DNA of 64,000 nt from Candidatus Latescibacterota bacterium (GTDB lineage Bacteria > Latescibacterota > UBA2968 > GCA-2709665), in the NCBI GenBank assembly GCA_965226795.1, contig CBDDDZ010000004.1, forward strand, positions 1-64,000, written 5' to 3'. Both the position numbers and the translations under genes were made by a program. Shown here piece after piece: positions 1-64,000 of this stretch. The notes below the pieces were generated by a model. That model had not been told where the DNA came from. It searched no databases and saw nothing but the letters and a program-made list of their open reading frames with translations. Every line of letters begins with the position of its first letter. Position 1 is the first letter of the stretch.

Positions 1-1653
1 ATGGTCGAAAATTCCGGCCGGCAGAGAGGAGAGATCGTTGAGGGATAAATCAAGCGACGTTAGTTGCGTCAGCCGGTCAAACGCTCCGGGAGGCAGGGAA
101 GTCAGTCTGGTGACACCCAGATTCAGACTTGTCAGCGAGGTCAGACCGAGAACTTCATCAAGTCCAGAAGTGAGAGGGCTCAAGTAGAGATTGAGTCCTT
201 TCAGTGAGGTCAGATCGTCAAAGATACCATCTGGCAGGGTGGTGATATAAGCATAACTCAGATTGAGGCCCGTTAGTGCGGTTAGCCCTGAAAAATCGCC
301 GGTTTGCAGTTCCGTATACCTAACCCCCCCTCCGTGACTCGCACTGAGAGTATTAATCGCGGCCAGATGCGCCTCCGTCACCTCGCCACAAGTGCTTACC
401 GGAGCCGCCCTCACAATGGCGTCGCGCACCAGCGCGGTACGGTCGCAGACGGGCGTGGTACCTCCCGACACGCGATTTATCACTTGTAGCGGCAGGCGTG
501 ACGGCGATTTGAACAAGGCGTAGTCCGCATGAGTTGCGGGCGGACTCGGCAGGTTCCCAATATCAACGCTAACCGGAAGCGTCGTGCCGGGCGTGCGGGA
601 TACGCTGAGAACATCGCTTTCCGTGCGGCTGGCGGGAATCGTGATGCTGCTTGCCCCTCCGCCCCCGATGACGTTGAGCGGCAGGACGATGTCAAACGGC
701 GCGCTGGCGGTCGCCGTGGCCTTGAACTGGCCTTCGCCAGTCTTCGTCAGTGAAACGATAATGGACCGGGAGTCGAGCGATGTCCCGTGGAGTGCAGTTC
801 TTAGTACGGGTGTCCTATTCGCAGGAAAAATCCTCCTACCGGCATCTGCTGGGACCACCGAACCCCAAACGTCTCCATTTTTTTTCAGAAGGCCATTTCC
901 AATGGACCATCCCGCAAGAGCGCCTGCATCCTCACTGGCTGATGACGTGATTACCACCCTGGATTCGTCAGTGTATCCAACGACGAGGAAGTAGTCCGTT
1001 TTCGGTTCGAGTATTGCGGCAACAGGCGCCTGGAAAACCAGTCGCAGCCCATAGCTGCCGTCGTTCACCCATTTTGCATATGGCAACGTGTATAGAAGTG
1101 AACCTGGAATACCATTCGAGTTGGACCAAACGCTTATGGAGAGGGGAACCTCTATCCGCTGACCTGGAAAATAGCGGCCATAAATCGCGGCAGAGCTTAT
1201 GTCGTAGCCGTACCTGTTCGAGCCTGTTCTGAATTGCTGAGCTATGCCACCGTCAATCCAAATTCCATATGGGTGCGTATGGGTATCGTAGGTATCATTG
1301 ATAGCCTTGAGGAAATTTGTTAGGGTGTCCCCTGCGGTGTTACCTATGATGGCCCCTATGGTGGCACCTCCGAGGGCACCGCCGGGGCCCAAAAGGGTGC
1401 CACCTAGTATGAAACCTCCAGCGGTACCGACGAAAATTCCAACTGCCTCCCACTCAATGTTGGTGAGATCACCTGGTAGGTCGAAACCTTTTTGGCCATG
1501 ACCATCATACCATGTGTATGGTTGGCCGATGTTGGTCACTAACGTGACGTCTTGGGCGTGCGCGGTGTCGCCCGCGCTGAGGGCCGTGACCCCTAGAAGG
1601 ACAACGAAAGCACAGGGGACTTGCACGGCTATCGACCGGGCGAGACGCGACAT
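1..1653 (-). CDS. Secreted LRR protein, 3' end outside the window: signal peptide, choice-of-anchor-R-like domain with a glycine-zipper insert, beta domain, Cys-capped LRRs
   Basis: Absent from the ORF track because there is no stop in the window. My translation from ATG 1653 is open to position 1: MSRLARSIAVQVPCAFVVLLGVTALSAGDTAHAQ...LVTNIGQ...AQQFRTGSNRYGY...TPVCDRTALVRDAIV...CGEVTEAHLAAI...LPDGIFDDLTSL...LPPGAFDRLTQLTSLDLSLNDLSSLPAGIFDH. Confidence 0.9.
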   Translation of the reverse strand, partial: MSRLARSIAVQVPCAFVVLLGVTALSAGDTAHAQDVTLVTNIGQPYTWYDGHGQKGFDLPGDLTNIEWEAVGIFVGTAGGFILGGTLLGPGGALGGATIGAIIGNTAGDTLTNFLKAINDTYDTHTHPYGIWIDGGIAQQFRTGSNRYGYDISSAAIYGRYFPGQRIEVPLSISVWSNSNGIPGSLLYTLPYAKWVNDGSYGLRLVFQAPVAAILEPKTDYFLVVGYTDESRVVITSSASEDAGALAGWSIGNGLLKKNGDVWGSVVPADAGRRIFPANRTPVLRTALHGTSLDSRSIIVSLTKTGEGQFKATATASAPFDIVLPLNVIGGGGASSITIPASRTESDVLSVSRTPGTTLPVSVDIGNLPSPPATHADYALFKSPSRLPLQVINRVSGGTTPVCDRTALVRDAIVRAAPVSTCGEVTEAHLAAINTLSASHGGGVRYTELQTGDFSGLTALTGLNLSYAYITTLPDGIFDDLTSLKGLNLYLSPLTSGLDEVLGLTSLTSLNLGVTRLTSLPPGAFDRLTQLTSLDLSLNDLSSLPAGIFDH

Positions 1654-1709
1654 CCTCTTTATTCGTTTCAATGTTCGGTCCTTCTTTTTTTAGGTGAAGG
1701 AAGGCCACA

Positions 1710-1789
1710 CGACGGGCGTTTTCATAAGGGCCAATGGGCAGCCCGATCAATTCCTAGGTCAGTGCCACCAACTCGATCAACGCTTGCAC
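1710..1789 (-). pseudogene. Decayed linker that once joined the dockerin to a C-terminal sorting domain
   Basis: In frame after the stop of 1790..4129: *VQALIELVALT*ELIGLPIGPYENA. This resembles the remnant at 4237-4556 (AKLVAM-QEIIGLPAGPQLQ*NAPNPFN). Confidence 0.7.
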
Positions 1790-4129
1790 CTACGTGCCGA
1801 AGGCGTCAACAAACTCGAAGAAGTCGGCGAAGTCCACCGTGCCGCTGCCGTCGAGGTCAAATTTGGCGTCCGTGGTGCCGAAGGCATCCACGAAGTCGAA
1901 GAAATCGGCGAAATTCACGATGCCATCGCCGTTGAAATCGGCCGTTTTTTGTCCCCGCGGCACCGACGTGTTCTCACCGGCAACGGTTACCGCCACCGCA
2001 GGGGAGCAGTTGTTGCCGGTGTTGGATTCTCCCAACACCGCCTTGACACAGGCTCCGTAGTGGTACGTGCCGGAGCTTGACGGGGCGGTCAGGTCCAGGG
2101 AATGGTCGCTGCTGTCCGAAGCGGCAAGGCCGCTCACCGTATGGGATTCCATTTCCGTATCGCCGGTTGAGATTGTCGCGTCCGACGAGCGGTAGTAGTG
2201 CAGCGTCGTCGAGGCCGAAGAACCCGTGCCCTGGTTGCGGACGGTGGCGCTCAGCGTGAAGGTGGCCCCGGCATCCGGACTGCTGTCGCTGACCGATGGA
2301 GACTGGACGACCAAATCCGGTGTTGCATCGTTGGACGGAATGTTGAAGGCGTAAATCGAAACGCTAGCCCACCCGTCCGTTTCGTCTGCGACCCACATCG
2401 TCGTGCCGTCGGACCAGAGGCCTGTAGGGGAATGCATTCGGGCGGCTTTTAGGGTGTTAAAGTCCTTGGCGGCGTCCCGGGCCTTGGTCGTCATGTTGTA
2501 GGCGTACAGCTTCTCGTCGATCCAGTCCGCCACCCACATCGTGGCACCGTCCGACCAGAGGCCGTAGGGTCTGTTGTTTCTAGCACGCCGCAATGTATTG
2601 AAATCTTTGGCGGGGACCCGCGAATTCGTCGTCATGTCGTACGCGTAAATCTTGTCGTAATAGTCGTCTGCAACCCACATGGTCGTCCCGTCGGACCAAA
2701 TGCCACGTGGACGATAGTTTTCAGCGGCATCCAGGGTATTGAAGTCCCTGGTTGGAACCCGCGTCTTCGTCGTCATGTCGTACGCGTAAATCTTGTTGCT
2801 CCCGCCGTCACTGTCTTCTGCAACCCACATGGTCGTCCCGTCGGACCAGAGGCCGGTCGGGGAGTCGTTCCCGGCGGCATCCAGGGTATTGAAGTCCCTG
2901 GTTGGAACCCGCGTCTTCGTCGTCATATCGTACGCGTAAATCTTGCCGTCACCGCTTGTGGCATTGTGCAACCCGTCCATAACCCACATGGTCGCGCCGT
3001 CGGACCAGAGGCCGGTGGGGGAGGTGTTTCCGGCGGCACCCAGGGTGTTGAAGTCGGCGATAGGGTTCCAAGCGTAGGCGGTGGTCACACGCCGGTACGC
3101 AGTGACGGTGACGGTGTAGGTTTCGGTCTGGCCGTCATAGGCGGTGACCGTAATGGTGATGTCGTTCTTCCCCTCGGAGAGGGGGGCGACCGTGTGGCTC
3201 GATCCGCTGGGGACAGCGGTCCCATTGACGTCGATGGTGGCGTTGGCGTCGTTGGCCGTGGGCATGACGGTAACCTGGTCAGCTTCGTAGACGGCCCTTT
3301 GATAGGTATAGGCGGTCACGTCGCTGGCGAAGCCGATGATGTCCACCGGGCTGACGGTCAGCCCGCTCAGGGTGGCGTCACCGGCGCCGGCGGCGACGGG
3401 TATTTCTGCGGTGAAGGCGGGGCCCTCGTAGGCCGCTACGGCCTCCGCTCCCACCGTGAAGGTCAGCGTACCGTCGGTGGTCATGCCACCGACGAGGTCG
3501 CCGAGGAACGTAAGCACCACCGTCATCTCGGTGTCGCTCACACGTCTTATATCGGAATGACTGTCGAAGGTGACGCCGGTGATGCCCGACACGGTCACGG
3601 CATCTCTGATGTCGGAGATATTCTGCACGTAGGAACGGCCCGTCATCGTCAGGGTCACCACGCTGCCATTCAGCGCCGCCTCCGTCAACGGATACACCGT
3701 GGACGCGACCAATGATTCCGCCGTCGCGGTGACCGGTATTTCTGCGGTGAGCGCGGGACCCTCATAGTTCTCTATGGCCCCCGCCCCCACCGTGAAGGTC
3801 AGGGTGCCATTGGTGGCCAGGTCGCCACTGAACTGAAGTTCAACGGTCACCGCCGTTTCGCCCACCCGAACTATGTCATTGCGGTCAACAGTTACGCCGG
3901 CGATGCCGGACACGGTCACGGCATCCCTGACGTCGGAGGTATTCCGCGCGTATTTGCCGCCTGTCAGCAGCAGCGCAACCCTGCCGCCGCTCAGCGTGGC
4001 CTCCGTCAGCGGAGACTCCGTGGACGCGACCACCCTCGGCGCTTGACCGTAGCTGATACCATGCGTTCCAAAGACCAGCAGGACCAACATCAGCACCAGG
4101 CATTTTCTACTTCCAATGGGGACTCTCAT
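1790..4129 (-). CDS. Secreted modular protein: 2x PLTEAT repeat, cadherin-like beta-sandwich, 'DFNTL..SPTGLWSDGTTMWV' propeller repeats, CARDB-like domain, C-terminal dockerin-like module
   Basis: ORF 1790..4201. ATG 4129 is preferred because a purine-rich RBS precedes it and a signal peptide follows. C-terminus: DFNGDGIVNFADFFDFVDAFGTTDAKFDLDGSGTVDFADFFEFVDAFGT. Confidence 0.88.
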   Translation of the reverse strand: MRVPIGSRKCLVLMLVLLVFGTHGISYGQAPRVVASTESPLTEATLSGGRVALLLTGGKYARNTSDVRDAVTVSGIAGVTVDRNDIVRVGETAVTVELQFSGDLATNGTLTFTVGAGAIENYEGPALTAEIPVTATAESLVASTVYPLTEAALNGSVVTLTMTGRSYVQNISDIRDAVTVSGITGVTFDSHSDIRRVSDTEMTVVLTFLGDLVGGMTTDGTLTFTVGAEAVAAYEGPAFTAEIPVAAGAGDATLSGLTVSPVDIIGFASDVTAYTYQRAVYEADQVTVMPTANDANATIDVNGTAVPSGSSHTVAPLSEGKNDITITVTAYDGQTETYTVTVTAYRRVTTAYAWNPIADFNTLGAAGNTSPTGLWSDGATMWVMDGLHNATSGDGKIYAYDMTTKTRVPTRDFNTLDAAGNDSPTGLWSDGTTMWVAEDSDGGSNKIYAYDMTTKTRVPTRDFNTLDAAENYRPRGIWSDGTTMWVADDYYDKIYAYDMTTNSRVPAKDFNTLRRARNNRPYGLWSDGATMWVADWIDEKLYAYNMTTKARDAAKDFNTLKAARMHSPTGLWSDGTTMWVADETDGWASVSIYAFNIPSNDATPDLVVQSPSVSDSSPDAGATFTLSATVRNQGTGSSASTTLHYYRSSDATISTGDTEMESHTVSGLAASDSSDHSLDLTAPSSSGTYHYGACVKAVLGESNTGNNCSPAVAVTVAGENTSVPRGQKTADFNGDGIVNFADFFDFVDAFGTTDAKFDLDGSGTVDFADFFEFVDAFGT

Positions 4130-4236
4130 TGTTCGCAACCCTCTTTCTGTTGAAGTTTGCAAGTGTGCGTACTCCGGATCTGTCAAAACCTGCATGGGCA
4201 ATCACTCCCCAGCATCGACACGATGGAATCAATCGA

Positions 4237-4556
4237 TTACCTCAGCAGGGTGACGTTGCACATCCGCATGCTCTCGTCCGTCAGCAGCCGGTAGAGGTAG
4301 ATGCCGCTGACGAGAGGCCGCCCGGCGTCGGCGCGGCCGTCCCCAGTGGATCCGTTGGCGGCCGGCCTTCTAGGCCCCTGGAGCGGGATCACCACCCGCT
4401 GCCCGGTCAGCGCGAACACCTCCAGTCGCGCCGGACCCGGTTCCCGCAGTAACCAGCAAATGACGGTCTCGCTGTTGAACGGATTGGGGGCGTTTCACTG
4501 CAACTGCGGGCCTGCGGGCAACCCGATGATTTCCTGGGCATCGCCACCAGTTTGGC
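4237..4556 (-). pseudogene. Decayed T9SS/FlgD-Ig-type C-terminal sorting domain cut off from the upstream adhesin
   Basis: After TAG: AKLVAM, a 1-nt shift, then QEIIGLPAGPQLQ*NAPNPFNSETVICW...LEVFALTGQRV...DGRADAGRPLVSGIYLYRLLTDESMRMCNVTLLR*. Confidence 0.85.
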
Positions 4557-7500
4557 CTATCCCGACGTGCCGAAGGCGTCCACAAATTCGAAGAAGTCGG
4601 CGAAGTCCACCGTACCGCTGCCGTCGAGGTCAAATTTGGCGTCGGTGGTGCCGAAGGCATCCACGAAGTCGAAGAAGTCGGCGAAATTCACGATGCCGTC
4701 ATCGTTGAAGTCGGCTGTAACCTGTCCTTGCGACCCGGTACAGTCTGGCAAATCAAGCTTGTCCAGGTCGTTGATAGCGACGTCCCGCAAGACCACCGGG
4801 ACACACCCTGTCAGGGTATTTCCGGCGAGATACAGTAACGTCAACCTTGTCAGATTGCTGAACGCCGAGGGAATGGACCCCGTCAGCTTGTTGTCGTCCA
4901 GGCGAACTTCCTGCAGCAGACTCAGGTTGCCCAGTTCCGCGGGGATCGGCCCGGTCAACTGGTTGCCGAACAGGAGTAGTTGCCACAGTTCGGCCAGGCG
5001 ACCGAGTTCCGCCGGTATGGTCCCGGTCAGCCGGTTGCCCTCCAGGTTCAATATCTTCAATCGCGGCAAATCACCCAGCCACGTGGGGATCGTTCCGGTC
5101 AACTGGTTGTGCTGGAGGGCAAACTGCCCCAGGTTGGTCAGGTTGCGCAGTTCCGCGGGAATTCGCCCGGTCAACCGGTTATTCATTAGGCCCAGGTGCG
5201 TCAGGCTGGTCATCGTACCCAGTTCCGCCGGTATGGTCCCGGTCAACTGGTTGAACGCGAGGTATAGCGCTTTCAGGCCGGTCAGGCGGCTCAACTCAGC
5301 CGGTATCGTTCCGTTCAAGCTCTCGTTCCAAAGTCTCAACTTCGTTACGCGCTGCGGCGTCCCGCTGAGAGTAACGCCGTCCCAAGTGGATATAAGTGTG
5401 TTTTCCGACCAGTTCAGCGTCGCCGTTCCGACCAGGGTATCCCGGGCATCGAGCAGCGCGTTGCAGTCGGATACCAGCCACGGGTTGGCAGCCGGGTTTT
5501 GCACCGCGCTCCCGGTGGCGCACCGGCCCAGCGGCGCCGGCGGTGTGGGGACGGTGGGGGTCGCGAGGGCCAGGCCGAAGGGATTGTCCAGGCCGTCGGC
5601 TCTGGTCACAAGGTCTTCGACGCTGGATCCGTCCAGGTTCGCACGCTGGATCTTGTCGGTATCGAGGTCGGTCCAGTACATTTTGCCCGCAGACAGATCC
5701 AGGTCCAATTCGATCGGTTTATCCAAACCGCGGGTGATAACGTCTTCGATATTGGATCCGTCCAGGTCCGCACGCTGGATCTCGCCGGTTTCGCGATCCG
5801 TCCAGTACATCTTGCCGCTGGCGATGTCCAGCGCCAATCCGCTGGGACTCCCGAAACCGCTTGTAATCAGGTCCTCGACGTTGGAGCCGTCAAGGTCCGC
5901 ACGCTGAATCTTGTCCGCGGACGAGTCCGTCCAATACATCTTGCCGGCGGACACGTCCAGCACCAGGCCCGCAGGACTGTTCAGACCCCCGGCGACCACC
6001 AGGTTCTCCACATTGGAACCGTCCAGATTCGCACGCTGAATCCTGTCCGTTCCCCAGTCCGTCCAGTACATCTTGCCGCCGGACACGTCCAGCGCCATCC
6101 AGACCGGCGTGTTCAAACCGCTGGTGACCAGGTCTTCCACGTTGGAGCCGTCCAGGTCCGAGCGCTGGATCTTCTTCGTACGCATGTCCGGCCAGTACAT
6201 TTTCCCGGCAGACACGTCCACCGCCAGCCCGACGGGCGTGCCTAAACCCCTCGTGACCAGATCCTCGACGTTGGAGCCGTCCAGGTCCGCACGCTGGATC
6301 TTGTGCGTACCCAAATCCGTCCAATACAACTCCGGCCTGGCCTGAGGTTCGCTCACGTCAGTCAGGTTGATGGTCACGTCAATCGTGGTACTGCCGCTCT
6401 GGCCGTCGGAAACCCGCACCGTAACCTCGTAGCGGTTCTTAACCTCAAAGTCGTACGTGATGCCCGCCCTGGTCTGAAGCTGGCCGCTGGTTGGGACGAG
6501 GACGAAACTCGCCGCGTCCGTACCCTCAAGGCTGTAGGTCAAGGTTCCGCCGTCGCTGTCCGTTGCGCTCACCGGGTTGCCGATGTTCTGCCCCGCGCCC
6601 GCGTTCTCGGCAAAGCTGCGCGTGGCGCTTGCGCCCTCGTTGAACGTCGGTACTTGACCGGCAACCGCGAGAGCCAGCGCGGTTGGGTCGGACAGTCCAT
6701 CGGCGCTGGTGACGAGGTCTTCGATATTCGAGCCGTCGAGGTTGGCGCGCTGAATCTTGCTGAAATCGCGGTTGGTCCAATACATTTTGCCGCCGGCCAA
6801 ATCCAGCACCAACTCGTTGGGTTTACCCAAACCTCGGGTGACGAGGTCTTCGATATTCGAGCCGTCGAGGTTGGCGCGCTGAATCCTGTTTCTGTTCAGT
6901 TCCGTCCAGTACATCTTGCCGTTCGCTACGTCCAGCGCCAACCCGCTGGGACCGCCCAAGCCGCTTGTGATGAGGTCTTCGACGTTTGAGCCGTCCAGGT
7001 TGGCACGCTGAATCTTATGCCAGAACGAATCAGTCCAGTACATCTTGCCGTTCGCTACGTCCAATGCCAGCCCGCCCGGACTGTTCAAACCTCGGGTGAC
7101 GAGATCTTCAACGTTTGAACCGTCGAGGTTGGCACGCTGGATCCTGTCCGTGCCCCAGTCCGTCCAGTATATCTTGCCGCCAGGCACGTCCAGCGCCATC
7201 CAGACCGGCGTGTGCAAACCGCTGGTGATGAGATTTTCAACATTTGAACCGTCAAGGTTGGCACGCCGAATCTTGTCTTTTTTCCATTCCGTCCAGTACA
7301 TCTTGCCGCCGGTCACGTCCAGCGTAATCCCGACCGGCCCGTCCAGTCCGTCAGCGCTGTCCACGAGGTCTTCGACGTTCGAGCCGTCGAGGTTGGCGCG
7401 CTGAATCTTGTCCCTACCCGCGTCCGTCCAATACAACACCGGGTTCGCCTGCGGTTCGCCCACGTCGGTCAGGTTGATCCTCACGCCAATGGTAACGCTG

Positions 7501-10500
7501 CCGCCCTGTCCGTCGGACACCCGCACCGTAGCCTGATAGCGGTTCTTCACCTCGAAGTCGTAGGTGACGCCCGTCCTGGTCTGAAGCTGGCCGCTGCTTG
7601 AGACGATGGTGAAACTCGACGCATCGGTGCCTTCCAGGCTGTAGGTGAGCGTACCACCGTCGCTATCCGCCGCGCTCACCGGGTTGCCGATGTTCTGCCC
7701 CGCGCCCGTGTTCTCGGCAAAGCTGCGCGTGGCGCTTGCGCCCTCGGTGAACGTGGGTACTTGATTGGTTCCGCCGCCGGACTCAGCGGTCACGGGCAAT
7801 GTTGCTAGGAGCGGATCTCCATTGTAGTTCGCGATCGCCCCGGCGCCCACCGTGAACGTCAGCGTACCGTCCGCGTCGATGTCGCCGTTGAACGTGAGCT
7901 CAACCGTTACCTTCGTGTCGCTCACGCGCGTAATCCCAAACGTCCCAACACTCACGCCCGCGATTCCCGATACCGACACACCACGCCGAACGTCGAAGAT
8001 GGAACTCGCGTATGCACCGCCAGTCAACGTTAGTGTTACCACGCCCCCGTTAAGTGTCGCTTCCGTCAACGGCGACGTAGTCGATGCCGTCACCGATTCC
8101 ATTCCCGCTCTCACCGGCAACTGCGCCGTCAACGCGGCGCCGCTGTAGCTCGCGATCGCCCCGGCGCCCACCGTGAACGTCAACGTGCCGTCCGCGTCGA
8201 TGTCACCGTTGTACGTGAGCTCCACCGTCACTTTTGTATCGCTCGCGCGCGTAATCCCGAACGTGCCCACACTCACGCCCGCTATGCCCGATACGGTCAC
8301 ACCTCGCCGAACGTCGAAGATGGAACTCGCGTAGGCGCCGCCCGAAAGTGTGAGTGTCACCACGCCGCCGTTGAGCGTGGCTTCTGTCAGTGGAGATACT
8401 GTCGTTGCCGTCACTGATTCCATCCCCGCGCTCACCGGCAACTGCGCCGTCAGCGCGGCGCCGCTGTAGTTCGAGATGGCCCCCGCGCCCACGGTGAACG
8501 TCAACGTGCCGTCCGCGTCGATGTCACCGTTGTACGTGAGCGTTACCGTCACCTTTGTGTCGCTTGCGCGCTGAATCCCGAACGACCCCACGCTTACGCC
8601 GGTGATTCCTGAGACTGTCACGGCTCTCCGAACGTCGAAGATGGAACTCGCGTACGAACGACCCGTAAGCGTCAGTGTCACCACGCTCCCGTTCAACGTC
8701 GCCTCTGTCAACGACTGCGGCGTTGTCGCAACTACCGTTTCCTCCAGCGCAGTTACAGACACCTGGTCGGTGAGCGCGGGACCGCTGTAGTTCGCAATCG
8801 CACCGGCGCCCACCGTGAACGTCAGCGTACCGTCCGCGTCGATGTCTCCGTTGAACGTGAGCTCAACCGTCACCTTCGTGTCACTCACGCGCGTAATCCC
8901 GAACGTGCCCACACTCACGCCGGCTATGCCCGATACCGTCACTCCACGCCGGACGTCGAAGATGGAACTTGCATACCTACCGCCAGTCAACGTTAATGTT
9001 ACCACGCCCCCGTTAAGTGTCGCCTCCGTCAACGGTGACACCGTCGTCGCCGTCATGGATTCCATACTCGCAGTGACCGGCAGTTGATCCGTGAGCGCGG
9101 CGCCGCTGTAGTTCGCGAGCGCACCGGCGCCCACCGTGAACGTCAGCGTCGGCCGTCCGCGTCGATGTCTCCGTTGAACGTGAGCTCAACCGTTACCTTC
9201 GTGTCGCCTCCTCACGCGCGTAATCCCAAACGTCCCCACGCTCACGCCGGTGATTCCTGAGACAGTCACACCTCGCCGGACGTCGAAGATGGAACTCGCG
9301 TATGCACCGCCAGTCAACGTTAGTGTTACCACGCCCCCGTTAAGTGTCGCTTCCGTCAACGGAGAAACCGTCGATGCCGTCACCGATTCCATCCCTGCGC
9401 TAACGGATAACTCCGCCGTCAGTCTGGCGCCGCTGTAGGACGCGATTGCGTCGGCGCCTACAGTGAACGTCAGCGTCCCGTCCGCGTCGATGTCTCCGTT
9501 GAACGTGAGCTCAACCGTTACCTTCGTGTCACTCACACGCCGCACGCCAAACGTCCCAACACTCACGCCCGCGATTCCCGATACCGACACACCGTCACGG
9601 ACGTCGAAAATGGAACTCGCGTAGACGCCGCCCGCCAACGTCAACGTCACCACACTGCCATTCAGCGTCGCCTCCGTCAACGGAGACGTTGTCGATGCCG
9701 TCACCGATTCCATCCCTGCGCTAACGGATAACTCCGCCGTCAGTCTGGCGCCGCTGTAGGACGCGATTGCGTCGGCGCCTACAGTGAACGTCAGCGTCCC
9801 GTCCGCGTCGATGTCTCCGTTGAACGTGAGCTCAACCGTTACCTTCGTGTCACTCACACGCCGCACGCCAAACGTCCCAACACTCACGCCCGCGATTCCC
9901 GATACCGACACACCGTCACGGACGTCGAAAATGGAACTCGCGTAGACGCCGCCCGCCAACGTCAACGTCACCACACTGCCATTCAGCGTCGCCTCCGTCA
10001 ACGGAGACGTTGTCGATGCCGTCACCGATTCCATCCCTGCGCTAACGGATAACTCCGCCGTCAGTCTGGCGCCGCTGTAGGACGCGATTGCGTCGGCGCC
10101 TACAGTGAACGTCAGCGTCCCGTCCGCGTCGATGTCTCCGTTGAAGTCGAGCTCAACCGTGACCTTCGTGTCACTCACGCGCTCGATACCGAACGTCCCC
10201 ACGCTCACTCCCGCGATGCCCGATACCGACACACCGTCACGGACGTCGAAAATGGAACTCGCGTAGACGCCGCCCGCCAACGTCAACGTCACCACACTGC
10301 CATTCAGCGTCGCCTCCGTCAACGGAGACGTTGTCGATGCCGTCACCGACTCGATCCCTGCGCTAACGGATAACTCCGCGGTCAGTGCGGCGCCGTTGTA
10401 GGACGCGATGGCCCCCGCGCCCACCGTGAACGTCAGCGTTCCGTCTTCGTCGAAGTCACCGTTGAAGTCGAGTTCAACCGTTACCTTCGTGTCATTCACA

Positions 10501-10775
10501 CGCTGCACGCCGAACGTCCCCACGCTCACGCCCGCTATGCCCGATACCGACACACCACGCCGAACGTCGAAGATGGAACTCGCGTAGACGCCGCTCGAAA
10601 GCGTCAGCGTTACCACGCTCCCATCCAGCGTTGCTTCTGTTAACGGCGACGTTGTCGAAGCCGTCACCGACGGGCTGTTTCCCTGCCCGTAGCCCACTCC
10701 CGGCATGGCGAATGCTGTCAAGACGACTACCAGTGACATCAAGGCGATTCGCCGATTCACAATTGGCCGTTTCAT
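4557..10775 (-). CDS. Giant secreted adhesin, about 2070 aa: 9x 107-aa PLTEAT repeat, cadherin, 6-blade YWTD, cadherin, 6-blade YWTD, Cys-capped plant-type LRR, dockerin-like. Split by two compensating insertions.
   Basis: ORFs 9186..10775 and 4557..9134 continue the same repeat unit. Compared with sister repeats there are 4 extra nt near 9207 and 2 extra nt near 9151 (net +6). 12 YWTD-type motifs; LRR motif LxxNxLTGxIPAELGxL. Confidence 0.88.
7785..10677 (-). repeat. Tandem 321-bp (107-aa) coding repeat, 9 copies
   Basis: The motif gtcgatgccgtcaccgattccatccctgcg recurs at 9370, 9691 and 10012. The central units are near identical at DNA level. Confidence 0.92.
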
Positions 10776-10788
10776 AAGTCAGCATCCC

Positions 10789-13700
10789 CTATTCAAAGGT
10801 GCCCCTGGTGACGCGTCCACCTTCGATGCTGCATCCGCCGGCGGCGATACAGGTATATCGGGTTCCATCCTGTAGTTCGATCAGGCCGCCATTCTGGAAG
10901 CTGAGAACCGTGCGGCCGCCGCTGCTCGTAAGACTCGCGCCGGTTAGACGTCTCGGAACAAAGAAACCGGTTGGGAAATTCGGGAGGGCGTCGCCAACGC
11001 CATAGGTTCCGCCACTGCTGCCACCGGCGGCGCCTACGGCCAGACCCGATGGATCCACAAGCCCGTCGGCGCTGGTGAGAAGGTCTTCGACGTTGGAACC
11101 ATCGAGGTCCGCGCGCTGGACCTTGTCCGCGTCCACGTCCGCCCAGTACATCTTGCCGCCGGACACGTCGAGATCCAACCCGTTGGGACTTGTCAGGCCG
11201 GTGGCGACCAGGTCTTCCACGTTGGAACCGTCGAGATCCGCGCGTTGGATCCTGGATGTTCCGCGGTCCGTCCAGTACATCTTGCCGCCGGACACGTCCA
11301 GAGCCAGGCCGGTGGGGTTGCTCAACCCGCTGGAGACCAGGTCTTCCACGTTGGATGCGTCCAGATCCGCCCGCTGGATCTTGTCCGACCCGGGGTTCGT
11401 CCAATACATCTTGCCGGCGGACACGTCCAAAGCGATTTCACCTGGAAATGGGAAGCCGGCGAGGGCAATGAGATCTTCAACATTGGAACCATCCAGATCT
11501 GCGCGTTGAATCTTGCCGTTCTGCCGATTCGTCCAGTACATCTTGCCGGCGGACACGTCAAGGGCCAGACCGTACGGTATGCTAAGGCCGCTGGTGACCA
11601 GATCCTCCACGTTGGAGCCGTCCAGATCGGCGCGTTGGATCTTGGACGTGCCCGCGTCCGTCCAGTACATCTTACCGCCCGCCATATCCAGGGCCAGCCC
11701 ATCGGGGCCGTTCAGCCCGGCGCTGCTGACCAGGTCTTCCACGTTGGATCCATCGAGATCCGCCCGTTGAATCTTGTCCGTGCCCCAGTCCGTCCAGTAC
11801 AGCTTCGACGCTACAGTAGTTGGCGGAGGCGGTGGCTGTGATGCGACTGTGACGCTCACGGCAGCAGAGCAGTTGTTTCCGGTATCGGATTCTCCGGATA
11901 CGGCGTCGACACAGGCTCCGTAATAGTAGGTTCCGGGATTCGATGGGGCCGCCAAATTAACCGATAGAGCCTGATCAATCGATCCACCATTCCCGCCGGA
12001 AGCCGGCAGGCCGCTCACGGCATCGGTGCCGACCTCCATGTCACTCGTGGAAATCGTCGCGTCAGACGAGCGGTAGTACCGCAACGTCGTCGCCGCGGAC
12101 GAGCCATTGCCGCTGTTCCGGACCGTCGCACTCAGCGTAAACGACGCCCCGGCGGCAGGACTGTTGTTGTCAACCGAAGGGGATACGACAACCAGATCAG
12201 GGGCAGGGGCCGCGCCAACGGTTACCGTCACCGCAGCGGAGCAGTTGTTTCCGGTATCGGATTCTCCGGATACGGCGTCCACACAGGCGCCGTAATAGTA
12301 GGTTCTGGTACCCGATGGCGCCGTCAGGTCGATCGATAAAGCCAGATCAATCGATCCTCCATTCCCTCTGGACGCCGGAAGGCCGTTCACCGCGTCCGTT
12401 CCGACTTCAGTGTCACTCGTAGATATCCTCGCGTTCGAAGAGCGGTAATAACGCAACGTCGTCACCGCGGACATTTCATCGCCCTGGTTGCGAACGGACG
12501 CACCCAGCGTAAAGGAGGCGCCGGCAGCCGGGCTGCTGTTGCTGACAAAAGGCGATACGACAACCAGGTCGGCAGCGCCTCCACCACCGCCACCGCCGGT
12601 ACCGGATCCGCCTCCACCGCTGCCAGACGCCGTCGCCACGGCCACTCCCGACGGATCGACGAGTCCGTCAGCGCCGGTAACCAGGTCTTCAACGCCTGAG
12701 CCGTCCAGGTTGGCACGCTGTACCTTGTTCGTTCCCGCGTCCGCCCAGTACATCTTCCCGCCGGACACGTCAAGGGCCAACCCATTGGGACTGTTCAAGC
12801 CTGTGGTGACCAGGTCTTCGATGCCTGATCCGTTGAGGTTGGCGCGCTGTATCTTATCGGTGCGCCGGTCGGTCCAGTACATCTTGCCGCCGGATACGTC
12901 CAGCGCAAAGCCGGTGGGACTGCTAACGCCGCTGGTCACGAGGTCTTCGACCCCCGAACCGTCCAGGCTGGCGCGTTGAATCTTGCTGTTGCCCAGATTC
13001 GTCCAGTACATCTTGCCGCCCGACACGTCCAGAGCCAATCCGCCGGGAAATGTCAAACCGCTCGTTATAATGTCCTCGACATTGGCGCCATTGAGATCGG
13101 CACGCTGTATCTTGTTCGTCTGCCTGTTCGTCCAGTACATCTTGCCGCCCGACACGTCCAGCGCCAGTCCGTACGGAATTCCCAGGCCGGTGACCAGGTC
13201 TTCGACGTTTGAGCCATTGAGATCGGCTCGCTGGATCTTGTTCGCGCCCGCGTCCGTCCAGTACATCTTGCCACCCGCCATATCCAGCGCCAATCCGTCA
13301 GGACCGTCCAGCCCGCCGCCCGAGACCAGGTCTTCGACCCCCGAACCGTCCAGGTTGGCGCGTTGAATCTTGTCCGTGCCCCAGTCCGTCCAATAAAGCT
13401 TCGACGCTCCGGTGGCAGGCGGAGTCTGCGTCGTTACGGTTACGGTGACGGAAGCCGAGCAATTGTTCCCGGTATCGGATTCACCTGCCACCGCGTCGAC
13501 ACAGGCTCCGTAGTAGTGGGTGCCGGAATCCGTCGGAGCGATCAAACTATACGACATGGCGCTTCCGGCCGAAGCCGCAAGCCCTCGCACCGTATCCGTA
13601 CCATCCTGAGTGTCACTCGTGGTAATCGTCGCGTCCGTCGAGCGGTAGTAGCGTAACGTTGTGGCGGCGGACGCGGCACTGCCCAGGTTGCGTACCTGGA

Positions 13701-14481
13701 CGCTCAGTGCAAAGGGACCTCCCGCAGCCACACGTGCGCTGCTGACCAAAAGCGATTGGACTACGAGATCCGGGTTGCCGCCACCACCGCCGCCCGTTGA
13801 AGGCGGCGGACCCCCAAAACTCTGTGCAAAGATCAAAAAGTCCGTAAAACCGATCGAACCATCGGAATTCAGATCGACCCCGGCATCGTAGGTCCCATCG
13901 CCCTGCCGCGACCCGAACACGCTCGCGAGAATCAGGAAATCCGAGAAACCTACGTAGTCATCGCCATCTAGATCAGGGGAGGGCGCGGAATTGAAACTGA
14001 TCGCAGTGGTTGTCGCGAGTTCGTCGCTCGAAGTCGTACTCTCGGCGAGTGTAACCGACTCGATGCCTATGGAAAACTGCCGGCCCGTTACGTCGGAAAC
14101 GGTCGTGAACTCCGCGCGCGCCAGAAAACCCGATGACGACAACGTGGCGGGGTTACGCGTCGCGAAGAGGGTCCCGGTCGAGCCTTCGGGAAGCGTGAGG
14201 GGAAACGCGCTGTTTTCGGCCTTGACAAAGGACAGGAGGGAAGCGTCAAAGTCAAATTCGATAGAAATACCGATCAGAGACGTCCTCACACCCGTTGCGA
14301 AAACCTCGATGGCGACGGTTGTGCCCCGACCGGAAACTGTCCCCGACGTAACCCCACCATCCGTCCGGTTGCCGGCGCCGCCACCGGGAATGAGGTCAAG
14401 CGACAAAACGGCATTTGCATTGGCGCCGGCATACGCATGACCCGCAAAGACCAGCAACCCGAGGACGGCGATCAACAACAA
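10789..14481 (-). CDS. Secreted adaptor-like protein: cohesin-like, dockerin-like, CARDB, 6-blade YWTD, 2x CARDB, 6-blade YWTD, small Cys-containing C-terminal domain
   Basis: Signal peptide; VAIEVFATG..LIGISIEFDFDASLLSFVK (cohesin-like); DLDGDDYVGFSDFLIL...DLNSDGSIGFTDFLIFAQSFG (dockerin-like); three DLVV..YYGACVD units. The start is uncertain: the ATG after AAGGAG (near 14498) is out of frame. Confidence 0.85.
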   Translation of the reverse strand: MLLIAVLGLLVFAGHAYAGANANAVLSLDLIPGGGAGNRTDGGVTSGTVSGRGTTVAIEVFATGVRTSLIGISIEFDFDASLLSFVKAENSAFPLTLPEGSTGTLFATRNPATLSSSGFLARAEFTTVSDVTGRQFSIGIESVTLAESTTSSDELATTTAISFNSAPSPDLDGDDYVGFSDFLILASVFGSRQGDGTYDAGVDLNSDGSIGFTDFLIFAQSFGGPPPSTGGGGGGNPDLVVQSLLVSSARVAAGGPFALSVQVRNLGSAASAATTLRYYRSTDATITTSDTQDGTDTVRGLAASAGSAMSYSLIAPTDSGTHYYGACVDAVAGESDTGNNCSASVTVTVTTQTPPATGASKLYWTDWGTDKIQRANLDGSGVEDLVSGGGLDGPDGLALDMAGGKMYWTDAGANKIQRADLNGSNVEDLVTGLGIPYGLALDVSGGKMYWTNRQTNKIQRADLNGANVEDIITSGLTFPGGLALDVSGGKMYWTNLGNSKIQRASLDGSGVEDLVTSGVSSPTGFALDVSGGKMYWTDRRTDKIQRANLNGSGIEDLVTTGLNSPNGLALDVSGGKMYWADAGTNKVQRANLDGSGVEDLVTGADGLVDPSGVAVATASGSGGGGSGTGGGGGGGAADLVVVSPFVSNSSPAAGASFTLGASVRNQGDEMSAVTTLRYYRSSNARISTSDTEVGTDAVNGLPASRGNGGSIDLALSIDLTAPSGTRTYYYGACVDAVSGESDTGNNCSAAVTVTVGAAPAPDLVVVSPSVDNNSPAAGASFTLSATVRNSGNGSSAATTLRYYRSSDATISTSDMEVGTDAVSGLPASGGNGGSIDQALSVNLAAPSNPGTYYYGACVDAVSGESDTGNNCSAAVSVTVASQPPPPPTTVASKLYWTDWGTDKIQRADLDGSNVEDLVSSAGLNGPDGLALDMAGGKMYWTDAGTSKIQRADLDGSNVEDLVTSGLSIPYGLALDVSAGKMYWTNRQNGKIQRADLDGSNVEDLIALAGFPFPGEIALDVSAGKMYWTNPGSDKIQRADLDASNVEDLVSSGLSNPTGLALDVSGGKMYWTDRGTSRIQRADLDGSNVEDLVATGLTSPNGLDLDVSGGKMYWADVDADKVQRADLDGSNVEDLLTSADGLVDPSGLAVGAAGGSSGGTYGVGDALPNFPTGFFVPRRLTGASLTSSGGRTVLSFQNGGLIELQDGTRYTCIAAGGCSIEGGRVTRGTFE

Positions 14482-14690
14482 GCTCTTTTTGAAGACATTT
14501 GGGTAACACTCCTTTGCGCCAGGGAAGATTTCCGGCCTGACATTGCCCCGGTGGGGGTTTGGACACTTGAGTTCACAACGCCGTGAGCGACCCGCCTGCG
14601 CCTGCTTTGTCGCCGGAATGAAATTCGATGCCGACGCCTGTACAGCTCCGGGGCATCCCCAAGTTCACAGACGCCATATTGGCTTGAGAC

Positions 14691-15500
14691 CTACTTCAAT
14701 AACAGCATCCGTTTGGACGCCGAGAAACTCCCCGCCTGTATCCGGTACAGGAAGATGCCACTGGCAACACGCCGGCCCAATGCGTCCGTCCCATCCCAGG
14801 TCGACGTAAACGATCCCGCGTCCCTCCTCTCGTTCACCAGTACACGTACCTCCTGGCCCAGCAGATTGAATATCGAAAGCCGGACCAACCCCGCTTCGGA
14901 TAACTGGTAGCCGATCACGGTGGAGGGGTTGAACGGATTCGGCATATTCTGGTCCAGATTGAACTGATCCGGCAATGGCTTCAGATTGCCGATTTCGAAG
15001 TGAGTCAACAGGTCAACCGCGCCATCCACGCCGACCAGTACGCTTTCCGAAACCTGAAAATCGTCAGACGCCGGTGTGCCGCTCGTCTTGAACACAAGCT
15101 CAACGAGTTTCCCCTCGCCGCTGGCCCCCTGGCGGTCGACCTTCACAGCGCCGATATCCACCTGGCCCGGCGTCCGATTCGAAGACAGGAATAGCGTCTC
15201 CTGCCCGGAACCGGATTTCAGCAGGTTCCCGTCCAATTCCGTGGCGTTAACGAACTCGTATTTCACGGGATCGAATTGCAGCGAAAATCCGTATCCCTTC
15301 AGATCATTGGCCTGCGCCAACGTGACATGCAACTTCAGAATTCCGTCGTCTGCGTCCGGGTCATTCACGCGCTCCAGCTTGAGTGTTGCAAAGGCGTTCC
15401 GGCCGCCCGTGATGTTCAATCCCCGGGTCATATCTCCGGCCGATGCCGGTCCTGCCAACACAAACGCCGCACAAACGGATGAGATAAGACGAGTCCACAT
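14691..15500 (-). CDS. Cohesin-like domain plus intact T9SS/FlgD-Ig C-terminal sorting domain (putative anchoring scaffoldin)
   Basis: AAGGAGG RBS before ATG 15500; signal peptide; LKGYGFSLQFDPVKYEFV...GEGKLVELVFK; then LDQNMPNPFNPSTVIGY...WDGTDALGRRVASGIFLYRI...KRMLLLK. Confidence 0.85.
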   Translation of the reverse strand: MWTRLISSVCAAFVLAGPASAGDMTRGLNITGGRNAFATLKLERVNDPDADDGILKLHVTLAQANDLKGYGFSLQFDPVKYEFVNATELDGNLLKSGSGQETLFLSSNRTPGQVDIGAVKVDRQGASGEGKLVELVFKTSGTPASDDFQVSESVLVGVDGAVDLLTHFEIGNLKPLPDQFNLDQNMPNPFNPSTVIGYQLSEAGLVRLSIFNLLGQEVRVLVNERRDAGSFTSTWDGTDALGRRVASGIFLYRIQAGSFSASKRMLLLK

Positions 15501-15785
15501 AACTGCCTCCTTTATGCCGTCACGCATATGGTGACGTGGTGAGTGCTGCCGACAGTGCGTCAGTCCGACCCCCACTCCCGACTCTCCCTCCGGAGGTCGG
15601 CGAGCAACTGTATATCGGGCCGATTCACTGCCTGCGTGGTTTATGCGATTTGCCTTTATACGGTACACATCAGGTCAGACGCTTTCGTTCTGGTTGATAT
15701 CACATTGGCCTACTTGAAACCGCACCTGAGCCAAAGGTATATTCACCTCTCTGCTCCGATGGACGGACGCGGCACTCGCCTGGTC

Positions 15786-15849
15786 ACCCCCTCCCGATGA
15801 GGGTGGCGCGCTTCCGAAGCTCTACGCAAAGATCAGAAAGTCCGGTGAA
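15786..15849 (-). pseudogene. Remnant of the second half of a dockerin-like module
   Basis: Reads FT(+1)DFLIFA*SFGSAPPSSGGG, matching FTDFLIFAQSFGGPPPSTGGG of 10789..14481. Confidence 0.65.
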
Positions 15850-16775
15850 CGCCTTCAGTAACGCGTCTGCCAACGTCATAGATCGTTGAATATTCGTCGA
15901 GTGGCTCACGGCCACGTATTGTGACATCACGATCATCCAGTCCTTCGGTCACGCTGGGCGGTTGTTCGGGAACATCCACACTCCGTCAGCCTTAAACCGT
16001 GGGCCAATCAGATGGATACGCGATTAACAATGGGCTATATCCACCGACCGGTTGTGCGTGTCTTGTGCCGCATCACTGTCGTTTATCCTGGTGTTTTTTT
16101 TATTTTCAGGCAACAAGAAACGGCGGGGCATTTCGGTGATTATTAGGGCTGTTTTTGATGCATTTTTTGTGATTTCGCCGGAACAAAGTCGGTTCATTTT
16201 TACGACTGAAATCCGAAACTGGTCCAACCGCTAAGTCAAGATGACAGAATTCGGGTTGGTGCCGCCGATTCGCCGGAAGTGGTGAGGCGCGGTGTCAAGA
16301 ATATCTCGTAAGTGGAGTTGTTGGATCGATGAAGTGGAACACGATCTCGAATGGAGATATTGCCAAATTTCGTGGATGCCATTCGCGCCCAATACGGACG
16401 CCCTCAGATATGGTGTGGCCAAATTTGTAGGCATAAGCGGAAATAGTAGAAAAAACCGGAAATTATGGTCGTAAATCAAGGATACGTCAGATAACTTGTG
16501 TACGTGATGGTGTGGGGCCAGGTTAGAATGACGCGGTCGTCGAACATTATGGCCTGGCGAACCAAGGTGGTTATCTCATCCTCTTGGATCGAACCTCTGC
16601 CATGCGGTACGCATATCTGAGGGTTATGACCACTTACACAAGAAAATTAACGCTGTTTCCATCCGCTTCGTTTGGAAAGAAGCCTGACAATTCGTTCAAT
16701 GTTTCGTTCTCAAACGTTACATTAATAATAACGTAATCGTAAACGGTGTCAAGATTTTTGGTTTGTCCAGGCGCT

Positions 16776-17474
16776 CTAAACTTGTCCCAGTTTCCAATTT
16801 CTGCGATACGTGGTCGGATTATTTCCATACTTCTCTTTAAATGCCTTGCTGAACGTCGACAAAGATCCAAAACCACACGAATAAGCGATCTCTGAAATGG
16901 AAGCCGTGGTGCTCTTCAGTACTTCTTCAGCCTTGGCCAGGCGAACATTCCGCAGACTCCTGCTGAATGATTCACCCAGATGTTTCTTGAACAATGCATA
17001 TCCGTAGGACTTTGAGAACCTGAAATAACGCACGACATCTTCGAATCTCAGATTAGGATTGCTGTGGTTTTCTTCGAGAAACGACTCCAGGCGGCTCTTC
17101 CACATATCCTGTAAAGGCATATATTTCCTGATATTCGCCAGGAATACATCTCTATCAATCGGTTTATCGAATACGCTGATGGCAATAGGCCTGTTCACTT
17201 TCTCTCCGAATTCCAGGGTTCCCAGGCTTGTCACCAGCAGAATAGCTGTCTGAATACTCCCTGACTTGACGCCCTCCAAAAGTGTTACCACATCCTGATC
17301 CTCGACGCATGCCTCGACCACTGCGAGGTCGATTTTCTCTCTTCTCAAAATTTCGAGGCCCCCTGGCCCATCTTTCGCAGTGACAATCTCATAAGGTTCG
17401 TCTTCCAGGAATCCTGCGAGTTCCGACATTGCAACCGGGTCGCGATCTACGATCAATATTTTTCGCTTTTCCAT
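16776..17474 (-). CDS. Atypical receiver domain + AraC HTH regulator (copy 1)
   Basis: KILIVDRD...DLAVVEACV...DKP; AraC motif ISEIAYSCGFGSLSTFSKAFKEKYGNNPTTYR. Confidence 0.9.
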   Translation of the reverse strand: MEKRKILIVDRDPVAMSELAGFLEDEPYEIVTAKDGPGGLEILRREKIDLAVVEACVEDQDVVTLLEGVKSGSIQTAILLVTSLGTLEFGEKVNRPIAISVFDKPIDRDVFLANIRKYMPLQDMWKSRLESFLEENHSNPNLRFEDVVRYFRFSKSYGYALFKKHLGESFSRSLRNVRLAKAEEVLKSTTASISEIAYSCGFGSLSTFSKAFKEKYGNNPTTYRRNWKLGQV

Positions 17475-17649
17475 TGCGTCAGGTCCCCCCAACAATCAAA
17501 GTTGCCCGTATTCGAGCCACACAGATCTACCACGCACATGCCCTGGGGAATCTCCGGACTATGGCGCTCCGGAACGGGTCATTGCGGTGCACACTAAGAA
17601 TATCCGTGACGGAAATACGATGTCAAGACCGCAAGTTTGTTCTGGAGTG

Positions 17650-18348
17650 TTAAATTTGTCCCAGTTTCCAATTTCTTCGATATGTGGTCGGATTTCTTCC
17701 AATTTTCGCCTTGAATACCTTGCTGAACGTCGACAACGATGCAAAGCCGCACAGGTAAGCAATTTCTGAAATAGAAGCCGAGGTGTTCTTCAGCGCCCCT
17801 TCCGCCTTTGCCAGGCGAACATTCCGCAGCCTGACGCTGAATGATTCGCCCAGATGTATCCTGAACAATCTATATCCATAGGTCCTGGAGAATTTGAAGT
17901 GGCGCTCGACATCCTCGAATTTCAACTCCGGATTGTCGTGGTTTTCTTCCAGAAATGACTCCAGGCGGCGCGTCCACGTGTCTTGCAGTGGCATATTTCT
18001 CCTTATATTCGCCAGGAATACCTCTCTATCTATCGGTTTATCCAGTGCGCTCATGGCATAGGCTTTGTGCACGTTTTCCCCTGACTTTAACGTTCCCAGG
18101 CTTGTCACGAGCAGCATCTCGGTCTGGATTTCTTCTGAATTCACCCCCTCCAACAGAATTATCCCGTCCAGGTCCTTCACACACGCCTCGACCACGGCAA
18201 GTTCGATCTCTTCCTTTCTCAACATTTCGAGACCTTTTTGTCCGTTTTCTGCCGTGACGATTTCATAAGATTCGTCTTGCAGAAATCCGACGATTGCCGA
18301 CTTTGCAACCGGGTCACGATCTACGATCAATATCTTACGGTTTTCCAT
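17650..18348 (-). CDS. Atypical receiver domain + AraC HTH regulator (copy 2, tandem paralog)
   Basis: Same length (232 aa) and motifs as copy 1; 874-bp offset; flanking DNA also homologous. Confidence 0.9.
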   Translation of the reverse strand: MENRKILIVDRDPVAKSAIVGFLQDESYEIVTAENGQKGLEMLRKEEIELAVVEACVKDLDGIILLEGVNSEEIQTEMLLVTSLGTLKSGENVHKAYAMSALDKPIDREVFLANIRRNMPLQDTWTRRLESFLEENHDNPELKFEDVERHFKFSRTYGYRLFRIHLGESFSVRLRNVRLAKAEGALKNTSASISEIAYLCGFASLSTFSKVFKAKIGRNPTTYRRNWKLGQI

Positions 18349-18432
18349 TTCGTCAGGTCCCCTGAACAATCAGAGTTGCCCGCATTCACGGCGCACAGAT
18401 CTATCACGCACACGCCGCAGGAAATCCCCGGA

Positions 18433-18476
18433 CCAAAGTGCCCCGGAGCAGTCCCCAAAGTGCCCCGGAGCAGTCC
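18433..18476. repeat. Perfect 22-bp tandem repeat upstream of regulator copy 2
   Basis: ccaaagtgccccggagcagtcc x2. Confidence 0.85.
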
Positions 18477-19219
18477 ATTGATGTGTATGACTTGAATATC
18501 TGTGGTGGAAATAAGAATGGAAGATTCGTCAGGTATGGATGCAGCTGGATTACCTGCGGAACTGCCTGGAGAGGGAGTGAATCGACTGATATGCGAGAGA
18601 AGCGACCGCGAGGAAATTGAGAACACCGGGCCCGGCACACTGGCGGTGCCGAGCGCGAAGAAACTAGATTCGAGAGAAAACGCCATAGCCAACCTTGTGA
18701 ACAGTTTTTCAGATTGTGGGTTTACCTATCGGTCCTGTGGAATCTGTAAGGATTGGTGTCAATCACTTATAAATCCCAAAACCGATTTGCTTATCCGTTT
18801 GTCTTACACAACCAACAAACTGTTCACAATATTGTTAGCGGCGATTTCCTCCGAAATGGATCCAAACTACGTAAGTGGCGATGACCTCGTTAGGTGAGGC
18901 GTGCCAAGTCGCGTCAGTCAACTCTGGTCACCATCAATTCCTGTCGACTATCGCGCTTCCCACGCTCTCGCCCCGCGTAAAGTTCCAAAGGCAATGTCAA
19001 GCGTCGATCAAAAAAATCCGACTGAACAATAAGTGTTTAAATTATAGAAACTTATAAATTTCGATCAGTCGAGAAACCATCATTAACTGTCCGTAACATT
19101 GACTGCGCAGGATGCGTCCTCAATACAACGGCCGTCCCTCAAAGTGAAAATGTACTCTGGACGATTATCCGGATTGTCAAACCTGCAACACAATTGGTGA
19201 CACGACCGGCGGTTCCGGT

Positions 19220-22200
19220 TCATCGGTACACGATCAACCGCTCTCTTTTTCCCGCACGCGTTTCTGCCCGTCGTCCGCAGTAACTGTATAGAGGTAAACA
19301 CCATTGGCCAGCAGGTGCCCGTCGGCATCCCGTCCGTCCCATCGAACCTGATTGTACCCCGCCCGTCCCGGCACGCCTTCCAGAATCCGTATCAGTCGCC
19401 CCGATACGGTATAGATGCGAATAGCTACTTCCGCCGGACGGGACAGAATGTACGTAAAGTCCGTCGCCTCGGGGGTCGGATTGGGAACGTTCAGCACCCG
19501 CTCGATCGCGAGGTCCGACGAAACCTGAAATGCCACGGACTTTTCAGCGGGGCCGTTGCCCAGCTGGTCGGTCCCTGAAACCGAAAGCTTGTAGCGTCCG
19601 TCTTCCAGCCGCGGAGAATAGGTGAATCGCAACGAAGTCGGTTCCTCTTTCCGGTCGGCCACCCGATCCGAGGCCAGTCCATCGGAGATTTCATCTTCGG
19701 ATCCTGTCAAGACGAGTCTAACCGATCCCGCGTCGATGCCGCTTGAATCCCTAAAAGCCACCGAGAACCTCGGCGCCGACGGAAGATAGTCATCCGGCCG
19801 GACCTCGCCGGCGGCGTCCAGAGCGTCCAGATCCAGTTCGGGCCCCTCCCGATCATCGCTCGGATGGACCTCAACGGCCTCGTCGGCGGTCGTCTCTCTC
19901 AAGTAAAAACTCCGACTGCCCGAGAGATCCTCCAACCGGGCCGATACGACATTCGTCCCGGAAAATCGCGCGGTATTCCAGACGAGGGACACGGTAGCCG
20001 TTTCACCTACAGGAGTTTCTTCCGGAACTGACGCGCGTCCGATCAGCCGGCCGTCTTCGGGCGAGCCGCTGTAAAATGCCACCACCCCGCCGGGAACCAG
20101 ATCTAAAGGCCCCCTGTTCCGGACCTGGACGGTCAGCCGAACCGGTTCCAGTTCATCAACTTCGAGGGGGATCGCCCGCAGCCCGGATAGGACAAGATCG
20201 GACTGCGGCCGGTATCGCACCTGCCAACCCGTGAGTCCGGCGGACGGTCCCAGCCCGTCTCCGGCCAACCGAACCCGGATCCGGATACGATCTGCCTTTA
20301 TGTCGCTGAGGTTGATCTCACCGTCGGGCGCCAGGCCGGTCCATTCCGCGAGCGGCGTAATCCCGCCGGACGGCGCCTCACCGAGAATATCCACTTCCAC
20401 CCGCCCACCCGACGCCTCCCGAACGTCAAGAGTCAGCCCGTGCCAGGCGCCGGCCGGACCGATCGGCTCCGACATCAACGTCCCATACGGCGGAAGCGTT
20501 TTCCCCGCATACCTGTAAATCGTGCGGCCGTTGAGTTGACCCAGCCAGACTTTGTTGTTGATCCAATCGTACTGCCCGGACAAAATATCGGTCTCGGATT
20601 GATCGCTGTCATATTCTTCAATAAATCTCCCGGTCAGGGCGTCCACGACCCGGACCCGATGGGTTAACCCTGTACCGAATTCAATCAGATAGAGATACCG
20701 CCCATCCGCAATGACCCCGTCCGTAAAGAGATAGGCAAAACCGGTCTCCGTCGGCGCCACGGTAAACTCCCGTACCACGCGCCAATTGTCCGACGGATCG
20801 AACACGCGCACCGACCAGCCCGCTCGCTGCACCCCATCCACCGCCGCTGCCAGATTGTAAAGGTAACTACCGTCCGACGTTATCAACGAGTGCCCTCTGG
20901 ATACAAACCCTGTTCGGAAATCCATCAGCCCTTCGGGCACCCCCACGCGATCCACAACCCCCGTAGAGGGGGCAATCCGCACCAGTTCGCGTCCTCGGCC
21001 ATCGTCGGCATAGATAAACCCGTCGCCATGATAGGTTGCCGAAACCCCAAGAATCGGCGTATCTGAAAGCGCGCCGTGATTCCGTCCCGCCCGCGTGCCC
21101 CCAAATCCCGTCCCGATCCGCTCGAAGACATCGGTCCCCGGATAGACCGCCGTTGGAGAATAGAACCGGCTTACATAAAGGTAGGTGCCATCCGTACACA
21201 ACACCCCCGTGCCTCGGACGCCTTCGGCCTCGAACGCCGCTTCCCGCGTGTCCGTGTTAAGACGCAACGGAGGCGGATCGACCACGCGCGAAAGCGCGCC
21301 GTCAGCCAGGCGCACATCGGTGGCGGTGCCCCACCGGAGGGCATTGGCGGCACTCTGGTTCCACACGACCTCCCGCGCGGGTGCGGTGGGCCGCGCCGTG
21401 AATTCCATGGTGGTTGACCACGCACCGAATTCGCCGCCGTCGCGCAACCGGGACCTCCAGAAGTACGTTCCGGGCGCCACCTCCGGCAGTTTCCACAACA
21501 CGAACCCGCCGCGTGCCCCGACAGGACCGGAACGGATCACGCCGGGACCGTTGAACCCAGGTGAATCACTCACCTCGAACTCGCCCTCCGTCTCCACCGC
21601 TCCGGTGCCCTGGCGCACTCCCAGCCGCACCCCGGTAACGGGCACCACCTGGCTCTGCCGCGGCATCGTGGGCACGGCCGACAGACTCCCGACCACGTCC
21701 AACTCGACCTCCACGTGGTTGTTGGCTTCGTCCAACTCCGGAATCTCATCGTCAGGATCCACCGTGAGCGCCAGCAGGTGCCTGCCTGCCCGTCCCGCCA
21801 GCCGCCACATCACCGCTGTGCTGTCCGACTGGCCGAAGGCGGGGAAAACACCTGTAAACAGTGTATCCACTTCACCCCGGTCCAGATTCCGATCCACCAG
21901 GACAACCTCCGGCCCCGCGCGTGGCGTAATCCCGATGTTCTCTATCCGGATCGCGATCCGAACCGAGTCTTCGACGGTCAGCTGACCGGTGCGCTCGACT
22001 TTCAAGCTTTCCGAATCCAGGGAGAAATCCGGGTTGGGCAATATGGCCAACTCCTGGGCGGGGTCTCCAATCAACTGCATGGCGAGCGTCAGCGTTTTCA
22101 ACTGCGGAAACCGCGTATCCAGCGCCGCCTTGGCCACGGCCAGACCGGCGCCGAACTGCCGGACGCCGTCTCTGAAGAACGCGGCGAACAAACGGTCGCT

Positions 22201-24981
22201 CAGGAAATCATTGGTTATCACCGCCGCAAGCGTTGAAGCCGATATATAGGCGATCGCGCCGCCATCCGGTTTCTTGGTCATCTCCTCCGCCAGACACATA
22301 AACCTGGGATCCGAAAACTGCCCGTTCAGACATGACAACGCCACCACGATCGGCAATCGGTCCGCATTGACGATCTGACCCATATAGTGATAGTTGCGCT
22401 GTTGATATGTCCCCCTCAAGAACCCGGCCATGCTCGAAACGCTTCCGTGTCCGAGGAAATTCACCAGCAGCCGACCCTCGTTGATCTGCCGGATCACCTC
22501 GCCCGTATCCTCGTTGGGTTCAGCCCGGGCATCCCTATCGTTATAGACCCTGAATGATTCCAGGCCCAGCGGCTCGGTATAGTTCGCCAACAGCCGGTCG
22601 CTGGGGGTCGCAAAGATCGAAAGCGGATCGTAGTTGGCCATAAACAGCACACGGTCCCGCCACCGGTCATTTGGCGCCTGGTCGTACGACACGATTTTTC
22701 GGACCACTGCGGCGGCCTCACGGCGGCTGACCACCGATATCCGTCCCACGAAAATATCCTGGAACAGATCCTCGTCCGAGCCGGCCACAGCACCGAAATA
22801 ATGGTCCGTATACGCCAGTCCCCTTACGACGGACTGGAAGGGAAGCGCCGGCACGTATGCCCGCCGCCCCAGTTCGGCCTGATCGAAGTGATCCCGGTAG
22901 TCGAAGCTATCACGTCCGAACAACAGAAGGTAGGTCGGTCTCCGCGCCCAGTTTTCGAAGGCATAGCGCATGAATCGGCGGATGGCCTGCGGCTCGAATT
23001 GCCCGAAAGAGAACGCATCGTAGATCCCGGTGACGTCCACGACCTGTACCTGCAACCCCTGACCGCGACGGTGTTCCGCCAGGCGCTCCGCCGCTTCGCG
23101 AAACTGCGGATGCACGACAATCACATAGTCTGCCCCCTCCTGCCCGAACTCCGGCACCTCGGCGGCCTCCGCGGCAGGCGCCCTGCGGATGGCTTCGGAA
23201 TCCGTCGCAACAAAACGCCCGTACACGGCCGGCAGTTCGAATCGGGTTTGAAATCCCGCATCCCCCGGCGTCACCTGAACGTGCTGGATCTTTCGAGCCC
23301 CGGCGACGTCGTAGATTGACACGTCGGCTGTGCGAAAACCCGTGATCGTGAAGGTCCGGCCATCACCGGTTTCATCCGGCTCGAATTCCAGCTTGCCTTC
23401 TACGCATTCAAACCGCCGGGCATATGCGATTTCCACCCAGTTGAGCAACACGTGCTCGATGTAGTTAGCAGGGAAATCCGGCGCGCCCGGCGTCGCGAGG
23501 GTCACCCGACTCGTATCGCCCAGTTCCGACACCGGTACCGTCCCTTCGGCGACGAACGCACGCTTTCCATCCCACCGGTCGTCTGCGACGACCGTACCGC
23601 TGGACAGCCGCACAACCGTGCGGTGGTCGGGCTCGAACAGACGTCTGAAGGTCAGCGCGTGCATACCCACGCGAATATGCGCCGCTGTCGCCGGGGCGCG
23701 GTCCAGACCGGTCAGAGGAACGGGAACGGTCACCGAATAGGCGCGCACGCCCTGATGAATAGTACCCGGCATGCCTGGCGATCCGGTTCGTCCCCAGTAC
23801 CAGTGGTCTCGATCTGCGTCTGGCGCGTATCCTAGCGGATCATAGAGCGAATCGACCTCGGCATGCGCCCTGTGCGTGAATCGATGTGCTTCGGGGAATC
23901 CATTCTGCGGCGAACCGTCTAAAATCTCAAATCGCCGGCCGGGTCTGCCGTCCAGCGAGAGCCAGTACACGTGTTCACGTCCGAACTCACTCTCGAAATC
24001 CCGATCTGGCGCACGTCTATACTCTCCATAGAAAATCGCACCCTCACCCTCGTCCAACACACCATCTCCATTGTCCTGCACGTCCACGGGCACCTCTTGA
24101 CCGTTCAAAAAAACCTTCAAACGCTCCAGATCGCCCGCCTGAAGCGCAATCCCCGCATCGGCGAACCAATTCGCGTCCAGCCGACACAGACCGTCCTCCC
24201 GTATCCGGATCCTGTAGTAATCGGCCGCCGGATCCAGACCCTCCGCAATCCGGAGCTTCCGCAGCCCGTCTCCCCATTCAGCCCGGCCCCTCCATTCCCG
24301 CGCCTGCTCCGCGTTCAACAACGCATCTTCGTAGAATTCCTCGAACCCGCCGCCCGTGCCCTCATCCGTCGATCGGATTCTTATGGAGGGCTCGTCGCGC
24401 ACGAAACTCACGCGTATCCGCAGCCTGCGGGCAATACGCAGTTGTCGCCGCGCCGGATTGTACTGCACGGGGCTCAAAGAGATTCCCGCTACGCGCTGAT
24501 CGCGCATGACACCGATCCGGGTGACCTCGGCCGGTTGAGCGGGATACAGTCCGTCATGTGCGTAGAAATCCGCGTCCGGCTCGTAGACCTCTACCTCCGC
24601 GGGGTAAGCCTCCCGGCCCACCGGCCTGGACCGCGGCACCGGCATCAGCAGCACCCCGGAAATCTCTTCATACTCCGCGACCAGCACGGCAACGGCTACC
24701 CGTGTTCCGTACGGAACGCCCAGGAGCGCGCCGTGCACAGGCACGGCCGGGCGTCCGGGTTCGGGCAACCATATGCCCCCGGGTAGCACAACCTGATCGT
24801 AGGCGACACCCTTAACGTGGACCGTGCGCCGCTGATAGTCCGATCCGTCGACCTCGATCTCCACCCCATCCTCTCCTGTCCACACGAGTCGTGGCTCGCC
24901 TCCATAGGCCTCAGGTACCCCCACAGGGATCATCAGCATCAGAGAACAAACCGCACAAACCTGCAAAAAACGCACAACCAT
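19220..24981 (-). CDS. Peptidase C25 (gingipain/PorU-like) with propeptide, CARDB domains and C-terminal FlgD/T9SS-type domain
   Basis: PEPGRPAVP propeptide; ADYVIVVH..YDAFSFG; catalytic-type NFLGHGS and ALSCLNGQF; VLNVPNP...WDGRDADGHLLANGVYLY. The ORF track ends at 19234; removing 2 nt from a GA run gives the end KERLIVYR* at 19220. Confidence 0.88.
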
Positions 24982-24994
24982 ATGGATACGACCC

Positions 24995-26590
24995 CTACTC
25001 GTTTTCGAGCTTCAATTCCCTCATTCCGCCCCTGTCGAAAATCACCACGCGGCTTCCACGCACCGGCTCGAGTACAACCTCGGCCAGTCGGGGACCGTGA
25101 ATCCGAACGTCGCCCCACGTCCTCTCTATGGTTCCGGGAAGCAATCGCTTGCCGTCCGCCGCATAAAACGCCCTGGCATCAACCTGCCGATGCACGGAAA
25201 AATAGCCGCCACTTTTTATGTCGATCCGCCATTGCATTGGACCCAGGCGCTTCACCCCGCTCTCAAACCTGTCCGGATCCGTAAGCCAGCAATGATTCAC
25301 GGTAACCGCCGACGCTTCACCCCCGGTGCGGACCGCCAGGGCACTGCTCAACCCGAACGCGAACAGTGGTATTTCTCCGAGGCTGCCCGCGGGGCTCAGG
25401 GCCGAAGGTACGTTCAACACGTAAACCGTCTGCCCGCTTTCTTTCGCAAGCGGCACCAACGCATCGAGGACGTTTTCACTCAGGACCGACGCGTCCAGCC
25501 AGAACAATCCCTCGCGGGCAAGCACCAGCCCGTAATATCCAATCAACGTTGCCAGAAGAAAATTCCTGCACCATAGAACCGCCCGGCGATTCGGCTGCCA
25601 GGCCGCCCAGACATTCGCAACCGCAATGCAGAAGAATACGGACGGCAGATAGAGGTACCACCGGTGAACCCTTCCCAGGACGGGCACCAGGCTGGCCACG
25701 GTCATTCCGCCCAGATACAACGTGTCCCGCAGCACCTCACGCCGCCGGCCCGATACCCAGAACACGGCGGCGGTCGCCACCAGCAGAACGACGCCGAAGA
25801 GCCGGAAATCCGTCATCCCCAACTTCGCCCCGGACTTGAGAACGTCCAGGCCAAGCCCCGTTGCCGCCAGATCCCGCTCCGGAATCCCTGAAAATACCCC
25901 GCCCAGCACCAGCCAACGGGCGCACATGTAGATTCCCACGGTCACGAGGCAGCACACCAGCGCCCGCCGGGCTTCCTGCGCCCGCCAGGTGCCGAGATAG
26001 AGAAAAAGCAGCAGGAGCACCCCCGGCAGCGACAGCGCCATCTCTTTCGAGAAAAGCGCCAGCAGGAAACACAGGCTTCCACCCGCCAGCAATCCCGGAG
26101 ACGGACGATCGTGGTAGACCAGGAAGAAGAGCAGCGCCGATAGATAAAACAGCGCGCAGGCGGAATCCGTCCGGCCAACGATCCAGAATATGGTATCCGT
26201 GTGGACGGGCAGCACGTGAAAAAGAAGGAGCGCCGTCCATGCGGCCAATGCCCCGGCCAGCAGCCGCCGCGCCAGCAGATAGACCAGAATGCCGCAAAGA
26301 ACGTGAAGAAGCACGTTACCCACGTGATAGAACACGGGTTCGTATTCCACGAACAGAAACGTCGCGTACAACGACAGGGTGACAACCGGACGATAATATC
26401 CCCCGGCGCCGGCGAGCCCTGTCCAACTGGTGGTTAGAATGGGTTGAATTCCCTCCGCGCACAAACGGAGGTGACCCCAGTCGTCGTCGAGCAATGACAC
26501 ACGCGAAGACAGCCAGAAAAGCAGGACGGCGACCAACCCGAACACCACACAACCTGTGCAGATCCAGCCGATGGAACCGTGGTCCCGCAA
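24995..26590 (-). CDS. Polytopic GT-C glycosyltransferase, TMTC/PMT-like, without TPR
   Basis: LLDDDW...YYRP...YHVGNVLLH...LPVHTDTIFWIVGRTD...LFSKEMA; many TM segments; start uncertain. Confidence 0.75.
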   Translation of the reverse strand: MRDHGSIGWICTGCVVFGLVAVLLFWLSSRVSLLDDDWGHLRLCAEGIQPILTTSWTGLAGAGGYYRPVVTLSLYATFLFVEYEPVFYHVGNVLLHVLCGILVYLLARRLLAGALAAWTALLLFHVLPVHTDTIFWIVGRTDSACALFYLSALLFFLVYHDRPSPGLLAGGSLCFLLALFSKEMALSLPGVLLLLFLYLGTWRAQEARRALVCCLVTVGIYMCARWLVLGGVFSGIPERDLAATGLGLDVLKSGAKLGMTDFRLFGVVLLVATAAVFWVSGRRREVLRDTLYLGGMTVASLVPVLGRVHRWYLYLPSVFFCIAVANVWAAWQPNRRAVLWCRNFLLATLIGYYGLVLAREGLFWLDASVLSENVLDALVPLAKESGQTVYVLNVPSALSPAGSLGEIPLFAFGLSSALAVRTGGEASAVTVNHCWLTDPDRFESGVKRLGPMQWRIDIKSGGYFSVHRQVDARAFYAADGKRLLPGTIERTWGDVRIHGPRLAEVVLEPVRGSRVVIFDRGGMRELKLENE

Positions 26591-26601
26591 GGCGACCCCA
26601 C

Positions 26602-26628
26602 AAAAAAAAAACCGGCGTACGGCCAGCC
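26602..26628 (-). terminator. Possible intrinsic terminator: GC hairpin plus T10
   Basis: Minus strand gctggc-cgtac-gccggt followed by a T run. Confidence 0.45.
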
Positions 26629-26769
26629 CCGTCCTTTGGAGAAAGAAGGTTCGGACGGTCCAACGCCAGTTGAATAACGTTCATTTATCGGAACGCGGAT
26701 CGTGGGCCGCCAGTGCGCTCCGACATTCACCACGACCCGCGCGCATCAGCGCCAGGTAAGACAGCTTTC

Positions 26770-26933
26770 AGTGTTCCGTCCCGGAAATAGATTACCGAAA
26801 TTCGGCCGCCGGATCACCCGGCTTGCAAGGCGCCTGAGCGAGGCGACCTGCAGAAGGTCGGCGAACGAAGGGAACGTAGCGAGACGGGATGAACCGGCGG
26901 AAGAATGGTGACATATTTTGGGGACGGAACACT
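26770..26933. mobile_element. MITE/REP-like element with terminal inverted repeats (copy 1)
   Basis: Ends AGTGTTCCGTCCC and GGGACGGAACACT; homologs at 33893 and 40287. Confidence 0.7.
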
Positions 26934-27906
26934 AAGATTCGAAATAATGGATAATGCGCCGGAGGGTGTTATCGAGGCTCATTTTCGGCTCGTAGTCCAC
27001 GAACGACCTGATTTTGGAGAGGTCCGGCACCCGATAGTTGAGATCTTCGTAAGATCCTTTTGCGAATGCCTTGTCGTAAGGCACGAATTCAATCGGCGCA
27101 TCGCTCTCCGTTAACGTTTTGACCTTGTGCGCGAGATTGATGATGCTGGTTTCGTTGGTGTCGACGTTGCTGCCCAGGTTGAATATTTCCCCGGGCGTGT
27201 TGGGATGTTCGGCCAGCGCTACCATGCCGTCGAGGGCATCTTCGACATCGGTAAAACAGCGGCGCTGTTCGCCGTCTCCGTAAACCGTAATGGGATGGCC
27301 GAGAAGCGCCTGCTTGACCATGCGCGGCACCACCATTCCATACTCGCCGGTCTGCCTGGGGCCGATTACGTTGAAAAACCTCACAATCAGCATGGGCAGC
27401 TTCTTCTCCCGCCAATAGGACAGACCCAGCATCTCGTCCACCGCCTTTGTTGTGGAATAGATCCAGCGGTCGACGGTAATGGGACCGAGCAGCCGATCGT
27501 CGTTTTCCTGGAAAGAAACCTTCCCGTTCTTCTTGCCGTACACCTCCGAAGTCGACGCGAGCATCACGCGCTTCTTGTCTCTATTGGCGAGCTCCAGAAC
27601 AATTTCGGTGCCCCGGATATTGGTTGTCAGGGAATGCAGCGGATTGTCGATGATATAATTCACGCCCACCGCAGCGGCCAGGTGATAGATCGTATCGCAC
27701 CAGTCCACCAGAGGACGCAGCGTTTCAGCCTCCAGAATCGTACCAACCTTTATATTGAATCGGGGGTTGGACTCCAGGTGGTGGATATTGTTGTAGTCTC
27801 CGGTGGAGAGATCGTCGAGCACGGAAACCTCGTCACCCCGTCTCAGATGCCGTTCAGCCAGATGTGAACCTATAAACCCCGCCCCGCCGGTAATCAACAC
27901 CTTCAT
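26932..27906 (-). CDS. NAD-dependent nucleotide-sugar epimerase/dehydratase
   Basis: TGGAGFIGSHL, ASTSEVYG, YSTTK. Confidence 0.93.
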   Translation of the reverse strand: MKVLITGGAGFIGSHLAERHLRRGDEVSVLDDLSTGDYNNIHHLESNPRFNIKVGTILEAETLRPLVDWCDTIYHLAAAVGVNYIIDNPLHSLTTNIRGTEIVLELANRDKKRVMLASTSEVYGKKNGKVSFQENDDRLLGPITVDRWIYSTTKAVDEMLGLSYWREKKLPMLIVRFFNVIGPRQTGEYGMVVPRMVKQALLGHPITVYGDGEQRRCFTDVEDALDGMVALAEHPNTPGEIFNLGSNVDTNETSIINLAHKVKTLTESDAPIEFVPYDKAFAKGSYEDLNYRVPDLSKIRSFVDYEPKMSLDNTLRRIIHYFES

Positions 27907-29126
27907 GCGTACGTCCCTTCCCAGCAGTTGCCTGGAGAACCGCCTCCGGCACGCTTGTTTTCGGATAGCTTACGATAGAGGTGGCTGAAATCTTTCGCCA
28001 ATCGTGTCAACCCGTAGGACTCAACAATCTTTTGCCGCTCTTCAGCGGAAATTCCTCGGCGTTCCCGTAGCGCCCGCAGAATCCCTCCAGCAAGCGCCGA
28101 GGAGTCGCCGGGAGCAACCATCAGGCCAATCCGTTCGCTTCGGAGAAAATCGGGCACGCCACCCACCCGAGACGCAACGACGTAACATCCGGATGCCGCC
28201 GCCTCCAGTAACGCCACCGGCAACCCCTCATGATGTGACGACAACACCGCCAGATCGAGCGCTCCGTAAATGCGCGCCATATCCTCTCGGAAGCCTGTAA
28301 ACCGTACCCGGTCTTCAAGATTTCGCTCACGCACAATGGTTTCGAGTGCGGGCCGCAGTTCGCCGTCGCCAACGACGACAAACCGGACATCCGGCAACTC
28401 CCCGGCCACGTGATCGGCGGCAGACAGAAAAATGTCGACGCCCTTTATGGGCACCAGTCGCGCAACAATGCCGACAAGCCGAATCGAATCGCCGAACCCC
28501 AGTTCTTCGCGGAAGCCCGCGTCGCCACGCCGCTGGTTCAGAAACGGCTCGAGTTCCACGCCCAGCGGAACGGTACGAATGCGGGAAGGCGCCGCAATAC
28601 GAACCGCCAGCAGTTCATCCCGCTGCCTGTCCGTGATGGCGACCAGGACATCGGTCCGGAAGGCCAGGAGCCTTTCCACAAGGACAATCAGGCGGGTCCC
28701 CCAGGCCGAGAAATAGCCCTTGAAGGCCAGGCCGTGAAACGTATGCAGCGTTACCGGCACGCCGGCCATCCAGGCCGCCACGCGACCGAGCACGCCTGCT
28801 TTCGACTTATGGGTGTGGACAATATGAGGACGCACACGCCTCAATAGCCGATATAGCGCAACGAACGCCATGAAATCCCGAAACGGAACAATCGCCCGGC
28901 TGAACCCGTGAACCTCCAGGGGTTGAATTCCCGAGCGAAGGATGACGTCTTCCATCTCGGCTTCGCCAGGCGCCACCTGGCCTTTGATCACAAGCGACCG
29001 ACAACCCCGGAATTCCAACGCCTTGGAAAGAAAAAGCAGATAGGGCGTTGGGCCGCCAACATTTAAACGATCGATAATCTGAACCAGATGAATCGGTGTT
29101 TGCGCGTCAGAAGGATTCGGAGACAA
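27903..29126 (-). CDS. Glycosyltransferase family 4
   Basis: VHTHKSKAG, VARLVPIKG, EGLPVALLEA. Confidence 0.92.
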   Translation of the reverse strand: MSPNPSDAQTPIHLVQIIDRLNVGGPTPYLLFLSKALEFRGCRSLVIKGQVAPGEAEMEDVILRSGIQPLEVHGFSRAIVPFRDFMAFVALYRLLRRVRPHIVHTHKSKAGVLGRVAAWMAGVPVTLHTFHGLAFKGYFSAWGTRLIVLVERLLAFRTDVLVAITDRQRDELLAVRIAAPSRIRTVPLGVELEPFLNQRRGDAGFREELGFGDSIRLVGIVARLVPIKGVDIFLSAADHVAGELPDVRFVVVGDGELRPALETIVRERNLEDRVRFTGFREDMARIYGALDLAVLSSHHEGLPVALLEAAASGCYVVASRVGGVPDFLRSERIGLMVAPGDSSALAGGILRALRERRGISAEERQKIVESYGLTRLAKDFSHLYRKLSENKRAGGGSPGNCWEGTYA

Positions 29127-29396
29127 GCCGGCTCCGCAGGTGGAATCACCACGATCGGGTTGGATAAACGGGCTCCGACGCCGGAATCAGCCCCTCAAAT
29201 ATAAACACGCGGGGGTAAACCGGCAATGTAAAAGTGATATCATAAGTACAAGTGAATCGTATAGATATGCGCGCCTGACTCAGGCATCGAAAGCGCGTTT
29301 CCGCGCGGGAGACCTCTGTACCTCCGGACCCGAGAACCCGACTTGAGCTCTCGTTCGACCGCATCATAGAGATCAAACCTGGACCGCGACGAATGA

Positions 29397-30485
29397 TCAG
29401 GCATCCTCCCTGGCCATCGAACTCAGGATCCGGAAAAGCCGCAGGCTACTTCGCTCCAGGGAATAACACGCTTGCATTTTTCTGCGTCCGGCCTGGCCCA
29501 TGCGATGCCGAAGCGCCCGATCCTGGATCAGCCGTTCCAGACAGGATACCCACTCGCCGTGCGATCTTGCGTAGAAACCGTTGACGCCGTCTTCCACGAT
29601 TTCGCAGTTAATGCCCACCGGGCTGCTCACAGCCGGAATTCCCATCGAGAGGTATTGCAGAAGCTTATACCCTCCCTTTCCCCGTGTCCACGGATCGTCG
29701 GGCAAGGGCATCAAGCCGATATCGAAGCTGCGCAGATCACGGACTTCGGTTTCCATAGACCAGGGGCGCCACTCCACCGGCACGGCATCCGTATCGAAGC
29801 CGCCCTCGCCGACCAGACAAAGCCGGAGATGGCGGTGCCGGGCGCCCAACTCGGCCAGAGGCCCCCGGATCAGTTCAAGATAGGGAGCGGACGTGTAGCT
29901 GCCAATCCAGCCCAGAACCAAATCGCCGCATTCATCGACCTCTTTGCCGGGAGAATACCGCCCCGTGTCGATCGGCCCCGTGATAATCGACACCTCCGGG
30001 CAGTACCGTTCGGCATACGCGGCTGTGTACGTATTTTCGACAATAACCCTGGATGCCGCCCGGAGCATCTTTGCCAGTCCCCGCGAGTGGTGCCACGTTC
30101 GGAGTCGCGCCATCCAGTTTTCATCGGGCGCCTCGGTGGTAAAGATCGCGTCGTCGAAATCGTATACGACCTTCCGTGAAAACAGTCGCAACAGCCTGGC
30201 AATCGGTGCGCAGAAGAATGCCCGCTGCACAAACACTACGTGGTACCTGGGCGCAAACCGGAGGGTGCGCAACCCCACCCGGAGCGAACGCCACCACACC
30301 CAGATATAGTGGATCAGACGCCCGAACCCTCTCCTTGAATATGTCCAGGTGGATATCCGATCGGGCAATACAACCGCCACGTCGGCCTGCACGCCATTGG
30401 CTTTAAGGGAGGGCAGGTAGTCGAACACGCGTGTACGGCTGGCGGCAAACCGAGGCCCGGTTAGCGCGACAAAAAAAACCTTCAA
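29397..30485 (-). CDS. Glycosyltransferase family 4
   Basis: YDFDDAIF, GWIGS, FDIGLMPL..KGGYKLLQY. Confidence 0.9.
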   Translation of the reverse strand: MKVFFVALTGPRFAASRTRVFDYLPSLKANGVQADVAVVLPDRISTWTYSRRGFGRLIHYIWVWWRSLRVGLRTLRFAPRYHVVFVQRAFFCAPIARLLRLFSRKVVYDFDDAIFTTEAPDENWMARLRTWHHSRGLAKMLRAASRVIVENTYTAAYAERYCPEVSIITGPIDTGRYSPGKEVDECGDLVLGWIGSYTSAPYLELIRGPLAELGARHRHLRLCLVGEGGFDTDAVPVEWRPWSMETEVRDLRSFDIGLMPLPDDPWTRGKGGYKLLQYLSMGIPAVSSPVGINCEIVEDGVNGFYARSHGEWVSCLERLIQDRALRHRMGQAGRRKMQACYSLERSSLRLFRILSSMAREDA

Positions 30486-30563
30486 GGCAGGAAAGCTCCT
30501 TCAATATAAACACGAGATTCCGGGGAATCAATGGAAAACGGCGCTTTTTCGGGGAACCCGAAA

Positions 30564-31406
30564 TCAGGTTGCAAGCCACGCTGCCGGAGATTCGCGCCCG
30601 AGAAGATCGAATAACTTTCGATTTTCCTCGCGATAAAACCCGTATAAATGTCGAAGTACGGATTCGCCGGGAAGAAAATCGCTCTCGGGCACGAGGCGCC
30701 CCAGAACGCTTGTTAAAGGGGACAAGACCGGGAAATAGTACCGGACGACCAGGTGCAATTTGCAGCCGTCGAATCGATTGATCTGCCGCGCCGTCCCGGA
30801 AAAACGAAAAGAGTCGTCAATTTCCAGAAATGAACAGACCTTTTTCAGTCCTTCGTGCGGGCGTTGCACGATATCCTCTTCAAAAAAAAGGACCAGTATC
30901 TGATCCCGCCTGAAAAGGTCCAGATAGGCGGTGAGCAATGTGAAGAACCGGCCCACCTCGAAGACCCCGAACCGTTCCAGCAAGGCGGCTTTCTTGCCTG
31001 CCAGCAAATCGTCCATTCGATGCAGCGGTGATATCCGACGGGTCCGTATCAGATGCTTTACCGCGGAGACAGCCCGATCTACCGGATTCTTGAGGGTTAC
31101 GATCAGTTTGGCGTCGGGCAGATGTCTGTGAATATGCCGGTTTACATCCGGCAAATGTCCTTCACCACCCCGCCCGTCTGCCCAGAAATAGTCTGGCGTT
31201 TTTTCACCCACTCTCCTTATGTTTTCCGCCCCCGCGAAATGGCCTGCATACCATTCGATTCCCTTTTCGTAATTCCCGGCCTTATCGAAGAAATGTATCT
31301 CCTGATCGGGCATGTACACGTCGGGATGTTGGCGAAGCATGGCAGCGAGCCACGTCGTTCCGCATTTCTGGGCACCGATAATCAGGAAATTCGGCAATCG
31401 ATCCAT
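30564..31406 (-). CDS. PAPS-dependent sulfotransferase
   Basis: IIGAQKCGTT, EIHFFD, GEKTPDY, KNPVDRAVS. Confidence 0.92.
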   Translation of the reverse strand: MDRLPNFLIIGAQKCGTTWLAAMLRQHPDVYMPDQEIHFFDKAGNYEKGIEWYAGHFAGAENIRRVGEKTPDYFWADGRGGEGHLPDVNRHIHRHLPDAKLIVTLKNPVDRAVSAVKHLIRTRRISPLHRMDDLLAGKKAALLERFGVFEVGRFFTLLTAYLDLFRRDQILVLFFEEDIVQRPHEGLKKVCSFLEIDDSFRFSGTARQINRFDGCKLHLVVRYYFPVLSPLTSVLGRLVPESDFLPGESVLRHLYGFYREENRKLFDLLGRESPAAWLAT

Positions 31407-31415
31407 ATGCGCATC

Positions 31416-32870
31416 CTAACGCCGGATCAATCCGGCCAGACGCATTGCCTCCATGGCGGTCTCTTTTGCAAAGAAACGGAAAGCGAGCGGATAGACGATC
31501 ACGCCCACAAACACGCAGGACGCAATCAACGCGGAATCGGGCAGTACGCCAGCCACCAGCCATTTGTAACCGGCGACCACGCCCATCATCAATCCACTGC
31601 TCAGCGCAGCGGGATACAACGCTTTGAGGTATTTTTCAAATGTTATTCGGACAAGACGGTTCACGACGCCCTGCGAAACCAGGGTCAGGACCAACACGCC
31701 GAGGCTCACCGCCATCGCGGTGCCAGTAATCCCCCCGGCAATCCCGAACCGCAGGGCCGCCAGCATAAAGATGGCGCCGCCGATATTCCAGATAAGCGCC
31801 AGGCCGGTGCGACCCCGGGCGGAAAAGACCAACCCGGCGGGAGACGCGATAGACCGCAGTGCCCCGGCCGGACAGAGCATCTGAAGGACGATCGCCGCGG
31901 GCGCCATCTCCGGCTCGAAAAGCAATGTCACGCCGGGATGCGCCAACAGGTAAAATCCCGCCATAATCGGAAACACAAGCACGGCGACGTATTTCACGGT
32001 GGCGAGATACGCACGGCCAAGCCGGACGACATCATCCTGAAGGGCGGAGAAGGCCGGAAAGGTGACCTTTGCGATGGCCTGAACCACGCGGACTTGCGGA
32101 AACGCGATAAGCCGGTAAGCCAGCCCGTAGTAGCCCAGCGCCTCCATCCCCAGAAACCTGCCTATAAGAAGATAGTCCAGGTTCTGCTGGACATAGCCCA
32201 CCAGCCTTGAACCAGTCCACTTACCGCCGAACCCGAGCAATACCCTTGCATCGGCAAGTCTAAAGGATCGGTTCGTATTTACGGGGCAGAAAATCCAGGG
32301 GCCCAAGCCCAGGACCGCATGGCGAACCACATAGGCCCAGACGAGACTCCACACCTCGTATCCCCACACGGCCAGCAACGCCATCGTGAATCCGCTTGCA
32401 GACGCCGCGCAAACATCCAGAATCGCCAACTGCCCGAAACGGAACGCACGCTCCATCTTTGCGCGTGAAACGGTCCCCAGACCCGTGAATACCAGCCCCC
32501 AGGTCATTGTCGGAAGAACAATGGAAACCTGAGGGTTATCAAAAAAAAGCCCGCCCCAGAACCGGGCGGTCAGATAGAGAAGGGCGGCCAACGAACAGGT
32601 AAAACACAGGCCCATCCAGAACGCTGCCGCCAGATGCGCCTCGCGCGCATCCCGCTTCTGAATAAGGGCCCGCCCCAACCCCATTTCGGCGGCCAGTATG
32701 CCCAACCCAACAATCGTGGCTGCGGCAACCTCAGTTCCGAACGCCCGGGACGGTTCGCTCAGATGCCGCACGGCCAACCCCAGGGCACCCACCTGAATCA
32801 GATAGCCGGCACCCTGCGCCAGGCCGGTCCACGAGAAACCACGGACGGTTGTGCGACGCAGATCGGTCAT
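31416..32870 (-). CDS. wzx: Wzx-type polysaccharide flippase
   Basis: ATG 32870 after AGGAGAGG; polytopic; NLDYLLIGRFLG..LGYYGLAY. Confidence 0.88.
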   Translation of the reverse strand: MTDLRRTTVRGFSWTGLAQGAGYLIQVGALGLAVRHLSEPSRAFGTEVAAATIVGLGILAAEMGLGRALIQKRDAREAHLAAAFWMGLCFTCSLAALLYLTARFWGGLFFDNPQVSIVLPTMTWGLVFTGLGTVSRAKMERAFRFGQLAILDVCAASASGFTMALLAVWGYEVWSLVWAYVVRHAVLGLGPWIFCPVNTNRSFRLADARVLLGFGGKWTGSRLVGYVQQNLDYLLIGRFLGMEALGYYGLAYRLIAFPQVRVVQAIAKVTFPAFSALQDDVVRLGRAYLATVKYVAVLVFPIMAGFYLLAHPGVTLLFEPEMAPAAIVLQMLCPAGALRSIASPAGLVFSARGRTGLALIWNIGGAIFMLAALRFGIAGGITGTAMAVSLGVLVLTLVSQGVVNRLVRITFEKYLKALYPAALSSGLMMGVVAGYKWLVAGVLPDSALIASCVFVGVIVYPLAFRFFAKETAMEAMRLAGLIRR

Positions 32871-32881
32871 CCGGCCTCTCC

Positions 32882-33856
32882 TTATGCGGTCTCCACACGG
32901 GCCAACCGCACGCCGGTCCATACCGCCGTTCCGATCACACAAACCAGGATTGTAACGCAAACCGCGGGCGGCGCCACGGCCGCCACGATTCCGCACAGAG
33001 CCAGAAGCCCACCCGCAAGATGAATGCGACGAACCGTACCTCGTACGGAATACCCCATTCTGACCAGCCGTTGCGCCACGTGGTCACGACTGGCCCTCAT
33101 CACGGGCAAGCCCTTTTTCTTCCTGACGATACAGAGAAACACGGCTTCGAAACAAGGGATGCCCAGGACCAGTATCGCGCAGAGTTCACCCTGTACCCCC
33201 GACGTCGCCCTGGAAACCTCCACGGACATCGCGCCAAGTACAAATCCTGCAAACAGACTGCCGGCGTCGCCCATATAGACCCGTGCCGGATGGGCATTGT
33301 AAACCAGAAAACCCAAAAAGCCTCCGGCCAGGCTGGCACCCAGAATCACAACCGGCGCCGCACCGCCTACCAACCCCAGGCCTGCCAGGCCGATCGAAGC
33401 GATGGCACCCGCGCCCGCGGACAAGCCATCCATCATGTCGAGCACGTTGAACGCGTTGCACATCCAAACCAGCCACACTCCCGTAAGCACGGCGTCGAAC
33501 ACGGTACTGCCCGTTGTGTCGAACCGAAGCCCGCTCCCGACAGTAATGGCGACGGTAAAGATTTGAAACGCAAGCTTTTGAAAAGGCGATAGCGGCCACT
33601 TGTCGTCGACGAAGCCAATGGCGCCCATTCCAAGCGCGCCGATCCACAGGCCAACGGGAAACGACAAGGGCGCAAAGGGAAGCAGCAGCAGCGTGGCAAT
33701 CGCTATGGCCACGCCGCCTATGGGGGGAACCGACTGCGCTCCGTTCTCGCCGCCCGATTTCAACCACGAGGCGCGCATCGCGGCGGCCCGAAGAAGAGGC
33801 GTTAACAAAAGAGCGCTTCCGAAACCGAATGCGAGAAAAAGGGCAGAGGACAACAC
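32882..33856 (-). CDS. WecA/MraY-family undecaprenyl-phosphate sugar-1-phosphate transferase
   Basis: PPIGG, GFVDD, NAFNVLDMMDGL, YMGDAGS, RDH. Confidence 0.9.
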   Translation of the reverse strand: MLSSALFLAFGFGSALLLTPLLRAAAMRASWLKSGGENGAQSVPPIGGVAIAIATLLLLPFAPLSFPVGLWIGALGMGAIGFVDDKWPLSPFQKLAFQIFTVAITVGSGLRFDTTGSTVFDAVLTGVWLVWMCNAFNVLDMMDGLSAGAGAIASIGLAGLGLVGGAAPVVILGASLAGGFLGFLVYNAHPARVYMGDAGSLFAGFVLGAMSVEVSRATSGVQGELCAILVLGIPCFEAVFLCIVRKKKGLPVMRASRDHVAQRLVRMGYSVRGTVRRIHLAGGLLALCGIVAAVAPPAVCVTILVCVIGTAVWTGVRLARVETA

Positions 33857-33892
33857 GGTGGACTTTCTGCTTGCGAGCGGTAATCAGGGCTG

Positions 33893-34013
33893 GTGTCCCG
33901 TTCCGGAAATACGTCCTCATTCTTCCCCCGGTTCATCCCTTCTCGCTGTGTTGCCTTGCGAAACGGGTGACTCGGCGGCCGAATCCCGGCTATCTGTTTC
34001 CGGGACAGATCAC
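33893..34013. mobile_element. MITE/REP-like element (copy 2, internally deleted, inverted relative to copy 1)
   Basis: gtgtcccgttccggaaata..cattcttcc..ggttcatccc..cggcggccgaat..tttccgggacagatcac aligns to the reverse complement of copy 1. Confidence 0.7.
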
Positions 34014-35146
34014 GGGTGGTGAATTTTCCGGCAGTTGGGTTGAAAGCTCCGAACAGCATCGATAACCTGGGCCACGTCTCCGTCGGTCATACCCGGATAG
34101 AGCGGCAGTGTCACCATCTCCCGCCACACCGACTCGGTTACCGGCAACGAGCAACGATACGGCTTGTGGATCGGATAAAGATGATTCGGATAATAATGCA
34201 CGCTGGAATCGACATCCCGCCCGTGCAGATGGGCAACCAGATTGTCCCTGTCCTCCACGCGCGGGACATAGGCATGGAAGGCGCTACGCACATACGGCGC
34301 AATCGTGGGCGTCCGAAGCCATGTCAGATCGGCAAACGCCTTATTGTACTGAAGGACGATTTCCTGCCGCTGGGCATTGGCCGACTCCAGCCTCGCCAGC
34401 TGAACCAACCCGATGGCCGCGTTCAAATCGTTCATATAGAACTTGTGCCCCACCTCGGTCACTTCGTACATCCAGCGCTTCTGCTGCGGCCCCGCCGTAA
34501 ACCGGTCCCACGTACCCTGCGGGATGCCCATCCAGCTGAGCCGCTTGAGGCGCTCCGCCAGTTGCGCATCGTTGGTGGTCAGCATACCGCCATCGCAGGT
34601 TGTCAGGTTCTTCTGCGCCTGGAAACTGAAACATCCGATCGTTCCCATACCTCCTGCCATCCGACCTTTGTACCGGGCACCGCAGGCATGGGCGGCATCC
34701 TCCACAACCGGGATTTTCCGGGACGCGGCGATTTCCAGTACCGGGTCCATGTCGCAGGGGTGGCCGCTGTGATGCACAACCATAATTGCAGCCGTTCTGT
34801 CCGAAATCCGCTCGGCCACACAATCCGGATCCAGGTTCAGTGTGACGGGATCGATGTCGCAAAAAACGGGAATGGCTCCGTTCTGCAGGATCGCATGGTT
34901 GGTGGCGACAAAGGTCATGGAAGTGGTGATGACCTCGCGGCCCTCCACTCCCAACACCTTAAGCGCCAGCAGCAGCGCAGACGAACAGGAATTCACGCTG
35001 ACTGCAAATGATGTCCCGATATACTCGGCGAACCGTTTTTCAAAGGCCGCGGCTTTCGTGCCTGCCCCCACCCATCCGGATAGCAACACTTCCCGGACAG
35101 CCTCCACCTCCTCTTCGTCGAAACAAGCCCGCCAAATCGGAATCAT
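34010..35146 (-). CDS. DegT/DnrJ/EryC1/StrS nucleotide-sugar aminotransferase
   Basis: VVEDAAHA, FSFQAQKNLTTCDGG; ATG 35146 after GAAGGAG. Confidence 0.93.
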   Translation of the reverse strand: MIPIWRACFDEEEVEAVREVLLSGWVGAGTKAAAFEKRFAEYIGTSFAVSVNSCSSALLLALKVLGVEGREVITTSMTFVATNHAILQNGAIPVFCDIDPVTLNLDPDCVAERISDRTAAIMVVHHSGHPCDMDPVLEIAASRKIPVVEDAAHACGARYKGRMAGGMGTIGCFSFQAQKNLTTCDGGMLTTNDAQLAERLKRLSWMGIPQGTWDRFTAGPQQKRWMYEVTEVGHKFYMNDLNAAIGLVQLARLESANAQRQEIVLQYNKAFADLTWLRTPTIAPYVRSAFHAYVPRVEDRDNLVAHLHGRDVDSSVHYYPNHLYPIHKPYRCSLPVTESVWREMVTLPLYPGMTDGDVAQVIDAVRSFQPNCRKIHHP

Positions 35147-36105
35147 GAAATCTCCTTCGGACCCGAACACCCGTGCGAAGAGCCAAAGCGGGTCCGACCT
35201 TCAATGCCCCGTGTCAGGACCCGTCGATACGCCCTCATCCTCACCCTGGCCTCCCGCCGGAATCCGGGCAATAAAAACAGACCTCCCCAGAGCAGCATTC
35301 TCAAAACCATCTCCGGAAACGTCAGTATCGCCAGCAGGCGGCGCGCATGATCTCCCAGGTGTTTTTCCATCACATAAAGATTACTCTCTATTCCCTCCAC
35401 CAGCATCCGTTCCAGCGCCTGCTTCGAACTCTCACCACCCGCATGGAATGCGCAAGCCTCGGGCAGATAGGCCACGGTCCACCCGGCCCCACCAAGCCTG
35501 AGGCAGAGATCGACGTCTTCATAATACATAAATATAGCGTCATCCATGCCGCCAGCCGCATCGAAAGCGCTGCGACGCACAAGGAAACAAGCACCCGTCA
35601 CCCAGCCGACGGACGTTGGCCCACCGGAGATCCGGCAGCCGAATTTAAGAAATGGAAAAACAAGATGCAACAGGAATTTACGGCAAATTTCGCCCGCCAG
35701 ACGTGGCGCTTTACCGCAGGATAGTTGCGTTCGCCCTTGCCGGTCCACAAGCCTTGGTCCCGCCAGGCCGACACGATTATTGGCTTCAATGTAATCCAAC
35801 ATGCGTTCGACCGAATCCGGCCCCACGGTCACATCCGGATTCATGGCCAGAATATACGGACCGGTGGAGACTTCCACACCCCGGTTCACGCCTCGGCCGA
35901 ACCCGAAGTTCCCTCCCATCTCAACCAGCCGCACCCGGTCGCCGAAAGTATCCAGCGCGTTCGGACTGCCATCCGACGACGCGTTGTCCACCACCACCAC
36001 GTCCAGCGGCAGCCGCTCCTGTACTTCGAGAAGGGACGCGACGCACCGGAAGAGGTCCTCACCCGCGTTCCAGTTCACCACCACCGCCGTCACCGCCGGT
36101 TTCAT
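35143..36105 (-). CDS. Glycosyltransferase family 2
   Basis: VVVVDNASSDGS, MNPDV, YYEDVDLC. Confidence 0.9.
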   Translation of the reverse strand: MKPAVTAVVVNWNAGEDLFRCVASLLEVQERLPLDVVVVDNASSDGSPNALDTFGDRVRLVEMGGNFGFGRGVNRGVEVSTGPYILAMNPDVTVGPDSVERMLDYIEANNRVGLAGPRLVDRQGRTQLSCGKAPRLAGEICRKFLLHLVFPFLKFGCRISGGPTSVGWVTGACFLVRRSAFDAAGGMDDAIFMYYEDVDLCLRLGGAGWTVAYLPEACAFHAGGESSKQALERMLVEGIESNLYVMEKHLGDHARRLLAILTFPEMVLRMLLWGGLFLLPGFRREARVRMRAYRRVLTRGIEGRTRFGSSHGCSGPKEIS

Positions 36106-37503
36106 CTCCCTCTCCATCCATACGGGCCAGAATGCCGAGAAAGCATGCATGCCAGAAAATCAGCCGGTTGCCCATCATCGTATTGTCGGTCATAATATAC
36201 ACCAGCAGTGCCGCATACACCGCAAGAAACGCAACGCAAAACCCCTTTATGTGCGGATCGTCGGTGCGACGAAACATGCCGTAGGCGATCCGCAGCCCCT
36301 TTACAAATATCCACAAGAAGGCGATCACGCCCAGAATTCCCATACGCATCATGATCGTCAAATAGGTATTGTCCACGCCCCCGGACGTAAATACGTAAGG
36401 CTGGGAATACTCGTCGACCCTCAGATAGGAAATCGTGGCGCCGTGTCCTCCGCCCAACACGGGCCGCTGCCAGATCTTCTCCAGGGCCAGCGCATAGGCC
36501 AGCAGACGCCCTGAATTTCCAGGTCTCCCTCCGTTACGGTGCGCCGCAGGCGACGGGCAGCCGTGTCCTCAACGCCCGCGCCCGTGAACTCCTGGAAATA
36601 ATAGCCCAGGCCAACCAGCAATAGGGGAATCAGCATCAATATCAGGAGCCGCCGTCCACGATGCCTCCCCCGTTCCAGCAAAACCAGACCGCCCACGCAG
36701 AAAAGCCCGAACAACAGGCTGCCCCACATCGCGCGACCCATCGTAACCACCAGCGCAAGACCGATGGGAACCAGAAGAAGACCACCCAACATGCGCCGAA
36801 TGGGCGACGTGTCGTACAAAAAAGCCGCCGCGAGAACCAGAACACCCATTGGCAGCAGGAGCCCCTCCCGCCGGGCCACACGGTAAAATGCCCCTGCAAA
36901 TGAAAGATCGACAGCATGGACGAATTCAATCAGGTATTCCACGCCAACAACGGCCGCCGAGATCACCAGTACCGCCAGAAACGCCCCGCGCCTGCGCAGG
37001 TCGAAAAATCCCGTTGCGACGAAGAACAGCACGTAGTAAAGCGGATATCGTACATCCCGCAGCATCTGCCGGACGTCCTGCCCGTAAAACAGACCCAGCG
37101 CCATCGATGCCACGACCAGCCCCAGAAAAACCAAAACCGGACGGTCCAGCCGGGTGCGGCGCCAGCTCAGCCTCCGTTCCTGCAACCAGGTGACAAATGC
37201 CACACCCCATACCACCAGGAACAGCGCCTCGCAGAAATGCAGGTTCTGGGGTAACATGAGATGCTCTTCGTAAAACTCGGAGGAGATTACGGAGGCGATA
37301 AAACAGAGGTACAAGAGCGCAGATGTGACCGACGACATCAGCGCGATCCCGGAAACAACAACCAGGCTCACCGTGATAACCGGTATGACCTCGCCGAAAT
37401 TCCAGGAAGGCAGCGCGATCAGCGCGAGTTGCGCGAGGCATACGGCCGGTATCAACCACCGTCCGTCCATTCGGGCCGTCGAAATGCCCGTTTCCGTTGC
37501 CAT
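36059..37503 (-). CDS. O-antigen ligase/Wzy-family membrane protein with a 1-nt frameshift near 36510
   Basis: Adding one G to the G run joins the two ORFs: EIQGRLLAYALALEKIWQRPVLGGGHG...DNTYL. Confidence 0.82.
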
Positions 37504-37519
37504 CGGTCCTCTGTCCCGT

Positions 37520-39199
37520 TCAGAAGAAATTGAAGTCCAGCGTCATGCGCCAGTCGTGGGTACTCCCGTCCCCACGCTTTCCGCCCCGCTTGCTCGAACG
37601 CGTCAGCCGGTAGGTTGCGGAAAGAACCAGATCACCGACCGGTTCGAAGACGAGGTCCGCCCCAATGCCGGTCCGTTTCTCCACCGAACCGCTCATGAAT
37701 TCCCGTACGGCAGGGTCCGTGGGACGCCGTCCCTGTCGCGCGTCTCCGCCCACATTCGTCACCGTACCGTCGGAATTCTCGACATTCTTACCATGACGCG
37801 TCCTGTCGAGGCTCAGCGAAGCCGATACGGATGGCGACAGCCGGTGCGTCAACCGGGTCCAGATCCGATCTGAATTCGGCCCCGTCGGATAGCCGAGAAG
37901 CGCGTCGAAATGTGTGAAGGCGTTGATGTTGAACCTGTGAGAATACACGAACGGCTCGATATGCACGAACTCGACACGAATATCCGTATCCCGAAGTCCG
38001 AACGGATCCACCCAGAACACGCCCGCCTGGGCCGCGAACTTGTTGGAAAAGTCGCCCGGGCTGAACTTTCTCAAATCATCCAAAAATATCGCAACGTAGG
38101 TCTGTATGCCTCGAACAGGCCGAAGAGAAAGATCCAGCCCCACGGCCAGATTGTCCTTATCCCCCACCGACATCTGAGCGGCGGTAAGTACCGAAGCGGG
38201 AGACGCGTACAAAAACTCGAAATCTCGATCTCCGTATATCACGGCCTCCTGGAATCCCAGCCGGGCGCGTGGAGAGAGATCGACCTCCACGCGGTGGGCG
38301 GCAATCGCCTTCGCCCGCAGAAACGTACGGCGGTGACCGTTGTCAACCAGCGTGCGGGAAAGGTCGATCAGACCCGCATCGGCTTCGAGAAACCCCAGAA
38401 TGTGGCTGAAACGCACCCGCCGGTACGCCGTCCGGAGCCGCGCCATCCCGAAAGACGGCGCAAAAGGTGACAACATCAGATTACCGCTTCTTCCCGGCCC
38501 CCAATCCAGACTTCCCTTTGCGGCATCCACGTCGAACCAGCGCGTCGCCCACACCAGTTGATAGGTGGCTTCCCGAAAGTCCGCCGCTTTGTCCTTGAAT
38601 TGCACCAGTTCGATCGGCCGGGCCAGAACATCCTCCCGGGTCAGACGTTGCCGCGTGCTCCATTCCCGGGCTTCGAAGTGCCGCGCGCGAAAACCGAAAC
38701 GGTCTCCGAGTACGCCACGGACAACCGCGCCTATATGCGTCTGCGAGACCGACTCTTTCTCCTGGAACTTACCCCGAATCAGAATCAGCCGCTGACGGAA
38801 AACCGCTTCGAGTACAACAGATGCAGCCGTATCCTGCCAGGAAAAAAGCGCGCCCGCCAACCGCTCGAGGGCGCCGCTTCCGACCGGGACCGGCGCGTGG
38901 CCCAACCGCGCGACCTCAGTGCGGAACTCAGCTATATGCCTCTGGAGGATGCCCTGCTCGATGCCGGACATGGCGGCCTGCGCTTCTTTGTGGCGCAGAA
39001 CCTGGAGCAGAAGCCGTGCGACCTTCAGGCGGGTGTACGGTCTGATCTGCGGCGCGGCGGAGTCCAGCCAGCCGCGGGCGTCGTACCGGTCGAGTGTCCG
39101 ATAAACCCCGTGTGCAAGTGGCACTTCGGGGGTATTGTCACCCGCGTGGGCAGTCCGGGAAAGGGATAGAACAACCAGCAACAGGAATACGGATCTCAC
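37520..39199 (-). CDS. Capsule assembly Wzi-like outer-membrane protein
   Basis: Signal peptide; YRTLDRY..RPYTR; WGPGRSGNLMLS; LGYPTGPNSD; C-terminal Phe. Confidence 0.75.
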   Translation of the reverse strand: MRSVFLLLVVLSLSRTAHAGDNTPEVPLAHGVYRTLDRYDARGWLDSAAPQIRPYTRLKVARLLLQVLRHKEAQAAMSGIEQGILQRHIAEFRTEVARLGHAPVPVGSGALERLAGALFSWQDTAASVVLEAVFRQRLILIRGKFQEKESVSQTHIGAVVRGVLGDRFGFRARHFEAREWSTRQRLTREDVLARPIELVQFKDKAADFREATYQLVWATRWFDVDAAKGSLDWGPGRSGNLMLSPFAPSFGMARLRTAYRRVRFSHILGFLEADAGLIDLSRTLVDNGHRRTFLRAKAIAAHRVEVDLSPRARLGFQEAVIYGDRDFEFLYASPASVLTAAQMSVGDKDNLAVGLDLSLRPVRGIQTYVAIFLDDLRKFSPGDFSNKFAAQAGVFWVDPFGLRDTDIRVEFVHIEPFVYSHRFNINAFTHFDALLGYPTGPNSDRIWTRLTHRLSPSVSASLSLDRTRHGKNVENSDGTVTNVGGDARQGRRPTDPAVREFMSGSVEKRTGIGADLVFEPVGDLVLSATYRLTRSSKRGGKRGDGSTHDWRMTLDFNFF

Positions 39200-39358
39200 A
39201 ACGTCGTATCCGGCGAAAACAGATCTCTATCTCAATTCGATCTTCGGAAGGCGTCAATCCGGTCGCGACCATAACCGGCAGACACAACGATCTCCGCGCA
39301 CGCCCGGAAGAAGAAGCGCCAGCATCCTGTTTCTCCGGGCCGAACGAGAGACCGCCCA

Positions 39359-39386
39359 ATTATACCATAACCCCGCGAATTGTCAA
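39359..39386 (-). promoter_or_regulatory. Consensus sigma70 promoter for the polysaccharide operon
   Basis: TTGACA-16 nt-TATAAT with extended -10 TG. Confidence 0.75.
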
Positions 39387-39434
39387 GCGCACGGCCTTCC
39401 GCGTGCAGGCGGATGCGCGAGTTCCCGAAATCCC

Positions 39435-39463
39435 TTGACTTTGCGGATTCAACCTGCTATTTT
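39435..39463 (+). promoter_or_regulatory. Putative divergent promoter for the BMC locus
   Basis: TTGACT-17 nt-TATTTT. Confidence 0.5.
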
Positions 39464-39535
39464 TCGCATCCTGAACCGGATCCACAACTATTACCCGTCC
39501 CAATATACGCGACATGTAGCGGACGCCGCGACCCG

Positions 39536-40252
39536 ATGTTACAGACATCCAAACCTGCTTCCGAATGCGCGGACTGCAAGCTGTGCGAACGAGGGCAGCA
39601 GGACGCACCTGGCAACGGGGCGCCGGATATCGCCCAACTCGTCCGGGAAGTGCTTGGGAGGATTCGGAACGGAAACGACGGCCTCCTTGAAATTCCGGTC
39701 GGCGTATCCGCAAGACACTGTCATCTGAACCGGGAAGCCATGGATATCCTGTTCGGCGCCGGTTCGGAACTCACGCCTTACAGAGACCTCTATCAGCCCG
39801 CCGCGTACGCGGCGGAAGAATGCGTCTCTGTGATCGGACCTCGCTTGCGCGCCATCGAGCGTGTCCGAATACTGGGACCCGCCCGGGACTACAATCAGGT
39901 TGAATTGGCCCGTACGGACGCCATCTTTCTCGGTCTCGATCCCCCTGTGCGGGACTCCGGCGACCTGCAAGGCGCCCAGCGGGTCACTTTTGTGGGCCCT
40001 AAAGGATCCCTTACCGTTCCCGCCGCCATCCGCGCCGCCAGGCACCTCCACCTTCGGCCCGTCGACGTTGCCGAAATGGGGCTTTCCGGGCGCCGCGCCG
40101 TACGCGCCCGCGTGAGCGGCGAAAAGGGACTCACCTTTGAAAATGTCAGGCTTAAAATCGACCCCGGTTATCTGCCCGAACTCCACCTGGACACCGACGA
40201 CGCCAACGCCGCCGACATTGTCTGCGGAAGCAAGGCTTATATCGAATCCTGA
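39536..40252 (+). CDS. pduL: PduL phosphate acyltransferase with N-terminal Cys motif and encapsulation peptide
   Basis: VSARHCHL, RILGPAR..QVELARTD, ARHLHL, LHLDTDDANAA; start inferred. Confidence 0.92.
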   Translation: MLQTSKPASECADCKLCERGQQDAPGNGAPDIAQLVREVLGRIRNGNDGLLEIPVGVSARHCHLNREAMDILFGAGSELTPYRDLYQPAAYAAEECVSVIGPRLRAIERVRILGPARDYNQVELARTDAIFLGLDPPVRDSGDLQGAQRVTFVGPKGSLTVPAAIRAARHLHLRPVDVAEMGLSGRRAVRARVSGEKGLTFENVRLKIDPGYLPELHLDTDDANAADIVCGSKAYIES

Positions 40253-40286
40253 GCCGCTCGCCCGGTGGCCACGTAAGGCGCCACAT

Positions 40287-40325
40287 CGGCGGAAGAATGG
40301 TGACAGATTTCCGGGACAGGACACT
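40287..40325. repeat. Partial copy (one end) of the MITE/REP-like element
   Basis: cggcggaagaatggtgacagatttccgggacaggacact matches 26896-26933. Confidence 0.7.
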
Positions 40326-40419
40326 TAGGTCCGATGCGATGCAATTATGTTACTATGTATGTCATGTATCGGCGCGATCCAACCGGCAGGGTAAATAGTA
40401 TATGCCGGGGCGGACTTGA

Positions 40420-41904
40420 ATGACTCGCCGTGACGCACTGGCGACTCAATGGATTCCTCAGGCCATTAAAGCCGTACTGATTCGTTCCATCCGTTCGACC
40501 AACGCCCGGATCTTCATCCTGGTCGTACTCCTGACGCCCCCGGCGGTTGCCTGTTTCCACCGGGTGCAGATGGACGATCCGTATATCACGTACCGATATG
40601 CGCGAAATTTAGCGGAAGGAACGGGGTTCATCTACAACCCCGGCGAACGGGTAATGGGAACGACGGCGCCGCTTTATGCCGTACTCCTGTCTCTGCCGGG
40701 TCGGATTGCGGGAGACTATCCACTCATCAGTACCCTTTTCAGCGGCGCCGCGCTGGGGGCGCTGGGATTGTTGATCGGACGGATCCTCGTACACTTTAAC
40801 GAAAATACGGCCGGTTTCGTTGCCGCGGTTCTCGTGGTCCTTAATCCTTACCTGGGCGATGTTCTCGGCTTTGAACTGAATCTGTTCCAGGCACTTATCT
40901 TCGGCGCCTACGCCGCCTACTTTTCGAACCGCCCGAACCTGGCGGCACTGCTGCTTGGGCTGGGCACGCTCACCCGCGGGGACGGGCTTGTACCCGCCGG
41001 ACTGATTCTGGGCCACCACCTGTGGATTCACCGGCGACACGCCTGGCGCCCGTTTCTGGTCTTTGCCATCGTTGCCGGGGGATGGTCGATCTATGCGGCG
41101 TGGAGCTACGGATCGCCTTTTCCAAATACGCTAGAGGCAAAGCGGGCCATGGGCGCGAGCGGACTCTGGCGATCGCTATGGCACGGCGTCCTTTTTACGG
41201 GCAGGCGATACCTGGAATTGTCACCTCTTTTCCTCTGGTTTGCCCTGCCGGCGCTCGTGGGCGCCAGAAGGATATTCCGTCTGGACCGACGCATTCTGCT
41301 TATCGCCGGCTGGCCGGTATTCATCTTTCTCGGGTACTGGGCGATGGGCGTGCCAGCCGCATACAACTATTATGCCGGGCTCGTCCCGCTCCTGATGATC
41401 CTGACCGCCCTGGGTACGGTCTCGTTGACCGGGTGGGTCGTGGGCCGGTGGCCGGCCTGGCGCGGCCATGAAGTCCGGATAACCGCGATGTTGTGTATCC
41501 CGCTGCTTGTTGCCTTACTCACCCCGACCGTCAGACAGCTGGGGCGGGAACCCCAACCGAGGTACCCGATCTACAAAACGGCGGGAGAGTGGCTTGCCGC
41601 AAATACACCGGCAACGGCTTCTGTCGGAATGGTCGAAATCGGCATCGTGGGTTTTTACAGTAAGAGATATATTGTGGACGTCTGTGGTCTGGTCACCCCC
41701 TCTGTCGGTCCCCACCTGGCAGCGGGTGACGTTGCCTGGCCCGTCCGAACGTACCGGCCTGATTATATGCTGTTACACGATCCCTTATGGACCTCGCTGG
41801 AAGAACCTATCGCGTCGGCGCCCTGGTTCAGGGAATCTTACGAACGCATCAGGACCTTCAACGGACCCCGGCCCTACCGGCTGGCTGTCTACGGGAAGAA
41901 ATGA
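40420..41904 (+). CDS. Polytopic GT-C-like membrane protein (AftB-like motif)
   Basis: DDPYITYRYARNLAEGTGFIYNPGERVMGTTAPLY, LTRGDG, PNTLEAK, IVDVCGLV. Confidence 0.72.
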   Translation: MTRRDALATQWIPQAIKAVLIRSIRSTNARIFILVVLLTPPAVACFHRVQMDDPYITYRYARNLAEGTGFIYNPGERVMGTTAPLYAVLLSLPGRIAGDYPLISTLFSGAALGALGLLIGRILVHFNENTAGFVAAVLVVLNPYLGDVLGFELNLFQALIFGAYAAYFSNRPNLAALLLGLGTLTRGDGLVPAGLILGHHLWIHRRHAWRPFLVFAIVAGGWSIYAAWSYGSPFPNTLEAKRAMGASGLWRSLWHGVLFTGRRYLELSPLFLWFALPALVGARRIFRLDRRILLIAGWPVFIFLGYWAMGVPAAYNYYAGLVPLLMILTALGTVSLTGWVVGRWPAWRGHEVRITAMLCIPLLVALLTPTVRQLGREPQPRYPIYKTAGEWLAANTPATASVGMVEIGIVGFYSKRYIVDVCGLVTPSVGPHLAAGDVAWPVRTYRPDYMLLHDPLWTSLEEPIASAPWFRESYERIRTFNGPRPYRLAVYGKK

Positions 41905-41986
41905 AATCGGCTCTCGTTGAAAAAACAGGTGTGCGCCATACCCGCCGCGCTTTGGTTGAAAACACTAAACAGGAGGAATCGTCGAA

Positions 41987-42268
41987 ATGGGTGAAGCCCT
42001 AGGCATGATCGAAACCAGAGGTCTGGTGGCGATGATTGAGGCGACCGATGCCATGGTGAAAGCCGCCAATGTAAAACTGGTCAACTGGGAGAAAATCGGG
42101 GCGGGCTACGTGACCGCCATCGTCCGGGGCGACGTTGCCGCCGTCAAAGCCGCCACCGAGGCGGGCGCCGCTGCCGCCGGCAAGATTGGCGAACTCATTT
42201 CCGTCCATGTCATTCCGCGCCCACACAGCAGCCTTGAAGACGTGCTGCCCATTGGCAAATCGTCCTGA
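41987..42268 (+). CDS. BMC-H hexameric shell protein (PduA/EutM-like)
   Basis: [44 protein letters not shown]. Confidence 0.97.
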
Positions 42269-42285
42269 AACCCTGAGCGCCTACG

Positions 42286-42582
42286 ATGATTTTGGGTAAA
42301 GTGGTGGGGACGGTTGTCGCCACCCAGAAAGACAAGGGCCTTGTGGGGTTCAAGCTCCAGGTCGTGCAGACACTGGACCTTCAGACCCTGGAGCCCGGAA
42401 GTCGTTTCCTGGTTGCCGTCGACGCGGTCGGCGCGGGAACCAACGAAGTCGTCCTGTGCACAAGCGGCAGTTCCGCGCGGATGACCGGCTCAACAGAAGA
42501 CCGTCCCGTCGACGCGGTGGTCGTTGCCATCGTCGATTCGGTCGAAATGGAAGGTGGAACGACCTACCGCAAACATCCCTGA
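42286..42582 (+). CDS. BMC-P pentameric vertex protein (EutN/CcmL) 1
   Basis: GKVVGTVVATQK..AVDAVGAG..GSSAR..PVDA. Confidence 0.95.
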   Translation: MILGKVVGTVVATQKDKGLVGFKLQVVQTLDLQTLEPGSRFLVAVDAVGAGTNEVVLCTSGSSARMTGSTEDRPVDAVVVAIVDSVEMEGGTTYRKHP

Positions 42583-42707
42583 AATATTATACTGTTCATG
42601 GCAGCAGCGTCCCGGGCCTGACGGTTCGGCTACCTTCGCGGTGTATACAACCCCGAATTACCCGGTACTGATGTCGTATCCAAGCCGGTTTTCTTCTTCT
42701 CGTAACC

Positions 42708-44144
42708 ATGAACCTTAGCGAAGCACAAATCAGATCCGTAGTTGAGGAAGTCGTTCGTACCCTTGCTCCGGAAGGGCGGGCGCCGGCGGTCGTCTCGTCT
42801 CCATCCCGGTCGGCCGGTAACGGGGACGATGGCATCTTCGAACGCCTCGACAGTGCGATCGACGCGGCTGGTCGGGCCCAGCGCGAACTGGAAGCGCTGA
42901 CGCTCGAAACCAGGCGTAAAATCATCGAGGCCATTCGAAAGGCGGCGCTGGTCCACGCCAAGGGACTCGCGCAGATGACCGTCGACGAGACCGGAATGGG
43001 CAGAATTGCCCACAAGATCCGGAAATTCGACGTGGTCGCACGGCTCACCCCGGGCGTAGAAGACCTTGAAACGGTTGCCTGGACAGGAGACCGCGGGCTG
43101 ACCGTTGTCGAACTGGCGCCCTTTGGCGTCGTTGCCGCCGTCACACCCTCCACACATCCGGTTCCCACAACCGTGAACAATGCCATCAGCCTCATCGCCG
43201 CGGGAAACAGTGCAGTATTCGCGCCGCACCCCGCCGCCAAAAGAGTCTCCCAGTTGGGAATCCAGATCCTGAACCGAGCCATCGTCGACGCTGGCGGACC
43301 CCCAAACCTGTTAACCGCCGTCTACGAACCAGGTATCCAGACCGCTCAGGATCTTTTCGTACATCCGAAGATTGACCTGATACTGGTCACGGGCGGAGGC
43401 GGCGTCGTCAAAGCAGCAATGCAGGCGCCGAAACGGGCCATCGCCGCGGGTCCCGGAAATCCGCCGGTGGTGGTCGACGAAACCGCTGACCTCGACACGG
43501 CGGCGGAGGGCATCGTGGAAGGCGGCGCCTTCGACAACAATATTCTCTGTATCGGCGAAAAGGAAATCTTCGTCGTCGAATCGGTTGCCGACGACCTCAA
43601 GCGTTCTCTGCTGTCCAGGGGATGCGTGGAACTGGACCGTGGCCAGATCGACAGCCTGACGCGGCATGCATTCACTGAAGACGAGAGCGGGGGAAAAAAC
43701 GTCAACCGCGAATTCGTGGGCCGACACCCGCACGTGCTGGCCGAAAGCATTGGCCTGAACGTACCGCCTGAAACCGAGCTGCTGATCGGGGAGCTGGACG
43801 CCGCGCACCCCTTCACGCAGATCGAGCAGATGATGCCCTTCATTCCGTTCGTTCGGGTACCCGACGTCAACACCGGGATCAAAAGGGCCGTGGAGGCCGA
43901 ACATGGCTATCGCCACACAGCCGTCATGCACTCCAAGAACGTCGAAAACATGACCAACATGGCGCGGGCCTGCCGCTGCAGTCTATTTATAAAGAACGGC
44001 CCGTCCACTGCCGGCGTGGGTGCAGGAGGCGAAGGGTACACCTCGTTCTCTATCGCCACACCCACCGGCGAAGGCTGCACCTCGGCCAGAACCTTCACTC
44101 GGCAGCGCCGCTGCACGCTGGTCGACTATTTCAGGATCGTCTGA
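42708..44144 (+). CDS. Acylating aldehyde dehydrogenase (EutE/PduP-like) with N-terminal encapsulation peptide
   Basis: GPGNPPVVVDETAD, FDNNILCIGEKE, ATPTGEG; N-terminal EAQIRSVVEEVVRTL. Confidence 0.95.
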   Translation: MNLSEAQIRSVVEEVVRTLAPEGRAPAVVSSPSRSAGNGDDGIFERLDSAIDAAGRAQRELEALTLETRRKIIEAIRKAALVHAKGLAQMTVDETGMGRIAHKIRKFDVVARLTPGVEDLETVAWTGDRGLTVVELAPFGVVAAVTPSTHPVPTTVNNAISLIAAGNSAVFAPHPAAKRVSQLGIQILNRAIVDAGGPPNLLTAVYEPGIQTAQDLFVHPKIDLILVTGGGGVVKAAMQAPKRAIAAGPGNPPVVVDETADLDTAAEGIVEGGAFDNNILCIGEKEIFVVESVADDLKRSLLSRGCVELDRGQIDSLTRHAFTEDESGGKNVNREFVGRHPHVLAESIGLNVPPETELLIGELDAAHPFTQIEQMMPFIPFVRVPDVNTGIKRAVEAEHGYRHTAVMHSKNVENMTNMARACRCSLFIKNGPSTAGVGAGGEGYTSFSIATPTGEGCTSARTFTRQRRCTLVDYFRIV

Positions 44145-44208
44145 CAGCCGGCAACGAGCGGCGTGGCAAGGCTCTCTCTTACGATCAACTCTCAACACTC
44201 TGGTGCAC

Positions 44209-44481
44209 ATGCAACTCGGTCGCGTCATCGGAAAAGTTGTAGCCACAAGGAAAGATCCGTCGCTGACCGGCATCCCGTTGCTCGTTATCCGGCCTATGGA
44301 CCACCGTCGGAACGATCTCGGAGATACGCTGGTGGCCGCCGACGTCGTCAGCGCGGGCCAGGGCGAGACCGTCTACTGGGTCTGCGCGAGGGAAGCGCCC
44401 AATGCCCTTCCCGAAAAATACGGACCAGTAGATGCCGCCATCGTCGGCATCGCCGACCGGATCGATGTCCGGTACGAATAA
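44209..44481 (+). CDS. BMC-P (EutN/CcmL) 2
   Basis: MQLGRVIGKVVATRKD...PVDAAIVGIAD. Confidence 0.92.
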   Translation: MQLGRVIGKVVATRKDPSLTGIPLLVIRPMDHRRNDLGDTLVAADVVSAGQGETVYWVCAREAPNALPEKYGPVDAAIVGIADRIDVRYE

Positions 44482-44531
44482 AGCCTGAAACCGGTCGCAG
44501 TTGTCCGGTTTTTCTCCAATTTCCGGTTCCC

Positions 44532-44810
44532 ATGATTCTCGCCCGTGTGCTCGGCAGCGTTGTTTCCACACTGAAACATCCGGCCTACGATGCCGCCAAA
44601 CTTATGGTAGTCCAACCTGTTCAGCCAGACGGCAACGACGGCGGCGACACCCTGCTTGCCATCGACACCGTCGGCGCGGGCGCCGGCGAAACCGTCCTCG
44701 TCCTCCGCCAGGGCGTTGCGGCCGCGCAGGTTCTGGGGGTGGATCGGCCGCCCATCCGCTCCGTTATCGTAGGCATCGTGGATCAGGTCGTGTTTGAGCC
44801 AGAGACGTAA
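44532..44810 (+). CDS. BMC-P (EutN/CcmL) 3
   Basis: MILARVLGSVVSTLKH...AIDTVGAG...PIRSVIVGIVD. Confidence 0.92.
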   Translation: MILARVLGSVVSTLKHPAYDAAKLMVVQPVQPDGNDGGDTLLAIDTVGAGAGETVLVLRQGVAAAQVLGVDRPPIRSVIVGIVDQVVFEPET

Positions 44811-44866
44811 ATCAGGGCATCCATCCACCACTCGCACCTTTTGGATCACTTCCAGGTCGCCACACC

Positions 44867-45694
44867 ATGACACTCCATCAGGCAAAACTGGACATCGTGG
44901 AAGCCGGACGCAGGCTCTACGATAAAGGATATATCGTTTCGAGCGACGGCAACCTCTCCGCCCGTTTCGATGAAGGTCGTCTGATCGTAACACCCAGTGG
45001 GTTATGCAAAGGCACGATGTCCTTAGAAGATCTGTGCGTCTGCGACATGGAAGGCAGGAAGATAAGCGGCCGCCTGAGCCCTTCCTCGGAGATCGGCATG
45101 CATCTGTTTCTCTACCGGGAGAGGCCCGACATCAAGGCGGTTGTCCATGCGCATCCGCCCACGGCCACCGGATTCTCCGTTGCCGGAATGCCACTCACCG
45201 ACTGCGTACTGCCCGAAGTCGTGATCACACTCGGATCGATCCCCACGGCGGACTACGGCACGCCGGGCGGGCCGGAAATTTCCGAGCCGATTCGAAAATA
45301 CGTTAAGGACTACGACGCCTATCTGCTTGAGAACCACGGCGCGACCACCGTGGGTTCCGACGTGATGAACGCATATTTCAAAATGGAGACCCTGGAACAT
45401 TTCGCACGGATTCTGTTTGTCGCGCGTCAGTTGGGCGGCGCAAATGTACTGAATCAGGACCAGGTCGGGAAACTTCTCCAGATCCGCAAACGCCTGGGCA
45501 TCCGGGGTCCGGAACCCGCTTGCGTCGTCGGTAAGGCGCCATCCAAGCCCAGCGCTTCAAATTCGCAAATCCCCACGCTTCGCGCACGCAGCGCTTCGAC
45601 TCCTTCCTTCGGACTTCCGCCGGCGGAAGACGATCTCGTCACGGAAATCACCCGCCAGGTGATACAGGAACTCCACAACGAGAATCTCGATTAG
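44867..45694 (+). CDS. Class II aldolase (fuculose/rhamnulose-phosphate aldolase-like) with C-terminal encapsulation peptide
   Basis: DGNLS, TPSG, PSSE..MH, VHAHP, LENHG; tail DLVTEITRQVIQEL. Confidence 0.93.
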   Translation: MTLHQAKLDIVEAGRRLYDKGYIVSSDGNLSARFDEGRLIVTPSGLCKGTMSLEDLCVCDMEGRKISGRLSPSSEIGMHLFLYRERPDIKAVVHAHPPTATGFSVAGMPLTDCVLPEVVITLGSIPTADYGTPGGPEISEPIRKYVKDYDAYLLENHGATTVGSDVMNAYFKMETLEHFARILFVARQLGGANVLNQDQVGKLLQIRKRLGIRGPEPACVVGKAPSKPSASNSQIPTLRARSASTPSFGLPPAEDDLVTEITRQVIQELHNENLD

Positions 45695-45720
45695 CGCACG
45701 ACACCCGTCTCCCGCCGCCC

Positions 45721-46911
45721 ATGAAAATCCTCGTCGCCAACGTTGGCAGTACGTCATTCAAGTACAAACTCTTCAATATGACGGACGAGACGGTGCTCGC
45801 CGAGGGACGTCTCGAGCGTATCGGCGGCACACGGTGTCCCGTTGAACATCGCGTGGGTCGGTCGGAAACCCGATCCACCTGCGCACTGCCGGACTACCCC
45901 TCTGCGATCCGGAACGTGATGGATGCCCTCAGCGGGGCGGACGGGATCCGGGGGGCATCCGACCTTGATGCCGTGGGTTTCAAGACCGTCCACCTGCGAG
46001 GAGAACCCGGGATCTACATGCTGGACGACGGGATTCTTGAGCGCATGGCCGACTACAACGAACTTGCGCCGGCCCACAACCCGCCGTACATCCAGGCCAT
46101 CCGTATCTTTCAGGCGTTGTACCCCGGTCTTCCGCTGGTCGGCCTGTTCGAACCGGCCTTCCACACCACCATCCCCGACTATGCGTATACCTACAGCGTA
46201 CCCTTTTCCTGGCACGAAACCTATGGCGTGCGCAAATACGGCTTCCACGGCGCCTCCCACCGTTACATATCCGAATGGGTGCCCAGGCTCCTCGACCGAC
46301 CTTCCCAGGGGTTGAACCTGATTTCCTGCCACCTGGGCGGCAGCGCATCTCTGTGCGCTATCAAGAACGGCCGGTCCATCGACACCACGATGGGATTTTC
46401 CGCCCAGGACGGCATTATTCACGGCAGCAGGAACGGCGCCATTGACCCTTTCGTCATTCCCTTTATCATGGACCGCGAAAACCTCTCCACGGACGATATC
46501 CGGCGCATTCTCACCACGGAAAGCGGCCTGCTCGGTATCTCCGGCGTCAGCGGCGACGTTCGCGACCTGGAAGCGGCCGCCACCGCCGGAAATCGAAGGG
46601 CAAAGCTGGCCATCGAGACTTTCTGTTACGGTGTGAAGACAGCCATCGGCGCGATGGCTGCGGCGCTTGGCGGGGTCGATGCAGTTGCCTTCGCGGGAGG
46701 TATCGGCGAACGAGGCGTTGACGTTCGTCGGCGCATCTGCCACGGTCTTGAATTTCTCGGCATTCAGCTGGACGCCGAAAAGAACCGCTCGGGGCCCCCG
46801 GAACGGCTGATCTCCACTTCCGACAGCGTCGTAAAAACCCTGATTGTGACCACGAACGAAGAAATCATCGTCGCCCGCGAAACTGCGGCCTTCCTCAGAA
46901 GTCTGTTGTAG
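45721..46911 (+). CDS. ackA: Acetate/propionate kinase
   Basis: NVGSTSFKY, APAHNP, YGFHGASH, CHLGGSAS, FAGGIGE. Confidence 0.95.
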   Translation: MKILVANVGSTSFKYKLFNMTDETVLAEGRLERIGGTRCPVEHRVGRSETRSTCALPDYPSAIRNVMDALSGADGIRGASDLDAVGFKTVHLRGEPGIYMLDDGILERMADYNELAPAHNPPYIQAIRIFQALYPGLPLVGLFEPAFHTTIPDYAYTYSVPFSWHETYGVRKYGFHGASHRYISEWVPRLLDRPSQGLNLISCHLGGSASLCAIKNGRSIDTTMGFSAQDGIIHGSRNGAIDPFVIPFIMDRENLSTDDIRRILTTESGLLGISGVSGDVRDLEAAATAGNRRAKLAIETFCYGVKTAIGAMAAALGGVDAVAFAGGIGERGVDVRRRICHGLEFLGIQLDAEKNRSGPPERLISTSDSVVKTLIVTTNEEIIVARETAAFLRSLL

Positions 46912-46930
46912 CGCACAGATCCTCGAACCC

Positions 46931-48355
46931 ATGATATCCCTTTTCAGCACGCTGTTTCTCCTGCTCTCCGAAACCCTGCCCGCCTTCGATCGTGAACTCT
47001 GGACCGCCTTTCCCAACATGAACTCGGTTACGGCCCTGGCGGAAGGCAGCCAGTATATCTATGTGGGCACCCAGGGCGGTATCCGGCGTTACGATATTTA
47101 CGGCGAACGCTGGCACAGGCCGCTGACCGTCCTGGACGGCCTTCCCGACAACCGCATTCGCGCGCTGGCCTACGATGCCAATACCGGCGAACTCTGGCTG
47201 GGCACGCCGTCCGGCGCGGCCCGCTGGCTCACCCGGCTCGAGACCGTTTCTTTTTTTGGCGACGACCCACCCCCGCGTCGCCCACCAGCGCCAATTCCGC
47301 CGGTCTATCTGCCCTTTGGGCACTTCCTGCAGGACGGCTGGATACGGGGTCCACGAAGGAACTATCCAATAACATCCACGCTGATGGATACCTGGCATAC
47401 ACTGTGGATCGGCACCGGCGGGCTGGGCGTCGGCAAGGCGAACATGACAGACCGACAGCTTGAATTCCACGCATTCGGTCCTCTCGACGAAAATGTCACC
47501 GCCATGGCCAGAGACGGAGACAGCATCTGGTTTGGGGGCAAAGGTGTCTATGGCATAAGGGAACAGGGAATAACGCGGTACCATCTTTCAACCCAGATGT
47601 GGGAATACTTCGAACCGGAGAACATCATGGGTCTGGACGAGGCCCGCATTTCCACCATTTTTACAGACAGCGCTGCTGTCTGGTTCGGTGCCAGGAACGG
47701 CCTTATCCAATATGTCCGTCACACCGGTCAGTGGACGACCTATCCCATGCGCAAACGGCGTCAGGTCACCGCCCTGGCAAGGGCGAATACCCGGCTTTGG
47801 ATCGGCACCCAGGCTGGACTGGCCGTGTTCGATACACAGGCCGACACCATTCGTTGGGTAGACGGCAGTGAGGGGTTCTCCATTCAAGCCATGGCCGTGG
47901 GCGCCGACCATATCTGGGCAGGCACCCATTTAGGACTCTTTCGCTGTCCCATCGACGACGTGACCTGGACGCCCGTCCGAAGCCCCGGCGGACTCACTTC
48001 CCGTCCCATCAATGGATTGGCCACCTGTAACGCCGAGGTGTGGGCAACCGTTGAATCGCCGTCGACGCTCATTCATCTGGCCGCAGCCGACGCGGTATGG
48101 CAACGTTACGCGCTGGCCGAGGTCCACGGCAACCGGCGCGTTGCTATTGCGGCCGATTCCAGCCGGGTATGGCTGGGAACCGACCTGGGCGCGTTCCACT
48201 TCGACGTTTCCACCGGACTCTGGAGGCGCTACACACGCGCCAACGGTCTGATCGACGAACGCACGCAGGCCGTACTCCTCCAGGACGACTACGTCTGGTT
48301 TGGCACTGAAAAAGGTGTAAGCCGATACAACTGGTCGCAGGACTTTTTTAGATGA
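46931..48355 (+). CDS. Secreted beta-propeller repeat protein (Reg_prop/PorZ-like repeats)
   Basis: Signal-like N-terminus; repeated (L/V)W(I/F)GTxxGL and DGLPDNRIRAL. Confidence 0.7.
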   Translation: MISLFSTLFLLLSETLPAFDRELWTAFPNMNSVTALAEGSQYIYVGTQGGIRRYDIYGERWHRPLTVLDGLPDNRIRALAYDANTGELWLGTPSGAARWLTRLETVSFFGDDPPPRRPPAPIPPVYLPFGHFLQDGWIRGPRRNYPITSTLMDTWHTLWIGTGGLGVGKANMTDRQLEFHAFGPLDENVTAMARDGDSIWFGGKGVYGIREQGITRYHLSTQMWEYFEPENIMGLDEARISTIFTDSAAVWFGARNGLIQYVRHTGQWTTYPMRKRRQVTALARANTRLWIGTQAGLAVFDTQADTIRWVDGSEGFSIQAMAVGADHIWAGTHLGLFRCPIDDVTWTPVRSPGGLTSRPINGLATCNAEVWATVESPSTLIHLAAADAVWQRYALAEVHGNRRVAIAADSSRVWLGTDLGAFHFDVSTGLWRRYTRANGLIDERTQAVLLQDDYVWFGTEKGVSRYNWSQDFFR

Positions 48356-48614
48356 CTCGTTGTTATTTATTGACTTAATTTCGAGTGTGTCTCGTCGTGG
48401 CCAAAAAATACGTGACACGAACGGACATTTTCCTTATCTTTAGTTTTGGTATAAAATGCAACCAAGGCGCTTGCCCGTTCCTATACCGAATGGTCCTGAT
48501 GAACATTCTCCTACTTCATCTGCTAAGTTAAACGAAAGCGGCCACTCCGAGTGCATCCGCGCGACCGGAATGGCCGCTTAAATGTTTGCTTATTTCCAAA
48601 TTCCGGGGCCTCCG

Positions 48615-49064
48615 ATGGCAAAAAACGCGTTGGGTCTAATCGAAACTCGCGGATTCACGGGCGTCGTTGAAGCGGCCGACGCGGCCGTCAAGGCCGCCGA
48701 CGTCGAACTCGCGGGTGTCGAAAAGATAGAGGGCGGCCTGGTATCCATTCGAATCCTGGGCGACGTCGGTGCCGTTCAAGCCGCTGTACAGGCGGCCGCT
48801 CAGGCCGCAGAGCGAGTCGGCCAGCTGGTATCCCAGCACGTCATTCCGAACCCTCACGACGATCTGGTGGACGTATTCGAATTGGACGGACCGAAACCCC
48901 CGTCCCCCAAGGATTCGGACCTCGGCGGTCTCTCGGTTGTAAAGCTCCGACGCCTGGCCAGACTGACGCCCGACCTCTCCATCAAGGGGCGCGAGATTTC
49001 GCGCGCCAGCCGGCAACAATTAATCCAGGCGCTCCTCAGCGCGGATGCCAACATCGACAAGTAA
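48615..49064 (+). CDS. BMC-H shell protein with a basic helical C-terminal extension
   Basis: ALGLIETRG..DAAVKAADV..GDVGAVQAA..HVIPNPH, then LSVVKLRRLAR..IKGREISRASRQQLIQAL. Confidence 0.9.
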   Translation: MAKNALGLIETRGFTGVVEAADAAVKAADVELAGVEKIEGGLVSIRILGDVGAVQAAVQAAAQAAERVGQLVSQHVIPNPHDDLVDVFELDGPKPPSPKDSDLGGLSVVKLRRLARLTPDLSIKGREISRASRQQLIQALLSADANIDK

Positions 49065-49081
49065 CGTCGAAGGAGACCGGG

Positions 49082-49426
49082 ATGGATACCGATACGCTTT
49101 GGGAACGCATTAAGAAGGGGATCATCGACAGCGCCGCAACGGCGGCCCACAAGGCCGAGCACCTCGGGAAAATCGGTCGCGCCAGGCTCGATATCGCGGG
49201 AACCCGCCATGCCATACACGAAGCATTTTCCGAACTGGGTGGCGCGGTCTATGCCCACATGTCCGCAGGTAGCGACGTCGGCGTCGCTCAAACAGACGAC
49301 GTCCAGGATCTGGTGCGGAGAATCAACGAACTGGAAAATCTGCTACAGGAGCGAGAAGCCCATCTGAAGAATCTGAAAGCGGGCAACAGCGAGGAAAAGG
49401 AGAAGGCCGCAGAGGCGGAAACCTGA
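49082..49426 (+). CDS. Hypothetical coiled-coil protein
   Basis: GAAGGAG RBS; helical, charged sequence. Confidence 0.75.
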   Translation: MDTDTLWERIKKGIIDSAATAAHKAEHLGKIGRARLDIAGTRHAIHEAFSELGGAVYAHMSAGSDVGVAQTDDVQDLVRRINELENLLQEREAHLKNLKAGNSEEKEKAAEAET

Positions 49427-49445
49427 CCTTGTCGGCCTTATCGGC

Positions 49446-50828
49446 ATGACATCCCAACCGAACCGGGTCCGCCAGGCTGTCTTCTGTGCAGTCCTTTTCC
49501 TGTTGTGCGTTCGGACTGCCTTGACTGCCAGTCCCGATGGGTCATTTGCGGATGTTGCCAGGCTGGTAAGGCCCGTGGTTGTCAGCATCTCCGCCAACAG
49601 TACTTACGGCAAAGAGATCTTCCGTACAGGGCTGCGCCAGGGCCCTTCGGCGTTGCGTTACGGATCCGGCTTTGTCCTGGACGACACCGGGCATATCCTG
49701 ACGAGCAACCACGTCATAGAAGGTGCCATAAGTATTCAAGTTGGCTTTTTCGACGGCACGGAATATGCCGTCGAAATTGTCGGACAGGATCCCGACACCG
49801 ACCTCGCACTCTTACGGCTTCTTTCAGCAGCCCCGATCGATCGTTCGCGTATTGCCCGGCTTGGCACCTCCGATTCCGTAAAGGTCGGTGACTGGGTGAT
49901 GGCCGTCGGCAGTCCTTTCGGCTTTCATCATACAGTCAGCGTCGGTGTAATCAGCGCCAAGGGGCGTCATCTGGAACGAATCCAGGGCGATATAACCGCA
50001 CCGCCCTTTCAGAATTTTTTGCAGACGGACGCGTCCATCAATCCCGGCAATAGCGGCGGGCCCCTGGTGAATAGCGCCGGGCGGGTTGTAGGCGTAAACA
50101 CCGCGTACAATCCCGCAGGATCCGGCATCGGGTTCGCCATTCCGATCGACGTTGCCGGAAGGGTTGCGGCACAACTCCGCCAACACGGAGAGGTCATCCG
50201 GGGATATCTGGGAATTCATCCCCAGGATGTCACGCCCGATCTTGCCGACGCGCTGGAAATGGACTCGACTTCGGGCATACTGATCGGGGAAGTTCAGGCG
50301 GACGGCCCGGCGGAGCGGAGCGGCCTCAAAAGAGGCGACATCATCAGGACGCTCGACGCCGAAGCCATCATCAATACCAAAGATTTTCTGAACAGGATTA
50401 CTAAGTATCGTCCAGGGGAATCCGTTGCGCTTTCCGTCCTTCGTGCCGGCATACCGTTGAGGATCTCCTGTACTCTCGGCCGGCGGCGGAAGCTGCCACG
50501 GCCACCCGATCGATTTCGATCCGACATTACAAATTGGCCCGGGCTTGAGGTCAGAAATCGCTCAGATTGGGAAAGCGGCCGCCTGCAAGCGTCCAGAACC
50601 GGATCCGGCGTTGTAGTACACTACGTCGCGCCCGGAAGTCCGGCGGGAAAAAAAGAAATTGAACGCGGCGATGCGATCCTTGAAATCGACGGTGTTACCA
50701 TCTCAAGCGTCGGAGACTATCGCAAGATGGTTGAAAAGATTGAGGGGGCTGTCAGACCGGGCCTCTTCCTGATCTTGAAAAAGGACGATGGCAACACGCG
50801 ATTCGTTGCCCTCCGACCGGGACCTTGA
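49446..50828 (+). CDS. DegP/HtrA serine protease with two PDZ domains
   Basis: TSNHVI, DLALL, INPGNSGGPL. Confidence 0.95.
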   Translation: MTSQPNRVRQAVFCAVLFLLCVRTALTASPDGSFADVARLVRPVVVSISANSTYGKEIFRTGLRQGPSALRYGSGFVLDDTGHILTSNHVIEGAISIQVGFFDGTEYAVEIVGQDPDTDLALLRLLSAAPIDRSRIARLGTSDSVKVGDWVMAVGSPFGFHHTVSVGVISAKGRHLERIQGDITAPPFQNFLQTDASINPGNSGGPLVNSAGRVVGVNTAYNPAGSGIGFAIPIDVAGRVAAQLRQHGEVIRGYLGIHPQDVTPDLADALEMDSTSGILIGEVQADGPAERSGLKRGDIIRTLDAEAIINTKDFLNRITKYRPGESVALSVLRAGIPLRISCTLGRRRKLPRPPDRFRSDITNWPGLEVRNRSDWESGRLQASRTGSGVVVHYVAPGSPAGKKEIERGDAILEIDGVTISSVGDYRKMVEKIEGAVRPGLFLILKKDDGNTRFVALRPGP

Positions 50829-51065
50829 TTCCTCTTCAGTTATCTGCTGAAGTTCATCCGACCGTCTGAAAGGAGGCCAATCTTTATGTAGCGCACGCTT
50901 CTCTCTTCAGTAACCACATCACGATCAGCAAGGTTCGCTACGGACAGTCTTAATCCCCTTCGAGAAACTCAGTCGCATCTCCCGAACTGATTTCTCGGCT
51001 CACAGTCCGGCTCCGAGACCCCGGCCAACTGAACCGACCTCCCCGGTCCAACGAAAGGCTGACGA

Positions 51066-51923
51066 GTGTCTAAGCTAGCCAAAAGGCCCTACGCGCGCGA
51101 AGATGAATCCTTAGATCAGTACCTTCAAGAAATCGGCGAAGTCGATCTTCTCACGGCAGACCAAGAAGTCTCCCTCGCCAAAAGAATCAAAAAGGGCGAC
51201 CAGGATGCCCTCGAAGAGTTGACCAAAGCCAATCTGAGATTTGTTGTCAGCGTTGCCAAACAATACCAGAACCAGGGTCTCTCAATGGGAGACCTGATCA
51301 ACGAGGGAAATCTGGGCCTGATAAAAGCTGCCAAACGCTTTGACGAAACAAAGGGCTTCAAGTTTATCTCCTATGCCGTCTGGTGGATCAGACAGGCCAT
51401 CCTCCAGGCTCTTGCCGAGCAGTCCAGAATTGTACGGTTGCCCCTGAACAGGGTGGGCGCTCTGCACAAAATCGGCAAGGCATCCAGCGGGCTGGAGCAG
51501 GAATTCGGACGAGAGCCCAGCCCCAGCGAAATCGCCGACGAACTTGAAATGAGTGACTATGAGGTGATGGATACGCTCAAGATCTCCAGCCGTCACCTTT
51601 CACTGGACGCCCCGTTCAGCGAAAGTGAAGACAACAGTCTGCTGGATATTCTCGAAGATCAGTTGCAACCGCCGCCCGATGAATCGCTCATCGACGATTC
51701 ACTTCACCGTGAAGTTGAAAGGGCGCTGGCAACCCTCACTCCCCGGGAAGCCGAAGTGATTAGCCTTTACTTTGGCATCAACCGGGAGCACCCGCTCACC
51801 CTGGAAGAAATCGGCGAACGTTTCGGATTGACCCGCGAGCGGGTACGCCAGATTAAAGAAAAAGCCATTAACCGGCTACGCCACAACTCCAGAAGCCGCC
51901 CCCTAAAGGCATATCTTCACTGA
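51066..51923 (+). CDS. RNA polymerase sigma factor, RpoD/SigA family, short form lacking region 1.1
   Basis: [40 protein letters not shown]. Confidence 0.96.
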
Positions 51924-51938
51924 AAACGCCATCCTGAC

Positions 51939-51979
51939 AAAGCCACAGCCAACGTAGCCCGAGGGCTGTGGCTTTTTTT
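51939..51979 (+). terminator. Intrinsic terminator
   Basis: aaagccacagcc / ggctgtggcttt stem followed by a T run. Confidence 0.85.
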
Positions 51980-52014
51980 GTTCGGGTGGATGATATGGTC
52001 TCGCCCGCCGGCGC

Positions 52015-52043
52015 TTGACGGAACCCCGCATAACATATACATT
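52015..52043 (+). promoter_or_regulatory. Putative sigma70 promoter
   Basis: TTGACG-17 nt-TACATT. Confidence 0.5.
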
Positions 52044-52106
52044 TGGAGACCTTGGAGACCTCCACGAACCGTTCAAATTCCTCTTTCACCGAAAGGATTC
52101 AGACCC

Positions 52107-52358
52107 ATGTCGAACAACAAATCGTTAAAGTTGCTGCTGGTTGTTGTCGCATTCCTGCTGCTTGCCAACCTGGTCCGGCCGCTCTGGTCGCCTGGCACGG
52201 CCCATGCCCAGAGTGAGGGGGCGGTCCCCGGTGTCGCCATTACCGGCGCGGGCCAGAGCGCCTGGATTCTGAAGGGCAGTAACGTCTACTATGCAATCTA
52301 CGAAAAGCCGTACGAATCCATCCGCATCTACGGTCCCGAAGAACTGCCGGAAGAATGA
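52107..52358 (+). CDS. Small secreted or membrane-anchored hypothetical protein
   Basis: GAAAGGA RBS; hydrophobic N-terminus ending AHA-Q. Confidence 0.7.
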   Translation: MSNNKSLKLLLVVVAFLLLANLVRPLWSPGTAHAQSEGAVPGVAITGAGQSAWILKGSNVYYAIYEKPYESIRIYGPEELPEE

Positions 52359-52445
52359 TCAGCGCCATGGGTCGTCATTCGGTATCACCGAAGAGCCGGT
52401 ATTGTCGCCCCGAATCTCCTCCGATCCACATAGCCTGAGGCATCC

Positions 52446-54890
52446 ATGAGGACCTTCCGGGATCAGAACCGGCTCATCGGTACCCTGGTTTTTCTGATCA
52501 CGTGTTTCGTCTACATTCGAACCGTTGCGCCCACGGTCACCTTCTGGGACACCGGCGAATTCATCGCGGCCTCGTACATCCTGGGCGTTCCCCATCCTCC
52601 CGGCGCGCCGTTTCATACCCTGCTGGGCCGTATTTTCACGCTTTTCGCGAATCCCGAAAACGTCGCCTTCAGCGTAAACCTGATTTCGGTCCTTGCAGGC
52701 GCCGCCACGGCCCTCCTGCTATACCTCTGCAGCGTTCGCCTCCTCACCCGGTGGCTCAGACCCGGGCGAATATCCGACCGCATCGCCATCCTGACCGGCG
52801 GCGCGGTTGCCGCTCTTTCAGCGGCGTTTTCCACCTCTGTCTGGGCAAATGCCACCGAGGCCGAAGTCTACGCGCTGTCCATGCTTTTCACCGTCCTGGC
52901 GTTCTACCTTGCCCTGCGCTGGGACGGCGCGCCTGAAGACAGGTATCGCGACCGCCTGCTCATATTCATTGTCTACCTGTTCTTTCTGGGCGCCGGCGTG
53001 CATCTACAATGCCTGCTCACCGTGCCTGGAATCCTCATCCTGGTCTTCTCCGACCTGCTCAAGGGTCGGCCCGTTTCCGTGCAGGTGGCCGTTGTCATCG
53101 GGGTCACGATATTTCCCTTTCTGTGCATTCTCTTTCCTGTAGAGGTCACCGTTGTCCTGGTTCTGGCCCTACTCACCGGCCTTTTGCTCCTGCGTCCGGC
53201 CTGGCGTCATCCGGCTTTCTGGCTGTGCGCCGTGGGTACGATCGTCCTCGGGTATTCCACCTACGTCATGCTTTACATCCGCTCGGGGCTGAATCCCTTT
53301 GTGGATATGAACAATCCCGAGACCCTCGAAAATTTCAAAGCCTTTCTCACCCGCCAGCAATACGGCGTCCACAGCATCTTCCCCCGACGGGGAGATTTCT
53401 GGGCTTTTCAGCTGAACATCCACATCAAATATTTCCTTCAGCAATTCCCGTTTTATGACCAGGGGCTTGTCGGCCGCTTTTTCTCGGATACACTGCCGTC
53501 ATTCACGGGACGTTTTCCCATCGGCGAGATGCTGTCCGGGACGTTCCGGCGGGCGGTCGCCACGATGGACGACAACCTGGAGACCATCGCGTATTCGGTT
53601 GTACCTATTTTCCTGGGTATCGGCGGAGCGGTCAGCCACCTCCGCAGAGACTGGAAGCGCTTCGCCAGCGTCTTCGCCATGTTTCTGCTTATGGGACTTG
53701 GACTGGTCATATACCTGAATATGCCGGACCCTGAACCCCGCGAACGGGAATACATCTTCGTCGGCGCGTATACGTTCTTCGGCCTGTGGATCGGGGGCGG
53801 GGCCGCCGCGCTCATCAGCGCCGTTGCGCGCGGTCACGCCGCGCTTCCTGCAGCCGCATTGGCCGCGGTTGTGTGTCTCCTCGTGCCAATCGGGCTTCTG
53901 CAGAACAACTACTTCGAACGCGACCGCAGCGGAGACTTCATCGCTCACGACTACGCCTCAAATATACTGAGTTCCTGCGAGCCCGACGCCATCCTCTTCA
54001 CCAACGGAGACAACGACACCTATCCGTTGTGGTTCCTGCAATATGTCGAGGGCTTCCGCCGGGATGTCCGGGTGGTCAACCTGAGCCTGCTCAAAACCCC
54101 ATGGTACGTCAAACAACTGCGCGACCTGGAACCCAGACTACCCATTCCGCTCACCGATGAACGAATTGAGTCCGAGGTCGTCGCCCGCCGGTGGGAGTAT
54201 GAAAGTGACATTCAACTCGCAGAGGGAGCCGTTGTGGTCAAGGCCGAAGACATACCGCTCACCCAAATACCAATGGCCGGCCGGCGCATACCCATCCTTG
54301 AATCCCACACCTTCATGATCTGGTACCTGTTGTCAAAATACGACTGGCAGCGCCCGATATATTTCGCGGTTACCGTTCCCGAACGCAACATGGGCGGCCT
54401 TCGGTCCTATCTCTCAATGGAAGGCATGGTGTACCGTCTCGTCAGGCAGCACGCCCCCGGACAATTCGACGCCGGATTGACCTCACGGCATCTGCTTGAA
54501 AACTATCGCTATTCGGGAATCTCGGACAGTACTATCTACAAGGACCCGGTGGCCCAGCGCCTCATCAGCAATTACCTGGTTATCTTCGAAGGCCTCGTGC
54601 GAGCGATGCATCTCCAGAACCGGCCGTCCGAAGCCCTTCGAATCATCAAGGTCGCGGAGAGCACCATCCCTCCCGAAGCCGTAGGCCAGGAGGTGTGGTA
54701 CTCGCTAATGCACGACAGTTACCGGCAGCTTGCGGTCAGCTTTCTGCGGGCCGGAAAGAAGGACAGTGCCAGCCTCTGCCTGGAAGAACTGATTCGAATC
54801 AATCCCTACGAGCAAGAGCGTAAGCGCCTCCGTGAGCACATACAATCCTTGGAGGCCCCGGCCGAATCGACCGATGCGCCCGGCAGGTAG
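52446..54890 (+). CDS. DUF2723 (TMEM260-like) GT-C glycosyltransferase
   Basis: FWDTGEFIA..LGVPHPPGAP, EAEVYA, REREY, FTNGDNDTYPLW. Confidence 0.9.
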   Translation: MRTFRDQNRLIGTLVFLITCFVYIRTVAPTVTFWDTGEFIAASYILGVPHPPGAPFHTLLGRIFTLFANPENVAFSVNLISVLAGAATALLLYLCSVRLLTRWLRPGRISDRIAILTGGAVAALSAAFSTSVWANATEAEVYALSMLFTVLAFYLALRWDGAPEDRYRDRLLIFIVYLFFLGAGVHLQCLLTVPGILILVFSDLLKGRPVSVQVAVVIGVTIFPFLCILFPVEVTVVLVLALLTGLLLLRPAWRHPAFWLCAVGTIVLGYSTYVMLYIRSGLNPFVDMNNPETLENFKAFLTRQQYGVHSIFPRRGDFWAFQLNIHIKYFLQQFPFYDQGLVGRFFSDTLPSFTGRFPIGEMLSGTFRRAVATMDDNLETIAYSVVPIFLGIGGAVSHLRRDWKRFASVFAMFLLMGLGLVIYLNMPDPEPREREYIFVGAYTFFGLWIGGGAAALISAVARGHAALPAAALAAVVCLLVPIGLLQNNYFERDRSGDFIAHDYASNILSSCEPDAILFTNGDNDTYPLWFLQYVEGFRRDVRVVNLSLLKTPWYVKQLRDLEPRLPIPLTDERIESEVVARRWEYESDIQLAEGAVVVKAEDIPLTQIPMAGRRIPILESHTFMIWYLLSKYDWQRPIYFAVTVPERNMGGLRSYLSMEGMVYRLVRQHAPGQFDAGLTSRHLLENYRYSGISDSTIYKDPVAQRLISNYLVIFEGLVRAMHLQNRPSEALRIIKVAESTIPPEAVGQEVWYSLMHDSYRQLAVSFLRAGKKDSASLCLEELIRINPYEQERKRLREHIQSLEAPAESTDAPGR

Positions 54891-54921
54891 ACGAACACAT
54901 AAAGCTCTCCAGAAAATAACG

Positions 54922-54950
54922 GGGCCGCCTTATTATTCAGGCGGCCCTTT
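54922..54950. terminator. Hairpin between convergent genes
   Basis: gggccgcct-8 nt-aggcggccc. Confidence 0.7.
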
Positions 54951-54999
54951 CGTGTGACAATTCTTAATCCAGCGTAACCAAAACGCCCGCCGACCCATC

Positions 55000-55668
55000 C
55001 TAGACCCAATTGAACCGACGAGTGTGCCAGCGCATCACCAGGTACCCTGCAATGAACCCGCCGATGTGGGCATACCAGGCCACGCCGCCCGAATCGGCCG
55101 AAGCGCTCACCAGCTGGATGATAAACCAGACGCCAAGCACCAGCAGCGCGGGCACACGCACGATCTGGATAAAAAACAGCAGAAAAACGAAAACATGCAC
55201 CCTGGCGCCCGGAAAGCGCGCCAGATAGGCCCCGAGGATGCCTGCTATCGCTCCGCTGGCGCCCACCATGGGTGTTGTCGAGTCCGGATCCGAGAGAACG
55301 TGGCCAAGCGCAGCCGCCACACCACAGAAAACGTAGAACAGCAAAAACCGCAACCGCCCCAGCGTATCTTCGACGTTGTTCCCGAAAATCCAGAGATAGA
55401 GCATGTTGCCGCCCAGGTGCATCCAGCCACCGTGCAGGAACATAGCCGTCAAGAACGTGAGATAGAGTGGAATCGGCGTTGGCGATATGGCATCCACGCC
55501 ATGGGTGACTTCAAAGGGAATCAGACCCATCCGAAGCGTAAATACGTCGAAACCGATGGATCCCAGGGCAATGGAATAAAAAAAGACGCCCACGTTCAGC
55601 AGCAGGATGCTCACCGTCAACACCGGGGCGCGGCGTGTCGGATTGTCATCTTTGATCGGGAGTATCAT
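55000..55668 (-). CDS. Rhomboid intramembrane serine protease
   Basis: HLGGNM, GASG, AHIGG. Confidence 0.95.
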   Translation of the reverse strand: MILPIKDDNPTRRAPVLTVSILLLNVGVFFYSIALGSIGFDVFTLRMGLIPFEVTHGVDAISPTPIPLYLTFLTAMFLHGGWMHLGGNMLYLWIFGNNVEDTLGRLRFLLFYVFCGVAAALGHVLSDPDSTTPMVGASGAIAGILGAYLARFPGARVHVFVFLLFFIQIVRVPALLVLGVWFIIQLVSASADSGGVAWYAHIGGFIAGYLVMRWHTRRFNWV

Positions 55669-55772
55669 CCCTGTTTCAACTCGCGTCTGAAATTCAACTC
55701 TCGTGTGATGTCCCGGTCGCAGAGCGCCCGACCGGACGTCGAATCTACGGGCTCCCGATGGGCGACGATCGC

Positions 55773-58052
55773 TTACCGCACAGTGAACGAACGCACCGCC
55801 CGGGCCCGGTTACCGGAGGCGTCCGTCACCGCTACCTCCAACTTGTGACTTCCAGCCGTGAGCGGCTGCCTGGGCCGGGCTGTCACCTGACCCGCTTCGG
55901 GGTCATATTCCGCGATCAACCGCTGTCCGTCCAGGCGCATAAGAATATCCTCCTCCCGCCGGATGCCCGAACCCGAGTCGCGAATCCTGGCGGCAAGTTC
56001 CGGGCGTCTGTCTGCAACCTTCGCGTGCGACTCCGGCCGCAGAATTCTCACGCGGGGAGGGGTCTCGTCCAGCAACAGCGCATACGTGGAGAAACTCGGA
56101 ACCTCCGCAGCCACGGCGCGGCGCTTCGGAACGGCGCGGTTGCCCACAAATACCCAGGTTCTCCCCTTGGTTAACCGATAGATACCCAATCGCTCCGGCC
56201 GGCTGAAGTCCGCCGGGTATCGGAGGACGATTTCGGCCTTGCGCCGGAACGGCACATCCTCCGGTGCAAACCGGTAACGCGATCCAACCAGCGGCAGACC
56301 CTTCGCCCCCTTCCCCGGGGTGGGCGCGATTCGTCCGAAGAAAGGCCGGTAGACTTCGTCGGCGTCGAAGCGTGCCTCCGCCATGCCGTCCGGCGAGCGC
56401 ACGACCCCACCCGATCTGCGCACTGGTGTCTGGACCAGGCGAACCTCACGGCGCCCGGTATTGCCTTTAAGATCCACCCCGGACAGGACTGCTCCAACTT
56501 CGCCGTCCACTGCCGGATCGAAATTTACCACGGCTTCGTAGTGGTAAAGGCTACGCTGAAAGACCTCCGGCGTCGTTTCTCCGTTCGAGGGCCACCGCAG
56601 CGTAACCCCCGGCGCCGCCGACAACAGCCGGTTGGAAACTATCTTCAATACGGCGAAGTCGGGATAATAACGCACGGTGCATTCCAGCAGGTCTCCCTGG
56701 GTTACGCTCTCCGATGCCATAAGGGGCGTACAGACCTGGAAGCCCTCCGACTCGAAACTGTCCTGGCAGCGTACCTTGTAGACCGCATTGGGGGTGTGGG
56801 CGAATTCCACGTCAACCCGGCCGGACCCATCCACTTCGACACCGCGTACAAGATGCCAGGATCGGCCGCCATTCAGAGACCGTTCCACGAAGACCTTTTG
56901 TAAATTCTCGTCAAGTACCCTTGCCCGCACCCGAACCGAACGGCCATTCATTTTCGCGCGGGCGTCCAGTACGCGTGGTACTGTATTGACGATCACCTCA
57001 AGATCCGCGCGTGATCGGTTACCGGCCGCGTCTTCAACCAGCACCCGGATGCGATTCCTCCCGGGGTTAAGCGCGACGCCACGACCCGAGGGCGGAATCC
57101 CCGCATACAGGACCCCGTCTCCCACCCTGTACTTCCCGTACATAGGAAGCTGATTGCCGTCAGACCGGTACAAGTTGTGATATATGCCGGCGCCGCGTAT
57201 TTTCAGAACAAAATTGCGATCCAGTTCCACCTGGTTCACCTGGTCGTACCCGAAAATTGTGTATCTGGTTTCGAAAACTTCCCGTTCGTTTACGAACAGC
57301 CTCAACCGGTACGGAGCGAAGCGGTTGCTAAGCACGGTGGCGTCGGCCTGATCGTACGTCTTCACACTCACGCCGATGCGCCCGGCGATCATTGGCACGC
57401 TCCGTGCAACGTAGCGCTTCAGTTTGGGGCGCCACTGCAAGCCGAACGTCGCGGGATCCATCCCATCCGAAACCCGCGATTCAACGTCCATGGGGATTAA
57501 AGCGAGGGACTGTACGGTAGGTGCAACGGTATCCTTCACCTCGAATCCGTGGAGCAACCCGTTGATCGGCCGCTGATTTTCATCGCGAATCTCAAAATGC
57601 AGATGCGGAACGCCGCTGCCGGTACTGCCGGAATATCCTACAGTTTCACCGCGTTTAACCTGAATCTGGTTTGGCTTAAAGAAAAGATTGACGCTATAAG
57701 AGCCCCGTCGTGCCTGTTCCGCCTCGACAACCGCCTGAACCTCGGGTGCAAACCCCGAAAGATGCGCATAGACCGCCGTCCGACCGTCTTGCAGTCTGAT
57801 ATAGACCACTTTCCCATATCCCCACGGCGAGGTACGCACGCGCCAGACGTACCCGTCGTCCACCGCCAGCACCGGGTAACCTTCCTTCCCCCACGTCTTG
57901 AAATCCAGCCCCGCGTGGAAGCGTCGCGGCCGATATTCTCCAAAGGAAGAGTTAAGCGCGGGTGGCGCCGCCATTGGCCAATGGTAATCCACGGCTTCCG
58001 CGATGCCGGAATCCGCAAGGCAAAGCAACCATATCAACAGGATCGCACACAT
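55773..58052 (-). CDS. M23 family metallopeptidase with C-terminal Ig-like domains
   Basis: HAGLD, YAHL, PHLHFE. Confidence 0.9.
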   Translation of the reverse strand: MCAILLIWLLCLADSGIAEAVDYHWPMAAPPALNSSFGEYRPRRFHAGLDFKTWGKEGYPVLAVDDGYVWRVRTSPWGYGKVVYIRLQDGRTAVYAHLSGFAPEVQAVVEAEQARRGSYSVNLFFKPNQIQVKRGETVGYSGSTGSGVPHLHFEIRDENQRPINGLLHGFEVKDTVAPTVQSLALIPMDVESRVSDGMDPATFGLQWRPKLKRYVARSVPMIAGRIGVSVKTYDQADATVLSNRFAPYRLRLFVNEREVFETRYTIFGYDQVNQVELDRNFVLKIRGAGIYHNLYRSDGNQLPMYGKYRVGDGVLYAGIPPSGRGVALNPGRNRIRVLVEDAAGNRSRADLEVIVNTVPRVLDARAKMNGRSVRVRARVLDENLQKVFVERSLNGGRSWHLVRGVEVDGSGRVDVEFAHTPNAVYKVRCQDSFESEGFQVCTPLMASESVTQGDLLECTVRYYPDFAVLKIVSNRLLSAAPGVTLRWPSNGETTPEVFQRSLYHYEAVVNFDPAVDGEVGAVLSGVDLKGNTGRREVRLVQTPVRRSGGVVRSPDGMAEARFDADEVYRPFFGRIAPTPGKGAKGLPLVGSRYRFAPEDVPFRRKAEIVLRYPADFSRPERLGIYRLTKGRTWVFVGNRAVPKRRAVAAEVPSFSTYALLLDETPPRVRILRPESHAKVADRRPELAARIRDSGSGIRREEDILMRLDGQRLIAEYDPEAGQVTARPRQPLTAGSHKLEVAVTDASGNRARAVRSFTVR

Positions 58053-58329
58053 CGTTGTCAGACCTCCACGCCCCGCGTTGTGAGCGGTTGTTTCTTCCGG
58101 ATCAGGTGCGACTCAGTATAGGTATTTTGTCCACCAGGGTCAAGCACGCACCGGCTTTTCCCAACGAATAAAAAAACTTGCCTGTAAACCCGCCTTCCTA
58201 TAATTTATCGTATTGGTATGTAGTCATTCGAAAAATTCCGAGCCGGAATTTTCACATCGGGCCGTTGTCGGGGGCGGCCGCCGCCCTCAAATGCTGCCTT
58301 CTTTCCATCCACCGGAGGGTGTTTATCCC

Positions 58330-60150
58330 ATGCTTAAAAACCTGCGCAACGTGGTCCTGATCAAAGCGATGATGTGGATCGTGGCCATTTCCTTCGTGGC
58401 GCTGATGGTCTTCGACTGGGGCGCGGGCGGAATGACCTGCGCCGGGCCAGGAGATACCGTGGGTGCAATCAACGGTTACAAGATCACCCACCCGCAATTC
58501 GTCGAAGCCCTCCGTGACGCCTCAAGCCAGGCCAAAGCCCGGAACAGTGCCGATCCGGAGGAGAGCCAGCTCATCCGCCAGATCTGGGACCAGATGGTCG
58601 CCCAGATCCTCTACGCCCAGCAGATTGAAGAACACGACATCGCGGTCTCCGATACGGAGGTCAACTTTATCAACCGGAATCAGCCAGTTGAATGGGTACG
58701 GAACCAGGAAGTCTTTCAGACCGATGGCAAATTCGATCCGGAGAAATACGGCAGGTTCCTGGACGACCCTGGTACGTACGCAAGTCCGGAAAGAAGGCAG
58801 TTCGTACTCAGCGCCGAATACGCCGTCCGACAGGCCGTGCTTGTCAGCAAGCTCCAGGAGATGGTCGCCGGAGGGGTGAGGATCACGTCGGCGGAGGTTC
58901 GAGAAGCATTCGTGCGGCAGAAAGAGAAAGTCCGCGTCGCCTACGCAGTCATCGAGGCGTATTCGATCGCCGACTCGCTGGTTTCCGTCTCGGACGACCA
59001 GATTCAGGCCTATTACGACGGCCACCTGGACGAATTTCATCGGGAAGCGTCCGTCAATGCTTCCTTTGTTGCCTTCGAAAAGAAACCTTCCGTGGCCGAT
59101 GAATCCAGTGCCGAAGCCCAAATCCGCGATCTGCTCGCCGAGATCCGCGCCGGAGGGGACTTTGCCGCGCTGGCCGAAAGCAACTCCGACGATCCCGGCA
59201 GCGCGGAACGAGGCGGGGATCTGGGGTTCTTCGGGCGTGGACGGATGCTCAAGCCCTTTGAGGACGCGGCCTTTTCTCTCGAACCGGGTGAAATCTCAGA
59301 ACCCTTACGGACCCAGTTCGGATGGCATATCCTCAAGGTCGAACAACGCAAAGGCGAGGGAGATGAGCTCCAGGTCCGCGCCAGGCACATACTGCTGAAG
59401 ATCCGTCCGGGGAGGGACACGCTGGACAGCCTCCGTCTCGAAGCCGAACGCTTCCAGGAGCGCGCGGAAGAATCGGATTTCCTGACGGCGGTGGCCGAAC
59501 AGAACCTGCAGGCTAAAGATACCGGTTTCATCACGGCCGGCGGCTTCTTCCCCATGTTGGGCAATCGGACGTCCGGGTTGGTCAATTCCTTCCTCAACGC
59601 TTCACCGGGCAAGATTTTAAACACTTACGAAACCGAACAGGGCATCTATGTCTTCACCCTCGTGGCCACGCGCGAAGCAGGTCCACAACCACTGGACGAG
59701 GTCAACAATCGAATTTCGACCAAACTCAAGACATCGGAGAAAGTCAACATTGCTTCGGCGCTTATTGCTCCATTGCTTGAGGACGTCCGGTCCGGAGAAA
59801 GCCTCAAAAACGCAGCGCGCGATCGCAATATTCGCTTCGCCGAGTCCAAACTCTTCAGCCGCGACGACTTCGTCCAGGGTGTCGGCCGCAGGAACGCATT
59901 TACCGGCAGGGCCTTCCGACTTGATGAGGGAACAACCAGCAGCGTGATTACCACGGACCGGGGCGCGTACGTACTGCAGTTGATGAAAAAAGAGCCGATT
60001 GACGAAGTCGAATTCAATGCGGAAGGGGCAAAACTGGTTCAGCGCCTGCGGGCGGAAAAACAGAACGAAGTCCTGGCGGCCTGGTTCAGCGATCTCAAAG
60101 AGCAGGCTGAAATCATCGACAATCGGCATCTCTTTTACCCGAACTTTTGA
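58330..60150 (+). CDS. PpiD/SurA-like parvulin peptidyl-prolyl isomerase
   Basis: N-terminal [28 protein letters not shown]. Confidence 0.9.
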
Positions 60151-60202
60151 GCGGTGCCCGGGTGAGCCTGCCCGCTCCTGATCCGTCGCCCGACCGCAGA
60201 GG

Positions 60203-60910
60203 ATGACTCGCGTGGCCGTTATTACCGTCTCACGCCAGCTCGGCAGTATTGGAGACTTGGTCGCTCGCCGGGCATCGGAAGTTCTCAGCTACGACTTCGT
60301 GGACAAGAACCTCATCACGGAAGTCGCGAGAGAAGCCAATGTGCCCGAATCCGAAGTCGAGAAATTCGACGAACAGGCACAAAGCGCGGTCAAACGCTTC
60401 ATTCACAGCCTGATCGTGCCGTCGCGGTCCGCTCCGACACCCCCCGCCATGCTCTGGGGGCTGGAGTTTCCCTACGAAGTATCGGCCGCGCTTCTGGCCA
60501 ACGACGCGACAGTCAACGAGGAAAAACACCTTCTGGACCAGCGGGACTATCTCAGATTTCTTCAGGCCACCGTCGATCGCCTCCGGAGACGTGACAAAAT
60601 CATCATCGTGGGTCGCGGCGGGCAGGCCATCCTTCGGGATGCGCCCAATACCCTGCATGTGCGCACCGTGGCCCCTCTTGAGAGACGCATCCAGGTCGTC
60701 ATGGAACGTCAAAACCTGCGAACGCGGAAAGAAGCCAGAGAACTGATTCAGAAAAGCGACAGACGCCGGGCCGCCTACCTTAGAGACAACTACCAAATCA
60801 ACTGGGACGATCCGACCCTCTATCACGTCATTGTGAATACCGGCCGTACATCCCTCGAATCCGCGGCCCGAATCATCCAGCATTCCGTCAATGCCCTCGG
60901 CGATGCCTGA
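60203..60910 (+). CDS. Cytidylate kinase-like family protein
   Basis: ITVSRQLGS, IIVGRGG, SDRRRAAY..YHVIVNT. Confidence 0.88.
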   Translation: MTRVAVITVSRQLGSIGDLVARRASEVLSYDFVDKNLITEVAREANVPESEVEKFDEQAQSAVKRFIHSLIVPSRSAPTPPAMLWGLEFPYEVSAALLANDATVNEEKHLLDQRDYLRFLQATVDRLRRRDKIIIVGRGGQAILRDAPNTLHVRTVAPLERRIQVVMERQNLRTRKEARELIQKSDRRRAAYLRDNYQINWDDPTLYHVIVNTGRTSLESAARIIQHSVNALGDA

Positions 60911-61161
60911 GAACCCCAACGGATGCCCCGCTCCTCCGTCTTCCGTCTGACGATAGAGCCGGACCGGTACAGACTCCATTTACGGCCTCCGAATCGCATC
61001 GAGAACCCGTTTTCTCTTTATCGGTCTCCGGTATTGCCCACGCTTTGTCCTTGACTTGCCCTCTCCGATCGTACATTCCTAACGCAAGCGCATTTCGCCA
61101 GGACGGCAAGTTCACCGCTGCCATCCCCGCCGATAACGTCGATAGCCCGAGGATTCTATCC

Positions 61162-63270
61162 ATGCCGCCAAAAATCAGCCGCACGAAAATGCGTTCCATT
61201 TCCAACGAAAACCTTTTCGCGGCGATTGACCTCAGAGGGGAGCGCCTGAAACCCGTCAGCAAAGCGATAAGGGCCGGAAAGTGGAATAAAGCGGCCGCTG
61301 CCTGGGGCGATTACTTTTCCGCGCGGGAAAAACCTCTCAATATGGTCGCACCTACCGGCGATAAGCCCGACCCCAAATGCATTCAGGAAGCCGAACGCGT
61401 CGTCGCACACGAGATCCAGGGGTGGCACGACCTGACGTACAAATTCGGAAAGACGGTCGACTTCAACGCAAATTGGGGACGCTCAGGCATCTACGGCACC
61501 CACTACTGGGGCTGGTCCGAATGCCTGCGGGTCGCGTTCGGGCAGACCGGGGATCCACGTTATGCGGAATGCTTTGACGATCTGTTCAACCAGTGGTACG
61601 AACAACGTAAAGGTATAGATAATCCTGGCAACCACGACGTCATCTTTTACGAACTCGGGCTGGGTGGGCGGACACCACGGTTCATCGACCACTACTTTGC
61701 ATATCGGTCGACCGGCATCCTCCGCCCGATCACCCATCTACGCCTGTTGAAATCCATTCTGGGGGCCTGTCGCTGGCTCTATCTTCTCGAAAAAGACGAT
61801 GGCTATCGCAGCGGGAACTGGCAAATGTGCGGCTCGTGGGCCCTGGTCTACGCCGGGGGCCTCTTCCCGGAATTCAAAGAAGCAGGAAGCTGGGTCAGAT
61901 TCGGCGTAGAACGGCTTCTGGAACACGTTGACAGAGACTTTTATGCCGATGGCTGCCACCACGAACGCGCCTCCGGATACGGCGCGTGGTGCGCACGCAT
62001 CAGCGAGGATCTGCTGACCTTCTCGGAGCAGATCCCTTCCCCCAAGATCGAAACCGACCTGCGGGGTCGCATCGTTCAGATGTACGACTGGTTTTTGTCC
62101 ACCACCACCCCCCTGGGGGAATCGCAGGGTTTCAACGACGGCGGTTTCGGACAACAGGACGCCATTTTCAAGCGAGGCGCTGAATTTACGGGAGACGGGC
62201 GTTATCTTTGGCCAGTACGCAACAGCGTCCAGACCGATTCCCCTATCCGACCGAAAAAACCCGGATACACGTCCATCGACACGCGCCCGTCGGGTTTTGC
62301 CGTTATGCGTTCCGACTGGAACGCGGAAGCACGTTATCTAATCGTCAATTACGGCCCCTGGGGTGGCGGCCATACCCACAACGACCTGCTCGACTTCGCA
62401 CTGTACGCCTACGGGGAACCACTTGCCGTCGAGACCAACCGCTGGGGTCCATACGACAACCCGCTCGATCAGTATTTTCGTTCTCCCCAGGCCCACAACC
62501 AGATTGTGGTCAACGACGCGCCGATGGACCGCGTTCACCACCGCGGCGAGGAGGTCACCTGGGCGACCGGAAGGACACTGGACTATTTTTCCGCAACCCA
62601 CCGGGCCTACGAGCGGCAATACGGCACCCGCATCGAACGCCGCGTCACGTTTTTCAAACCCGATTACTTTCTGGTTTCGGATGCTGTCTTCGAAGGTCCC
62701 CAGCACCACGCCTACACCTGGTACCTGCATGCGCCCACAAGGTGGAAAGGAGGCAGAATCCGCGCGCTTTCCACCGGCCGTCCCGGACTCCAGATCGTTC
62801 CCGCGACCCCCTCCGAGATTCACCACGTCCGGAAAGGGACCTCCTACGAAGCCAAAGACGGCACGCCCGGCAGGCATCCCAACCGCTATTGGATAGGTCT
62901 TCAGAAATGGGTCCGGCGGGAAGGCGCCAACGCCGTTGTCTATGACATTGCCCTGGTTCCCTTCAAAACCGAGCCGGAGAACGTCAAAGTTACGCGGCGC
63001 TCAGCGAATATCGGCGGGGAAATCTGCCGCCCCGAAGTCGCTCGTGGCGTCCGAATCCGTCGCGGCGACCGGATCGATCTCGTGGTCTACGGCAGGGAAG
63101 GGGACGCCGTTGAATGCGACGGCCTGTCCTTCACCGGCACGGTCTGTGTTCTCTCCTTTCAGGATAAGCGACCGGTCCATGTCGCGGTCGTTGACGGCGG
63201 CGACGTCTCCTACAACGGCCTGCCGCTGATTCGCACGAACCGTGCAGGTCTCACCGAGCGCGAATTGTAA
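61162..63270 (+). CDS. Heparinase II/III-like polysaccharide lyase
   Basis: GNW, DGCHHERASGY, GGHTHNDLL, AHNQIVVN; ATG 61162 after GAGGA; no signal peptide. Confidence 0.82.
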   Translation: MPPKISRTKMRSISNENLFAAIDLRGERLKPVSKAIRAGKWNKAAAAWGDYFSAREKPLNMVAPTGDKPDPKCIQEAERVVAHEIQGWHDLTYKFGKTVDFNANWGRSGIYGTHYWGWSECLRVAFGQTGDPRYAECFDDLFNQWYEQRKGIDNPGNHDVIFYELGLGGRTPRFIDHYFAYRSTGILRPITHLRLLKSILGACRWLYLLEKDDGYRSGNWQMCGSWALVYAGGLFPEFKEAGSWVRFGVERLLEHVDRDFYADGCHHERASGYGAWCARISEDLLTFSEQIPSPKIETDLRGRIVQMYDWFLSTTTPLGESQGFNDGGFGQQDAIFKRGAEFTGDGRYLWPVRNSVQTDSPIRPKKPGYTSIDTRPSGFAVMRSDWNAEARYLIVNYGPWGGGHTHNDLLDFALYAYGEPLAVETNRWGPYDNPLDQYFRSPQAHNQIVVNDAPMDRVHHRGEEVTWATGRTLDYFSATHRAYERQYGTRIERRVTFFKPDYFLVSDAVFEGPQHHAYTWYLHAPTRWKGGRIRALSTGRPGLQIVPATPSEIHHVRKGTSYEAKDGTPGRHPNRYWIGLQKWVRREGANAVVYDIALVPFKTEPENVKVTRRSANIGGEICRPEVARGVRIRRGDRIDLVVYGREGDAVECDGLSFTGTVCVLSFQDKRPVHVAVVDGGDVSYNGLPLIRTNRAGLTEREL

Positions 63271-63339
63271 CCCCCATCCTGAACGCTAGTGCGGACCAGC
63301 AACGGATGACGACGGACGCGTAGCGACACCGGGACTCCC

Positions 63340-64000
63340 ATGTTCAGATTGGTACAGCTGATCCATCCCGAAGCAGGGCGGCGCATTGCCGCGGTCGACG
63401 GCGACCGTTGCCGGCTGATTGACGGATACACGTCAATTTACGGCATGGCGAGCCTCGTTCTGCAATCCGGTAACGCCCTGCACACGGAAATTGAAACAAA
63501 GCTCGGAAGCAACTTTCAGGGCTACGACGCCATCTACCACGGCCGGTCCGAATGGAAGCTTCTGCCCGCGTACGATCACCCGGGTGAACCCACCCGCTGC
63601 CTGGTGGCCGGCACCGGGCTGACGCACCGGGCCAGCGTCGACAACCGCCAGGCCATGCACGAACAGGACGCGCCCGGCGAAACACAAATCACCGACAGCA
63701 TGCGAATGTACCGATGGGGTCTGCAAGGCGGCAGACCGGAGTCCGGAAACGTCGGCGTACCGCCCGAGTGGTTCTATAAAGGAACCGGCACCATCCTTCG
63801 TGCGCATGGTGAACCTCTGGACGTGCCGGCCTTCGCGGGCGACGGTGGCGAAGAACCCGAAATCGCGGGGGCCTATATTATCGATCAGGAAGGCAACCCC
63901 AGGCGCATCGGCCTCGCCATCGGCAACGAATTCTCCGACCACGTCACCGAAAAGAAAAACTACCTCTATCTGGCGCCCTCAAAGCTGCGAACCTGCTCGC
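63340..64000 (+). CDS. GguC/AraD1-like fumarylacetoacetate hydrolase family protein, 3' end outside the window
   Basis: My translation: MFRLVQL...GTGLTH...PEWFYKG...DGGEEPEIAG...GNEFSDHVTEKKNYLYLAPSKLR. Confidence 0.88.
   Translation, partial: MFRLVQLIHPEAGRRIAAVDGDRCRLIDGYTSIYGMASLVLQSGNALHTEIETKLGSNFQGYDAIYHGRSEWKLLPAYDHPGEPTRCLVAGTGLTHRASVDNRQAMHEQDAPGETQITDSMRMYRWGLQGGRPESGNVGVPPEWFYKGTGTILRAHGEPLDVPAFAGDGGEEPEIAGAYIIDQEGNPRRIGLAIGNEFSDHVTEKKNYLYLAPSKLRTCS

Follow-up and report, generated by a model that had tools for sequence, protein, structure and literature searches.

A cohesin protein with a T9SS-type tail as a proposed shared carrier of dockerin-tagged proteins in a Latescibacterota bacterium

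A gene cluster in the window, the 64,000-nucleotide stretch of Candidatus Latescibacterota DNA analyzed here, encodes a small cohesin protein that ends in a T9SS-type C-terminal domain (CTD). Based on sequence comparison, we propose that this protein, encoded by gene A, is likely a shared carrier and anchor. On balance we favor the reading that A binds the dockerins of genes B, C and D and of some 85 others, exports these proteins and holds them at the surface. We put forward more tentatively a wider account, in which the order would have split its T9SS tail onto a 27-kDa universal adaptor, 50–110 proteins per genome would hitch-hike on it without a recognizable GldLM, and acquired dockerin genes would shed their CTDs. 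All four genes lie at the place given in the original prediction, on the minus strand.

Gene A (14691..15500, minus strand) encodes 269 aa with a Sec signal, a cohesin and a type A CTD, the make-up that had been predicted. The Sec signal was recognized by inspection. The CTD (14694-14990, minus strand) scored 28.5 bits with TIGR04183, above the cut-off of 23. The cohesin (14991-15401, minus strand) was assigned by profile homology. The A-family profile matched the NagJ cohesin over its full length (E 5e-8, positions 12-141), and 25 of 25 matches of this profile were cohesin-containing entries. In the Atlas, the gene A domain scored 0.92 to Cohesin clusters. PF00963 gave E 2e-4 and 22 bits, below the gathering score of 24.1, and it is annotated on 17 of 120 homologs among the matches listed. 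Gene A has two paralogs in the genome, and the one on C5 exceeds the PF00963 cut-off. These profile matches indicate that the gene A domain is homologous to solved cohesins. Each of the 52 genomes from the window's order contains the A-type cohesin, 49 of them with E<1e-40. In the comparison of gene order suggested with the original prediction, a cohesin-dockerin gene comes after gene A in 16 of 16 loci.

Gene B (10789..14498, minus strand) encodes about 1,236 aa without a CTD. Its ATG is at 14498, and a 1-nt assembly deletion at 14485 shifted its start. The product runs from a signal through cohesin, dockerin, CARDB, YWTD propeller and two CARDB domains to a second YWTD propeller, with 3 CARDB and 12 YWTD repeats in all. 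The cohesin (13990-14427, minus strand) was assigned by predicted fold, and PF00963 did not match gene B. A single-sequence model of the N-terminus reached a pLDDT of only 34, and the alignment-based model was used instead; it gave a 9-strand sandwich at pLDDT 86. The best structural match of this model was a cohesin (Z 12.4, rmsd 2.8 Å, 123 residues) and the second best was the C. perfringens NagJ cohesin. In both Foldseek and VIA the top matches were cohesins, and pilin domains reached up to Z 9.8. The N-terminal domain of gene B is thus predicted to adopt the nine-strand cohesin fold, and the original description of B as cohesin, dockerin and CARDB/YWTD agrees with these assignments.

The anchor, adaptor and cargo hierarchy of the original prediction, and the chaining of B to itself, are conjectural: the gene B cohesin belongs to a divergent family, with an HHalign probability of 2.8% to the gene A cohesin. 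It may recognize different partners or serve solely to support its own dockerin. It is possible, but in our view doubtful, that A binds dockerins whereas B-type cohesins support the dockerin beside them, in the way the X module does in type II dockerins. This would leave no chain or second tier, and it concerns the adaptor step only. Among the 150 representatives listed, 129 of 194 B-type domains directly precede a dockerin, and the B-type and A-type profiles barely match. However, the B-type domain has the predicted cohesin fold, forms tandem arrays with as many as 7 copies before the dockerin motif among the representatives listed, and is absent from about 77 of the 90 dockerin ORFs of the genome.

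The dockerin contains two copies of a Ca loop (D1, D/N3, D/N5, D12). A helix comes after each copy, and none precedes the first. D1 was present in 79 of 79 and 80 of 80 sequences, and D12 in 79 of 80 in both loops. The gene B dockerin (13807-13989, minus strand) is 33-spaced and was assigned by profile and predicted fold. Its model matched the NagH dockerin 2OZN_B (Z 7.8, rmsd 1.6 Å, 52 residues), a Z within the range that the fold tool calls common. Genes C and D end, as had been claimed, in 27-spaced dockerins (1793-1948 and 4560-4724, both minus strand) with the paired Ca-loop motif. The best PDB match of the dockerin profile was 2Y3N_B (E 5e-12, no gaps), ahead of calmodulins. Its similarity to solved dockerins exceeds that to EF-hand proteins. 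With PF00404, gene B scored 17.9 bits against a gathering score of 22.9, C and D gave no match, and one paralog passed with 26.7. The Pfam check suggested with the original prediction was missed by the cluster itself for both PF00963 and PF00404 and passed by paralogs of A and of the dockerin; the predicted folds of gene B agree with a cohesin and a dockerin.

To this dockerin family we can set a genome-wide tally. Among 60,968 ORFs, the dockerin profile matched 90, the two cohesin profiles 3 and 15, and the CTD profile 12; the same four profiles matched 0 reversed ORFs each. None of the 90 dockerin ORFs has its own CTD, and three genes in the genome are cohesin-CTD genes. A is one of these three adaptors, which would serve about 90 dockerin ORFs, and a complex of only four genes does not fit this count. 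With three single-socket adaptors for so many cargo genes, either the cargo proteins would compete or A would have to be expressed very strongly. A crude signal test was passed by 57 of 90 dockerin ORFs, compared with 63 of 300 controls. The statement that no catalytic domain is present holds for this cluster but not elsewhere, as some dockerin ORFs carry hydrolase or protease domains; a Pfam scan of 78 of them found 1 GH5 and 2 heparinase II/III-like domains. By domain content, the displayed coat would be made up mostly of proteins with WD40, LRR, YWTD, FN3 and cadherin domains, alongside some proteases and glycan lyases. It likely serves contact with host matrix or cells, and the bacterium itself is likely sponge-dwelling.

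Gene C (1790..4129, minus strand; 779 aa, assigned by profile and motif) encodes a signal, two stalk repeats, a cadherin-like domain, a repeat propeller, CARDB and the dockerin. Its homolog P0202 has the same layout and an intact CTD. Gene D (4557..10775, minus strand; about 2,070 aa) encodes a signal, nine 107-aa stalk domains, two cadherin plus YWTD propeller units, LRR and the dockerin. The assembly splits the gene D ORF near 9150 and 9207, and the ORFs 9186-10775 and 4557-9134 are a single gene, which is one ORF in relatives. The insertions, 4-nt at 9207 and 2-nt at 9150/9151, are absent from X1, X2 and X17 contigs, and X3 contigs show only the 2-nt one. The gene D break and the gene B start are assembly errors; a true pseudogene state of D and B was rejected, as the indels are missing from contigs. 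Identification of gene D as XopAE/XopAC was also rejected, since the NCBIfam matches are far under cut-off and due to LRR only. Contigs from RNA runs overlap each of the four genes A to D in part, which is no gauge of transcription or its level. Gene E (1..1671, minus strand), with a signal and LRR, is truncated by the contig end. It probably continues the array as a further cargo gene; in relatives the array goes on with dockerin-ended genes.

Behind the gene D stop lies a decayed linker and CTD (4237-4554, minus strand) with frameshifts and an internal stop, and with up to 80% DNA identity to intact dockerin-fused CTDs of family f4 genomes. Behind the gene C stop lies a decayed dockerin-to-CTD linker (1730..1789, minus strand), a weak blastx match (E 0.003). 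X1 contigs, possibly from the source sample, showed no difference from the window over 2985-4674 and 1600-1901. Assembly error was rejected for these remnants: the contigs agree, the remnants carry several lesions, and the stop position is shared with relatives. By these remnants, genes C and D each had a CTD and lost it. C and D had been called CTD-less, which is right as to an intact CTD and overlooks what has decayed behind them. Among the matches listed, the C/D-type dockerin directly precedes a CTD of the remnant's subtype in 120 of 120 proteins. Intact fusions of the two occur in 33 of 76 f4 genomes, against 0 of 52 in the window's order. CTD remnants follow 5 of 53 C-terminal dockerins of the short type and 0 of 61 of the long type.

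In relatives, the parts of the proposed carrier are found in one chain. Dockerin, A-type cohesin and CTD follow each other in 119 of 120 proteins among the matches listed (equivalent to 32 effective sequences at 80% identity). These fused tails match gene A with an HHalign probability of 98.6% and come mostly from one or two protein families. One G017 ORF reads B-type cohesin, dockerin, A-type cohesin, CTD and is 38% identical to gene A over 239 aa. By this comparison, gene A is the freed cohesin-CTD end of a tail still fused in relatives, including some genomes of the window's order. In a tree of cohesin-CTD tails, 11 stand-alone proteins of f1/f2 grouped at 80/97 and all 12 at 72/68, values that neither establish nor reject a single origin of stand-alone A. 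In lineages where A stands alone, dockerins are numerous and CTDs scarce (51-112 and 7-31 in 12 genomes of f1-f3), and the reverse holds in others (4-32 and 48-135 in 7 genomes of f4/f9). This pattern perhaps reflects one or two evolutionary events. In f4 genomes, 23-32 dockerins adjoin their own CTD and cohesins give only 1-3 matches; as the dockerin persists there without need of a carrier, it may have another role.

The export machinery was partly found, in line with the proposed search for T9SS genes. The SprA match and 9 PorV-family matches exceeded their cut-offs, and the PorP match was under cut-off. None of 5 genomes gave a GldL match and GldM was not found either, searches in which divergent forms may be missed. 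GldN had no match anywhere in a search without positive control. Measured against the Bacteroidota, the T9SS looks incomplete. A secretin was not found in the same number of genomes (5/5, 91-99% complete), and type II secretion was rejected as a cargo route on this ground. A PorU-like C25 peptidase (19234..24981, minus strand) with C25, CTD and His/Cys motifs lies upstream of gene A in 10 of 16 loci. It scored 303.6 bits with NF033707 (cut-off 420) and is a candidate CTD-cleaving sortase.

We consider it unlikely that A is only a surface anchor and that dockerin proteins exit otherwise, through vesicles, lysis or a dockerin-reading PorV paralog, and join A outside. Consistent with such an exit, there are nine PorV-family genes for just 12 CTDs, and 61 of 90 dockerins occupy the C-terminus, the position expected of a signal. 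Cohesin-dockerin assembly is extracellular in clostridial systems, and our literature search yielded no publication on bound cargo being co-exported by a T9SS. Against it, 29 of 90 dockerins lie at the N-terminus or inside the protein, the five genomes yielded no secretin, and some genes lost the CTD yet kept the dockerin, so that an export substitute would be needed. Quite improbable is a Ca-binding or self-associating module without cohesin partner, with CTD loss leading to the periplasm or vesicles or being neutral decay after transfer: calmodulins match the dockerin profile too (mostly E 1e-6 to 1e-8), f4 genomes are rich in dockerin-CTD fusions and poor in cohesins, and B, C and D are below the Pfam Dockerin cut-off, but dockerins are the best sequence and structure matches, the motif adjoins cohesins in fused tails and follows up to 7 in tandem, stand-alone cohesin-CTD genes track dockerin expansion, and the gene D dockerin is 87-98% identical across orthologs that include it.

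Fused tails, CTD loss at C and D, reciprocal counts and the secretin search point instead to A as the carrier, which lends comparative support to the anchor and piggy-back export first suggested for the cluster. In this proposed mechanism, cargo and A both carry Sec-type signals, as seen in their sequences. In the periplasm, seawater calcium would fold the dockerin, which would bind the A cohesin in trans. PorV and SprA would then take the CTD of A and the bound cargo would follow, the least certain step. By analogy with Bacteroidota T9SS, the PorU-like neighbor may cleave the CTD and tie A to surface glycan. Cohesin-dockerin proteins such as B may add further sockets. With export in trans, an arriving gene with dockerin and CTD could shed the CTD without penalty, as happened in C and D.

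If this is true, cohesin-dockerin pairing is an export signal beyond an assembly joint, and T9SS moves non-covalent complexes, for which we found no literature precedent. The decayed CTDs would capture a tag switch under way. An adaptor of 269 aa and a tag of 55 aa are small and directly testable, and may offer a modular surface-display tool. Scaffoldins may already be mentioned in a 2017 Latescibacteria pangenome paper.

Gene A shares the single-cohesin anchor logic of cellulosomal anchoring scaffoldins, presumably those of the SdbA type. Cellulosomal anchoring is by SLH or sortase. The dockerins resemble type II-like cellulosomal dockerins (2Y3N, 4U3S/4WI0, 5K39) in 33-residue spacing, hydrophobic position 10 and Phe-Gly helix ends. 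Unlike a cellulosome, the genome has no CBM-bearing scaffoldin and no cellulase set: an ORF has at most two cohesins (up to 7 among the representatives listed of relatives), cohesin ORFs have no CBM match, and the cargo is, judging from its domains, not mainly cellulases or hemicellulases. The C. perfringens NagJ/NagH pair (2JH2, 2OZN, 2W1N) is also non-cellulosomal, and NagJ is the closest full-length profile match to the A cohesin. However, these are Gram-positive glycoside hydrolases with no outer membrane and no export role.

A CTD-anchored cohesin scaffoldin has already been proposed for Ca. Stygibacter of the Cloacimonadota (PMC8542988). It is likewise Gram-negative, with a T9SS-type CTD cohesin anchor and signal-bearing dockerin cargo deduced from genomes only. 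That system is built on a single scaffoldin of 3,755 aa with multiple cohesins, and it has CBMs and enzymes of four types, whereas here we find a minimal single-cohesin anchor, about 90 mostly repeat cargo proteins, and sequence evidence for tail splitting and CTD loss; cargo export is not discussed in the sections of PMC8542988 that describe the complex. The planctosome of freshwater Planctomycetes is a similar non-cellulolytic proposal of anchor, adaptor (cohesin plus dockerin) and cargo, but the sections of PMC6461901 that set it out give a lamin-tail anchor, peptidase cargo and no T9SS CTD.

SprA, PorV, CTD and, as a candidate, a PorU-like peptidase are shared with Bacteroidota T9SS. There each known cargo has its own CTD, and in Flavobacterium substrate release is powered by GldL/GldM (PMC10994853); here a non-covalent adaptor is proposed, the GldL/GldM motor was not found and PorP is under cut-off. 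PMC4454575, on Latescibacteria genomes, contains none of the words cohesin, dockerin, scaffoldin and CTD. The sponge Poribacteria, a different phylum, have signal-bearing YWTD, WD40, LRR, FN3 and cadherin proteins, many with TIGR04183 (PMC3909097); cohesin and dockerin have 0 occurrences in that paper. The export route of these eukaryote-like repeat proteins is left open there, and the A adaptor offers a testable surface route for such proteins of sponge symbionts.

The window opens contig C4, which belongs to a 5.4 Mb genome that is 96% complete, and the array occupies the window's minus strand. Gene A encodes 269 aa comprising a signal, a cohesin-like domain and the T9SS C-terminal export tail (CTD), and B carries a cohesin, a dockerin, 3 CARDB and 12 YWTD. 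D has 9 stalk repeats, 2 cadherin + YWTD blocks, LRR and a dockerin; C has 2 stalk repeats, a cadherin-like domain, a propeller, CARDB and a dockerin; and the LRR gene E is truncated by the contig end. D is displayed as two ORFs because of insertions of 4 nt and 2 nt, and the ATG of B is one base out of frame. All three errors are absent from contigs of sequencing runs X1 and X2, which come from one sample that may be the source. X17 contigs lack both D insertions, X3 contigs lack the 2-nt D insertion and the B deletion, and D is a single ORF in most relatives.

The 107-aa stalk repeat (window 7750-10680 and 3400-4050) has no clear Pfam family; its Atlas lead is ChiW_Ig_like (0.91, on 18% of members), and D orthologs carry 5 to 12 or more copies. 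Upstream of the array are two response regulators, a PorU-like peptidase and a glycan-synthesis cluster. The regulators, a tandem receiver + AraC pair of low GC (47-53%) directly upstream of A (16776-18369), recur in G008, G009 and G013 and are candidate regulators of the array. A bacterial microcompartment-type locus (aldehyde dehydrogenase, EutN/CcmL shell protein, class II aldolase, acetate kinase) lies at 42708-46911.

The gene order is kept in relatives. Among 16 loci chosen by likeness to A, which are kin, the gene after A encodes a cohesin-dockerin protein in 16/16, the third gene is D-like in 10/16, and a PorU-like gene lies upstream in 10/16. Their record titles read Candidatus Latescibacterota (8), Gemmatimonadota (6) and uncultured bacterium (2). 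Contig C5 ends in consecutive dockerin genes (3092030-3112756; L113, L114) that match those downstream of the array in G008, G009 and G013, so the gap between the contigs probably interrupts one longer array. Two runs labelled sponge metagenome contain 24-28% of the region's words, which makes a sponge the likely habitat.

The cohesin and dockerin folds of the original prediction are supported by a model of B and by profiles; in the Pfam check, none of A, B, C and D reached the cut-offs. Residues 1-207 of B, modelled from a 42-row alignment, gave nine strands and two helices (pLDDT 86). Cohesins ranked first for this model in Foldseek and VIA (Z 12.4, rmsd 2.8 A, 123 residues); pilin domains matched less well (Z up to 9.8). 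The B dockerin model fits the NagH dockerin at 1.6 A rmsd over 52 residues (Z 7.8). The profile of A's family aligns with the NagJ cohesin over the full length (E 5e-8), and 25/25 of its PDB matches are cohesin entries. A profile built from 80 of this genome's dockerins found 2Y3N_B first (E 5e-12), then 4WI0/4U3S and also calmodulin-type proteins. Dockerin, cohesin and CTD profiles gave no matches in reversed ORFs of the genome. Since both dockerin loops keep the calcium ligands and Phe10, Phe13, Phe16 and Phe20-Gly21, the sequences suggest one shared specificity.

Genome-wide, 90 ORFs carry this dockerin, frameshift fragments among them, at the C-terminus (61), the N-terminus (19) or internally (10). 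A crude signal test was positive in 57/90 of them vs 63/300 control ORFs. Cohesin-CTD genes number 3, cohesin-dockerin ORFs 13 and CTDs 12 in the same genome, and in none of its ORFs was this dockerin found together with a CTD. Cargo was classed by Pfam scan (78/90) or motif only (8), with 4 left unclassed, and includes WD40 (24), LRR (11), YWTD (3) and several FN3/cadherin and FG-GAP proteins. Enzyme-like cargo comprises two heparinase II/III-like proteins, one GH5 and S8, M10 and M8 peptidases; an HExxH-type motif occurs in 14/90. Dockerins at L107:301-4683, L070:8809-9621 and L073:301-1455 are joined to PPDK_N and Cache domains, which are odd for surface cargo. In an A paralog (C3:297603-298730, L070) a partial cohesin duplicate precedes the full cohesin. 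A second, different pair (C5:1497932-1505106, L095) consists of two CTD-bearing proteins, one with a Pfam-type dockerin and the other with two cohesins and a lamin-tail domain.

C and D were described as CTD-less, and neither has an intact CTD; decay is visible behind both. D's stop is followed by a linker and CTD disrupted by frameshifts and one stop, and C's by a decayed linker. X1 contigs are identical letter for letter to the window at the remnants, an X3 contig over part of a remnant has one difference, and an X16 contig crosses D's stop. A similar remnant from G016 matched 949 proteins, and the 120 listed all (120/120) have a C/D-type dockerin immediately before an intact CTD. Intact fusions of this subtype occur in 33/76 genomes of f4, a family in another order, and were found in 0/21, 0/31 and 0/3 genomes of families f1, f2 and f3. 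The D remnant reaches 80% DNA identity to f4 CTDs, and a C homolog with the same layout plus a CTD is 49% identical over 637 aligned columns. Across nine genomes, remnants were located behind 5/53 short-type and 0/61 long-type C-terminal dockerins. C and D have lost CTDs of their own, and the simplest reading would be transfer from an f4-like donor.

By comparison with relatives, A itself is the freed end of a dockerin-cohesin-CTD tail. That ending occurs in 119/120 matches listed, mostly from one or two families, and its middle domain matches A's cohesin at 98.6% probability. Three representatives combine three B-type cohesins with a dockerin, an A-type cohesin and a CTD, and a further one combines seven cohesins with a dockerin. 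One ORF of G017, from the window's own family, joins a B-type cohesin, dockerin, A-type cohesin and CTD. The A-type cohesin is present in 52/52 genomes of the window's order (E<1e-40 in 49) and gives weak matches in 30/76 f4 genomes; the stand-alone layout was inspected directly in eight further loci. In 19 chosen genomes, with <=150 candidates scored each, both queries from this genome and kin not independent, 12 f1-f3 genomes have 51-112 dockerins vs 7-31 CTDs, and 7 f4/f9 genomes 4-32 vs 48-135. In a 345-aa protein of G016 (L147:3341-4375) the usual order is reversed: its CTD-like domain lies close to the N-terminus and its dockerin at the C-terminus.

Of the T9SS genes, SprA and nine PorV-family genes are over their cut-offs and PorP is under. 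No secretin was found in 5 genomes searched, no GldL in G000 (this genome), G013, G029, G104 and G107, and no GldM in this genome. The PorU-like peptidase and glycan cluster span 19234-39199; the cluster contains PMT-like, epimerase, 2 GT4, sulfotransferase, flippase, DegT aminotransferase, GT2 and Wzi genes. By analogy with A-LPS, this cluster may produce the anchor glycan.

The most economical reading, which as a whole we favour with modest confidence, is that the dockerin replaced the CTD as tag and A provides the CTD in trans. A would bind the cargo dockerin in the periplasm, cargo would pass with A via SprA/PorV, and the PorU-like neighbour would cleave the CTD and attach A to glycan. B-type proteins would add extra sockets and might chain; a host function is likely. 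Against this, no motor was found, though Flavobacterium requires one for release (PMC10994853); f4, where cohesins are few, retains dockerins next to intact CTDs; and three single-socket adaptors face about 90 cargo genes. That A is an anchor only, with cargo exported by another route, we consider unlikely, and that the dockerin has no cohesin partner more doubtful still.

Searches for Latescibacteria with cohesin and dockerin and for Latescibacter, sponge and T9SS together found no paper; Latescibacter with dockerin returned fungal microbiome papers alone, and T9SS CTD piggyback vesicle reviews alone. The abstract of PMC13487519 has no bearing on a shared adaptor. For Ca. Stygibacter, dockerin enzymes on a scaffoldin anchored by a CTD have been proposed (PMC8542988), as has an anchor-adaptor-cargo scheme for the Planctomycetes planctosome (PMC6461901), and repeat proteins of sponge Poribacteria bear the CTD, their export route left open (PMC3909097). 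Of the cellulosome-like assembly first proposed, the cohesin-dockerin system is real and conserved, but it is a non-cellulosomal display, not a cellulosome. What would distinguish it from other such displays is its putative export by a shared cohesin-CTD adaptor.
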